NCBI RefSeq assembly: GCF_902652985.1
Contig: NC_047017.1
Coordinates: forward strand, 10,974,001-11,038,000
DNA from: Pecten maximus
Taxonomy: Eukaryota
DNA: 64,000 nt
Direction: 5' to 3'
The notes under the pieces are model-generated. The model did not search any database. It saw only the letters and a list, made by a program, of their open reading frames with translations, and was not told where the DNA came from. Every line of letters begins with the position of its first letter. Positions within the stretch are counted from its first letter, which is position 1. The position numbers were made by a program, and so were the translations under genes. Below are positions 1 to 64,000 of the stretch, piece by piece.

Positions 1-3000
1 CCTGTGTACCGGTTACGACATCTACATCTATCTGACTAGGGAGCCATGTGTTATGTAAGTACAGGTATATTTGTACCTATGTACCGGTTCTGACATCTAT
101 CTGACCAGGGAGCCGTGTGTTATGTGAGTACAGGTAGATTTGTACCTATGTACCGGTAACGAAATCTATCTGACCAGGGAGCCATGTGTTATATAAGTAC
201 AGGTAGATTTGTACCTGTGTACCGGTTACGACATCTACATCTATCTGACTAGGGAGCCATGTGTTATGTAAGTACAGGTATATTTGTACCTATGTACCGG
301 TTCTGAAATCTATCTGACCAGGGGGCCGTGTGTTATGTAAGTACAGGTAGATTTGTACCTATGTACCAGTTACGACATCTATCTGACCAGGGAGCCATGT
401 GTTATGTAAGTACAGGTAGATTTGTACCTATGTACCGGTAACGAAATCTATCTGACCAGGGAGCCATGTGTTATATAAGTACAGGTAGATTTGTACCTGT
501 GTACCGGTTACGACATCTACATCTATCTGACTAGGGAGCCATGTGTTATGTAAGTACAGGTAGATGTGTACCTATGTACCGGTTACGACAGATATCTGAC
601 CAGGGAGCCGTGTGTTATGTAAGTACAGGTAGATTTGTACCTATGTACCGGTTACGATATCTATCTGACCAGGGAGCCGAGTGTTATGTAAGTACAGGTA
701 GATTTGTACCTATGTACCGCTTACGACATCTATCTGACCAGGGAGCCATGTATTATATAAGTACAGGTAGATTTGTACCTATGTACCGGTTACTACATCT
801 ATCTGACCAGGGAGCCATGTGTTATATAAGTACAGGTAGATTTGTACCTGTGTACTGGTTACGACATCTACATCTATCTGACCAGGGAGCCATGTGTTAT
901 GTAAGTACAGGTAGATTTGTACCTATGTACCGGTTACGATATCTATCTGACCAGGGAGCCGTGTGTTATGTAAGTACGGGTAGATTTGTACCTATGTACC
1001 GGTTACTACATCTATCTGACCAGGGAGCCATGTGTTATGTAAGTACAGGTAGATTTGTACCTATGTACCGGTTACTACATCTATCTGACCAGGGACCCGA
1101 GTGTTATGTAAGTACAGGTAGATTTGTACCTATGTACCGGTTACGACATGTATCTGACCAGGGAGTCGTGTGTTATGTAAGTACAGGTAGATTTGTACCT
1201 ATGTATCGGTTACGACATCTGTCTGACCAGGGAGCCATGTGTTATATAAGTACAGGTAGATTTGTACCTATGTACCGGTTAAGTCATCTATCTGACCAGG
1301 GAGCCGTGTGTTATGTAAGTACAGGTAGATTTGTACCTATGTACCGGTTACGACATCTATCTGACCAGGGAGCCGTGTGTTATATAAGTACAGGTACATT
1401 TGTACCTATGTACCGGTTACGATATCTATCTGACCAGGGAGCCGTGTGTTATGTAAGTACAGGTAGATTTGTACATATGTACCGGTTGCGACATCTATCT
1501 GACCAGGGAGCCGTGTGTTATGTGAGTACAGGTAGATTTGTACCTATGTACCGGTTACTACATCTATCTGACCAGGGAGTCGTGTGTTATGTAAGTACAG
1601 GTAGATTTGTACCTATGTACCGGTTACTACATCTGTCTTACCAGGGAGCCGTGTGTTGTGTGAGTACAGGTAGATTTGTACCTATGTACCGGTTACGACA
1701 TATATCTGACCAGGGAGCCATGTGTTATGTAAGTACAGGTAGATTTGTACCTTTGTACCGGTTACTACATCTATCTGACCAGGGACCCGTGTGTTATGTA
1801 AGTACAGGTATATTTGTACCTATGTACCGGTTACGACATCTATCTGACCAGGGAGCCGTGTGTTATGTAAGTACAGGTAGATTTGTACCTATGTACCGGT
1901 TACGTCATCTATCTGACCAGGGAGCCGTGTGTTATGTAAGTACAGGTAGATTTGTACCTATGTACCGGTTACTACATCTGTCTGACCAGGGAGCCATGTG
2001 TTATGTACGTACAGGTAGATTTGTACCTATGTACCGGTTAAGCCATCTATCTGACCAGAGAGCCGTGTGTTATGTACGTACAGGTAGATTTGTACCTATG
2101 TACCGGTTACTACATCAGTCTGACCAGGGAGCCGTGTGTTGTGTGAGTACAGGTAGATTTGTACCTATGTACCGGTTACTACATCTGTCTGACCAGGGAG
2201 CCGTGTGTTATGTAAGTACAGGTAGATTTGTACCTATGTGCCGGTAATGAAATCTATCTGACCAGGGAGCCGTGTGTTATGTAAGTACAGGTAGATTTGT
2301 ACCTATGTACCGGTAACGAAATCTATCTGACCAGGGAGCCATGTGTTATATAAGTACAGGTAGATTTGTACCTGTGTACCGGTTACGACATCTACATCTA
2401 TCTGACTAGGGAGCCATGTGTTATGTAAGTACAGGTAGATTTGTACCTATGTACCGGTTACGACAGATATCTGACCAGGGAGCCGTGTGTTATGTAAGTA
2501 CAGGTAGATTTGTAACTATGTACCGGTTCTGACATCTATCTGACCAGGGAGCCGTGTGTAATGTAAGTACAGGTAGCTATATAGATTTGTATCTATGTAC
2601 CGGTTACGACATCTATCTGACCAGGGAGCCATGTGTTATGTAAGTACACGTAGATTTGTACCTATGTACCGGTTCTGACATCTATCTGACAAGGGAGCCG
2701 TGTGTTATGTAAGTACAGGTAGATTTGTACCTGTGTACCGGTTACGATATCCATCTGACCAGGGAGTCGTGTGTTATGTAAGTACAGGTAGATTTGTACC
2801 TATGTACCGGTTACGATATCTATCTGACCAGGGAGCCGTGTGTTATGTAAGTACAGGTAGATTTGTACCTATGTACCGGTTGCGACATCTATCTGACCAG
2901 GGAGCCGTGTGTTATGTAAGTACAGGTAGATTTGTACCTATGTACCGGTTACGACATCTATCTGACCAGGGAGCCATGTGTTTTATAAGTACAGGTAGAT

Positions 3001-4659
3001 TTGTACCTATGTACCGGTTACTACATCTATCTGACCAGGGAGCCATGTGTTATATAAGTACAGGTAGATTTGTACCTGTGTACTGGTTACGACATCTACA
3101 TCTATCTGACCAGGGAGCCATGTGTTATGTAAGTACAGGTAGATTTGTACCTATGTACCGGTTACGATATCTATCTGACCAGGGAGCCGTGTGTTATGTA
3201 AGTACGGGTAGATTTGAACCTATGTACCGGTTACTACATCTATCTGACCAGGGAGCCATGTGTTATGTAAGTACAGGTAGATTTGTACCTATGTACCGGT
3301 TACTACATCTATCTGACCAGGGACCCGAGTGTTATGTAAGTACAGGTAGATTTGTACCTATGTACCGGTTACGACATGTATCTGACCAGGGAGTCGTGTG
3401 TTATGTAAGTACAGGTAGATTTGTACCTATGTATCGGTTACGACATCTGTCTGACCAGGGAGCCATGTGTTATATAAGTACAGGTAGATTTGTACCTATG
3501 TACCGGTTAAGTCATCTATCTGACCAGGGAGCCGTGTGTTATGTAAGTACAGGTAGATTTGTACCTATGTACCGGTTACGACATCTATCTGACCAGGGAG
3601 CCGTGTGTTATATAAGTACAGGTAGATTTGTACCTATGTACCGGTTACGATATCTATCTGACCAGGGAGCCGTGTGTTATGTAAGTACAGGTAGATTTGT
3701 ACATATGTACCGGTTGCGACATCTATCTGACCAGGGAGCCGTGTGTTATGTGAGTACAGGTAGATTTGTACCTATGTACCGGTTACTACATCTATCTGAC
3801 CAGGGAGCCGTGTGTTATGTAAGTACAGGTAGATTTGTACCTATGTACCGGTTACTACATCTGTCTGACCAGGGAGCCGTGTGTTGTGTGAGTACAGGTA
3901 GATTTGTACCTATGTACCGGTTACGACATATATCTGACCAGGGAGCCATGTGTTATGTAAGTACAGGTAGATTTGTACCTTTGTACCGGTTACTACATCT
4001 ATCTGACCAGGGACCCGTGTGTTATGTAAGTACAGGTATATTTGTACCTATGTACCGGTTACGACATCTATCTGACCAGGGAGCCGTGTGTTATGTAAGT
4101 ACAGGTAGATTTGTACCTATGTACCGGTTACGTCATCTATCTGACCAGGGAGCCGTGTGTTATGTAAGTACAGGTAGATTTGTACCTATGTACCGGTTAC
4201 TACATCTGTCTGACCAGGGAGCCATGTGTTATGTACGTACAGGTAGATTTGTACCTATGTACCGGTTAAGCCATCTATCTGACCAGAGAGCCGTGTGTTA
4301 TGTACGTACAGGTAGATTTGTACCTATGTACCGGTTACTACATCTGTCTGACCAGGGAGCCGTGTGTTGTGTGAGTACAGGTAGATTTGTACCTATGTAC
4401 CGGTTACTACATCTGTCTGACCAGGGAGCCGTGTGTTATGTAAGTACAGGTAGATTTGTACCTATGTGCCGGTAATGAAATCTATCTGACCAGGGAGCCG
4501 TGTGTTATGTAAGTACAGTTAGATTTGTACCCATGTACCGGTAACGAAATCTATCTGACCAGGGAGCCGTGTGTTATGTAAGTACAGGTAGATTTGTACC
4601 TATGTACCGGTTACGACATCTGTCTGACTAGGGAGCCGTGTGTTATGTAAGTACAGGTA
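1..4659 (+). repeat. 69-bp minisatellite (>=67 units, runs off window start) in last intron of ADAT3 copy 1
   Basis: Unit TACCTATGTACCGGTTACGACATCTATCTGACCAGGGAGCCGTGTGTTAT-GTAAGTACAGGTAGATTTG. The array ends at GTACAGGTA-AAACAC, as do the other three arrays. Confidence 0.97.
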
Positions 4660-4772
4660 AAACACAAGTCATTCCAGGTTTTCATTTCTTTGTAACACTA
4701 TACCATCGAAATTCACATCAATATTAAATAAAAATGTGCCTGTACGTTAGATACGTTCTCTCATAATTCCAG

Positions 4773-4959
4773 GTGCGCTATGGCCCTCGTTCATTCCCGG
4801 ATAGGACGTGTCTTCTATGGAAGTCCATTTCCTCAGGAAGGAGCGCTCGGATCAAAATACAAGCTTCACACTCAGACAGGTCTCAACCACCACTACCAAG
4901 TCTTCTGTGATGTGTTGGAAGCTGAGTGTGAACATCTGTACGACGCAGCTGTAACATAG
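4773..4959 (+). CDS. ADAT3: ADAT3 copy 1, terminal coding exon (rest of gene upstream of window)
   Basis: Acceptor ttccag, then (M)[44 protein letters not shown]...AAVT*, a typical Tad3/ADAT3 C-terminus. AATAAA at 5439-5444. Confidence 0.9.
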
Positions 4960-5007
4960 GGCATAGTCTTCCTTTACTACTGGGTTACATTGACATGTTC
5001 TATATGG

Positions 5008-5290
5008 TGACCAATCAAGCTACAGGGTGTAGATATCATTGACCAATTCAGTTACAGGATGTGATCATCCTTGACCAATTAAGTGACAGGATGTATATAT
5101 TATTGACTAATTTAGTTACAAAATATGGTCATCCTTGGCCAATTAAGTGACATGATGTAGACATTCTTGACCAATTAAGTGATAGAATGTAGGTATTCTT
5201 GACCAATCAAGTTACAGGATGTGGACATCCTTGTTCGGTGAAGTTACAGAATGTGGACATTCATGACCTGTCAAGTTACAGGATAAAGAC
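5008..5290 (+). repeat. Degenerate ~32-bp tandem repeat in ADAT3 3' UTR (also ~19376-19590, ~35678-35955, ~54638-54915)
   Basis: Recurrent TTGACCAATT(C/A)AGT(T/G)ACAGGATGT, with GAC at 5041, 5073 and 5105. Copy 2 is shorter. Confidence 0.75.
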
Positions 5291-5631
5291 ATAATATTTT
5301 ATTTGATGGCTAATTGAAGGATGTTGACAATCTGGACCTGTGCAGTATAATGATAAGATTAAGGGACACATGTTTCATCAGAAATTACTCTGGTCGAAAG
5401 TTTCTAAGGACCGGATATGCAAAATGTATGTTTTATACAATAAAATTTACAAATTAGATAGATTTGAATGTTTACTGAACATATTCATACCCGTATCTGG
5501 AGCTAAAAAGAATTAGCTAGGCCTCTGAGGAAGACTTTGAGAAGGATTAGATAGGTCTATGTGGTAAGACTACATTAATGGTTCATGCATCGGCGATGGG
5601 GGTCTCGTCGGATACCCACAGTTGATTGCAC

Positions 5632-5843
5632 TACTGTAAACGCTGAAATTTACGCGAGGGGAGAATTTACGCTAATTTCTCATTTTGTTCGTAAAAATTT
5701 CCCCCACGCTTGTTATTTTGATATCAATTTGCGTAATCTTAAACTACGAAAGTAGATCGATCGCGAAAATTACCCCCACGCGTATAGTTTACATATTAAA
5801 ATCGCGAAATTAACCCTCCGCGAAAATAATCACATTGACAGTA
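5632..5843. mobile_element. MITE-like element (~210 bp) with TACTGT...ACAGTA ends
   Basis: Imperfect terminal inverted repeats and internal inverted CGCGA/TTTACGC motifs. Copies at 36301-36512 and 55262-55473, truncated at ~19945-20055. Confidence 0.6.
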
Positions 5844-6399
5844 TACAATACGCTACACTGTCAACCTTCCGTAATTGTGGGGAAGGCAATTCCTCGACTT
5901 TAAACATTTCATTGAAAAACATTACAGAATATGAGTAAAGTTTCCTTAACACTGGTGTCTTAAGGGATGCTCTTCAGGTAAGGAATATTGATGAAGCCAC
6001 ATGGACTTGGCTCAAATGTCCAACCTTTGGCCTTCATCATGTATATTATATGTATCATACAATACATGTTTTGGAATTTTCCGACTCCGTGTAACGGACA
6101 CATATTTAAGATCCTGTGTTTTAAGAACTTTCTGTGTTGGAAAGAAGAAGTTGAAAATTGTTAAACTGTTAAATCATATCAATACAATAATCCTCCACAC
6201 CACCCATGGGGAGCCAGATCCATTGTTAAACATAGTAAGATCCCCTTCATCCAATGTATGCTTCGGATCAAATTTGGACAGAATAATTTCATTTTGGATA
6301 CTGTTCCTCAATTTTAGCTGACCAAGCCCTCAGTTAATGCTAAAGAGCTTACAATGTTTTAATTCATGTGGTAACGCGAATGATGTATTAGAATCGATC

Positions 6400-6678
6400 T
6401 TCCATGTATCTGGTGTGTCGTCGCTCGTGGACTGTCCTTAGTCACAGTGAACACATTGCCTCCTAAACAGACAATGAATTCCCCATTTATATACACTATA
6501 CCGTAACACCGTTTGTCGATGTTTATTTCGAATGCCAGAATAAGTTTAGAGGGTGCGACTGTTACTAAACATAAATGTACATAGCGACCGTCACGGGGGT
6601 GTCAACCATACACATGTCATGGACTTCCGTTCACCTTCAATTCGTCCATAACATTTCCTTCTGTGTCGATCAACTTGA
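6400..6678 (-). pseudogene. Degenerate NHL-propeller fragment of TRIM gene
   Basis: Clear nucleotide similarity to the TRIM NHL region (gctcgtggactgtccttagtcac, taagtttagagggtgcgactg) with indels and no long ORF. Confidence 0.8.
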
Positions 6679-7203
6679 GTGGTTATTTGGTAGGCCTAAG
6701 GGGAACAGGTTTTGCATTCATGATGACATATACATGTATATAAATTGAAAATAGTTAAAAACTGACACAGACAGAAATGAGGGCTGCCGACTGTGTGTAT
6801 AAATATATTATATATATATAAACATAGTAACACAATTGAAGGAAGACAACTTTATGACTCGTGCCCTTACCGCACCTCGAAGTCACGATCTACAGCACCC
6901 AATATATATATATATATATATATGACAATTTACTTGTCTGTACTGTAGTTGTTACTACTTGACAAATTATACATGTATGTCCACACTGTTAAGTAATTCG
7001 TATCCTGCATACAAACTTTTCCAAGGATCCAGTGTTACCCGGATTATAACCGTTAATATTACTTCTTTGACCCATATATATATGTAATGTACACACAATA
7101 AAATTATGTTACACAAACAACATCGAATGAAATAACCAAATTCCATTGGCAGACATCAAGCGAATGCGATACTAGATGTTGAGTCATTGTATTGTATAAC
7201 TAG

Positions 7204-8034
7204 TCAAACAAGTTGAAACACTGTGATAAAGTTACATTGTGTAGAAGAAATATCAGTCAGTACAAGTTTGTCTCCACATATGGATATGGCTTCAGGCTCT
7301 GTGATACCGTCCTTTGTCGTTAATAGTTCCCGGACGTTTGTTCCATCTCCGGACATCTGTATCACTTTCTTGGGAAAGTTACCACAGACATACACGTTAC
7401 CTTCCCTGTCGACGTCCACGCCATAAGCGTTCTTCACAACACCAACATTCAACACACTGGAGTATGTGTTGTCTGAGGACAGTCTACCAACAACCACTCT
7501 GCCAGTGCGATTTGTGTAGTGAGTGGTAAAGAGTTTTCCATTATTTAAATCATATGACAACGCGAATACTATATCAGAACTTTCATGTATCTGGCGTGTC
7601 ATCGCTCGTGGACTGTCCTTAGTCACAGAGAACACATTGTATTCTGAACTGACGACGAATTTGCCATTTCTGTACGCTATACCGTAACATGGTTTGTTGA
7701 TGTTTATTTCAGATGCCAAAGTAAGTTTAGAGGGTGCGACTGTTATTAAACAGATACATCCGGGATCGCTGTACATAGCGACCGCCACGGTGGTGTTGTC
7801 AACCATACACATGTCATAAGGACTTCCGTTCACCTTCAACTCGTCCACAACATTTCCTTCTGTGTCGATTAACTTGATTTCATAGTTTCCGTCATCTCCC
7901 ACCACAATTCGTCCATCTGGTACGTAAACAACTCCACGGGAAGAACAATCGTACTCATCGGATGGATATTTAATGTAAATCTTTCTTAATTCCATGACAT
8001 CACGCTCAGATAAAGGTTTAGCGAATTTATACAT
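7204..8034 (-). CDS. Stand-alone NHL/beta-propeller ORF (276 aa), truncated duplicate of TRIM C-terminus
   Basis: Open from MYKFAKPLSERD to ITVFQLV*. Homology to the full TRIM starts at FAKPL; there is no RING, B-box or coiled coil. Expression is unknown. Confidence 0.6.
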   Translation of the reverse strand: MYKFAKPLSERDVMELRKIYIKYPSDEYDCSSRGVVYVPDGRIVVGDDGNYEIKLIDTEGNVVDELKVNGSPYDMCMVDNTTVAVAMYSDPGCICLITVAPSKLTLASEININKPCYGIAYRNGKFVVSSEYNVFSVTKDSPRAMTRQIHESSDIVFALSYDLNNGKLFTTHYTNRTGRVVVGRLSSDNTYSSVLNVGVVKNAYGVDVDREGNVYVCGNFPKKVIQMSGDGTNVRELLTTKDGITEPEAISICGDKLVLTDISSTQCNFITVFQLV

Positions 8035-9190
8035 TTACATCATATACATTATATCTCCTTTGCCAATTAATGCTCCAGACCAAATTTCATAAGAATCCAT
8101 TCATTCAAGACTAGTAGCGGAAACGTTAACGGACTATGTGCCATGACATAGGGGATTTAGAATAACCAAAGACGACATCACCACTTAATTCAACATGAGA
8201 GTGAAAGAACCAGGAATGGTAATACACTGCTGTAACAACTGAAAGGAAAATTGGCAAAGCATTAACTATTGACGTCCCAAGATATATGCAATAGGTTCGA
8301 CACAACTCTTTACAGCTTCATATATCAATGCTTCAGCGTGATGGTAGCAAACTACTCGGCAATAGTGATATGGAATTTACAATAATGAAAAATATACGCA
8401 CTGAGTGAAAAACGTCTCAAAAATGGTCAGAGGGTATGATTATTATAATGAAATAATAAATGTTCATAATTATTTGCTGTTTTCATACCGAACGGCAATA
8501 ACACAAAGGAAAATAGAGACTTGCGCATGCCTTCTTATCTAAAGAGAAAAAAGGTAAAAACGGTAACGTAAAATTGACCTTTAATTGTGAATGAACCTAA
8601 TCTGAAATACAAAGTATCACATACACTTTTACGTGTCCAAAACCACACGCATTTCTGGTGTGTTAGTTGTTAATAGCCCATTAACTCTATGAAGGTCATT
8701 AGGGCAAAAAATTGTGAGAAAATTATAAATACACTGGGGAAAGGACGAAACAACTTCAACCAAACGAAACATGTAAAAATGCAAATATGTATTGGTACAC
8801 TCCTATTGAAAATGAAATAGTTGCTATGTTACTGAAATCTTGTAATACAGACAATGGCCGTCAGCTTTTAGATAGTTCAACATTTTGCATCTGTTAATAT
8901 GTGAGCACTGAGGCTGGTCCTCACGCTTATATAAGTAAGAATGCGTTCTATATGTATGGCCCATCCTAAGACGGGCAAGAACAATCTCGTTCAGGTGTGT
9001 AATAATCTAGCAGTAACAAAGATTTCTTCTTCGGCTTATCAGGATAAAACGTAATACATGTATTTGTATATGTTTTTATCTGTTCAACTTGCTCATATCT
9101 GATACAATAAATGAAATAATCAAAATTCCAAATTGGCAGATATCAATCGAATGAGATACTAGATGTTGAGTCAATGTATTTTAAAACGAG

Positions 9191-11191
9191 TCAAACAAGT
9201 TGATACACTGTGATATAGTTACATTGTGTAGAAGAAAATTAGTCAGTACAAGTTTGTCTCCACATACAGATATGGCTTCAGGCTTAGCGATACCGTCCTT
9301 TGTCGTTAATAGTTCCCGGACGTTTGTTCCATCCCCGGACATCTGTATTACGTTGTTGGAACCGTAGCCACAGACATACACGTTACCTTCCCTGTCCACG
9401 TCCACTCCATAAGCTGTTCTCCACAACACCAACATTCAACACACTGGAGTATGTGTTGTCTGAGGACAGTCTACCAACAACCACACTGCCAGTGCGATTT
9501 GTGTAGTGAGTGGTAAAGAGTTTTCCATTATTTAAATCATATGACAACGCGAATACTGTATCAGAACTTTCATGTATCTGGCGTGTCATCGCTCGTGGAC
9601 TGTCCTTAGTCACAGTGAACACTTTCTTTTCTGAACTGACGACGAATTCGCCATTTCTGTACGCTATACCGTAACATGGTTTGTCGATGTTTATTTCAGA
9701 TGCCAGAATAAGTTTAGAGGGTGCGACTGTTACTAAACAGATACGTCCGGGATCGCTGTACATAGCGACCGCCACGGTGGTGTTGTCAACCATACACATG
9801 TCCATCGGACTTCCGTTCACCTTCAACTCGTCCACAACATTTCCTTCTGTGTCGATTAACTTGATATTTTTGTTTCTGTCATCTCCCACCACAATTCGTC
9901 CATCTGGTAGGTAAACAACTCCACGGGAAGAACAATCGTACATATCAGATGGACATTTAATGTAAATCTTTTTTAACTCCTTGACATCACGTTCAGATAA
10001 AGGTTTAGCGAAAGCATTTGTATCACCTGGAATATGTTGTAGCTGTTTTCGGACAATGATTTTCCCAAAACTCAAAGCTGGCCTTTGGCTTGTCATGTGG
10101 AGATTAGCCTCATGCTCTATACTGATGGATGAAAGTGATGTCTGCACCTCTCTCACTAAATCCCTACACGACTCGACCTCCGCCTGACCTCGTTGGTACA
10201 ACAGGATCATGTCCATGTGGTCATTCCTCTGTTGGGCTGATATGGACGACTCTAACGTATTCTGTATAGCGACCTTAAGTCGTTCACACTTCTGACTGGA
10301 CACCTTCAGGTTTTCTCTCTCCTCTTTATACTTAGCTATCAAGTCATCTGTTATTTCCTTTTTCATCTCTTCTATACGATTAATGATCTGTTCCTGTAGG
10401 TCGTCAATGTTTGTCATTGCTGTGTCTTTGCCGTCTGCAATACTTTGGAGTTGTAGGTGGAAGTCCTTTACCAGTGACTCCATTTCCTTTTCCCCTTTTT
10501 GTAGTGATTTCCTCATCTCCTCTAGCCAGTGACCACTGGTCAGTTTCTCACAGTATTCTTCTGTCGTGGCCACAGCGTCACATTTCCTGTGGCCAACTGT
10601 TATACATTTACAACAGCCGATGGATTTGTGGTCCTCACAGTAGTAATCCATCTTTTCCTTGTGTTTGTTACAAATCTTGTCTGATGTTGACTGGTTCAGA
10701 AGGAAACTCTTCGTCTCTGTTATATCTACAACATCACAGTTGATGTGAATCATATCGTGGAAATCCACCTTACATGACTCACAGAATAAAGACTGGTTTG
10801 TTTTACACCAGAACTTTGCTGACGTCATCATGTTCCCTTTCCTCTGGCACGGCATACAGTAATGTGGTTCCGATGACCTGTTTTTCAACTCTATCATCTC
10901 CATGACATCAAAGTCGGTCGGAAACTGCTTGGCCCAGTTCTCCTTGTCTTCTGATTTGTCCAAAGGGTGGGTTAGTTTCCTACATACCGGACAGGTGAAG
11001 GACACCGCCGTATCACTCGTCCCCGACACCTCGCTGATGATGTAACTGGTCAAGCATTCCTGACAAAGGGAATGGTGACATGGTAGACACTTCGGCTGCC
11101 GTAACTGTTCCAGACAAATGGGACAGTCGAGAAGATGTGAGTTCCCAGACGGATTGTCCGGAGGTGTGAGCTGAGGACCTCCTTCTGCCAT
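9191..11191 (-). pseudogene. TRIM-NHL (RING-Bbox-Bbox-coiled coil-NHL) copy A, frameshifted in distal NHL blades
   Basis: RING CPICLEQLRQPKCLPCHHSLCQEC...CPVC, B-boxes, coiled coil and NHL. A +1 frameshift at ~9415 (GAG AAC AGC TTA) ends the ORF at 9383 (602 aa), and there is a second indel near 9235. Confidence 0.85.
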
Positions 11192-12108
11192 TACACTTGT
11201 ACTCCAATCCTGGTCGTGTTCCTATAAAACAGTGATAAAGTCTACATGTATGTCGGGATAGTGAATATGTATTAATGTTCATGATGCATTTTATCATATT
11301 TAGAATTAAGGTGCGGTGCTATTTGTGTAGAGAGTTTCAGTGGGTGGTACGCAGTATACGTGGTCTACTGTGTCAGCTAGTTATCATAATGCTGATTACT
11401 GGTCATTTCTGTCATAACATTGATATTTTATCAGTAAACACATGTATATACGTGTAACTTATATTCCCTATGTTTTCAATTTAATCTGATTGTAGTTATA
11501 CAATGAAATGTATATAACACTTTTGTATATGAACATACATTTTATAGACATGTCGGTACTTGCACTGCATGATGCGATATATATTTTGTAAATTTTATTA
11601 AAAAGGTATTTTGAAATTTTTTTCATCATCTTTTATTGAAAATGTGCGGTCATATGTATAATTCATCATTTATGTTTTACGGGAGACGACGTACCATCAG
11701 TTTTCAACTTGTGTCCGTATGATCGCATTTTTATATTTGCAAATGAAATATGTTTAATTAAATCAGAATTAGAATCAAAACCAAAGTACCGTGCGACGGA
11801 GCAATATATTCCTTTTATGTAACTTCATATCATGGTTGTAATGTATACCAAGTTTCAAAGAGATCGCCGGACAAACACTAGTGTAGGCCGGACGGACCGA
11901 CGGACGAACGGACCATCAAATAGAATAACCACCAAATGAGGTGGGGTTTCCATCAATGATACTTTCCCATAGGGTCGGACTAAATACAAGAGAACCGGAG
12001 GACGGAGCAATATACGTTCCCAATGTGTATATATACTTCATATCATAATTGTAATGAATACCAATTTTCAAAGAGATCCGTCGAAAAATGTAGGTCGCCG
12101 GACATACA

Positions 12109-12725
12109 AAAAGTACCCGGGGTCATTATTCAACGGTAGAAATCATACCCGGGTGCCCGTAGAAAAAGTTAGTACCGTGAAAATGTGACCCACCGTAGGA
12201 AAATACCCCCTAGGCCTACATTTAAAAGTTAATGAGTTCCTTAGGAGTGAAAATGTGTTTGATAAAATTTAACCTTATTAACTTGGATAACTCAATATTC
12301 GCCGGGTCCTGCTGACTTGATTGAGAATTCTCTCTCGTTTAGTTGGGACCGCACAACGTGACACGTGCTGTGTGCACAAGATGTATGCACGATAGCAAAA
12401 ATGTGTGATATGTATCCTGCAGAAGACTAGTGCACGATGGGCTATTTAAATGGTGTATGTGTTTGTGTGTGTTTAAAATATGAGTAATTATTTTTATTTA
12501 TCAAGAAAACTATCAAACCACTAAGACCGTTCACTTTTTTCGATGTAGAACTTCGTTGAATTCAGTTACTGCAAACTCAATAGATTTACGATATTCCCCC
12601 TAAAGAAAAACCATACCGTAGAAATTTGATGCGATTTCCGTGTCATTTTTTAACAACCATGGGTAATTTTTCTACAGCTTCCCGGTAAAATTTCTCTACG
12701 TAGAATAATGACCCTGGGTACTTTT
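12109..12725. mobile_element. Non-autonomous inverted-repeat element (second copy ~41870-42418)
   Basis: AAAAGTACCCGGGGTCATTATTCAACGGTAGA at left and inverted TCTACGTAGAATAATGACCCTGGGTACTTTT at right. Confidence 0.55.
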
Positions 12726-13445
12726 CCACCCGGGCTATTTTTCGTGATACACCGAACAGACAGACCATCAAATAGAATTCCACCTTTGACGGGATTTGAA
12801 ATGATAGAAATGTTCTTCAATCGCTTTCATTTGGAAAGTTTATAATGTCGATAAAGCGCTTAAAATTAGATAAAGTACAAGTTATTATCTTTATTTCTCA
12901 TTTATAAAGTAATACACTTTCGTTTTCCATATATCTATCGTTGTTATATGACATCGCTATAACAATGTTCAACACTAAGTTAATTTGCACGTCTTTTCGC
13001 GGATAAACAATATAGTAGATAGTTACTTTGATTACTCAGTTTATATTGGAAAGAAGTGGTACGTACGTCTTTTGATATATTGTCCTCGGCGCTCTACAAC
13101 AGGGGCATTAAGGTCTATACCGCCTCCGCGAGGTCATGCTCATCTCGCGTGATACTGAAATTTAAAATTACGATCGGATTACCGGGACGCGATATCCGCT
13201 TTGAAATTATTCTGATTTACAGTATTTAAATCTGATGGGGCCGATAAAACAAATCAAAAAGAAAAAAATAATCAATATATAAATAAAATCTTACATCTAT
13301 TACTTTTGTATTTCCCTTGAAGGTGAAAATAATCATTCTGAATTCGACAAGTTCACACTGTTGTAAATAAGATTTAAAATGAACGTCACGAGATTAGTCC
13401 TTATTAGACAATTTTGTTTTTACTTCAGGAAATGGTGCTGTGACC

Positions 13446-16400
13446 ATGAATGCTAGACACCCTGTAGCTGTCCTGGATGATATATACTATAGACCGATCT
13501 CCTTAGGTAAACCTATGACGTATTATTATATTAGTCAGCAACACAGCTGATTGTTCTTAATCCATTAATTTCATTATGTTTTACATGTCTACATGTTATC
13601 TTAATATTCTCTCAGCATATTGAAATTTCCCCAATTTCAAATATTATCATATACATGACCTCTTGATAATGGCTTTTAAAATAATGAAACAATACTAAAT
13701 TATGTAACCTCATAAGAGATCAATACGATTTAGCATATTAAGATCACGGAAAGATGTGTTTGATTATTATTTACATTGTCTATGCCTAATGGTTCTGTTG
13801 CCACCACCCCGACTCTCATTTGAGATTGTTATTTAAGCCAATGTCGTCAATGAAGCAGAAGACGTTAACTCTCGCGGAGCGCATGGTCTTATTGTACCTT
13901 TTTCAGGAGTCTCCATATTTTTATTTTGTGCTCTTCAAATCGATTTTCAGCTTGACTAAAGGTTTCTTTTTATGTGGTATTCTTTGTTGTTTTTGGAACG
14001 TTCACATTCGATAACAGGTTTCACAATTGATCTGCTTAATGTAAATTAAAACCTATGTATTCATCAAATCATTCCATTGTAAAGTTGCATGTATATTTCA
14101 GTTGATGTGTTTGTGTGCAATGTTGCTGATAAGAAAAAGACCGCCAATCTTATCCAGTAAGTAATGGATGTTTGAATTGACATAAACGGTAATTTACAGC
14201 TTACCTTTAACACCATGTGTTAAGGGTAAGTGTTTTTGTGACTGCTGCTAAAGCATTTTCATGTTCAAAATATTTCGGGTTGGTTGAGGATTGACGGTGC
14301 AGACACATGTTAAGATCCTCTCCCAAACTGTTGCATTCTTTTATCCTTCTAAAAAATCGAATTAACAGGGAACAAAAGTCTACAATATCTCACTGCATCT
14401 TTTAAGAGACAATTAATTCTGTATCCCTGTAGAATGGCGGTGATCTTTTTACTTCAGTTTGGGGACATTGGAGACTCTAAGGATAAGGTCGGTCGTATCT
14501 TGCTGTAAGCGTCATACTATGTGACTTAAAGTCGGATCCTACTGTAGGGCGGTCATACTATATGGCTTAAAGTCGGATCCCATTGTAGAGCGGTCATAGT
14601 ATGTGACTTAAAGTCGTATCCCCCTGTAGAGCGGTCATAGTATGTGACTTAAAGTCGTATCCCCCTGTAGAGCGGTCATAGTATGTGACAAAGTCGGATC
14701 CCACTGTAGGGCAGTCATAGTATGTAACTTAAACTCGTATCCCACTGTAGGGCGGTCATACTATGTGACTTAAACTCGTATCCCACTGTAGGGCGGTCAT
14801 ACTATGTGACTTAAAGTCGGATCCCACTGTAGGGCGGCCATAGTATGTGACAAAACATCCGGCTTATCAGATTTGTTTGTTTGTGGGGGTTGGAGGGGGA
14901 TATTTCTGTATTGTTTCAAAATTATTTATTTCAGGTGCCTCAAAAAAGAATTTCCATTACCTAATTTTTGTCATCTGAAGCGGGTACGAGCAGTGAAAGG
15001 TGAGTGTTTCGGTGTAAAGGGAGAAAGCGAAGACAGACTTGATCAAATATAACACTGTAATTAATGCATTGGGGACAAGTATAACTTCTTAAGGATCAAA
15101 AAACCAATTGACATAGTATTGATACATATCTGGTAAACAGAATTTTAAATCCTTGAACAAATTCTTTTAGACAATAAGTATTCCTAAAAATGACGACATT
15201 AGATGTGTTGAAGGTATGAGCTTCGTTTAATGTAAAAGAAAGGACTTACCTTTTTAAAATTTTGATTTTATGAACATCATATAAGAGAGAATGAGTTCCC
15301 AATAAGAAAACTTCTGTTTGAGAATTCCTATAGAAGTTATAGCTATATAAGTACATACATACAAATGATTATTTTTAGATTCGCCCTTACAAGCTATCAT
15401 TTGTGATGGGTCTTGTGACATTGACCAGGTCATAATGACCTTATCTGAATCTCAGGATTACTCGACCTTGTCAAAGCCCTTCAAGGTCAAGGTACCAACG
15501 TCGATGCCCTTGACCAGACAGCAGTACGAGGAATCCATTTTGTACTGGCCTGTTAATTTTCATGAAGACAAAAGGTTTGTTTATTCTCTTGATTTCATTA
15601 CAAACTTGTACAACAGAGTAAATATAGTTTACACGTAAATATTGACTCTCCAAACTGTAGTTTTGTAGTTATAGTGTTGATTTTAATATCCCTGTGTTGA
15701 AGTTAGGTAAACCTTAACAGGGACAGTGTTTTTATGAGAAGATTTACCTTAATGATCTGTTACACTATGTTTGGTGTTATAGAGACTTAAAATGCTTTGT
15801 TATAGCATCACCAAGGCTTTAACGAAGCAGTTATTCAACACAGAGGAAGTTGACAGAATTTACTGTTATATGGAAGAGGCAATAGCGATGGCAAAAATTG
15901 GCGTTGAATCCAAACAGGTAGGTTTTTCAAAGAGTATACTCATGTCAGATGTGCATGTACTTACAGTGTACTTACAGTATAGTTGTTATATCCAACAAGA
16001 GTTATTCCCCTTTGTGTAACAGCTACAAATTTTGCGATCTCAAATTATTAAGTGCAGTGTAGCTGTAATTGAATTAAATGAAAATGTGATAAAGACTTTA
16101 CACAGTGGTCCTGTAGATGATGAATGAGAGAGTGTTTTTAGAGCCAACCAATATTGAATAAAATGTTTGTGTGTAATACGTTTTTGTGGATTTTAGGTCA
16201 TCTGACCCAAAAGGTCAAGATGACCTATAGCCATCGTGTTCCGTCCGTCGTCGTCCGCCGTCCGCCTTGCGTAAGCCTTTTTCTTTCAAAACGCTACTCC
16301 TCCTTAACCCTTGGTGGATTACTTCCAAATTTTGTTTCAAGCATCTTTGGGGGAAGGCAATCATATTTTTTATAAATGAGACTGGTCTGACCCCTGGGGC

Positions 16401-19327
16401 CCGAGGGGCGGGGCACCAAAGGGGAACTTTGGTGAATATTTGCTATAAAATCCTACCCCTTCTTTACCCTTGGGTGGATTACAACTAAATTTGGTGTGAA
16501 ACATCATTGGGGGAGGACAATCATATTTTATATAAATGAGGCTGGTGTGAGCTCAGGGGCCCGAAGGGAGGAGCCCCAAAAAGGGAACGTTGGTGAATTT
16601 TTGCTTTAAAATCCTACTCCTCCTTAACCCTTTGGTGGATTTCATCCAAATGATGTGAAAAATCACTGGGGGAGGGCAATCATATTTTATATAAATGAGG
16701 CTGGTGTGAGCCCTGGGGTCAGAGGGGCTGGGCCCCAAAAAGGGAATTTGGTGAATTTTTGCTTTAAAATCCGACTCCTTAACCCTTTGATGGATTTCAT
16801 CCAAATTTGGTGTGAAAAAGCATTGGGGGAGGGCAATCTGACCCCTGGGGCAACAGTTGCGGGGCCCCGAAAGGGGAACGTTAGTAAATTATTGCTTTAA
16901 AACCCTACTCTTCTTGGTTGGATTACATCCAAATTTGGTTTGATTATTCTAAGAGGGTGGCAATCACACTTTTTATAAGTGGTGCTTATGGGGCCCCTGG
17001 GGACAGAAGGGCGAGGCCCCAAAAGGAGAACTCAACAAAAAGTTTGCTTTAAAATTGTACTCCTTCTTAATGCCTTAATTGATTACAGCAATATTCAGTA
17101 TGAAACGTCATTGGGGAAGGCAAATCCCTAATTGCTATAATTGAGGCTTGTTCGACCCATTGGGATAGAGGGACATGCCCCAAAAATGGGAACTTGGCTG
17201 AAATTTTGCTTTAAGATACTGCTCCTCCTTTAAGCCAAAAAGGATAAAAACCAGATTTGATCTGAAACATAACTGCCTGCATATAAATAATTCATGGTAA
17301 TGATGCTGGATTGAGGGGTGTGTCCCCGCTGTAAGTGTTTGTCAGATGACTGTTAAGGCCAATGGACCTCTTGTTGTGTTTTAGTTTCCTATAGGTGCAG
17401 TGGTAGTGGATCCCGACCAGAATGAAGTGATCGCTAAAGGTTACGACCTTCGACACGGCTCTCATCCATTGCAGCATGCTACCATGGTGACCATTGACCT
17501 TGTGGCAAGGGCACAGGGTGGAGGGATGTGGCCTTTGGAAGGTATCTAATTACTATGTACATTGTCAGGTCTCCTGTCCCATGATGTCTTTCAACAGAGT
17601 TCAGACCATTTTTATATAAAAAAAAATCTCAACATCATTTTAGCACAACCAAACAGTCCTCCTTTTGTGTATATCAGAAAATAGCATGTTAAAGGTGAGT
17701 GTCCTTTCCTACCAGACACTACGGCTGTTATGACGGTTTTTATCTCAATATCAAAGTTTGTTAACAGAACATCCTCCATCTCTATCACACTTTACCAAAC
17801 ATTTCTAAATTGTGTAAGATCACGTTTGATCAAATACATTAAACTCAGTAATTATGACCCGCTAATTATGGCCTGTTTATTTCGAAACCCAAATCATTTT
17901 TTAACCTTACTAGATATTAACGTGTTATTCCCTGTGCGTCTTCCTCAGGTTATAAGTCAATGTACTACAAATCTCCTGACGATAGTCTGAAGTCAACACC
18001 TGTCACATATCCAGTTCTCCAGTCAACACCCGTCACATGTCCAGATATCAAGTCAATACCCGTCACATGTCCAGATATCCAGTCAACACCCGTCACATGT
18101 CCAGATATCAAGTCAATACCCGTCACGTGTCCAGATATCAAGTCACATGTCACATGTCCAGATATCAATAAAAAGTTCATTAAATCTGGTCAAACAACAG
18201 GCAGTGGTCATTGTTCTAAGACCAGTAGTGACCTCATTGGAACAGAGACTGATGAAGTGAAAGAGAAGACTGGACCGTACCTGTGTACCGGTTACGACAT
18301 CTATCTGACCAGGGAGCCGTGTGTTATGTAAGTACAGGTAGATTTGTACCTTTGTACCGGTTACGAAATCTATCTGACCAGGGAGCCGTGTGTTATGTAA
18401 GTACAGGTAGATTTGTACCTATGTACCGGTTACGACATCTATCTGACCAGGGAGCCGTGTGTTATGTAAGTACAGGTAGATTTGTACCTTTGTACCGGTT
18501 ACGAAATCTATCTGACCAGGGAGCCGTGTGTTATGTAAGTACAGGTAGATTTGTACCTATGTACCGGTTACGACATCTATCTACCAGGGAGTCGTGTGTT
18601 ATGTAAGTACAGGTAGATTTGTACCTATGTACCGGTTACGACATCTATCTGACCAGGGAGCCGTGTGTTATGTAAGTACAGGTAGAGTTGTATCTATGTA
18701 CCGGTTATGACATCTGTCTGACCAGGGAGCCGTGTGTAATGTAAGTACAGGTAGATTTGTACCTATGTACCTGTTACGACATCTATCTACCAGGGAGCGT
18801 TTGTTATGTAAGTACAGGTAGATTTGTACCTATGTACCGGTTACTACATATATCTGACCAGGGAGCCGTGTGTTATGTAAGTACAGGTAGATTTGTACCT
18901 ATGTACCGGTTACGACATATATCTGACCAGGGAGCCGTGTGTAATGTAAGTACAGGTAGATTGATACCCATGTACCGGTAACGATATCTATCTGACCAGG
19001 GAGTCGTGTATTATGTAAGTACAGGTAAAACACAAGTCCCTCCAGGTTTTCATTTCTTTGTAACACTATACCATTGCAAATTCACATCAATGTTAAATAC
19101 AAGTGTGCCTGTTAGATAATACTTTCTCTCATAATTCCAGGTGCGCTATGGCCCTCGTTCATTCCCGGATAGGACGTGTCTTCTATGGAAGTCCATTTCC
19201 TCAGGAAGGAGCGCTCGGATCAAAGTACAAGCTTCACACCCAGACAGGTCTCAACCACCACTACCAAGTCTTCTGTGATGTGTTGGAAGCTGAGTGTGAA
19301 CATCTGTACGACGCAGCTGTAACATAG
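13446..19327 (+). CDS. ADAT3: ADAT3 copy 2 (tRNA-specific adenosine-34 deaminase non-catalytic subunit), ~403 aa
   Basis: GT-AG exons 13429(ATG 13446)-13506, 14102-14156, 14935-14999, 15379-15574, 15806-15917, 17385-17541, 17949-18327 and 19141-19327 splice in frame (1212 nt). Motifs [27 protein letters not shown] (no catalytic Glu) and [22 protein letters not shown]. Confidence 0.9.
14490..14852 (+). repeat. 41-bp minisatellite in ADAT3 intron 2 (~9 units; ~2 at 31215-31290, ~6 at 46378-46610)
   Basis: Unit TATGTGACTTAAAGTCGGATCCCACTGTAGGGCGGTCATA(C/G). Confidence 0.85.
16191..17375 (+). mobile_element. Helentron-associated non-autonomous element (HINE-like) in ADAT3 copy 2 intron 5
   Basis: 5' TTTTAGGTCATCTGAC, nearby inverted GTCAAGATGACCT, GTCC/GTC microsatellite, degenerate satellite core, 3' GTCAGATGAC and GGCCAATGGACCTCTTGTT. 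Absent from copy 4. Confidence 0.8.
17990..18170 (+). repeat. 30-bp coding repeat ([10 protein letters not shown]) in ADAT3 exon 7
   Basis: About 6 units in copies 2 and 3, about 4 in copy 4. Exon 7 is 379 nt versus 319 nt. Confidence 0.9.
18278..19027 (+). repeat. 69-bp exon-end/donor minisatellite, 11 units (first unit is the real end of exon 7)
   Basis: Same unit as at 1-4659, beginning at ...GGACCG-TACCTGTGT within exon 7. Confidence 0.97.
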
Positions 19328-20590
19328 GGCATGGTCGTCCTTTACTACTGGGTTACACTGACATGTTCTATATGGTGACCAATCAAGCTACAGGGTGTAG
19401 ATATTATTGACCAATTCAGTTACAGGATGTGATCATCCTTGACCAATTAAGTGACAGGATGTAGACATTCTTGACCAATTAAGTGATAGGATGTAGGTAT
19501 TCTTGACCAATCAAGTTACAGGATGTGGACATTCTTGTTCGGTGAAGTTACAGAATGTGGACATTCATGACCTGTCAAGTTACAGGATAAAGACATAATA
19601 TTTTATTTGATGGCTAATTGAAGGATGTTGACAATCTGGACCTGTGCAGTTTAATGATAAGATTAAGGGACACATGTTTCATCAGAAATTACTCTGGTCG
19701 AAAGTTTCTTGGACCGGATATACAAAATGTATGTTTTATACAATAAAATTTACAAATTAGATAGATTTGAGTGTTTACTGAACATATTCATACCCGTATC
19801 TGGAGCTAAAAAGAATTAGCCAGGCCTGTGAGGAAGACTTGGAGAAGGATTAGGTAGGTCTAGGTGGTAAGACTATGTCAGATTACATTAAGGGTTCATG
19901 TATCGGCAATGGGGATCTCGTCGGATACCCATAGTTGATTGCACTACTGTAAATGTTGAAATTTACGCGCGGGGGGGAATTTACGCTAATTACTCATTTT
20001 GTTCGTGAAAATTTCCCCCACGCCTGTTATTTTGATATCAATTTGCGTAATCTTGAAATACTGTCAACCTTAACACTGGTGTCTTAAGGGATGCTCTTCA
20101 GGTAAGGAATATTGATGAAACCACAGGGACTTGGCTCAAATGTCCAACCTTCGGTCCTTTTTCAGGTATATTATACAATACATGTTTTGGAATTTGCCAA
20201 TTCCCTGAAAGGGACACATATTTAAGACCCTCTATTTTAAGAATTTTCTGTGATAAAAAGTTGAATATTGTACTAGTACCGGTTAAATCATATAAATACA
20301 ATAGTCCTCCACACCAAAGATCAAATCCCATCTGGCAGTTCAGGAAAAATACTTCAACGAATTAGTCTCTTATATCCCTGTTTGCCCCCACCCTCAAATA
20401 AATAGGGATCCAGATTTGTTGTTAAACAAAATAAGATCCCCTTCATCCAATGATGTTTCAGACCAAATTTGGACCAGAGCTTTTCCTTTTGGATACTGTT
20501 CCTCAATTTTAGCTCACCTAGCACTCAGTTAATGCTAAAGAGCTTTCAATGTTTTAATTCATGTTGTAACGCGAATGATGTATTAGAATC

Positions 20591-20918
20591 GAACTTCCGT
20601 GTAGCTGGTGTGTCGTCGCTCGTGGACTGTCCTTGGTCACAGTGAACACATTGCATCCTGAACTGACAATGAATTCCCCATTTCTGTACGCTATACCGTA
20701 ACACCGTTTGTCGATGTTTATTTCGAATGTCAGAATAAGTTTAGAGGGTGCGACTGTTACTAAACATAAATGTACATAGCGACCGCCACGGGGGTGTTGT
20801 CAACCTTACACATCTCATGGACTTCCGTTCACCTTCAATTCGTCCACAACATTTCCTTCTGTGTCGATTAACTCGATTTTATCGTTTCTGTCTTCTCCCA
20901 CCACAATTCGTCCAGCTG
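20591..20918 (-). pseudogene. Degenerate NHL fragment
   Basis: Homologous to 6400-6678 and to the TRIM NHL region, with indels. Confidence 0.8.
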
Positions 20919-21529
20919 TAAACAGTTTTTTTCCTTTTTTGGAATTCCTTGTTACACTTGGTGTAATAGCAGTCTAAATTGTTTGTCAATGTAATTTCAT
21001 TATCGCCTAATAGGCCATTTAAAAAAATAAAACAAAAAGAAATAAACGATATGATAGAACTGACCATTATTTATTCATAATTTTTTTATGTCAAGTTCTC
21101 AACATACAATGAGAAGTATGTGTTTAGAAAAAGAACCTTCCAAAACATTAATTGATGTGTGTACTCTATCATGTGTTTAGTAGTATACTGTATACCTTTA
21201 TACCTAAATAACCGTATATATTTTTTTGCTGATATTAGTGCATGTATATTGTTTTGTTTGTAAAACACAATGTTACTTCATCTAACCATCATGATATGAT
21301 ATAATATATAGTATATCACCCTCACAACATCAACAGTAGTATTTCAGTCATTATTCCTAAAGAGTTAAAACTGAAACAATAAATCAGACAAATAGTTTTA
21401 AGCATGCTGTTGTTGCATCATTCTTTTAAGGCGATATGTTAACTCACTTTGCAATCATACAATTTAATAATGACCCATACAACTTTCAACGATGGAACTT
21501 CTCGAACAGTCTCTATGCTTAAAATGACA

Positions 21530-21680
21530 ATAAATTAATAAAGTTTTATTATTGACAAAATACATTAATAAAGTATTATTATCGACACAATACATTAATA
21601 AAGTATTATTATCGACATAATACATTAATAAAGTATTATTATCGACACAATACATTAATAAAGTTTTATTATCGACACAA
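21530..21680 (+). repeat. 30-bp AT-rich minisatellite (also ~38108-38255, ~57063-57150)
   Basis: Unit ATTAATAAAGTATTATTATCGACACAATAC, 3-5 copies. Confidence 0.85.
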
Positions 21681-22465
21681 TGTGCCTCATGGGCACCTCT
21701 CTGTGTCCACAGTTACCATGACAATATACTAGTTAACAAAGTTTTAATGTTGAAGAGATAGCTGGTATTTTCCCATTAAGATGAATTCAGCCAAAGTCTG
21801 TTAATTCCCTCTTGTTTCTCAATGGTCCTCAAAAGATTAAGGAAAAAATACACACACAAACACTTCAATATTGCATTAAGTAGCTTTGGAATATCCATAT
21901 TATATGCTTTGTATGAAAATCTCTAAGCCTTCGCAACGAAGTGGTTATTTGGTAGGCCTAAGGGGAACAGGTTTTGCATTCATGATGACATATACATGTA
22001 TATAAATTGAAAATAGTTAAAAACTGACACAGACAGAAATGAGGGCTGCCGACTGTGTGTATAAATATATTATATATATATATAAACATAGTAACACAAT
22101 TGAAGGAAGACAACTTTATGACTCGTGCCCTTACCGGGCCTCGAAGTCACGATCTACAGCACCCAATATATATATATATATATATGACAATTTACTTGTC
22201 TGTACTGTAGTTGTTACTACTTGACAAATTATACATGTATGTCCACACTGTTAAGTAATTCGTATCCTGCATACAAACTTTTCCAAGGATCCAGTGTTAC
22301 CCGGATTATAACCGTTAATATTACTTCTTTGACCCATATATATATGTAATGTACACACAATAAAATTATGTTACACAAACAACATCGAATGAAATAACCA
22401 AATTCCATTGGCAGACATCAAGCGAATGCGATACTAGATGTTGAGTCATTGTATTGTATAACGAG

Positions 22466-23296
22466 TCAAACAAGTTGAAACACTGTGATAAAGTTACATT
22501 GTGTAGAAGAAATATCAGTCAGTACAAGTTTGTCTCCACATATGGATATGGCTTCAGGCTCTGTGATACCGTCCTTTGTCGTTAATAGTTCCCGGACGTT
22601 TGTTCCATCTCCGGACATCTGTATCACTTTCTTGGGAAAGTTACCACAGACATACACGTTACCTTCCCTGTCGACGTCCACGCCATAAGCGTTCTTCACA
22701 ACACCAACATTCAACACACTGGAGTATGTGTTGTCTGAGGACAGTCTACCAACAACCACACTGCCAGTGCTACTTGTGTAGTGAGTGGTAAAGAGTTTTC
22801 CATTATTTAAATCATATGACAACGCGAATACTGTATCAGAACTTTCATGTATCTGGCGTGTCATCGCTCGTGGACTGTCCTTAGTCACAGAGAACACATT
22901 GCATTCTGAACTGACGACGAATTTGCCATTTCTGTACGCTATACCGTAACATGGTTTGTTGATGTTTATTTCAGATGCCAAAGTAAGTTTAGAGGGTGCG
23001 ACTGTTATTAAACAGATACATCCGGGATCGCTGTACATAGCGACCGCCACGGTGGTGTTGTCAACCATACACATGTCATAAGGACTTCCGTTCACCTTCA
23101 ACTCGTCCACAACATTTCCTTCTGTGTCGATTAACTTGATTTCATAGTTTCCGTCATCTCCCACCACAATTCGTCCATCTGGTACGTAAACAACTCCACG
23201 GGAAGAACAATCGTACTCATCGGATGGATATTTAATGTAAATCTTTCTTAATTCCATGACATCACGCTCAGATAAAGGTTTAGCGAATTTATACAT
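22466..23296 (-). CDS. Stand-alone NHL/beta-propeller ORF (276 aa), second copy
   Basis: Intact ORF nearly identical to 7204-8034. Differences: SEYN/SECN, SDIV/SDTV, TNRTGR/TSSTGS. Confidence 0.6.
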   Translation of the reverse strand: MYKFAKPLSERDVMELRKIYIKYPSDEYDCSSRGVVYVPDGRIVVGDDGNYEIKLIDTEGNVVDELKVNGSPYDMCMVDNTTVAVAMYSDPGCICLITVAPSKLTLASEININKPCYGIAYRNGKFVVSSECNVFSVTKDSPRAMTRQIHESSDTVFALSYDLNNGKLFTTHYTSSTGSVVVGRLSSDNTYSSVLNVGVVKNAYGVDVDREGNVYVCGNFPKKVIQMSGDGTNVRELLTTKDGITEPEAISICGDKLVLTDISSTQCNFITVFQLV

Positions 23297-24441
23297 TTAC
23301 ATCATATACATTATATCTCCTTTGCCAATTAATGCTCCAGACCAAATTTCATAAGAATCCATTCGTTCAAGACTAGTAGCGGAAACGTTAACGGACTATG
23401 TGCCATGACATAGGGGATTTAGAATAACCAAAGACGACATCACCACTTAATTCAACATGAGAGTGAAAGAACCAGGAATGGTAATACACTGCTGTAACAA
23501 CTGAAAGGAAAATTGGCAAAGCATTAACTATTGACGTCCCAAGATATATGCAATAGGTTCGACACAACTCTTTACAGCTTCATATATCAATGCCTCAGCG
23601 TGATGGTAGCAAACTACTCGGCAATAGTGATAGGGAATTTACAATAATGAAAAATATACGTACTGAGTGAAAAACGTCTCAAAAATGGTCAGAGGGTATG
23701 ATTATTATAATGAAATAATAAATGTTCATAATTATTTGCTGTTTTCATACCGAACGGCAATAACACAAAGGAAAATAGAGACTTGCTCATGCTCTTCTTA
23801 TCTAAAGAGAAAAAAGGTAAAAACGGTAACGTAAAATTGACCTTTATTTGTGAATGAACCTAATCTGAAATACAAAGTATCACATACACATTTACGTGTC
23901 CAAAACCACACGCATTTCTGGTGTTTAGTTGTTAATGGTCCATCAACACTATGAAGGTCAATAGGGGGGAAAAAAGAGGCGAATATAATTATAAGTACTC
24001 TGGGGAAAGGACGAAACAACATCAAACAAACGAAACGTGTAAACTGTAAATATGTATTGGTACGCTACTGTTTAAAATGAAAAAGTTGCTATGTTACTCA
24101 AATCTTGTAATACAGACAATGGTCATCAGCTTTTAGATAGTTCAACATTTTGCATCTGTTAATATGTGAGCACTGAGGCTGGTCCTCACGCTTATATAAG
24201 TAAGAATGCGTTCTATATGTATGGCCCATCCTAAGACGGGCAAGAACAATCTCGTTCAGGTGTGTAATAATACTAGCAGTATCAAAGATTTCTTCTTCGG
24301 CTTACCGAGATAAAACGTAATACATGTATGTTTTTTATCTGTTCAACTTGCTCTGGTACAATAAATGAAATAATCAAAATTCCAAATTGGCAGACCAGCG
24401 AATGAGATACTAGATGTTGAGTCATTGTATTGTATAACGAG

Positions 24442-26444
24442 TCAAACAAGTTGATACACTGTGATATAGTTACATTGTGCAGTCGAATAATTAGTCAGTA
24501 CAAGTTTGTCACCACATACGGATATGGCTTCAGGCTTAGCGATACCGTCCTTTGTCGTTAACAGTTCCCGGACGTTTGTTCCATCCCCGGACATCTGTAT
24601 CACGTTGTTGGAACCGTAGCCACAGACATACACGTTACCTTCCCTGTCCACGTCCACGCCATAAGCGCTTTCTCCACAACACCAACATTCAACACACTGG
24701 AGTATGTGTTGTCTGAGGACAGTCTACCAACAACCACACTGCCAGTGCTACTTGCGTAGTGAGTGGTAAAGAGTTTTCCATTATTTAAATCATATGACAA
24801 TGCAAATACTGTATCAGAACTTTCATGTATCTGGCGTGTCATCGCTCGTGGACTGTCCTTAGTCACAATGAACACATTGCGTCCTGAACTGACGACGAAT
24901 TCGCCATTTCTGTACGCTATACCGTTACATGGTTTGTCGATGTTTATTTCAGATGCCAGAATAAGTTTAGAGGGTGCGACTGTTACTAAACAGATACATC
25001 CGGGATTAATGTTCATAGCGACCGCCACGGTGGTGTTGTCAACCATACACATGTCATAAGGACTTCCGTTCACCTTCAACTCGTCCACAACATTTCCTTC
25101 TGTGTCGATTAACTTGATTTTTTTGTTTCTGTCATCTCCCACCACAATTCGTCCATCTGGTAGGTAAACAACTCCACGGGAATAACAATCGTACTCATCG
25201 GATGGACATTTAATGTAAATCTTTTGTAACTCCTTGACATCACGCTCAGATAAAGGTTTAGCGAAAGCATTTGTATCAGCTGGAGTATGTTGGTGCTGCT
25301 TTCGGACAATGATTTTTCCAAAACTCAAAGCTGGCCTTGGGCTTGTCATGTGGAGATCAGCTTCATGCTCTATACTGATGGATGAAAGTGATGTCTGCAC
25401 CTCTCTCAGTAAATCCCTACACGACTCGACCTCCGCCTGACCTCGTTGGTACAACAGGATCATGTCCATGTGGTCATTCCTCTGTTGGGCTGTAGTGGAC
25501 GACTCTAGTGTATTCTGTATAGCGACCTTCAGTCGTTCACACTTCTGACTGGACACCTTCAGGTTTTCTCTCTCCTCTTTATACTTAGCTATCAAGTCAT
25601 CTGTGATTTCCTTTTTCATCTCTTCAATACGATTAATGATCTGTTCCTGTAGGTCGTCAATGTTTTTCATTGCTGTGTCTTTGCCGTCTGCAATACTTTG
25701 GAGTTGTAGGTGGAAGTCCTTTACCAGTGACTCCATTTCCTTTTCCCCTTTTTGTAGTGATTTCCTCATCTCCTCTAGCCAGTGACCACTGGTCAGTTTC
25801 TCACAGTATTCTTCTGTCGTGGCCACAGCGTCACATTTCCTGTGGCCAACTGTTATACATTTACAACAGCCGATGGATTTGTGGTCCTCACAGTAGTAAT
25901 CCATCTTTTCCTTGTGTTTGTTACAAATCTTGTCTGATGTTGACTGGTTCAGAAGGAAACTCTTCGTCTCTGTTATATCTACAACATCACAGTTGATGTG
26001 AATCATATCGTGGAAATCCACCTTACATGACTCACAGAATAAAGACTGAGTTGTTTTACACCAGAACTTTGCTGACGTCATCAGGTTCCCTTTCCTCTGG
26101 CACGGCATACAGTAATGTGGTTCCGATGACCTGTTTTTCAACTCTATCATCTCCACGACAGCTATGTCGGTCGGAAACTGCTTGGCCCAGTCCTCCTTGT
26201 CTTCTGATTTGTCCACAGGGTGGGTTAGTTTCCTACATACCGGACAGGTGAAGGACACCGCCGTATCACTCGTCCCCGACACTTCGCGGATGATGTAACT
26301 GGTCAAGCATTCCTGACAAAGGGAATGGTGACATGGTAGACACTTCGGCTGCCGTAACTGTTCCAGACAAATGGGACAGTCGAGAAGATGTGAGTTCCCA
26401 GACGGATTGTCCGGAGGTGTGAGCTGAGGACCTCCTTCTGCCAT
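24442..26444 (-). pseudogene. TRIM-NHL copy B, frameshifted in distal NHL blades
   Basis: A +2 frameshift at ~24668 (GAG AAA GC GCT TAT) ends the ORF at 24600 (614 aa). The remaining blade sequence continues in another frame to 24442. Confidence 0.85.
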
Positions 26445-26989
26445 TACACTTGTACTCCAATCCTGGTCGTGTTCCTATAAAACAGTGATAAAGTCTACAT
26501 GTATGTCGGGATGTTTTATAAGCATCATACTTAAATACACTTATGAGATCTTATTTTCACACTCTTTCACAATTTGTTTTCTATCTTATATGATATAACA
26601 AAGAGAACATACCATTTTGCTTTGTGGATCAGATTCAAACCCAAATAGGCACAACCAGGGACCAAGGCAAAACTACATGTACAGTTTTAGACAAGGGAAA
26701 CCTATATATGAAATCTAAAAGATAACTTTTTGTGAATTAGAAATCACTATGCTCCAATTAAATTTTCAGCCATTTTGTTTACTGGGTCAGACTCAAATTC
26801 AAACTAGAACACTAACAGGTTAGCAAGGGCCCCGTTGTTTGGCAAGGGAGCAAACTATACATATCTATGATATACACATCTACCACCATATTTGCTGGAC
26901 CAACAGAAATGGAAACACTGTACTGATATGAAATAAAACTTTCATTCGATATGATGTATTTAAATCCTAAATACACCCCAGCTCCCACT

Positions 26990-27900
26990 AAAGGTCATAG
27001 TCAGAGATCCACTTTGTCCTTGACCTTTGGAACAAAATGCTTATCCTTTGGCCCAGTGACTTTGATCTTTGAAAAACTGACTTCTTGTTTAATAACGACA
27101 AATTTTGCTTCATTTGTCTTAACAAAATGTAAATCGGTGATAAAATACAAAATTTGATCTTGGCTTCTGACTCAGTGACCTTGACATCAGACGCCATGAC
27201 CTTGGCATTTAGTCAGCTGACTCATTGTTTTATTCTGAGGAACTTAGGTCAGAAATGCCATAACAAATTATTCATCAGTGAAAAGATACCTACTTTGACC
27301 TTGACCTTTGACCCAGTGACCTCAACCTCTGACTGTTAACATACTTTGACTTTTGGATAGTTGATTGTTTAATTCTGACCGATATTGCTACATAGTCTCA
27401 TAACAATAGTCAGTAATGATACAAGACTTGACCTTGACATTTGACCATTTGTCCGCTGATTCCTTATTCAATTTTGACCATTTTTTGCTTCAAAATGACA
27501 TAACAAATTGTTCGTCAGTAAAAAGATACAAAATTTGATCTTGATATTTGACATGATGACATTGACTTCTGACCCGACGGCCTTGTCAATTGACTTGTTT
27601 AATTCTTACTATCTTTGCTTCTTCATCATGTCATCAGCAAATGTTTATCAATAAAAAGATACCAAAGTTGACCTTGACCTCTGACCTTGACCATTCGTCA
27701 TTTGGTTGACTGCGTTTTATTATTCTGACCAATTCTGCTTTTTCATGTCATAGCAAAATGTTCATCAGTAAAAGATACAGAATTTGAAATTGATCTAATG
27801 ATCTGTATTTATGTTAATTGAACATCTTGATCAAATTTCATGTAAATCGGTTAATAAATACTTATCAGCCGTGAATAAAATTTACGGATTGACAGCTGGA
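26990..27900. repeat. Degenerate repeat rich in TGACCTTGACCTTTGAC motifs (second copy ~60480-61380)
   Basis: Recurrent TTGACCTTGAC and AAAAGATAC motifs at roughly regular spacing; probably an old satellite-bearing element. Confidence 0.55.
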
Positions 27901-28157
27901 CAGTGATTACTATATAAAGGGCACCCAATTATTTCCAATTCGGGTCCCTACTGAGTACAATTAGGGACAAAGGGGAACCCATATATGTAGTTTGAGAAAA
28001 GAACCTTTCGGTACTTCTCAAGAAAACAGTAATAACAAGGATTGTTTAAGGACAGACGGACAACGGACCCCAGACACAGGACGATTTGAACAGCCCACCA
28101 TCTGATGATGGTGAATAAAGAAAAGATGTGAATTTTTTTCAGTTGCTTTCATTTTGA

Positions 28158-29104
28158 TTTTTAGCTCACCTGAACCGAAGGTCCGGTGAGCTTATGTCAT
28201 GGCGCAGCGTCCGTCGTCCGTCGTCCGTCAACGTTTCCTTCAAATCGCTACTAGTCGAAAAGTTCTTAATGCATTTTGACCAAATTTGGCCAGAAACATA
28301 ATTGGCAGAAGGGGAACAGGTTTTGCATAAATGGTGACTCTGAACCCCGAGGGGCCAAAGGGGCGGGGCCCAATACGGGAAATAGAGGTAATTCCTTTAA
28401 ATCGCTACTAGTCATAAAGTTCTGAATGGATTTGAACCCAATTTGGTCAGAAACATCCTTGGCAGAAGGGGAACAGATTTTGCATAAATAGTGACTCTGA
28501 CCCCCAAGGGACCAAAGGGGCGGGGCTCAAGAGGGGAAATAGAGGTAATTCCTTTAAATCGCTACTAGTGATAAAGTTATGAATGGATTTGAACCCAATT
28601 TGGTCAGAGACATCCTTTGGGGAAAGGGAACAGATTGTGCATAAATGGTGGCTCTGACCCCAAAGGGGCCAAAGGGGCGGGGTCCAATAGAGGATATAGA
28701 GGTAATTCCTTTAAATCGCTAATAGTCATGAAGAAATGAATGGATTTGAACCCAATTTGGTCAGAAACATCCTTGGGGGAAGGGGAACAGATTTTGCATA
28801 AAAAGTGACTCTGACCCCCGAGGGGCTAAAAGGGCGGAGCCCAATAAGGGAAATAGAGGTAATGCCTTTAAATCGCTACTAGTCATGAAGTAATGAATGC
28901 ATGTTCTAAAAACAATTCTTGGGGTCTTTTAGACCTTAGAGAGTCTGGACTTCATTAATCTCTAAAGCAGTTCGGATCCCCACACTATAACCATATATAG
29001 CATTGTTAGAGATTTACAAATAAAACAAATAGAATATGAACATTATTTTGACATTTGGTCTAACCCAACCAGGTGAGCGATACAGGCCCCATGGGCCTCT
29101 TGTT
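28158..29104 (+). mobile_element. HINE-like Helentron derivative with internal 157-bp satellite array
   Basis: 5' TTTTAGCTCACCTG, inverted GGTGAGCT, (GTCC/GTC)n, 157-bp units (ATAGAGGTAAT at ~28382, 28539, 28696, 28853), 3' CAGGTGAGC and hairpin GGCCCCATGGGCC-TCTTGTT. Confidence 0.85.
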
Positions 29105-30180
29105 ACAAGTTACAGACGTTTCACGCAACTGGAACTAGTATTCAGTATGACTAGAACAGGAGAATATTGTGATTGTACAAGTATTTCTAGGATATATTTT
29201 TCTATTGAAAATAAATACATTTATACAATTACAATTTTATATAGGAAAGAATTTTCATTTTTGTGAGCCGTAATTTTTTGGAATTGTCCCGAACAGAAGC
29301 ACACAATTTTGAATTAATGATAATTAAGTTACATTCAGAAGAAAAGTAAGATACCAAAATATAATATTTTAACAATGCTCGATATATTAAAGATAAACAT
29401 TCATTTTTCTTTTACTCCGTTCATTCTTTCAAATGTTTTAAGTGTCGATAAAGCGTTATGTGTTTCTTGTAAAGGCATCCACTTTCGTTTTCTATATATC
29501 TATCATTGTTATATGACATAACTACAACTAGCCCGAGTTTCCACTGTCCCTGCCACCATGTAAGGTATCTCACGCCCGATTTAATTTCATCTGCATCAAA
29601 TTCCACGTTTTCATATAATACTGTGCCCTTTCCCTACACCAGATGACGACAAGACCACAGAGTAAACTCAGGCTAAACTACAATATGTTAATTTGCTCGC
29701 ATTTTAGCGGATAATGAATAAAGTATATGATTAATTTGTGTACTTGGTTAATATTATAAATAAGTCATACTTACATCTTTTGATATATATTGTATTCGGC
29801 GCTGTACCCCAAGCATTCGATCTACCGCCTCCGCGAGGTCATGATACGACAGGATTATACCGGGACGCGATATACCAGAGTTACTTCCCTTCAAGTTGAC
29901 AGCCGATGAGACCGAAAATACAAAAAAAATATTATCAAAAGAAATGAAGATAAAATATACCACATGTTATTGTTGTTCTCTCTTTAAGATTAAAAAAAAA
30001 CATTATTTGTGTTTTATAAGATAAGTTTATATCCGATTCAGGACTTAAAGTTCTCTATATACCTTACAACGAGTTTTAGGTAACCTTTGAAAGTCACGAC
30101 GAGATTAGTCCTAATACTAGTTATAGTTATTGTGTTAAAAGCTTATAATCTTAAAATCTCTCTTTTACTTTCTACTTCAG

Positions 30181-33100
30181 GAAATGGTGCTGAAACTCTA
30201 AATACTAGACACCCTGTATCTGTCCTGGATGATATATACTACAGACCGGTCTCCTTAGGTAAACCTATTACGTGTTATTATATTAGTCAGCAACACAGCT
30301 GATTGTTCTGAATCCATTAATTTCATTATGTTGTACATGTCTGTATTTTATCATAATATTCTCTCAGCATATTGAAGTCTCTTCAATTTCAAATACTATC
30401 ATGTACATGACCTCTTGATAATGCCTTTTAAGATAATGAAACAATGCTAAATTATGTAACCTCATAAGAATTCAATAAGATTTAGCATATTAAGATCACG
30501 GGAAGACGTGTTTGATTATTATTTACATTGTATATGTCTAATGGTTCTGTTGCCACCACCCGACTCTCATTTGAGATTGTTATTTAAGCCTATGTCGTCG
30601 ATGAAGCAGAAGACGGTCACTCTCGCGGAGCGCATGGTCTTATTGGCCAAATCCAAGTTTTGTCTTTATTTTGTGCTCTTAAAATCGACTTTCAGCTTGA
30701 CTAAAGGTTTCTTATTATGTGGTATTCATTGTTGTTTTTGGAACGTTTACATTCTTGTCATTCGATGACAGGTTTCACAATTGATCTGCTTAATATAGAT
30801 TAAAACCTATGTATTCATCAAATCATTCCATTGTAAAGTTGCATGTATATTTCAGTTGATGTGTTTGTGTGCAATGTTGCTGATAAGAAAAAGACCGCCA
30901 AGCTTATCCAGTAAGTAATGGATGTTTGAATTGACATAAACGGTAATTTACAGTCCTTAACACCATGTGTTAAGGGTAAGTGTTTTTGTGACTGCTGCTA
31001 AAGCATTTTCATGTTCAAAATATTTCGGGTTGGTTGAGGATTGACGGTGCAGACACATGTTAAGTTATCCTTCTAAGAAATCGAATGAACAGGTAACAAA
31101 AGTCTGCAATATCTCACTGCATTTTTTAAGAGACAAATAATTCTGTATCCCTGTAGAATGGCGGTGATCTTTTTACTTATGTTTGGGGACATTGAAAACT
31201 CTAAGGATAAGGTCGGTCGTATCCCATTGTAGGGCGGTAATGGTATGTGACTTAAAGTCGGATCCCATTTTAGAGCGGTCATATTATGTGACCAAACATC
31301 CGGCTTATCAGATTTGTTTGTTTGTGGGGGTTGGAGGGGGATATTTCTGTATTATTTCAAAATTATTTATTTCAGGTGCCTCAAAAAAGAATTTCCATTA
31401 CCTAATTTTTGTCATCTAAAGCGGGTACGAGCAGTGAAAGGTGAGTGTTTCGGTGTAAAGGGAGAAAGCGAAGACAGACTTTATCAAATAGAACACTGTA
31501 ATTAATGCATTGGGGACAAGTATAACTTCTTAAGGATAAAAAAACCAATTGACATAGTATTGATACATATCTGGTAAACAGAATTTAAAATCCTTGAAAG
31601 AATTCTTTTAGACAATAAGTATTCCTAAAAATGACGACATTAGATGTGTTGAAGGTATGAGCTTCGTTTAATGTAAAAGAAAGGACTTACCTTTTTAAAA
31701 TTTTGATTTTATGAACATCATATAAGAGAGAAGGAGTTCCCAATAAGAAAACTTCTGTTTGAGAATTCCTTAGAAGTTATAGCTATATAAGTACATACAT
31801 ACAAATGATTATTTTTAGATTCGCCCTTACAAGCTATCATTTGTGATGGGTCTTGTGACATTGACAAGGTCATAATTACCTTATCTGAATCTCAGGATTA
31901 CTCGACCTTGTCAAAGCCCTTCAAGGTCAAGGTACCAACGTCGATGCCCTTGACCAGACAGCAGTACGAGGAATCCATTTTGTACTGGCCTGTTAATTTT
32001 CATGAAGACAAAAGGTTTGTTTATTCTCTTGATTTCCTTACAATCTTATACAACAGAGTAAATATAGTTTACACGTAAATATTGACTCTCCAAACTGTTG
32101 TTTTGTAGTTATAGTGTTGATTTTAATATCCCTGTGTTGAAGTTAGGTAAACCTTAACAGGGACAGTGTTTTATGAGAATATTTACCTTAATGATCAGTT
32201 ACACTATGTTCGGTGTTTTAGAGACTTGAAATGCTTTGTTATAGCATCACCAAGGCTTTAACGAAGCAGTTATTCAACACAGAGGAAGTTGACAGAATTT
32301 ACTGTTATATGGAAGAGGCAATAGCGATGGCAAAAATTGGCGTTGAATCCAAACAGGTAGGTTTTTCAAAGAGTATACTCATGTCAGATGTGCATGTACT
32401 TACAGTGTACTTACAGTATAGTTGTTATATCCAACAAGAGTTATTCCCCTTTGTGTAACAGCTACAAATTTTGCGATCTCAAATTATTAAGTGCAGAGTA
32501 GCTGTAATTGAATTAAATGAAAATGTGATAAAGACTTTACACAGTGGTCCTGTAGATGATGAATGCGAGTGTGTTTTTAGAGCCAACCAATATTGAATAA
32601 AATGTTTGTGTAATACGTTTTTGTGGATTTTAGGTCATCTGACCCAAAATGTCAAGATGACCTATAGCCATCGTGTTCCGTCCGTCGTCGTCCGCCGTCC
32701 GCCTTGCGTAAACCTTTTTCTTTCAAAACGCTACTCCTCCTTAACCCTTGGTGGATTACTTCCAAATTTTGTTTCAAGCATCATTGGGGGAGGGCAATCA
32801 TATTTTTTATAAATGAGACTGGTCTGACACCTGGGGCCCGAGGGGCGGGGCACCAAAGGGGAACTTTGGTGAATATTTGCTATAAAATCCTACCCCTTCT
32901 TTACCCTTGGGTGAATTACAACTAAATTTGGTGTGAAACATCATTGGGGGAGGACAATCATATTTTATATAAATGAGGCTGGTGTGAGCTCAGGGGCCCG
33001 AGGGGAGGAGCCCCAAAAAGGGAACTTTGGTGAATTTTTGCTTTAAAATCCTACTCCTCCTTAACCCTTTGGTGGATTTCATCCAAATGATGTGAAAAAT

Positions 33101-35628
33101 CACTGGGGGAGGGCAATCATATTTTATATAAATGAGGCTGGTGTGAGCCCCGGGGTCAGAGGGGCTGGGCCCCAAAAAGGGAATTTGGTGAATTTTTGCT
33201 TTAAAATCCGACTCCTTAACCCTTTGATGGATTTCATCCAAATTTGGTGTGAAAAAGCATTGGGGGAGGGCAATCTGACCCCTGGGGCAACAGTTGCGGG
33301 GCCCCGAAAGGGGAACGTTAGTAAATTATTGCTTTAAAACCCTACTCTTCTTGGTTGGATTACATCCAAATTTGGTTTGATTATTCTAAGAGGGTGGCAA
33401 TCACACTTTTTATAAGTGGTGCTTATGGGGCCCCTGGGGACAGAAGGGCGAGGCCCCAAAAGGAGAACTCAACAAAAAGTTTGCTTTAAAATTGTACTCC
33501 TTCTTAATGCCTTAATTGATTACAGCAATATTTAGTATGAAACGTCATTGGGGAAGGCAAATCCCTAATTGCTATAATTGAGGCTTGTTCGACCCATTGG
33601 GATAGAGGGACATGCCCCAAAAATGGGAACTTGGCTGAAATTTTGCTTTAAGATACTGCTCCTCCTTTAAGCCAAAAAGGATAAAAACCAGATTTGATCT
33701 GAAACATAACTGCCTGCATATAAATAATTCATGGTAATGATGCTGGATTGAGGGGTGTGTCCCCGCTGTAAGTGTTTGTCAGATGACTGTTAAGGCCAAT
33801 GGACCTCTTGTTGTGTTTTAGTTTCCTATAGGTGCAGTGGTAGTGGATCCCGACCAGAATGAAGTGATCGCTAAAGGTTACGACCTTCGACACGGCTCTC
33901 ATCCATTGCAGCATGCTACCATGGTGACCATTGACCTTGTGGCAAGGGCACAGGGTGGAGGGATGTGGCCTTTGGAAGGTATCTAATTACTATGTACATT
34001 GTCAGGTCTCCTGTCCCATGATGTCTTTCAACAGAGTTCAGACCATTTTTATATAAAAAAAATCTCAACATCATTTTAGCACAACCAAACAGTCCTCCCT
34101 TTGTGTATATCAGAAAATAGCATGTTAAAGGTGAGTGTCCTTTCCTACCAGACACTACGGCTGTTATGACGGTTTTTATCTCAATATCAAAGTTTGTTAA
34201 CAGAACATCCTCCATCTCTATCACACTTTACCAAACATTTCTAAATTGTGTAAGATCACGTTTGATCAAATACATTAAACTCAGTAATTATGACCCGCTA
34301 ATTATGGCCTGTTTATTTCGAAACCCAAATCATTTTTTTACCTTACTAGATATTAACGTGTTATTCCCTGTGCGTCTTCCTCAGGTTATAAGTCAATGTA
34401 CTACAGATCTCCTGACGATAGTCTGAAGTCAACACCTGTCACATATCCAGTTCTCCAGTCAACACCCGTCACATGTCCAGATATCAAGTCAATACCCGTC
34501 ACATGTCCAGATATCCAGTCAACACCCGTCACATGTCCAGATATCAAGTCAATACCCGTCACGTGTCCAGATATCAAGTCACATGTCACATGTCCAGATA
34601 TCAATAAAAAGTTCATTAAATCTGGTCAAACAACAGGCAGTGGTCATTGTTCTAAGACCAGTAGTGACCTCATTGGAACAGAGACTGATGAAGTGAAAGA
34701 GAAGACTGGACCGTACCTGTGTACCGGTTACGACATCTATCTGACCAGGGAGCCGTGTGTTATGTAAGTACAGGTAGATTTGTACCTTTGTACCGGTTAC
34801 GAAATCTATCTGACCAGGGAGCCATGTGTTATATAAGTACAGGTAGATTTGTACCTATGTACCGGTTACTACATCTATCTGACCAGGGACCCGTGTGTTA
34901 TGCAAGTACAGGTAGATTTGTACCTGTGTACCGGTTACTAGATCTGTCTGACCAGGGAGCCGTGTGTTATGTAAGTATATGTAGATTTGTACCTATGTAC
35001 CGGTTACTACATCTGTCTGACCAGGGAGCCGTGTGTTGTGTGAGTACAGGTAGATTTGTACCTATGTACCGGTTACTACATCTGTCTGACCAGGGAGCCG
35101 TGTGTTATGTAAGTACAGGTAGATTTGTACCTATGTGCCGGTAATGAAATCTATCTGACCAGGGAGCCGTGTGTTATGTAAGTACAGTTAGATTTGTACC
35201 CATGTACCGGTAACGAAATCTATCTGACCAGGGAGCCGTGTGTTATGTAAGTACAGGTAGATTTGTACCTATGTACCGGTTGCGACATCTGTCTGACCAG
35301 GGAGCCGTGTGTTATGTAAGTACAGGTAAAACACAAGTCATTCCAGGTTTTCATTTCTTTGTAACACTATACCATCGAAATTCACATCAATGTTAAATAA
35401 AAATGTGCCTGTACGTTAGATACTTTCTCTCATAATTCCAGGTGCGCTATGGCCCTCGTTCATTCCCGGATAGGACGTGTCTTCTATGGAAGTCCATTTC
35501 CTCAGGAAGGAGCGCTCGGATCAAAATACAAGCTTCACACTCAGACAGGTCTCAACCACCACTACCAAGTCTTCTGTGATGTGTTGGAAGCTGAGTGTGG
35601 ACATCTGTACGACGCAGCTGTAACATAG
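30181..35628 (+). CDS. ADAT3: ADAT3 copy 3 (open frame, but no in-frame ATG in first visible exon)
   Basis: Exons 30181-30258, 30856-30910, 31376-31440, 31819-32014, 32245-32356, 33822-33978, 34385-34763 and 35442-35628, all GT-AG and in frame. Confidence 0.85.
32628..33812 (+). mobile_element. HINE-like element in ADAT3 copy 3 intron 5
   Basis: Near-identical to 16191-17375 and at the same position. Confidence 0.8.
34714..35328 (+). repeat. 69-bp exon-end/donor minisatellite, 9 units
   Basis: 615 bp = 9x69 minus the final GATTTG. Confidence 0.97.
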
Positions 35629-37067
35629 GGCATAGTCTTCCTTTACTACTGGGTTACACTGACATGTTCTATATGGTGACCAATCAAGCTACAGGGTGTA
35701 GATATTATTGACCAATTCAGTTACAGGATGTGATCATCCTTGACCAATTAAGTGACAGGATGTATATATTATTGACTAATTTAGTTACAAAATATGGTCA
35801 TCCTTGGCCAATTAAGTGACATGATGTAGACATTCTTGACCAATTAAGTGATAGAATGTAGGTATTCTTGACCAATCAAGTTACAGGATGTGGACATCCT
35901 TGTTCGGTGAAGTTACAGAATGTGGACATTCATGACCTGTCAAGTTACAGGAGAAAGACATAATATTTTATTTGATGGCTAATTGAAGGATGTTGACAAT
36001 CTGGACCTGTGCAGTTTAATGATAAGATTAAGGGACACATGTTTCATCAGAAATTACTCTGGTCGAAAGTTTCTAAGGACCGGATATGCAAAATGTATGT
36101 TTTATACAATAAAATTTACAAATTAGATAGATTTGAATGTTTACTGAACATATTCATACCCGTATCTGGAGCTAAAAAGAATTAGCTAGGCCTCTGAGGA
36201 AGACTTTGAGAAGGATTAGATAGGTCTATGTGGTAAGACTACATTAATGGTTCATGCATCGGCGATGGGGGTCTCGTCGGATACCCACAGTTGATTGCAC
36301 TACTGTAAACGCTGAAATTTACGCGAGGGGAGAATTTACGCTAATTTCTCATTTTGTTCGTAAAAATTTCCCCCACGCTTGTTATTTTGATATCAATTTG
36401 CGTAATCTTAAACTACGAAAGTAGATCGATCTCGAAAATTACCCCCACGCGTATAGTTTACATATTAAAATCGCGAAATTAACCCTCCGCGAAAATAATC
36501 ACATTGACAGTATACAATACGCTACACTGTCAACCTTCCGTAATTGTGGGGAAGGCAATTCCTCGACTTTAAACATTTCATTGAAAAACATTACAGAATA
36601 TGAGTAAAGTTTCCTTAACACTGGTGTCTTAAGGGATGCTCTTCAGGTAAGGAATATTGATGAAGCCACATGGACTTGGCTCAAATGTCCAACCTTTGGC
36701 CTTCATCATGTATATTATATGTATCATACAATACATGTTTTGGAATTTTCCGACTCCGTGTAACGGACACATATTTAAGATCCTGTGTTTTAAGAACTTT
36801 CTGTGTTGGAAAGAAGAAGTTGAAAAGTGTTAAACTGTTAAATCATATCAATACAATAATCATCCACACCACCTATGGGGAGCCAGATCCATTGTTAAAC
36901 ATAGTAAGATCCCCTTCATCCAATGTTTGCTTCGGATCAAATTTGGACAGAATAATTTCATTTTGGATACTGTTCCTCAATTTTAGCTGACCAAGCCCTC
37001 AGTTAATGCTAAAGAGCTTACAATGTTTTAATTCATGTGGTAACGCGAATGATGTATTAGAATCGAT

Positions 37068-37400
37068 CTTCCATGTATCTGGTGTGTCGTCGCTCGTGGA
37101 CTGTCCTTAGTCACAGTGAACACATTGCCTCCTAAACAGACAATGAATTCCCCATTTATATACACTATACCGTAACACCGTTTGTCGATGTTTATTTCGA
37201 ATGCCAGAATAAGTTTAGAGGGTGCGACTGTTACTAAACATAAATGTACATAGCGACCGTCATGGCGGTGTTGTCAACCATACACATGTCATGGACTTCC
37301 GTTCACCTTCAATTCGTCCATAACATTTCCTTCTGTGTCGATCAACTTGATTTTATCGTTTCTGTCTTCTCCCACCACAATTCGTCCAACTGGTAGGTTA
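37068..37400 (-). pseudogene. Degenerate NHL fragment
   Basis: Homologous to the TRIM NHL region; disrupted. Confidence 0.8.
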
Positions 37401-39029
37401 ACAGGTGTTTTTTTTTTTTTTTTTTTTCCTTTTTTGGAATTCCCTGTTACACTTGGTGTAATAGCTAATGTCTTATTATCATTATTGTGATGTCATATTG
37501 CAGTCTAAATTGTTTGTCAATGAAATTTCATAATCGCCTAATAGGCCATTTAAAATAATAAACAAAAAGAAATAAACGATATGATAGAACTCACCATTAT
37601 TTATTCATTTGAACATTCCATTAGTTTTTTTATGTCATGTTCTCAACAAAAAATCCTTTGAAAACTTAATTGATACAATGGCAAGTATATGTGTTTAGAA
37701 AAAGAACCTTCCAAAACATAAAAAGATGTGTGTACTCCATCTATAGCCTATCATGTATTTAGTAGTATACTGTATACCATTATACCCAAGTAACCATATA
37801 TATACTGATATTAGTGCATGCATATTGTTTTGTTTGTAAAACACAATGTTACTTTCATCAGACCATTATGATATAATAATATATATTATATCACCCTCAC
37901 AATATCAACAGTAGTATTTCAATCATTATTCCTAAAGATTTTAAACTGAAACAATACATCAGACAAATATCTTTAAGCATGATATTGTTGCATCATTCTT
38001 TTAAGGCGATATGTTAACTCACTTTGCAATCATACAATTTAATAATGACCCATACAACTTTCAACGATGGAACCTCTCGAACAGTCTCTATGGTTAAAAT
38101 GACAATAAATTAATAAAGTTTTATTATTGACAAAATACATTAATAAAGTATTATTATCGACACAATACATTAATAAAGTATTATTATCGACACAATACAT
38201 TAATAAAGTATTATTATCGACATAATACATTAATAAAGTTTTATTATCGACACAATGTGCCTCATGGCCACCTCTCTGTGTCCACAGTTACCATGACAAT
38301 ACACTAGTTAAAGTTTTAATGTTGAAGTGATGGCTGGTATTTTCCCATTAAGATGAATTCAGCCAAAGTCTGTTAATTCCCTCTTGTTTGTCAATGGTCC
38401 TCAAAAGATTAAGGAAAAAATACACACACAAACACTTCAATATTGCATTAAGTAGCTTTGGAATATTCATATTATATCCTTTGTAAAATATGAAAATCTC
38501 TAAGCCTTCGCAACGAAGTGGTTATTTGGTAGGCCTATGGGGAACAGGTTTTGCGTACATGATGACATATAAATGTATATAAATTGAAAATAGTTAAAAA
38601 CTGACACAGACAGAAATGAGGGCTGCCGACTGTGTGTATAAACATATTATATATACATAGTAACACAATTGACGAAGGAAGGCAACTTGATGACTCGTGC
38701 CCTTACCGGGCCTCGAAGTCACGATCTACAGCACCCTTTATATATATATATATGACAATTTACTTGTCTGTACTGTCGTTGTTACTACTTGACAAATTAT
38801 ACATGTATGTCCACACTGTTAAGTAATTCGTATCCTGCATACGAACTTTTTCCAAGGATCCAGTGTTACCCGGATTATAACCGCTAATATTACTTTTTTG
38901 ACCCATATATATATGTAATGTACACACAATAAAATTATGTTACACAAACAACATCGAATGAAATAACCAAATTCCAATGGCAGACATCAAGCGAATGCGA
39001 TACTAGATGTTGAGTCATTGTATAACGAG

Positions 39030-41027
39030 TCAAACAAGTTGATACACTGTGATATAGTTATACTTTGTAGAAGAAACATTAGTCAGTACAAGTTTGTCTC
39101 CACATACGGATATGGCTTCAGGACAAGCGATACCGTCCTTTGTCGTTAATAGTTCCCGGACGTTTGTTCCATCCCCGGACATCTGTATCACGTTGTTGGA
39201 ACTGTGGCCACAGACATACACGTTACCTTCCCTGTCGACGTCCACGCCATCAGCGTACTTCACAACACCAACTTTCAACGCACTGGAGTATGTGTTGTCT
39301 GAGGACAGTCTACCAACAACCACTCTGCCAGTGCGATTTGTGTAGTGAGCGGTAAAGAGTTTTCCATGATTTAAATCATATGACAATGCATATACTGTAC
39401 TAGAACTTTCATGTATCTGGCGTGTCATCGCTCGTGGACTGTCCTTAGTCACAGTGAACACATTGCGTCCTGAACTGACGACGAATTCGCCATTTCTGTA
39501 CGCTATACCGTAACATTCTATGTCGATATTTATTTCAGATGCCAGAATAAGTTTAGAGGGTGCGACTGTTACTAAACAGATACGTCTGGGACCGCTGTAC
39601 ATAGCGACCGCCACGGTGGTGTTGTCAACCATACACATGTCATAGGGACTTCCGTTCACCTTCAACTCGTCCACAACATTTCCTTCTGTGTCGATTAGCT
39701 TGATTTTATTGTTTCCGTCATCTCCCACCACAATTCGTCCATCTGGTAGGTAAACAACTCCACGGGAAGAACAATCGTACTCATCGGATGGACATTTAAT
39801 GTAAATCTTTTTTAACTCCTTGACATCACGCTCAGATAAAGGTTTAGCGAAAGCATTTGTATCAGCTGGAATATGTTGTAGCTGCTTTCGGACAATGATT
39901 TTTCCAAAACTCAAAGCTGGGCTTTGGCTTGTCATGTGGAGATCAGCTTCATGCTCAATACTGATGGATGAAAGTGATGTCTGTACCTCTCTCAGTAAAT
40001 CCCTACACGACTCGACCTCCGCCTGACCTCGTTGGTACAACAGGATCATGTCCATGTGGTCATTCCTCTGTTGGGCTGTAGTGGACGACTCTAGTGTATT
40101 CTGTATAGCGACCTTCAGTCGTTCACACTTCTGACTGGACACCTTCAGTTTTTCTCTCTCCTCTATATACTTAGCTATCAAGTCATCTGTGATTTCCTTT
40201 TTCATCTCTTCAATACGATTAATGATCTGTTCCTGTAGGTTGTCAATGTTTTTCATTGCTGTGTCTTTGCCGTCTGCAATAGTTTGGAGTTGTATGTGGA
40301 AGTCCTTTACCAGTGACTCCATTTCCTTTTCCCCTTTTTGTAGTGATTTCCTCATCTCTAGCCAGTGACCACTGGTCAGTTTCTCACAGTATTCTTCTGT
40401 CGTGGCCACAGCGTCACATTTCCTGTGGCCAACTGTTATACATTTACAACAGCCGATGGATTTGTGGTCCTCACAGTAGTAATCCATCTTTTCCTTGTGT
40501 TTGTTACAAATCTTGTCTGATGTTGACTGGCTCAGAAGGAAACTCTTCGTCTCTGTTATATCTACAACATCACAGTTAATGTGAATCATATCGTGGAAAT
40601 CCACCTTACATGACTCACAGAATAAAGATTGAGTTGTTTTACACCAGAACTTTGCTGACGTCATCATGTTCCCTTTCCTCTGGCACGGCATACAGTAATG
40701 TGGTTCCGATGACCTGTTTTTCAACTCTATCATCTCGATGACAGCGATGTCGGTCGGAAAGTGCTTGGCCCAGTTCTCCATGTCTTCTGATTTGTTCAAA
40801 GGGTGGGTTAGTTTCCTACATACCGGACAGGTGAAGGACACCGCCGTATCACTTGTCCCCGACACCTCGCTGATGATGTAACTGGTCAAGCATTCCTGAC
40901 AAAGGGAATGGTGACATGGTAGACACTTCGGCTGCCGTAACTGTTCCAGACAAATGGGACAGTCGAGAAGATGTGAGTTCCCAGACGGATTGTCTGGAGG
41001 TGTCGGCTGAGGACCTCCTTCTGCCAT
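39030..41027 (-). CDS. Intact TRIM-NHL E3 ubiquitin ligase-like protein (TRIM2/3/56/71-type architecture), 665 aa, copy C
   Basis: Single ORF: C3HC4 RING, two B-boxes (CMPC..CESC; CNKH..YYCEDH..CCKC..H), coiled coil and NHL repeats (GVDVDREGNVYVC). Splice acceptor ~30 nt upstream of the ATG. Confidence 0.92.
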   Translation of the reverse strand: MAEGGPQPTPPDNPSGNSHLLDCPICLEQLRQPKCLPCHHSLCQECLTSYIISEVSGTSDTAVSFTCPVCRKLTHPLNKSEDMENWAKHFPTDIAVIEMIELKNRSSEPHYCMPCQRKGNMMTSAKFWCKTTQSLFCESCKVDFHDMIHINCDVVDITETKSFLLSQSTSDKICNKHKEKMDYYCEDHKSIGCCKCITVGHRKCDAVATTEEYCEKLTSGHWLEMRKSLQKGEKEMESLVKDFHIQLQTIADGKDTAMKNIDNLQEQIINRIEEMKKEITDDLIAKYIEEREKLKVSSQKCERLKVAIQNTLESSTTAQQRNDHMDMILLYQRGQAEVESCRDLLREVQTSLSSISIEHEADLHMTSQSPALSFGKIIVRKQLQHIPADTNAFAKPLSERDVKELKKIYIKCPSDEYDCSSRGVVYLPDGRIVVGDDGNNKIKLIDTEGNVVDELKVNGSPYDMCMVDNTTVAVAMYSGPRRICLVTVAPSKLILASEINIDIECYGIAYRNGEFVVSSGRNVFTVTKDSPRAMTRQIHESSSTVYALSYDLNHGKLFTAHYTNRTGRVVVGRLSSDNTYSSALKVGVVKYADGVDVDREGNVYVCGHSSNNVIQMSGDGTNVRELLTTKDGIACPEAISVCGDKLVLTNVSSTKYNYITVYQLV

Positions 41028-43126
41028 TACACTTGAACTCCAATCCTGGTCGTGTTCCTATAAAACATTGATAAAGTCTTTGAATTAAAAGTTGCGGTGC
41101 TATTTGTGGAGCTTCAGTGGGTGGCACGCGGTATACAGTGTACGTGGTCTACTGTCAGCTAGTTATCATTATGCTGATATACTGGTCATTTCTGTCATAA
41201 TAATATTTTATGAATAAACACATGTACATAACTTATAATCCCTCTTATCAATTGAATCTCAATTAAGTTATACAAGGTATATAACACTTTTGTATATGAA
41301 CATACATTTTATAGACATGTCGGTACATTCACTGCATGATGCGATATATATTTTGTAAATTTTATGATAAGGGTAAATTTTGATTTTGTTCATCATTATC
41401 TTTATTGAAAATGTGCGGTCATATGTATAATTCATCATTTATGTTTTACGGGAGACGAAGTACCATCAGTTTTCAACTTGTGTCCGTATGATCGCATTTT
41501 TATAGTTGCAAATTAAATATGTCTAAATCAGAATTAGAATTAAAACCACAGTATTGTGGGACGGAGCAATATATTCCTTTTATGTAACTTAATATCATGG
41601 TTGTAATGTATACCAAGTTTCAAAGAGATCGCAGGACAAACACTAGTGTAGACCGGACGGACCGACGGACGGACGGACCATCAAATAGAATAACCACCAA
41701 ATGAGGTGGGGTTTCCATCAATGATAATTTTCTATTGGGTCGGCCTAAATACAAGAGTACCAAGGGACGGAGCAATATACATTCCCAATGTGTATACTTC
41801 ATATCATAATTGTAATGAATTCCAACTTTCAAAGAGATCTCTCGAAAAATGTAGATCGCCGGACATACAAAAAGTACCCGGGGTCATTATTCAACGGTAG
41901 AAAAAAATACCCCCTAGGCCTCCAAATTAAAAGTTAATGAGTTCGATTCCCTCGGAGTGAAAATGTGTTTGTTAAAGTTTTACCTTATTAACTCTGATAA
42001 CTCAATATTCGCCCGGTCCTGCTGACTTGAGTGAGAATTTTCTCTCGTTAAGTTGGGACCGCACAACGTATGTATCATCATGTATGCACGATAGCAAAAA
42101 TGTGTGATCTGTATCCTGCAGAAGACTAGTGCACGGTGGGCGATTTAAATGGTGTATGTGTTTGTGTGTGTTTAAAATAATATGCGAAATTAGTTTTATT
42201 TATTAAGAAAACTATCAGTTAACTTTTTTTCGATGAAGAACTTCGTTGAATAAACTTACTGCAAACTCAACATATTTACGATATTCTTCCTAAAGAAAAA
42301 CTATACCGTACAAATTTGATCCGGTTTCCGGGTCATTTTTTAACAACCATGGGTAATTTTTCCTACGGCTGTCCGGGTAAAATTTCTCTACGTAGAATAA
42401 TGACCCCGGGTACTTTCCCCAGGGTCATTTTTAGCATTACACCGAACAGATATTCTATCAAATAGAATTTTCACCTTTAAAGGGATGTGAAAAGATAGAA
42501 ATGTTCTTCAATCGCTTTCATTTGCAAAGTTTTTAATGTCAATAAAGCGTTTAAAATTAGATAAAGTACAAGTTAGTATTCTTATTTATAAAGTAATACA
42601 CTTTCGTTTTCCATATATCTATCGTTGTTATATGACATCGCTATAACAATGTTCAACACTAAGTTAATTTGCACGTCTTTTCGCGGTAAGTAATATAGTA
42701 GCTAGTTACTTTGAATACTCAGTTTGAATTGAAAAGAAGTGGTACGTACGTCTTTTGATATATTGTCCTCGACGCTCTACAACAGGGGCATAGGGTCTAT
42801 AGTACTAGAAGTACCGCCTCCGCGAGGTCATGCTCATCTCGCGTGATACTGAAATTTAAAATTACGATCGGATTGCCGGGACGCGATATCCGCTTTGATA
42901 TTATTCTGATTTACCGTATTTACATCCGATGGGGCGGATGAAAAAAACAGAAAAAATAATAAATACAAATAAAATCGTACATCTATTACTTTTGTATTTC
43001 CCTTGAAGGTGAAAATAATCATTCTGAATTCGACAAGTTCACACTGTTGTAAATAAGATTTAAAATGAACGAGATTAGTCCTTATTAGACAATTTTGTTT
43101 TTACTTCAGGAAATGGTGCTGTGACC

Positions 43127-46100
43127 ATGAATGCTAGACACCCTGTAGCTGTCCTGGATGATATATACTACAGACCGGTCTCCTTAGGTAAACTTATTAC
43201 GTATTATTATATTAGTCAGCAACACGGCTGATTGTTCTTAATCCATTAATTTCATTATGTTTTACATGTCTACATTTTATCTTAATATTCTCTCAGCATA
43301 TTGAAATTTCCTCAATTTCAAATATTATCATATACATGACCTCTTGATAATGGCTTTTAAAATAATGAAACAATACTAAATTATGTAACCTCATAAGAGA
43401 TCAATAAGATTTAGCATATTAATATCACAACGATTTTTCCGGTCGTTGTAATATTTTTGTAGAATAGATATAAAATCCAAAGATGTTGAAATACGGTCCA
43501 AGATATCGTATGTATTAAACTAAACTTTCTAGGAGTCGGCAGGCGATTTACGGAATATCCGAAAATCGACCCGTGCAGTCCGAACTCTAGGTTCTAATTA
43601 ATTTTACAAAACCTTACACATAGTATTTAAGCTAGAGTTAATACAAATGATTAACAGGTGGCATTTTAGTACTCAGATGGTCACATTTCAGACAGGTGAG
43701 ATAATAAGCTTAATTGTCCTTTGTCCGAGGCTAGGTGTCATACCTGGCCAGACCAGTTAATTAACTCAATTAACATCAAAAGGTAAATGTACATACATAT
43801 TGCGCGGTTTAATCCGATAACAATGAGAAAAGGGGAATTATACATATCACTTTCAAAAGACAGACAGCTGGTTGAGATGTAATTAAATAATTTGTAAGTG
43901 TAACATTTTTACAAAGAGAAATTAGACGACGAAGAAAATCCAAAATTATGGAAAATGTAAAATGTCTAATAATGTTTATATTACAACAAATTTCATAAAA
44001 TTCACTATGAAATATCCCTCCGGCTCCTGTAAAGTCGCGTCCCGCGACTTGTTTAAAATCTATCTTAGCTGTCCACTACTGTATGTCTAAAGTTCGGCCG
44101 GAAGTTAACTGTTCGTTGCTCCAAAGATATGCGCGATCGTTGCTGTCGTGAATTGTTATTCTGTGTTTGACCATGATATCCACTAAGCTGATTTTGTAGG
44201 CTCAAAATCACCCGTTGTTTCTGTTTGACTTGCTTGTCCTTCTCCGAAATCCTCGATTTTAAATTTGATATCTGTCTACTTGTTTGTTCTTTTTCTTTGG
44301 CTGTTATGTGAAGGCTGTTTATTGTCTCGTCCTTGCTCTTCATTATTTTCTTTCTATTATCTAAAGCTTTTTCAAGTTCTTTTATTTGGGACACGTAATT
44401 GTTGATGGTGACACTTTTTAAACGAGTACATTCCTCTTCTAGAATTCTGTTTGTTTCTTCAAGCTTCGCGCACTTTACAGAAATAGTCGAAATTGTTGAC
44501 TTTGCACGTACAAGTTTTGATTGGAGATTGCTAATCTGATGTGTGAAGGAAGATTCTTTCGGAAATTCGTTGTCAAATTCATCGGCAGAAATATAATAAA
44601 ATGGTAAAACAGAAAGTACTTGTTTCGTGTCTCGGAATTTCCTGAGCCTTTCGGAATCTCGTCGCCGTTTAGAGGAAGATTTGTTCCTTTTCTGATGCGT
44701 TACCTGCACCTCAGACTCGCTGTCCGAAGATATGCGGACAGGAACAGGACGTCGATACGTTTGTGGACGCTGCCTGGTCCAAGAAAACGATCCTGTAACA
44801 CGATTTGTGCTGTATTGTCTGCTCCGTGCAAAACACATTCTTGAAAAATGTCCAACATTTCCACAAAGAAAACAGTAACATCCTTTTGCAGGACAGTGTA
44901 TCAGGTGGTTAGAGTTAAAGTTTCTACCACACCTATAACACGATGTCATCCTGACTTACTGTTAGACCGTTATTCTGGAAAGTTCCAAAATATGACGAAC
45001 ACAGTCTTGGTGTAGTTCCAGTTCCGTGTGATTCCGATGATCGGTTTCTTCTCTTGTTTGGGGGAATATCGCTTGGCAGTAGAGGTTCCAGGAATCTTGT
45101 ACGTAACTTGACTTATACAAATTAATGTGGCAAGTTACTCCGGTTTCTCGCACCAATTTATCACAACGATTTTTCCGGTCGTTGTAATATTTTTGTAGAA
45201 TAGATATAAAATCCAAAGATGTTGAAATACGGTCCAAGATATCGTATTTATTAAACTAAACTTTCTAGGAGTCGGCAGGCGATTTACGGAATATCCGAAA
45301 ATCGACCCGTGCAGTCCGAACTCTAGGTTCTAATTAATTTTACAAAACCTTACACATAGTATTTAAGCTAGAGTTAATACAAATGATTAACAGGTGGCAT
45401 TTTAGTACTCAGATGGTCACATTTCAGACAGGTGAGATAATGAGCTTAATTGTCCTTTGTCCGAGGCTAGGTGTCATACCTGGCCAGACCAGTTAATTAA
45501 CTCAATTAACATCAAAAGGTAAATGTACATACATATTGCGCGGTTTAATCCGATAACAATGAGAAAAGGGGAATTATACATATCACTTTCAAAAGACAGA
45601 CAGCTGGTTGAGATGTAATTGAATAATTTGTAAGTGTAACATTTTTACAAAGAGAAATTAGACGACGAAGAAAATCCAAAATTATGGATATTATTTACAT
45701 TGTCTATGCCTAATGGTTCTGTTGCCACCACCCCGACTCTCATTTGAGATTATTATTTAAGTCAATGTCGTCGATGAAGCAGAAGAAGCTCATTCTCGCG
45801 GAGCGCATGGTCTTATTGTCCAAATCCAAATTTTGTCTTTATTTTGTGCTCTTAAAATCGACTTTCAGCTTGACTAAAGGTTTCTTTTTATGTGGTATTC
45901 TTTGTTGTTTTTGGAACGTTCACATTCGATAACAGGTTTCACAATTGATCTCCTTAATGTAAATTAAAACCTATGTATTCATCAAATCATTCCATTGTAA
46001 AGTTGCATGTATATTTCAGTTGATGTGTTTGTGTGCAATGTTGCTGATAAGAAAAAGACCGCCAAGCTTATCCAGTAAGTAATGGATGTTTAAATTGACA

Positions 46101-49100
46101 TAAAGGGTAGTCTTATTTTTAGGAAAGTGTTTTTTGGACTGCTGCTAAAGCATTTTCATGTTCAAAATATTTCGGGTTGGTTGAGGATTGACGGTGCAGA
46201 CACATGTTAAGATCCTCTCCCAAACTTTTATCCTTCTAAGAAATCGAATAGACAGGGAACAAAAGTCTACAATATCTCACTGCATCTTTTAAGAGACAAT
46301 TAATTCTGTATCCCTGTAGAATGGCGGTGATCTTTTTACTTCAGTTTGGGGACATTGGAGACTCTAAGGATAAGGTCGGTCGTATCTTGCTGTAAGCGTC
46401 ATACTATGTGACTTAAAGATCCCATTGTAGAGCGGTCATAGTATGTGACAAAGTCGGATCCCACTGTAGGGCGGTCATAGTATGTGACCTAAAGTCGTAT
46501 CCCGCTGTAGGGCGGTCATAGTATGTGACTTAAAGTCGTATCCCCCTGTAGAGCGGTCATAGTATGTGACTTAAAGTCGGATCCCATTGTAGAGCGGTCA
46601 TAGTATGTTACAAAACATCCGGCTTATCAGATTTGTTTGTGTGTGGGGGTTGGAGGGGGATATTTCTGTATTGTTTCAAAATTATTTATTTCAGGTGCCT
46701 TAAAAAACAATTTTCACTACTTAATTTTTGTCATCTGAAGCGGGTACGAGCAGTGAAAGGTGAGTGTTTCGGTGTAAAGGGAGAAAGCGAAGACAGACTT
46801 AATCGAATATAACACTGTAATTAATTAATGCATTGGGGCCCGTATGACTTCTCGAGGATCAAAAACCAATTGTCGTAGTATTGATACATACCTGGTACAA
46901 AGAATTTTAAATCCTTGAAAAATGTCTTCTAGATGATAACTATTCCTAAAAATGACGACATTAATATGTGTTGAAGGTATGACTTCGTTTAATGTAAAAA
47001 AGGGGGAATTACCTTTTTAAAATTTTGATTTTATGAACATCAGATCAGAGAGAACGAGTTCCCAAAAAGAAAACTTCTGTCAGTGTTCCTCAGTAATAGT
47101 TATATAAGTACATACATACAAATGATTATTTTTAGATTCGCCCTTACAAGCTATCATTTGTGATGGGTCCTGTGACATTGACCAAGTCACAATGACCTTA
47201 TCTGAATCTCAGGATTTCTCGACCCTGTCAAAGCCTTTCAAGGTCAAGGTACCAACGTCGATGCCCTTGACCAGACAGCAGTACGAGGAATCCATTTTGT
47301 ACTGGCCTGTTAATTTTCATGAAGACAAAAGGTTTGTTTATCCACTGATTTCATTACAAACTTGTACAACAGAGTAAATATAGTTTGCACGTAAATATTG
47401 ACTCTCCAAACTGTAGTTTTGAAGTTATAGTGTTGATTTTAATATCTCTGTGTTGAAGTTAGGTTAACCTGAACAGGGACAGTGTTTTTATGAGATTTAC
47501 CTTAATGATGTGTTACACTATGTTTGGTGTTATAGAGACTTGAAATGCTTTGTTATAGCATCACCCAGGCTTTAACGAAGCAGTTCTTCAACACAGAGGA
47601 AGTTGACAGAATTTACTGTTATATGGAAGAAGCAATAGCGATGGCAAAAATTGGCGTTGAATCCAAACAGGTAGATTTTTCAAAGATTATACTCATGTCA
47701 GATGTGCATTTACTTACAGTATAGTAATTATATCCATCAATATTTATTTCCCTTTGTGTAATTGCTACAAATTTTGAGATCTAAAATGATTGAGTGCAAT
47801 GAAGCTGTAGTTGAATTAAATGAAAATGTGATACAAGACTTTATACACTGTAGATGATGAATTACAGAGTGTTTTTAGAGTCAACCAATATTGAATAAAA
47901 TGGGTAGTACGTTTTGGTGTTCTTTGTATTTCAGCTTCCTATAGGTGCAGTGGTAGTGGATCCCGTCCAGAATGAAGTGATCGCTAAAGGTTACGATCTT
48001 CGACATGGCTCTCATCCATTGCAGCATGCTACCATGGTGACCATTGACCTTGTGGCAAGGTCACAGGGTGGAGGGATGTGGCCCTTGGAAGGTATCTAAT
48101 TACTATGCACATTTGATTCTTAGTCAGGTTCACTGCCCAATGATGCCTTTCAACAGAGTTAAGACCATTTTAAAATAAAACATTCTCAACATAATTTTAG
48201 CACAACCAAATATGTCCTCTTGTATATCTCAGCAAGCAGTATGTTGAAGATGAGTGTCCTTTCCCACCAGACACAACGGCTCTGATGACGGTTTTTATCT
48301 CAATATCAAAGTTTGTTAACAGATCATCCTCCATCTCTATCACATTTACCAAACATTTCTAAATTGTGTAACATCAAGCTTGATCATTTTTCATTAAACT
48401 CAGTAATTATGACCTGTGTGTCTTCCTCAGGTTATACGTCAATGTACTACAGATCTCCTGACGATATTCTGAAGTCAACACCTGTCACATGTCTAGATAT
48501 CCAGTCAATACCCGGGACATGTCCAGATATCAAGTCACCTGTCACATGTCCAGATATCCAGTCAACACCCGTCGCACGTCCAGATATCAATAAAAAGGCC
48601 ATGAAATCTGGTCAATCAGCAGGCAGTGGCCATTGTTCTAAGACCTGTAGTGACCGCATTGGGAAAAAGACTGGTGAAGTGACAGAAAAGACTGGACCGT
48701 ACCTATGTACCGGTTACGACATCTATCTGACCAGGGAGCCATGTGTTATGTAAGTACAGGTAGATTTGTACCGGTTACGACATCTATCTGACCAGGGAGT
48801 CATGTGTTATGTAGTACAGGTAGATTTGTACCTATGTACCGGTTACGATATCTATCTGACCAGGGAGCCGCGTGTTATGTAAGTACAGGTAGATTTGTAC
48901 CTATGTACCGGTTACGACATCTATCTGACCAGAGAGCCGTGTGTTATATATGTACAGGTAGATTTGTACCTATGTACCGGTTACGAAATCTCTCTGACCA
49001 GGGAGCCATGTGTTATGTAAGTACAGGTAGATTTGTACCGGTTACGACATCTATCTGACCAGGGAGTCGTGTGTTATATAAGTACAGGTAGATTTGTACC

Positions 49101-52100
49101 TATGTACCGGTTACGATATCTATCTGACCAGGGAGCCGTGTGTTTTGTAAGTACAGGTAGATTTGTACCTATGTACCGGTTACGACATCTATCTGACCAG
49201 AGAGCCGTGTGTTATGTACGTACAGGTAGATTTGTACCTATGTACCGGTTACGATATCTATCTGACCAGGGAGCCGTGTGTTATGTAAGTACAGGTAGAT
49301 TTGTACCTATGTACCGGTTACGACAGATATCTGACCAGGGAGCCGTGTGTTTTGTAAGTACAGTAAGATTTGTACCTATGTACCGGTTCTGACATCTATC
49401 TGACCAGGGAGCCGTGTGTTATGTAAGTACAGGTAGAGTTGTATCTATTTACCGGTTACGACATCTATCTGACCAGGGAGCCATGTGTTATGTAAGTACA
49501 GGTAGATTTGTACCTATGTACCGGTAACGAAATCTATCTGACCAGGGAGCCATGTGTTATATAAGTATAGGTAGATTTGTACCTGTGTACCGGTTACGAC
49601 ATCTACATCTATCTGACCAGGGAGCCATGTGGTATGTAAGTACAGGTAGATTTGTACCGATGTACCGGTTACGATATCTATCTGACCAGGGAGCCGTGTG
49701 TTATGTAAGTACAGGTAGATTTGTACCTATGTACCGGTTACGATATCTATCTGACCAGGGAGCCGTGTGTTATGTAAGTACATGTAGATTTGTACATATG
49801 TTCCGGTTGCGACATCTATCTGACCAGGGAGCCGTGTGTTATGTAAGTACAGGTAGATTTGTACCTATGTACCGGTTACGACATCTATCTGACCAGGGAG
49901 CCATGTGTTATGTAAGTACAGGTAGATTTGTACCTATGTACCGGTTACTACATCTATCTGACCAGGGACCCGTGTGTTATGTAAGTACAGGTAGATTTGT
50001 ACCTATGTACCGGTTACGACATCTATCTGACCAGGGAGCCGTGTGTTATGTAAGTACAGGTAGATTTGTACCTATGTACCGGTTACTACATCTATCTGAC
50101 CAGGGAGCCATGTGTTATGTAAGTACAGGTAGATTTGTACATATGTACCGGTTACTACATCTATCTGACCAGGGACCCGTGTGTTATGTAAGTACAGGTA
50201 GATTTGTACCTATGTACCGGTTACGACATCTATCTGCCCAGGGAGTCGTGTGTTATGTAAGTACAGGTAGATTTGTACCTTTGTACCGGTTACGACATCT
50301 ATCTGACCAGGGAGCCGTGTGTTATGTAAGTACAGGTAGATTTGTACCTATGTACCGGTTACGACATCTATCTGACCAGGGAGCCGTGTGTTATGTAAGT
50401 ACAGGTAGATTTGTACCTATGTACCGGTTACTACATCTGTCTGACCAGGGAGCCATGTGTTATATAAGTACAGGTAGATTTGTACCTATGTACCGGTTAA
50501 GTCATCTATCTGACCAGGGAGCCGTGTGTTATGCAAGTACAGGTAGATTTGTACCTATGTACCGGTTACGATATCTATCTGACCAGGGAGCCGTGTGTTA
50601 TGTAAGTACAGGTAGATTTGTACCTGTGTACCGGTTACGACATCTACATCTATCTGAACAGGGAGCCATGTGTTATGTAAGTACAGGTAGATTTGTACCG
50701 ATGTACCGGTTACGATATCTATCTGACCAGGGAGCCGTGTGTTATGTAAGTACAGGTAGATTTGTACCTATGTACCGGTTACGATATATATCTGACCAGG
50801 GAGCCGTGTGTTATGTAAGTACAGGTAGATTTGTACATATGTACCGGTTACGATATCTATCTGACCAGGGAGCCGTGTGTTATGTAAGTACATGTAGATT
50901 TGTACCTATGTACCGGTTACGACATGTATCTGACCAGGGAGCCATGTGTTATGTAAGTACAGGTAGATTTGTACCTATGTACCGGTTACTACATCTATCT
51001 GACCAGGGACCCGTGTGTTATGTAAGTACAGGTAGATTTGTACCTATGTACCGGTTACGACATCTATCTGACCAGGGAGCCGTGTGTTATGTAAGTACAG
51101 GTAGATTTGTACCTATGTACCGGTTACTACATCTATCTGACCAGGGAGCCATGTGTTATGTAAGTACAGGTAGATTTGTACCTATGTACCGGTTACTACA
51201 TCTATCTGACCAGGGACCCGTGTGTTATGTAAGTACAGGTAGATTTGTACCTATGTACCGGTTACTACATCTATCTGACCAGGGAGTCGTGTGTTATGTA
51301 AGTACAGGTAGATTTGTACCTTTGTACCGGTTACGACATCTATCTGACCAGGGAGCCGTGTGTTATGTAAGTACAGGTAGATTTGTACCTATGTACCGGT
51401 TACGACATCTATCTGACCAGAGAGCCGTGTGTTATGTACGTACAGGTAGATTTGTACCTATGTACCGGTTACGATATCTATCTGACCAGGGAGCCGTGTG
51501 TTATGTAAGTACAGGTAGATTTGTACCTATGTACCGGTTACGACATCTATCTGACCAGGGAGCCGTGTGTTTTGTAAGTACAGTAAGATTTGTACCTATG
51601 TACCGGTTCTGACATCTATCTGACCAGGGAGCCGTGTGTTATGTAAGTACAGGTAGAGTTGTATCTATTTACCGGTTACGACATCTATCTGACCAGGGAG
51701 CCATGTGTTATGTAAGTACAGGTAGATTTGTACCTATGTACCGGTAACGAAATCTATCTGACCAGGGAGCCATGTGTTATATAAGTATAGGTAGATTTGT
51801 ACCTGTGTACCGGTTACGACATCTACATCTATCTGACCAGGGAGCCATGTGGTATGTAAGTACAGGTAGATTTGTACCGATGTACCGGTTACGATATCTA
51901 TCTGACCAGGGAGCCGTGTGTTATGTAAGTACAGGTAGATTTGTACCTATGTACCGGTTACGATATCTATCTGACCAGGGAGCCGTGTGTTATGTAAGTA
52001 CATGTAGATTTGTACATATGTTCCGGTTGCGACATCTATCTGACCAGGGAGCCGTGTGTTATGTAAGTACAGGTAGATTTGTACCTATGTACCGGTTACG

Positions 52101-54589
52101 ACATCTATCTGACCAGGGAGCCATGTGTTATGTAAGTACAGGTAGATTTGTACCTATGTACCGGTTACTACATCTATCTGACCAGGGACCCGTGTGTTAT
52201 GTAAGTACAGGTAGATTTGTACCTATGTACCGGTTACGACATCTATCTGACCAGGGAGCCGTGTGTTATGTAAGTACAGGTAGATTTGTACCTATGTACC
52301 GGTTACTACATCTATCTGACCAGGGAGCCATGTGTTATGTAAGTACAGGTAGATTTGTACATATGTACCGGTTACTACATCTATCTGACCAGGGACCCGT
52401 GTGTTATGTAAGTACAGGTAGATTTGTACCTATGTACCGGTTACGACATCTATCTGCCCAGGGAGTCGTGTGTTATGTAAGTACAGGTAGATTTGTACCT
52501 TTGTACCGGTTACGACATCTATCTGACCAGGGAGCCGTGTGTTATGTAAGTACATGTAGATTTGTACCTATGTACCGGTTACGACATCTATCTGACCAGG
52601 GAGCCGTGTGTTATGTAAGTACAGGTAGATTTGTACCTATGTACCGGTTACTACATCTGTCTGACCAGGGAGCCATGTGTTATATAAGTACAGGTAGATT
52701 TGTACCTATGTACCGGTTAAGTCATCTATCTGACCAGGGAGCCGTGTGTTATGCAAGTACAGGTAGATTTGTACCTATGTACCGGTTACGATATCTATCT
52801 GACCAGGGAGCCGTGTGTTATGTAAGTACAGGTAGATTTGTACCTGTGTACCGGTTACGACATCTACATCTATCTGAACAGGGAGCCATGTGTTATGTAA
52901 GTACAGGTAGATTTGTACCGATGTACCGGTTACGATATCTATCTGACCAGGGAGCCGTGTGTTATGTAAGTACAGGTAGATTTGTACCTATGTACCGGTT
53001 ACGATATCTATCTGACCAGGGAGCCGTGTGTTATGTAAGTACAGGTAGATTTGTACATATGTACCGGTTACGATATCTATCTGACCAGGGAGCCGTGTGT
53101 TATGTAAGTACATGTAGATTTGTACCTATGTACCGGTTACGACATGTATCTGACCAGGGAGCCATGTGTTATGTAAGTACAGGTAGATTTGTACCTATGT
53201 ACCGGTTACTACATCTATCTGACCAGGGACCCGTGTGTTATGTAAGTACAGGTAGATTTGTACCTATGTACCGGTTACGACATCTATCTGACCAGGGAGC
53301 CGTGTGTTATGTAAGTACAGGTAGATTTGTACCTATGTACCGGTTACTACATCTATCTGACCAGGGAGCCATGCGTTATGTAAGTACAGGTAGATTTGTA
53401 CCTATGTACCGGTTACTACATCTATCTGACCAGGGACCCGTGTGTTATGTAAGTACAGGTAGATTTGTACCTATGTACCGGTTACTACATCTATCTGACC
53501 AGGGAGTCGTGTGTTATGTAAGTACAGGTAGATTTGTACCTTTGTACCGGTTACGACATCTATCTGACCAGGGAGCCGTGTGTTATGTAAGTACAGGTAG
53601 ATTTGTACCTATGTACCGGTTACGACATCTATCTGACCAGGGAGCCGTGTGTTATGTAAGTACAGGTAGATTTGTACCTATGTACCGGTTACTACATCTG
53701 TCTGACCAGGGAGCCATGCGTTATATAAGTACAGGTAGATTTGTACCTATGTACCGGTTAAGTCATCTATCTGACCAGGGAGCTGTGTGTTATGTAAGTA
53801 CAGGTAGATTTGTACCTATGTACCGGTTACGACATCTATCTGACCAGGGAGCCGTGTGTTATATAAGTACAGGTAGATTTGTACCTATGTACAGGTTACG
53901 ACATCTATCTGACCAGGGACCCGTGTGTTATGTAAGTACAGGTAGATTTGTACCTATGTACCGGTTACTACATCTGTCTGACCAGGGAGCCGTGTGTTAT
54001 GTAAGTATATGTAGATTTGTACCTATCTACCGGTTACTACATCTGTCTGACCAGGGAGCCGTGTGTTATGTAAGTACAGGTAGATTTGTAGTTATGTGCC
54101 GGTAATGAAATCTATCTGACCAGGGAGCCGTGTGTTATGTAAGTACAGTTAGATTTGTACCCATGTACCGGTAACGAAATCTATCTGACCAGGGAGCCGT
54201 GTGTTATGTAAGTACAGGTAGATTTGTACCTATGTACCGGTTACGACATCTGTCTGACCAGGGAGCCGTGCGTTATGTAAGTACAGGTAAAACACAAGTC
54301 ATTCCAGGTTTTCATTTCTTTGTAACACTATACCATCGAAATTCACATCAATGTTAAATAAAAATGTGCCTGTACGTTAGATACTTTCTCTCATAATTCC
54401 AGGTGCGCTATGGCCCTCGTTCATTCCCGGATAGGACGTGTCTTCTATGGAAGTCCATTTCCTCAGGAAGGAGCGCTCGGATCAAAGTACAAGCTTCACA
54501 CTCAGACAGGTCTCAACCACCACTACCAAGTCTTCTGTGATGTGTTGGAAGCTGAGTGTGAACATCTGTACGACGCAGCTGTAACATAG
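43127..54589 (+). CDS. ADAT3: ADAT3 copy 4, ~383 aa
   Basis: Exons 43110(ATG 43127)-43187, 46020-46074, 46695-46759, 47136-47331, 47559-47670, 47935-48091, 48431-48749 and 54403-54589, in frame (1152 nt). Confidence 0.88.
43423..45688 (-). mobile_element. Non-autonomous LTR retroelement (Gypsy-like) in ADAT3 copy 4 intron 1
   Basis: 530-bp direct repeats at 43423-43952 and 45159-45688. PBS-like TGGTGCGAGAAACCGG just inside one LTR; purine tract AGGAGCCGGAGGGA at 44015-44028. Absent from copies 2 and 3. Confidence 0.85.
44065..44949 (-). CDS. Gag-like double Zn-knuckle plus coiled-coil protein (294 aa) of the LTR element
   Basis: CYRCGRNFNSNHLIHCPAKGCYCFLCGNVGHFSRMC (second knuckle CX2CX4HX4C), an R/S-rich segment and a heptad-like C-terminal half. 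Confidence 0.7.
   Translation of the reverse strand: MTSCYRCGRNFNSNHLIHCPAKGCYCFLCGNVGHFSRMCFARSRQYSTNRVTGSFSWTRQRPQTYRRPVPVRISSDSESEVQVTHQKRNKSSSKRRRDSERLRKFRDTKQVLSVLPFYYISADEFDNEFPKESSFTHQISNLQSKLVRAKSTISTISVKCAKLEETNRILEEECTRLKSVTINNYVSQIKELEKALDNRKKIMKSKDETINSLHITAKEKEQTSRQISNLKSRISEKDKQVKQKQRVILSLQNQLSGYHGQTQNNNSRQQRSRISLEQRTVNFRPNFRHTVVDS
48700..54289 (+). repeat. 69-bp exon-end/donor minisatellite, 81 units, with 2220-bp higher-order repeat
   Basis: Same unit; the variant pattern starting at 49552 recurs at 51772. Confidence 0.97.
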
Positions 54590-56027
54590 GGCATAGTCGT
54601 CCTTTACTACTGGGTTACACTGACATGTTCTATATGGTGACCAATCAAGCTACAGGGTGTAGATATTATTGACCAATTCAGTTACAGGATGTGATCATCC
54701 TTGACCAATTAAGTGACAGGATGTATATATTATTGACTAATTTAGTTACAAAATATGGTCATCCTTGGCCAATTAAGTGACATGATGTAGACATTCTTGA
54801 CCAATTAAGTGATAGACTGTAGGTATTCTTGACCAATCAAGTTACAGGATGTGGACATCCTTGTTCGGTGAAGTTACAGAATGTGGACATTCATGACCTG
54901 TCAAGTTACAGGATAAAGACATAATATTTTATTTGATGGCTAATTGAAGGATGTTGACAATCTGGACCTGTGCAGTTTAATGATAAGATTAAGGGACACA
55001 TGTTTCATCAGAAATTACTCTGGTCGAAAGTTTCTAAGGACCGGATATGCAAAATGTATGTTTTATACAATAAAATTTACAAATTAGATAGATTTGAATG
55101 TTTACTGAACATATTCATACCCGTATCTGGAGCTAAAAAGAATTAGCTAGGCCTGTGAGGAAGACTTTGAGAAGGATTAGATAGGTCTATGTGGTAAGAC
55201 TACATTAATGGGTCATGCATCGGCGATGGGGGTCTCGTCGGATACCCACAGTTGATTGCACTACTGTAAACGCTGAAATTTACGCGAGGGGAGAATTTAC
55301 GCTAATTTCTCATTTTGTTCGTGAAAATTTCCCCCACGCTTGTTATTTTGATATCAATTTGCGTAATCTTAAACTACGAAAGTAGATCGATCGCGAAAAT
55401 TACCCCCACGCGTATAGTTTACATATTAAAATCGCGAAATTAACCCTCCGCGAAAATAATCACATTTACAATATACAATACGCTACACTGTCAACCTTCC
55501 GTAATTGTGGGGAAGGCAATTCCTCGACTTTAAACATTTCATTGAAAAACATTACAGAATATGAGTAAAGTTTCCTTAACACTGGTGTCTTAAGGGATGC
55601 TCTTCAGGTAAGGAATATTGATGATGCCACATGGACTTGGCTCAAATGTCCAACCTTTGGCCTTCATCATGTATATTATATGTATCATACAATACATGTT
55701 TTGGAATTTTCCGACTCCGTGTAACGGACACATATTTAAGATCCTGTGTTTTAAGAACTTTCTGTGTTGGAAAGAAGAAGTTGAAAATTGTTAAACTGTT
55801 AAATCATATCAATACAATAATCATCCACACCACCCATGGGGAGCCAGATCCATTGTTAAACATAGTAAGATCCCCTTCATCCAATGTATGCTTCGGATCA
55901 AATTTGGACAGAATCATTTCATTTTGGATACTGTTCCTCAATTTTAGCTGACCAAGCCCTCAGTTAATGCTAAAGAGCTTACAATGTTTTAATTCATGTG
56001 GTAACGCGAATGATGTATTAGAATCGA

Positions 56028-56358
56028 TCTTCCATGTATCTGGTGTGTCGTCGCTCGTGGACTGTCCTTAGTCACAGTGAACACATTGCCTCCTAAACAG
56101 ACAATGAATTCCCCATTTATATACACTATACCGTAACACCGTTTGTCGATGTTTATTTCGAATGCCAGAATAAGTTTAGAGGGTGCGACTGTTACTAAAC
56201 ATAAATGTACATAGCGACCGTCACGGGGGTGTCAACCATACACATGTCATGGACTTCCGTTCACCTTCAATTCGTCCATAACATTTCCTTCTGTGTCGAT
56301 CAACTTGATTTTATCGTTTCTGTCTTCTCCCACCACAATTCGTCCAGCTGGTAGGTTA
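56028..56358 (-). pseudogene. Degenerate NHL fragment
   Basis: Homologous to the TRIM NHL region; disrupted. Confidence 0.8.
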
Positions 56359-57935
56359 ACAAGGGTTTTTTTTTTTTTTTTTTCCTTTTTTGGAATTCCC
56401 TGTTACACTTGGTGTAATAGCTAATGTCTTATTATCATTATTGTGATGTCATATTGCAGTCTAAATTGTTTGTCAATGAAATTTCATAATCGCCTAATAG
56501 GCCATTTAAAATAATAAACAAAAAGAAATAAACGATATGATAGAACTCACCATTATTTATTCATTTGAACATTCCATTAGTTTTTTTATGTCATGTTCTC
56601 AACAAAAAATCCTTTGAAAACTTAATTGATACAATGGCAAGTATATGTGTTTAGAAAAAGAACCCTCCAAAACATAAAAAGATGTGTGTACTCCATCTAT
56701 AGCCTATCATGTATTTAGTAGTATACTGTATACCATTATACCCAAGTAACCATATATATACTGATATTAGTGCATGCATATTGTTTTGTTTGTAAAACAC
56801 AATGTTACTTTCATCAGACCATCATGATATAATAATATATATTATATCACCCTCACAATATCAACAGTAGTATTTCAATCATTATTCCTAAAGAGTTTAA
56901 ACTGAAACAATACATCAGACAAATATCTTTAAGCATGATATTGTTGCATCATTCTTTTAAGGCGATATGTTAACTCACTTTGCAATCATACAATTTAATA
57001 ATGACCCATACAACTTTCAACGATGGAACCTCTCGAACAGTCTCTATGCTTAAAATGACAATAAATTAATAAAGTTTTATTATTGACAAAATACATTAAT
57101 AAAGTATTATTATCGACATAATACATTAATAAAGTATTATTATCGACACAATGTGCTTCATGGGCACCTCTCTGTGTCCACAGTTACCATGAAAATACAC
57201 TAGTTAAAGTTTTAATGTTGAAGTGATAGCTGGTATTTTCCCATTAAGATGAATTCAGCCAAAGTCTGTTAATTCCCTCTTGTTTGTCAATGGTCCTCAA
57301 AAGATTAAGGTAAAAAATACACACACAAACACTTCAATATTGCATTAAGTAGCTTTGGAATATCCATATTATATGCTTTGTATGAAAATCTCTAAGACTT
57401 CGCAACGAAGTGGTTATTTGGTAGGCCTATGGGGAACAGGTTTTGCATACATGATGATATATAAATGTATATAAATTGAAAATCGTTAAAAACTGACACA
57501 GACAGAAATGAGGGCTGCCGACTGTGTGTATAAATATATTATATATATATATAAACATAGTACCACAATTGACGAAGGAAGGCAACTTGATGACTCGTGC
57601 CCTTACCGGGCCTCGAAGTCACGATCTACAGCACCCTTTATATATATATATATATATATGACAATTTACTTGTCTGTACTGTCGTTGTTACTACTTGACA
57701 AATTATACATGTATGTCCACACTGTTAAGTAATTCGTATCCTGCATACGAACTTTTTCCAAGGATCCACTGTTACCCGGATTATAACCGCTAATATTACT
57801 TTTTTGACCCATATATATATGTAATGTACACACAATAAAATTATGTTACACAAACAACATCGAATGAAATAACCAAATTCCAATGGCAGACATCAAGCGA
57901 ATGAGATACTAGATGTTGAGTCATTGTATAACGAG

Positions 57936-59936
57936 TCAAACAATTTGAAACACTGTGATATAGTTACATTGTGTAGAAGAAAAATTAGTCAGTACAAGTT
58001 TTTCTCCACATACGGATATGGCTTTAGGACAAGCGATACCGTCCTTTGTCGTTAATAGTTCCCGGACGTTTGTTCCATCCCCGGACATCTGTATCACGTT
58101 GTTAGAACCGCAGCCACAGATATACACGTTACCTTCCCTGTCGACGTCCACGCCATAAGCTCTCTCCACAACACCAACATTCAACACACTGGAGTATGTG
58201 TTGTCTGAGGACAGTCTACCAACAACCACTCTGCCAGTGCGATTTGTGTAGTGAGTGGTAAAGAGTTTTCCATTATTTAAATCATACGACAACGCGAATA
58301 CTGTATCAGAACTTTCATGTATCTGGCGTGTCATCGCTCGTGGACTGTCCTTAGTCACAGAGAACACATTGCATTCTGAACTGACGACGAATTCGCCATT
58401 TCTGTACGCTATACCGTTACATGGTTTGTTGACGTTTATTTCAGATGCCAGAATAAGTTTAGAGGGTGCGACTGTTACTAAACAGATATGTCCGGGATTA
58501 ATGTTCCTAGCAACCGCCACGGTGGTGTTGTCAACCGTACACATGTCATAGAGACGTCCGTATACCTTCAACTCGTCCACAACATTTCCTTCTGTGTCGA
58601 TTAACTTGATTTTACTGTTTTTGTCATCTCCCACCACAATGCGTCCATCTGGTAGGTAAACAACTCCACGGGAAGAACAATCGTACAAATCGGATGGACA
58701 TTTAATGTCAATTTTTTTTAATTCCTTGACATCACGCTCAGATAAAGGTTTAGCGAAAGCATTTGTATCAGCTGGAATATGTTGTAGCTGCTTTCGGACA
58801 ATGATTTTTCCAAAACTCAAAGCTGGCCTTGGGCTTGTCATGTGGAGATCAGCCTCATGCTCAATACTGATGGATGAATGTGATGTCTGCACCTCTCTCA
58901 CCAAATCCCTACACGACTCGACCTCCGCCTGACCTCGTTGGTACAACAGGATCATGTCCATGTGGTCATTCCTCTGTTGGGCTGTAGTGGACGACTCTAG
59001 TGTATTCTGTATAGCGACCTTCAGTCGTTCACACTTCTGACTGGACACCTTCAGGTTTTCTCTCTCCTCTTTATACTTAGCTATCAAGTCATCTGTGATT
59101 CCCTTTTTCATCTCTTCTATACGATTAATGATCTGTTCCTGTAGGTCGTCAATGTTTTTCATTGCTGTGTCTTTGCCGTCTGCAATACTTTGGAGTTGTA
59201 GGTGGAAGTCCTTTACCAGTGACTCCATTTCCTTTTCCCCTTTTTGTAGTGATTTCCTCATCTCCTCTAGCCAGTGACCACTGGTCAGTTTCTCACAGTA
59301 TTCTTCTGTCGTGGCCACAGCGTCACATTTCCTGTGGCCAACTGTTATACATTTACAACAGCCGATGGATTTGTGGTCCTCACAGTAGTAATCCATCTTT
59401 TCCTTGTGTTTGTTACAAATCTTGTCTGATGTTGACTGGTTCAGAAGGAAACTCCTCGTCTCTGTTATATCTACAACATCACAGTTGATGTGAATCATAT
59501 CGTGGAAATCCACCTTACATGACTCACAGAATAAAGACTGGTTTGTTTTACACTAGAACTTTGCTGACGTCATCATGTTCCCTTTCTTCTGGCACGGCAT
59601 ACAGTAATGTGGTTCCGATGACCTGTTTTTCAACTCTATCATCTCCATGACATCAAAGTCGGTCGGAAACTGCTTGGCCCAGTTCTCCTTGTCTTCTGAT
59701 TTGTCCAAAGGGTGGGTTAGTTTCCTACATACCGGACAGGTGAAGGACACCGCCGTATCACTTGTCCCCGACACCTCGCTGATGATGTAACTTGTCAAGC
59801 ATTCCTGACAAAGGGAATGGCGACATGGTAGACACTTCGGCTGCCGTAACTGTTCCAGACAAATGGGACAGTCGAGAAGATGTGAGTTCCTAGACGGATT
59901 GTCCGGAGGTGTCGGCTGAGGACCTCCTTCTGCCAT
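57936..59936 (-). pseudogene. TRIM-NHL copy D with a single in-frame TAG at codon 128
   Basis: AAG TTC TAG TGT (59553-59555) where paralogues read K-F-W-C. The rest of the 667-codon frame is open. Confidence 0.85.
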
Positions 59937-61636
59937 TACACTTGAACTCCAATCCTGGTCGTGTTCCTATTAAACATTGATAAAGTCTACATGTATGTCG
60001 GGATGTTTTATAAGCATCATGCTTAAATACACTTATGAGATCACATTTTCACACTCTTTCACAATTTGTTTTCTATCTTATATGATATAACAAAGAGGAC
60101 ATACCATTTTGCTTTGTGGATCAGATTCAAACCCAAATAGGCACAACCAGGGACCAAGGCAAAACTACATGTACAGTTTTAGACAAGGGAAACCTATATA
60201 TGAAATCTAAAAGATAACTTTTTGTGAATTAGAAATCACTATGCTCCAATTAAATTTTCAGCCATTTTGTTTACTGGGTCAGACTCAAATTCAAACTAGA
60301 ACACTAACAGGTTAGCAAGGGCCCCGTTGTTTGGCAAGGGAGCAAACTATACATATCTATGATATACACATCTACCACCATATTTGCTGGACCAACAGAA
60401 ATGGAAACACTGTACTGATATGAAATAAAACTTTCATTCGATATGATGTATTTAAATCCTAAATACACCCCAGCTCCCACTAAAGGTCATAGTCAGAGAT
60501 CCACTTTGTCCTTGACCTTTGGAACAAAATGCTTATCCTTTGGCCCAGTGACTTTGATCTTTGAAAAACTGACTTCTTGTTTAATAACGACAAATTTTGC
60601 TTCATTTGTCTTAACAAAATGTAAATCGGTGATAAAATACAAAATTTGATCTTGGCTTCTGACTCAGTGACCTTGACATCAGACGCCATGACCTTGGCAT
60701 TTAGTCAGCTGACTCATTGTTTTATTCTTAGGAACTAAGTTCAGAAATGCCATAACAAATTATTCATCAGTGAAAAGATACATACTTTGACCTTGACCTT
60801 TGACCCAGTGACCTCAACCTCTGACTGTTAACATACTTTGACTTTTGGATAGTTGATTGTTTAATTCTGACCGATATTGCTACATAGTCTCATAACAATA
60901 GTCAGTAATGATACAAGACTTGACCTTGACATTTGACCATTTGTCGGCTGATTCCTTATTCAATTTTGACCATTTTTTTCTTCAAAATGACATAACAAAT
61001 TGTTCGTCAGTAAAAAGATACAAAATTTGATCTTGATATTTGACATGATGACATTGACTTCTGACCCGATGGCCTTGTCAATTGACTTGTTTAATTCTTA
61101 CTATCTTTGCTTCTTCATCATGTCATCAGCAAATGTTTATCAATAAAAAGATACCAAAGTTGACCTTGACCATTCGTCATTTGGTTGACTGCGTTTTATT
61201 ATTCTGACCAATTCTGCTTTTTCATGTCATAGCAAAATGTTCATCAGTAAAAGATACAGAATTTGAATTTGATCTAATGATCTGTATTTATGTTAATTGA
61301 ACATCTTGATCAAATTTCATGTAAATCAGTTAATAAATACTTATCAGCCGTGAATAAAATTTACGGATTGACAGCTGGACAGTGATTACTATATAAAGGG
61401 CACCCAATTATTTCCAATTCGGGTCCCTAATGAGTACAATTAGGGACAAAGGGGAACCCATATATGTAGTTTGAGAAAAGAACCTTTCGGTACTTCTCAA
61501 GAAAACAGTAATAACAAGGATTGTTTAAGGACAGACGGACAACGGACCCCAGACACAGGACGATTTGAACAGCCCACCATCTGATGATGGTGAATAAAGA
61601 AAAGATGTGAATTTTTTTCAGTTGCTTTCATTTTGA

Positions 61637-62598
61637 TTTTTAGCTCACCTGAACCGAAGGTCCGGTGAGCTTATGTCATGGCGCAGCGTCCGTCGTCCGT
61701 CGTCCGTCCGTCCGTCGTCCGTCAACGTTTCCTTCAAATCGCTACTAGTCGAAAAGTTCTTAATGCATTTTGACCAAATTTGGCCAGAAACATCATTGGC
61801 AGAAGGGGAACAGGTTTTGCATAAATGGTGACTCTGAACCCCGAGGGGCCAAAGGGGCGGGGCCCAATAGGGGAAATAGAGGTAATTCCTTTAAATCGCT
61901 ACTGGTCATAAAGTTCTGAATGGATTTGAACCCAATTTGGTCAGAAACATCCTTGGCAGAAGGGGAACAGATTTTGCATAAATAGTGACTCTGACCCCCA
62001 AGGGACCAAAGGGGCGGGGCTCAAGAGGGGAAATAGAGGTAATTCCTTTAAATCGCTACTAGTGATAAAGTTATGAATGGATTTGAACCCAATTTGGTCA
62101 GAGACATCCTTTGGGGAAAGGGAACAGATTGTGCATAAATGGTGGCTCTGACCCCAAAGGGGCCAAAGGGGCGGGGTCCAATAGAGGATATAGAGGTAAT
62201 TCCTTTAAATCGCTAATAGTCATGAAGAAATGAATGGGTTTGAACCCAATTTGGTCAGAAACATCCTTGGGGGAAGGGGAACAGATTTTGCATAAAAAGT
62301 GACTCTGACCCCCGAGGGGCTAAAAGGGCGGAGCCCAATAAGGGAAATAGAGGTAATGCCTTTAAATCGCTACTAGTCATGAAGTAATGAATGCATGTTC
62401 TAAAAACAATTCTTGGGGTCTTTTAGACCTTAGAGAGTCTGGACTTCATTAATCTCTAAAGCAGTTCGGATCCCCACACTACAACCATATATAGCATTGT
62501 TAGAGATTTACAAATAAAACAAATTGAATATGAACATTATTTTGACATTTGGTCTAACCCAACCAGGTGAGCGATACAGGCCCCATGGGCCTCTTGTT
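61637..62598 (+). mobile_element. HINE-like element with 157-bp satellite array (duplicate of 28158-29104)
   Basis: Near-identical sequence with a longer GTCC microsatellite. Confidence 0.85.
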
Positions 62599-63674
62599 AC
62601 AAGTTACAGACGTTTCACGCAACTGGAACTAGTATTCAGTATGACTAGAACAGGAGAATATTGTGATTGTACAAGTATTTCTAGGATATATTTTTCTATT
62701 GAAAATAAATACATTTATACAATTACAATTTTATATAGGAAAGAATTTTCATTTTTGTGAGCCGTAATTTTTTGGAATTGTCCCGAACAGAAGCACACAA
62801 TTTTGAATTAATGATAATTAAGTTACATTCAGAAGAAAAGTAAGATACCAAAATATAATATTTTAACAATGCTCGATATATTAAAGATAAACATTCATTT
62901 TTCTTTTACTCCGTTCATTCTTTCAAATGTTTTAAGTGTCGATAAAGCGTTATGTGTTTCTTGTAAAGGCATCCACTTTCGTTTTCTATATATCTATCAT
63001 TGTTATATGACATAACTACAACTAGCCCGAGTTTCCACTGTCCCTGCCACCATGTAAGGTATCTCACGCCCGATTTAATTTCATCTGCATCAAATTCCAC
63101 GTTTTCATATAATACTGTGCCCTTTCCCTACACCAGATGACGACAAGGCCACAGAGTAAACTCAGGCTAAACTACAATATGTTAATTTGCTCGCATTTTA
63201 GCGGATAATGAATATAGTATATGATTAATTTGTGTACTTGGTTAATATTATAAATAAGTCATACTTACATCTTTTGATATATATTGTATTCGGCGCTGTA
63301 CCCCAAGCTTTCGATCTACCGCCTCCGCGAGGTCATGATACGACAGGATTATACCGGGACGCGATATACCAGAGTTACTTCCCTTCAAGTTGACAGCCGA
63401 TGAGACCGAAAATACAAAAGAAATATTATCAAAAGAAATGAAGATAAAATATACCACATGTTATTGTTGTTCTCTCTTTAAGATTAAAAAAAAACATTAT
63501 TTGTGTTTTATAAGATAAGTTTATATCCGATTCAGGACTTAAAGTTCTCTATATACCTTACAACGAGTTTTAGGTAACCTTTGAAAGTCACGACGAGATT
63601 AGTCCTAATACTAGTTATAGTTATTGTGTTAAAAGCTTATAATCTTAAAATCTCTCTTTTACTTTCTACTTCAG

Positions 63675-63752
63675 GAAATGGTGCTGAAACTCTAAATACT
63701 AGACACCCTGTATCTGTCCTGGATGATATATACTACAGACCGGTCTCCTTAG
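63675..63752 (+). CDS. ADAT3: ADAT3 copy 5, first visible exon (gene continues beyond window)
   Basis: tacttcag-GAAATGGTGCTGAAACT...TCCTTAG-gtaaac, matching 30181-30258. Confidence 0.8.
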
Positions 63753-64000
63753 GTAAACCTATTACGTGTTATTATATTAGTCAGCAACACAGCTGATTGT
63801 TCTGAATCCATTAATTTCATTATGTTGTACATGTCTGTATTTTATCATAATATTCTCTCAGCATATTGAAGTCTCTTCAATTTCAAATACTATCATGTAC
63901 ATGACCTCTTGATAATGCCTTTTAAGATAATGAAACAATGCTAAATTATGTAACCTCATAAGAATTCAATAAGATTTAGCATATTAAGATCACGGGAAGA

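What the first reader, a model, noticed from the sequence alone, without database searches (positions are those of the whole stretch)
39030..39850. Clustered hypervariability in NHL propeller loops against a near-invariant RING-Bbox-coiled-coil region
Seen across six propellers: DRNKN/DRNKK/DGNNK/DKNSK/DGNYE; SPMD/SPYD/RLYD; MYSDPGR/MNINPGC/MYSGPRR/RNINPGH; KPCY/KPCN/IECY; SEKK/SGRN/SECN/SEYN; TNRT/ASST/TSST; KNAY/ERAY/KYAD; YGSNN/HSSNN/CGSNN/NFPKK; AKPE/ACPE/ACPK/TEPE. These occur roughly twice per blade, as expected for loops on one face. Established: NHL top faces bind RNA or protein ligands (Brat, LIN-41/TRIM71). Inference: diversifying selection on a recognition surface, as in a restriction-factor family.
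Basis: partly seen in the sequence, partly recalled or inferred. Interest (0 to 1): 0.7.

Follow-up and report, generated by a model that had tools for sequence, protein, structure and literature searches.

The report
Scallop hypervariable-propeller TRIM ligase repertoire
This scallop DNA holds a tandem array from a large family of ubiquitin-ligase genes whose six-bladed propeller changes its amino acids far faster than neutral on one predicted face only, which makes the family a likely but untested repertoire of intracellular pathogen sensors, like vertebrate TRIM5 but built on a different binding domain.

Summary
Largely confirmed. The window holds four RING-Bbox1-Bbox2-coiled coil-propeller genes and two propeller-only copies, from a scallop family with 143 propeller matches in the genome. 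On the predicted six-bladed NHL-type propeller, 36 of 68 top-loop residues vary among the six copies, against 3 of 47 in bottom loops. Top-loop dN/dS is 2.7 (bootstrap 1.4-8.0), above all 1000 relaxed-loop simulations (maximum 1.85). My site-model statistic is 49, above 40 simulations with recombination, half also with multi-base mutation (maximum 26). Three other clades repeat the pattern: 49 of 51 selected sites lie in the top half, rich in Tyr and Trp. Corrections: the N-terminal half is not near-invariant (35 of 392 sites vary, dN/dS 0.41); only one copy is intact as assembled, and one copy's frameshifts lack short-read support; there is no conserved basic RNA-binding face. Ligand and immune role are untested. 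Ten literature searches found no description. This scan noted the same pattern earlier in a sea star and in oysters (unreviewed notes).

The parts
39030..41027 (-). F3: intact single-ORF TRIM gene, 665 aa, RING-Bbox1-Bbox2-coiled coil-six-bladed propeller; the only uninterrupted full copy as assembled
   Evidence: exact-match contigs of 170 and 210 bases in one RNA library (run X6)
40818..40961 (-). F3 RING finger (C3HC4)
   Evidence: Pfam zf-C3HC4 above cut-off; 7 of 8 zinc ligands invariant in 55 proteins
40416..40694 (-). F3 B-box1 and B-box2
   Evidence: invariant Cys/His sets in 55 proteins; Pfam B-box weak in F3 (E 0.027), found in 57 of 75 relatives scanned
39975..40364 (-). F3 predicted coiled coil
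   Evidence: predicted helices at residues 222-320 and 324-351
39036..39824 (-). F3 six-bladed NHL-type propeller; top loops at 39762-39800, 39708-39719, 39648-39659, 39585-39599, 39510-39527, 39465-39470, 39399-39407, 39324-39341, 39255-39272, 39195-39206, 39123-39146, 39057-39077
   Evidence: 24 strands, pLDDT 94; Z 29-30 to Thin, Lin41/TRIM71 and TRIM2/3 NHL domains; loop coordinates
9191..11191 (-). F1: full-length copy with +1 (9415) and -1 (about 9238) indels, both at variable codons; likely assembly errors
   Evidence: contigs of three DNA runs show the opposite state at both places
24442..26444 (-). F2: full-length copy with a +2 indel (24667-24668) at the same variable loop as F1's +1
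   Evidence: no such insertion listed or 38 (one row's table not shown)
57936..59936 (-). F4: full-length copy with a TAG stop at codon 129 (59553-59555)
   Evidence: not checked in reads
7204..8034 (-). P1: propeller-only ORF of 276 aa, breakpoint at the linker, in-frame ATG three codons before it
   Evidence: the junction letters also appear as a loose end in DNA run X2
22466..23296 (-). P2: second propeller-only ORF; differs from P1 at 5 codons, three of which (565, 566, 569) match the neighbour F2
37010..37403 (-). Old decayed propeller fragment, about 83% identical, with deletions; sister fragments at 6341-6678, 20536-20918 and 55971-56362

Best explanation
This is a tandem array of scallop TRIM ubiquitin-ligase genes whose predicted propeller top face is under diversifying selection, and it likely works as part of a repertoire of intracellular sensors that would bind foreign molecules on that face and would ubiquitinate them or signal through the conserved RING. 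Shown here: the domain layout, the array, the large family, the excess of amino-acid change, and the same pattern in three other clades. Predicted: the fold, and the assignment of loops to the top face. Inferred: coiled-coil dimers present two propellers; the Tyr/Trp/Arg-rich variable ring binds pathogen proteins or nucleic acids with a different specificity in each copy; RING and B-boxes supply E3 activity; duplication, recombination and loss turn the repertoire over.
For: Top loops 36 of 68 variable, bottom loops 3 of 47; dN/dS 2.7 (1.4-8.0) against 0.59 for the rest of the propeller and 0.41 for the N-terminal half. Null with neutral top loops: maximum 1.85 in 1000 simulations, observed 2.6-2.8. 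M8 against M8a statistic 49 in the window, with omega about 11 at 8% of sites; 22 with multi-base mutation and 35-43 with separate trees per segment. Other clades give 89, 34 and 23, their N-terminal halves 0-5. 49 of 51 selected sites lie in the top half, and site posteriors correlate between all 6 clade pairs. Tyr+Trp make up 17.5% of residues at selected sites, 0.2% in bottom loops and 4.4% in other top-loop sites. The propeller is less conserved than the N-terminal half in 21 of 21 close paralogue pairs. The top face is the ligand face in Brat (PMC4015489, passages). Human TRIM56 restricts viruses through its RING and NHL-like domain (PMC11768893, passages). Oyster TRIM-annotated genes are associated with parasite tolerance and herpesvirus resistance (PMC9892467, PMC9437489, passages; not shown to be this family).
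Against: No ligand, E3 assay, localisation or challenge data. Expression rests on a few contigs in one RNA library, which may hold DNA, and no silent stretch was laid. Only 1 of 4 full copies is intact as assembled. My site model is home-made, and its nominal p-values are inflated: nulls reached 26, so the C7 clade (23) is within the null range. In the three other clades the pairwise top-loop dN/dS was 0.7-1.0, not above 1, and top against bottom was not significant in two of them. Some clade members lie on unplaced contigs and may be alleles. Selection on a surface does not tell recognition from escape of an antagonist.
Confidence: 0.63

Rival explanations
1. The top face diversifies against internal targets, such as transposon RNA or proteins, germline or allorecognition partners, rather than against infectious pathogens.
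For: NHL top faces bind RNA with very different solutions in different subfamilies (PMC5908797, passages). The selection data do not name the driver.
Against: No conserved basic patch, and charge changes sign between copies. The Tyr/Trp-rich composition suits varied, protein-like targets (inference).
Confidence: 0.15
2. The proteins have one fixed host function, and the top face changes to escape pathogen antagonists rather than to recognise new ligands.
For: Escape also gives omega above 1 on an exposed surface; the tests here cannot separate the two.
Against: The change covers the whole ring that forms the ligand face, leaving few conserved top residues for a fixed partner (19 of 68 top-loop columns above 3 bits). 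Escape alone does not explain so many retained paralogues.
Confidence: 0.1
3. Relaxed constraint: surface loops of redundant or dying duplicates drift neutrally.
For: Whole-propeller dN/dS is about 1. Five of six copies are broken or truncated as assembled. The P lineage has 10 nonsynonymous to 3 synonymous changes outside the top loops.
Against: Neutral-loop simulations never reach the observed ratio (0 of 1000). Bottom loops and the N-terminal half stay constrained. Clades of open reading frames show the pattern too.
Confidence: 0.07
4. Artefact of gene conversion from divergent donors, or of mis-polished, chimeric paralogue assembly.
For: The frameshifts in F0, F1 and F2 fall at variable sites and look like mixed alleles. 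PHI over five whole genes gives p=0.003. P2 shares a short tract with F2.
Against: Synonymous divergence is not raised in top loops (0.061 against 0.057). Pairwise dN/dS does not depend on a tree. Loop alleles recur in contigs of other runs, including a Trp at codon 609 absent from the assembled array. The decayed fragments do not supply the distinctive loop alleles over the part they cover.
Confidence: 0.05

Closest known systems
Vertebrate PRY-SPRY/B30.2 TRIM arrays (TRIM5alpha/TRIM22; fish finTRIM, btr, trim35/hltr)
   Same: RING-B-box-coiled coil scaffold, species-specific multigene clusters, positive selection on the loops of the C-terminal ligand face (PMC3137616, PMC2533329, passages).
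   Different: The variable domain is a six-bladed propeller, not B30.2; two B-boxes; an invertebrate host; antiviral activity not shown here.
TRIM-NHL proteins (class VII / subfamily C): TRIM2, TRIM3, TRIM71/LIN-41, TRIM32/Thin, Brat, Mei-P26
   Same: RBCC plus an NHL-type six-bladed propeller (Z 27-30, rmsd 2.4-3.0); the same top face is used.
   Different: Only 13-17% identity; no filamin domain; no conserved basic top face. These families have three to five members per genome (PMC4015489, passages), against a fast-turning family with over 100 matches here.
Human TRIM56
   Same: RING, two B-boxes, coiled coil and a divergent NHL-like propeller; restricts viruses through RING and NHL-like domain (PMC11768893, passages; PMC6623546, abstract).
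   Different: A single gene (recalled), with a disordered linker before the propeller; the review has no mention of positive selection. Orthology was not tested; its RING is one of several TRIM RING hits.

Membership tests
TRIM/RBCC | N-terminal RING finger | tested here: met
   Pfam above cut-off; 68 of 75 relatives scanned
TRIM/RBCC | One or two B-boxes after the RING | tested here: met
   two invariant Cys/His sets; Pfam hit in F3 is below cut-off
TRIM/RBCC | Coiled coil after the B-box | tested here: met
   predicted 99-residue helix plus a return helix; dimer not modelled
TRIM/RBCC | E3 ligase activity | not testable with these tools
   needs an assay
TRIM-NHL (class VII) | Six-bladed NHL-type propeller at the C-terminus | tested here: met
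   top matches are TRIM-NHL domains, tied with designed Pizza6 propellers
TRIM-NHL (class VII) | NHL repeats by sequence profile | tested here: inconclusive
   F3 below the Pfam cut-off (17.6 against 20 bits); 59 of 75 scanned match at E<=0.01
TRIM-NHL (class VII) | Shared descent with TRIM2/3/32/56/71 | not tested
   no tree with reference TRIM-NHL proteins was built
TRIM2/3/71 subgroup | Filamin (IG-FLMN) domain between coiled coil and NHL | tested here: not met
   about 50 residues separate the last helix from the first blade strand; no Pfam filamin hit
RNA-binding NHL (Brat, LIN-41) | Conserved positively charged top face | tested here: not met
   top-loop net charge by residue count -9 to +4, mean -0.6, in 37 proteins; no electrostatic map was computed
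TRIM5-like restriction factors | Positive selection on the C-terminal ligand face | tested here: met
TRIM5-like restriction factors | PRY-SPRY/B30.2 domain | tested here: not met
   propeller fold instead
TRIM5-like restriction factors | Induced by and restricting a pathogen | not testable with these tools
   no challenge data in hand

The most novel reading that the evidence does not exclude
Scallops, and by this scan's unreviewed notes also oysters and a sea star, carry a germline-encoded intracellular antibody-like system: a hundred or more TRIM ligases whose NHL-type propeller shows twelve hypervariable, Tyr/Trp/Arg-rich loops as a paratope wired directly to a RING, renewed by duplication and recombination, with propeller-only copies as decoys or competitors.
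Probability: 0.35. Interest if true: 0.82.

Novelty: new variant of a known kind. Interest (0 to 1): 0.6.

Why it matters
Fast, positively selected TRIM repertoires are described in print for vertebrate SPRY-domain TRIMs, a group reported absent from invertebrates (PMC2533329, passages). A parallel repertoire on the NHL propeller would be a convergent solution in invertebrates. It could explain why 'TRIM2/3-like' genes keep appearing in bivalve disease-resistance studies, and it names a short list of surface positions that can be swapped and assayed. It also offers candidate markers for shellfish breeding, and it warns that such arrays are likely mis-assembled exactly at their variable sites.

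Tried and rejected
Whole-domain dN/dS alone is not enough: 0.95, CI 0.58-1.63. Nominal chi-square p-values of the site model were rejected as inflated after simulation. Tract-like gene conversion within the propeller: PHI not significant (p=0.46 for seven copies, 0.07 for six), so cassette shuffling is not shown. Decayed fragments as loop donors: their distinctive alleles differ from the copies' over the part they cover. Selection on the propeller-only lineage: 10 nonsynonymous to 1 synonymous in top loops, 10 to 3 elsewhere, which cannot be told from drift. Pairwise top-loop dN/dS above 1 in the other clades was not found. A sequence look-up in earlier scan findings and a look-up near the window gave nothing. 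A genome look-up returned three unrelated mini-retrotransposon notes. Ten paper searches, seven aimed at such a family and three at background, found no description of it; subscription papers and supplements were not seen. No complex prediction was run, as no partner is known.

Full report
Setting. The window is G000:C3:10974001-11038000. Homologues of the propeller come almost all from scallops (labels: Mizuhopecten, Argopecten, Pecten, Ylistrum; 3 of the 80 hits are unlabelled and one is the array's own). The window is a tandem segmental array with units of roughly 15-19 kb. It holds four full-length single-ORF genes on the minus strand (F1 9191-11191, F2 24442-26444, F3 39030-41027, F4 57936-59936), two propeller-only copies (P1, P2) and four decayed fragments. 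A fifth full copy, F0, lies about 11 kb before the window, and a P-type copy lies on contig C1859. Codon numbers below count from 41030.

Anatomy. F3 has a RING above the Pfam cut-off, two B-box Cys/His sets invariant in 55 proteins, and a predicted 99-residue helix with a return helix. It ends in a 24-strand six-bladed propeller (pLDDT 94). Its best structural matches are the NHL domains of TRIM2 and of Thin, Lin41/TRIM71 and TRIM2/3 (Z 29-30, 13-17% identity, tied with designed Pizza6 propellers). There is no filamin domain. Pfam NHL is below cut-off in F3, so 'NHL-type' rests on the fold.

Observation. The quoted loop variants are present. Among the four full copies, 35 of 392 N-terminal and 53 of 273 propeller residues vary. 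dN/dS is 0.41 and 0.95, and synonymous divergence 0.049 and 0.064. 'Near-invariant' is therefore too strong, but the contrast is real. I defined faces from the model's strands, using the published rule that b-c and d-a loops form the top surface (PMC4015489, passages). Among the six copies 36 of 68 top-loop residues vary against 3 of 47 bottom-loop residues. Top-loop dN/dS is 2.72 (1.40-8.01) against 0.59 for the rest, and top-loop synonymous divergence is not raised.

Selection and controls. No codeml was at hand, so I wrote M7/M8/M8a myself. For the window's six propellers, M8 against M8a gives 49, with omega 10.8 at 8% of sites; the N-terminal halves of five copies give 0. Allowing multi-base mutation gives 22, and separate trees for 3 or 6 segments give 43 and 35. 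Forty null simulations with free recombination, half with multi-base mutation, reached at most 26 on the uncorrected statistic. Nominal p-values are thus inflated, but 49 exceeds all 40. The tree-free ratio, dN of top loops over dS of the propeller, is 2.6-2.8; 1000 simulations with neutral top loops reached at most 1.85.

Family. The propeller has 143 matches among 144 candidates scored of 212 (matches are not copy numbers). From 54 other loci that I fetched, 36 gave open frames over 550 aa, and I used the 22 that form three close clades. The propeller is less conserved than the N-terminal half in 21 of 21 pairs with at least 90% N-terminal identity. M8 against M8a gives 89 (10 genes), 34 (6 genes, one lacking its last blade) and 23 (6 genes, within the null range above); their N-terminal halves give 2.9, 5.4 and 0. 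Of 51 sites with posterior above 0.9 over four sets, 35 are in top loops, 14 in upper strand halves and 2 elsewhere. Posteriors correlate between all six pairs of sets. Selected sites hold 17.5% Tyr+Trp, against 0.2% in bottom loops and 4.4% in other top-loop sites. Over 75 aligned proteins, 19 of 68 top-loop columns exceed 3 bits against 1 of 47 bottom-loop columns. Against this: pairwise top-loop dN/dS in these clades is 0.7-1.0, and the top-bottom count is significant in one of three. Members on unplaced contigs may be alleles.

Broken copies. Only F3 is intact as assembled. The indels in F0, F1 and F2 sit at sites where paralogues differ. At F1's +1 the listed contig depth of three DNA runs lacks the base (37 of 37, 41.5 of 41.5, 273 of 273). 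At its -1 most or all of it has the base (153 of 153, 60 of 60-77, 388 of 388-460). These contigs may come from paralogues and contigs drop rare variants, so this suggests assembly error without proving it. F4's stop was not checked. One RNA library holds exact F3 pieces and a piece with an F1-like 3' end; DNA carry-over is not excluded. Run X1 has Trp at codon 609, absent from the assembled array (my reading). P1 and P2 look like deletion remnants that join one gene's 3' flank to the next propeller; whether they work is open.

Mechanism. [quoted passage not shown] Selection and its location are shown; binding, ligand, E3 activity and immune role are inferred. The lack of a fixed basic charge (net -9 to +4) and the aromatic-rich variable ring argue against one conserved RNA target and for varied targets. 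Rivals are internal targets, escape from antagonists, drift and artefact.

Comparison and novelty. It works like the vertebrate B30.2 TRIM arrays (PMC3137616; PMC2533329; passages) but is not a member, as the domain differs. It fits TRIM-NHL by architecture and fold, closest in layout to TRIM56 (PMC11768893, passages; PMC6623546, abstract); descent was not tested. Oyster studies tie many TRIM-annotated genes to disease outcome without describing this surface in the passages I saw (PMC9892467; PMC9437489). Passages of PMC5908797, PMC3503706, PMC8382680 and PMC9334734 gave background only. Ten searches found no account of the family's selection. Subscription journals and supplements were not seen, and supplementary gene tables may list these genes. 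Three unreviewed notes of this scan report the same pattern in a sea star and in oysters. I did not check them, and they are not counted as support.

Verdict. Real, well supported as diversifying selection on one face, and unproven as immunity: a new variant of a known kind, interest 0.6.

Noticed in passing
window 24-4659, 18277-19027, 34713-35328, 48767-54289: A 69-bp tandem repeat (9 to 80 copies) is made of the end of an ADAT3/Tad3-like exon plus the GTAAGT that follows it, a likely splice donor. The exon piece matches solved ADAT3 chains (E 4e-5). It recurs in most array units and matched only this locus and contig C1859 among the candidates scored. An amplified exon end with dozens of possible donor sites could affect ADAT3 splicing.
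   Followed up: partly
window 43423-45706: Two 98% identical direct repeats of about 546 bases enclose a 296-aa ORF (44065-44955, minus) with a weak zinc-knuckle hit and a possible coiled coil: a young LTR-like element in one unit only.
   Followed up: no
window 9532-9533 (F1 propeller), run X7: One DNA run shows a TA insertion and loose ends at the same place, as a TA-targeting transposon insertion with its footprint would give; my reading, untested.
   Followed up: no
window 8025 and 23287: The breakpoint of the propeller-only copies falls at the linker before the propeller and leaves an in-frame ATG three codons upstream, so a stand-alone propeller could be made.
   Followed up: partly
L055, L049 against L015, L018, L025, L027 (contig C12 cluster): N-terminal halves are 84-87% identical but propellers only 52-58%, which suggests a whole-propeller swap between subfamilies.
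   Followed up: no
window top-loop codons, e.g. 504-505, 521-522, 609-613, 635-636: Multi-base codon changes are common (fitted relative rate 0.04-0.08); selection remains after allowing for them, but their cause is unexplained.
   Followed up: partly
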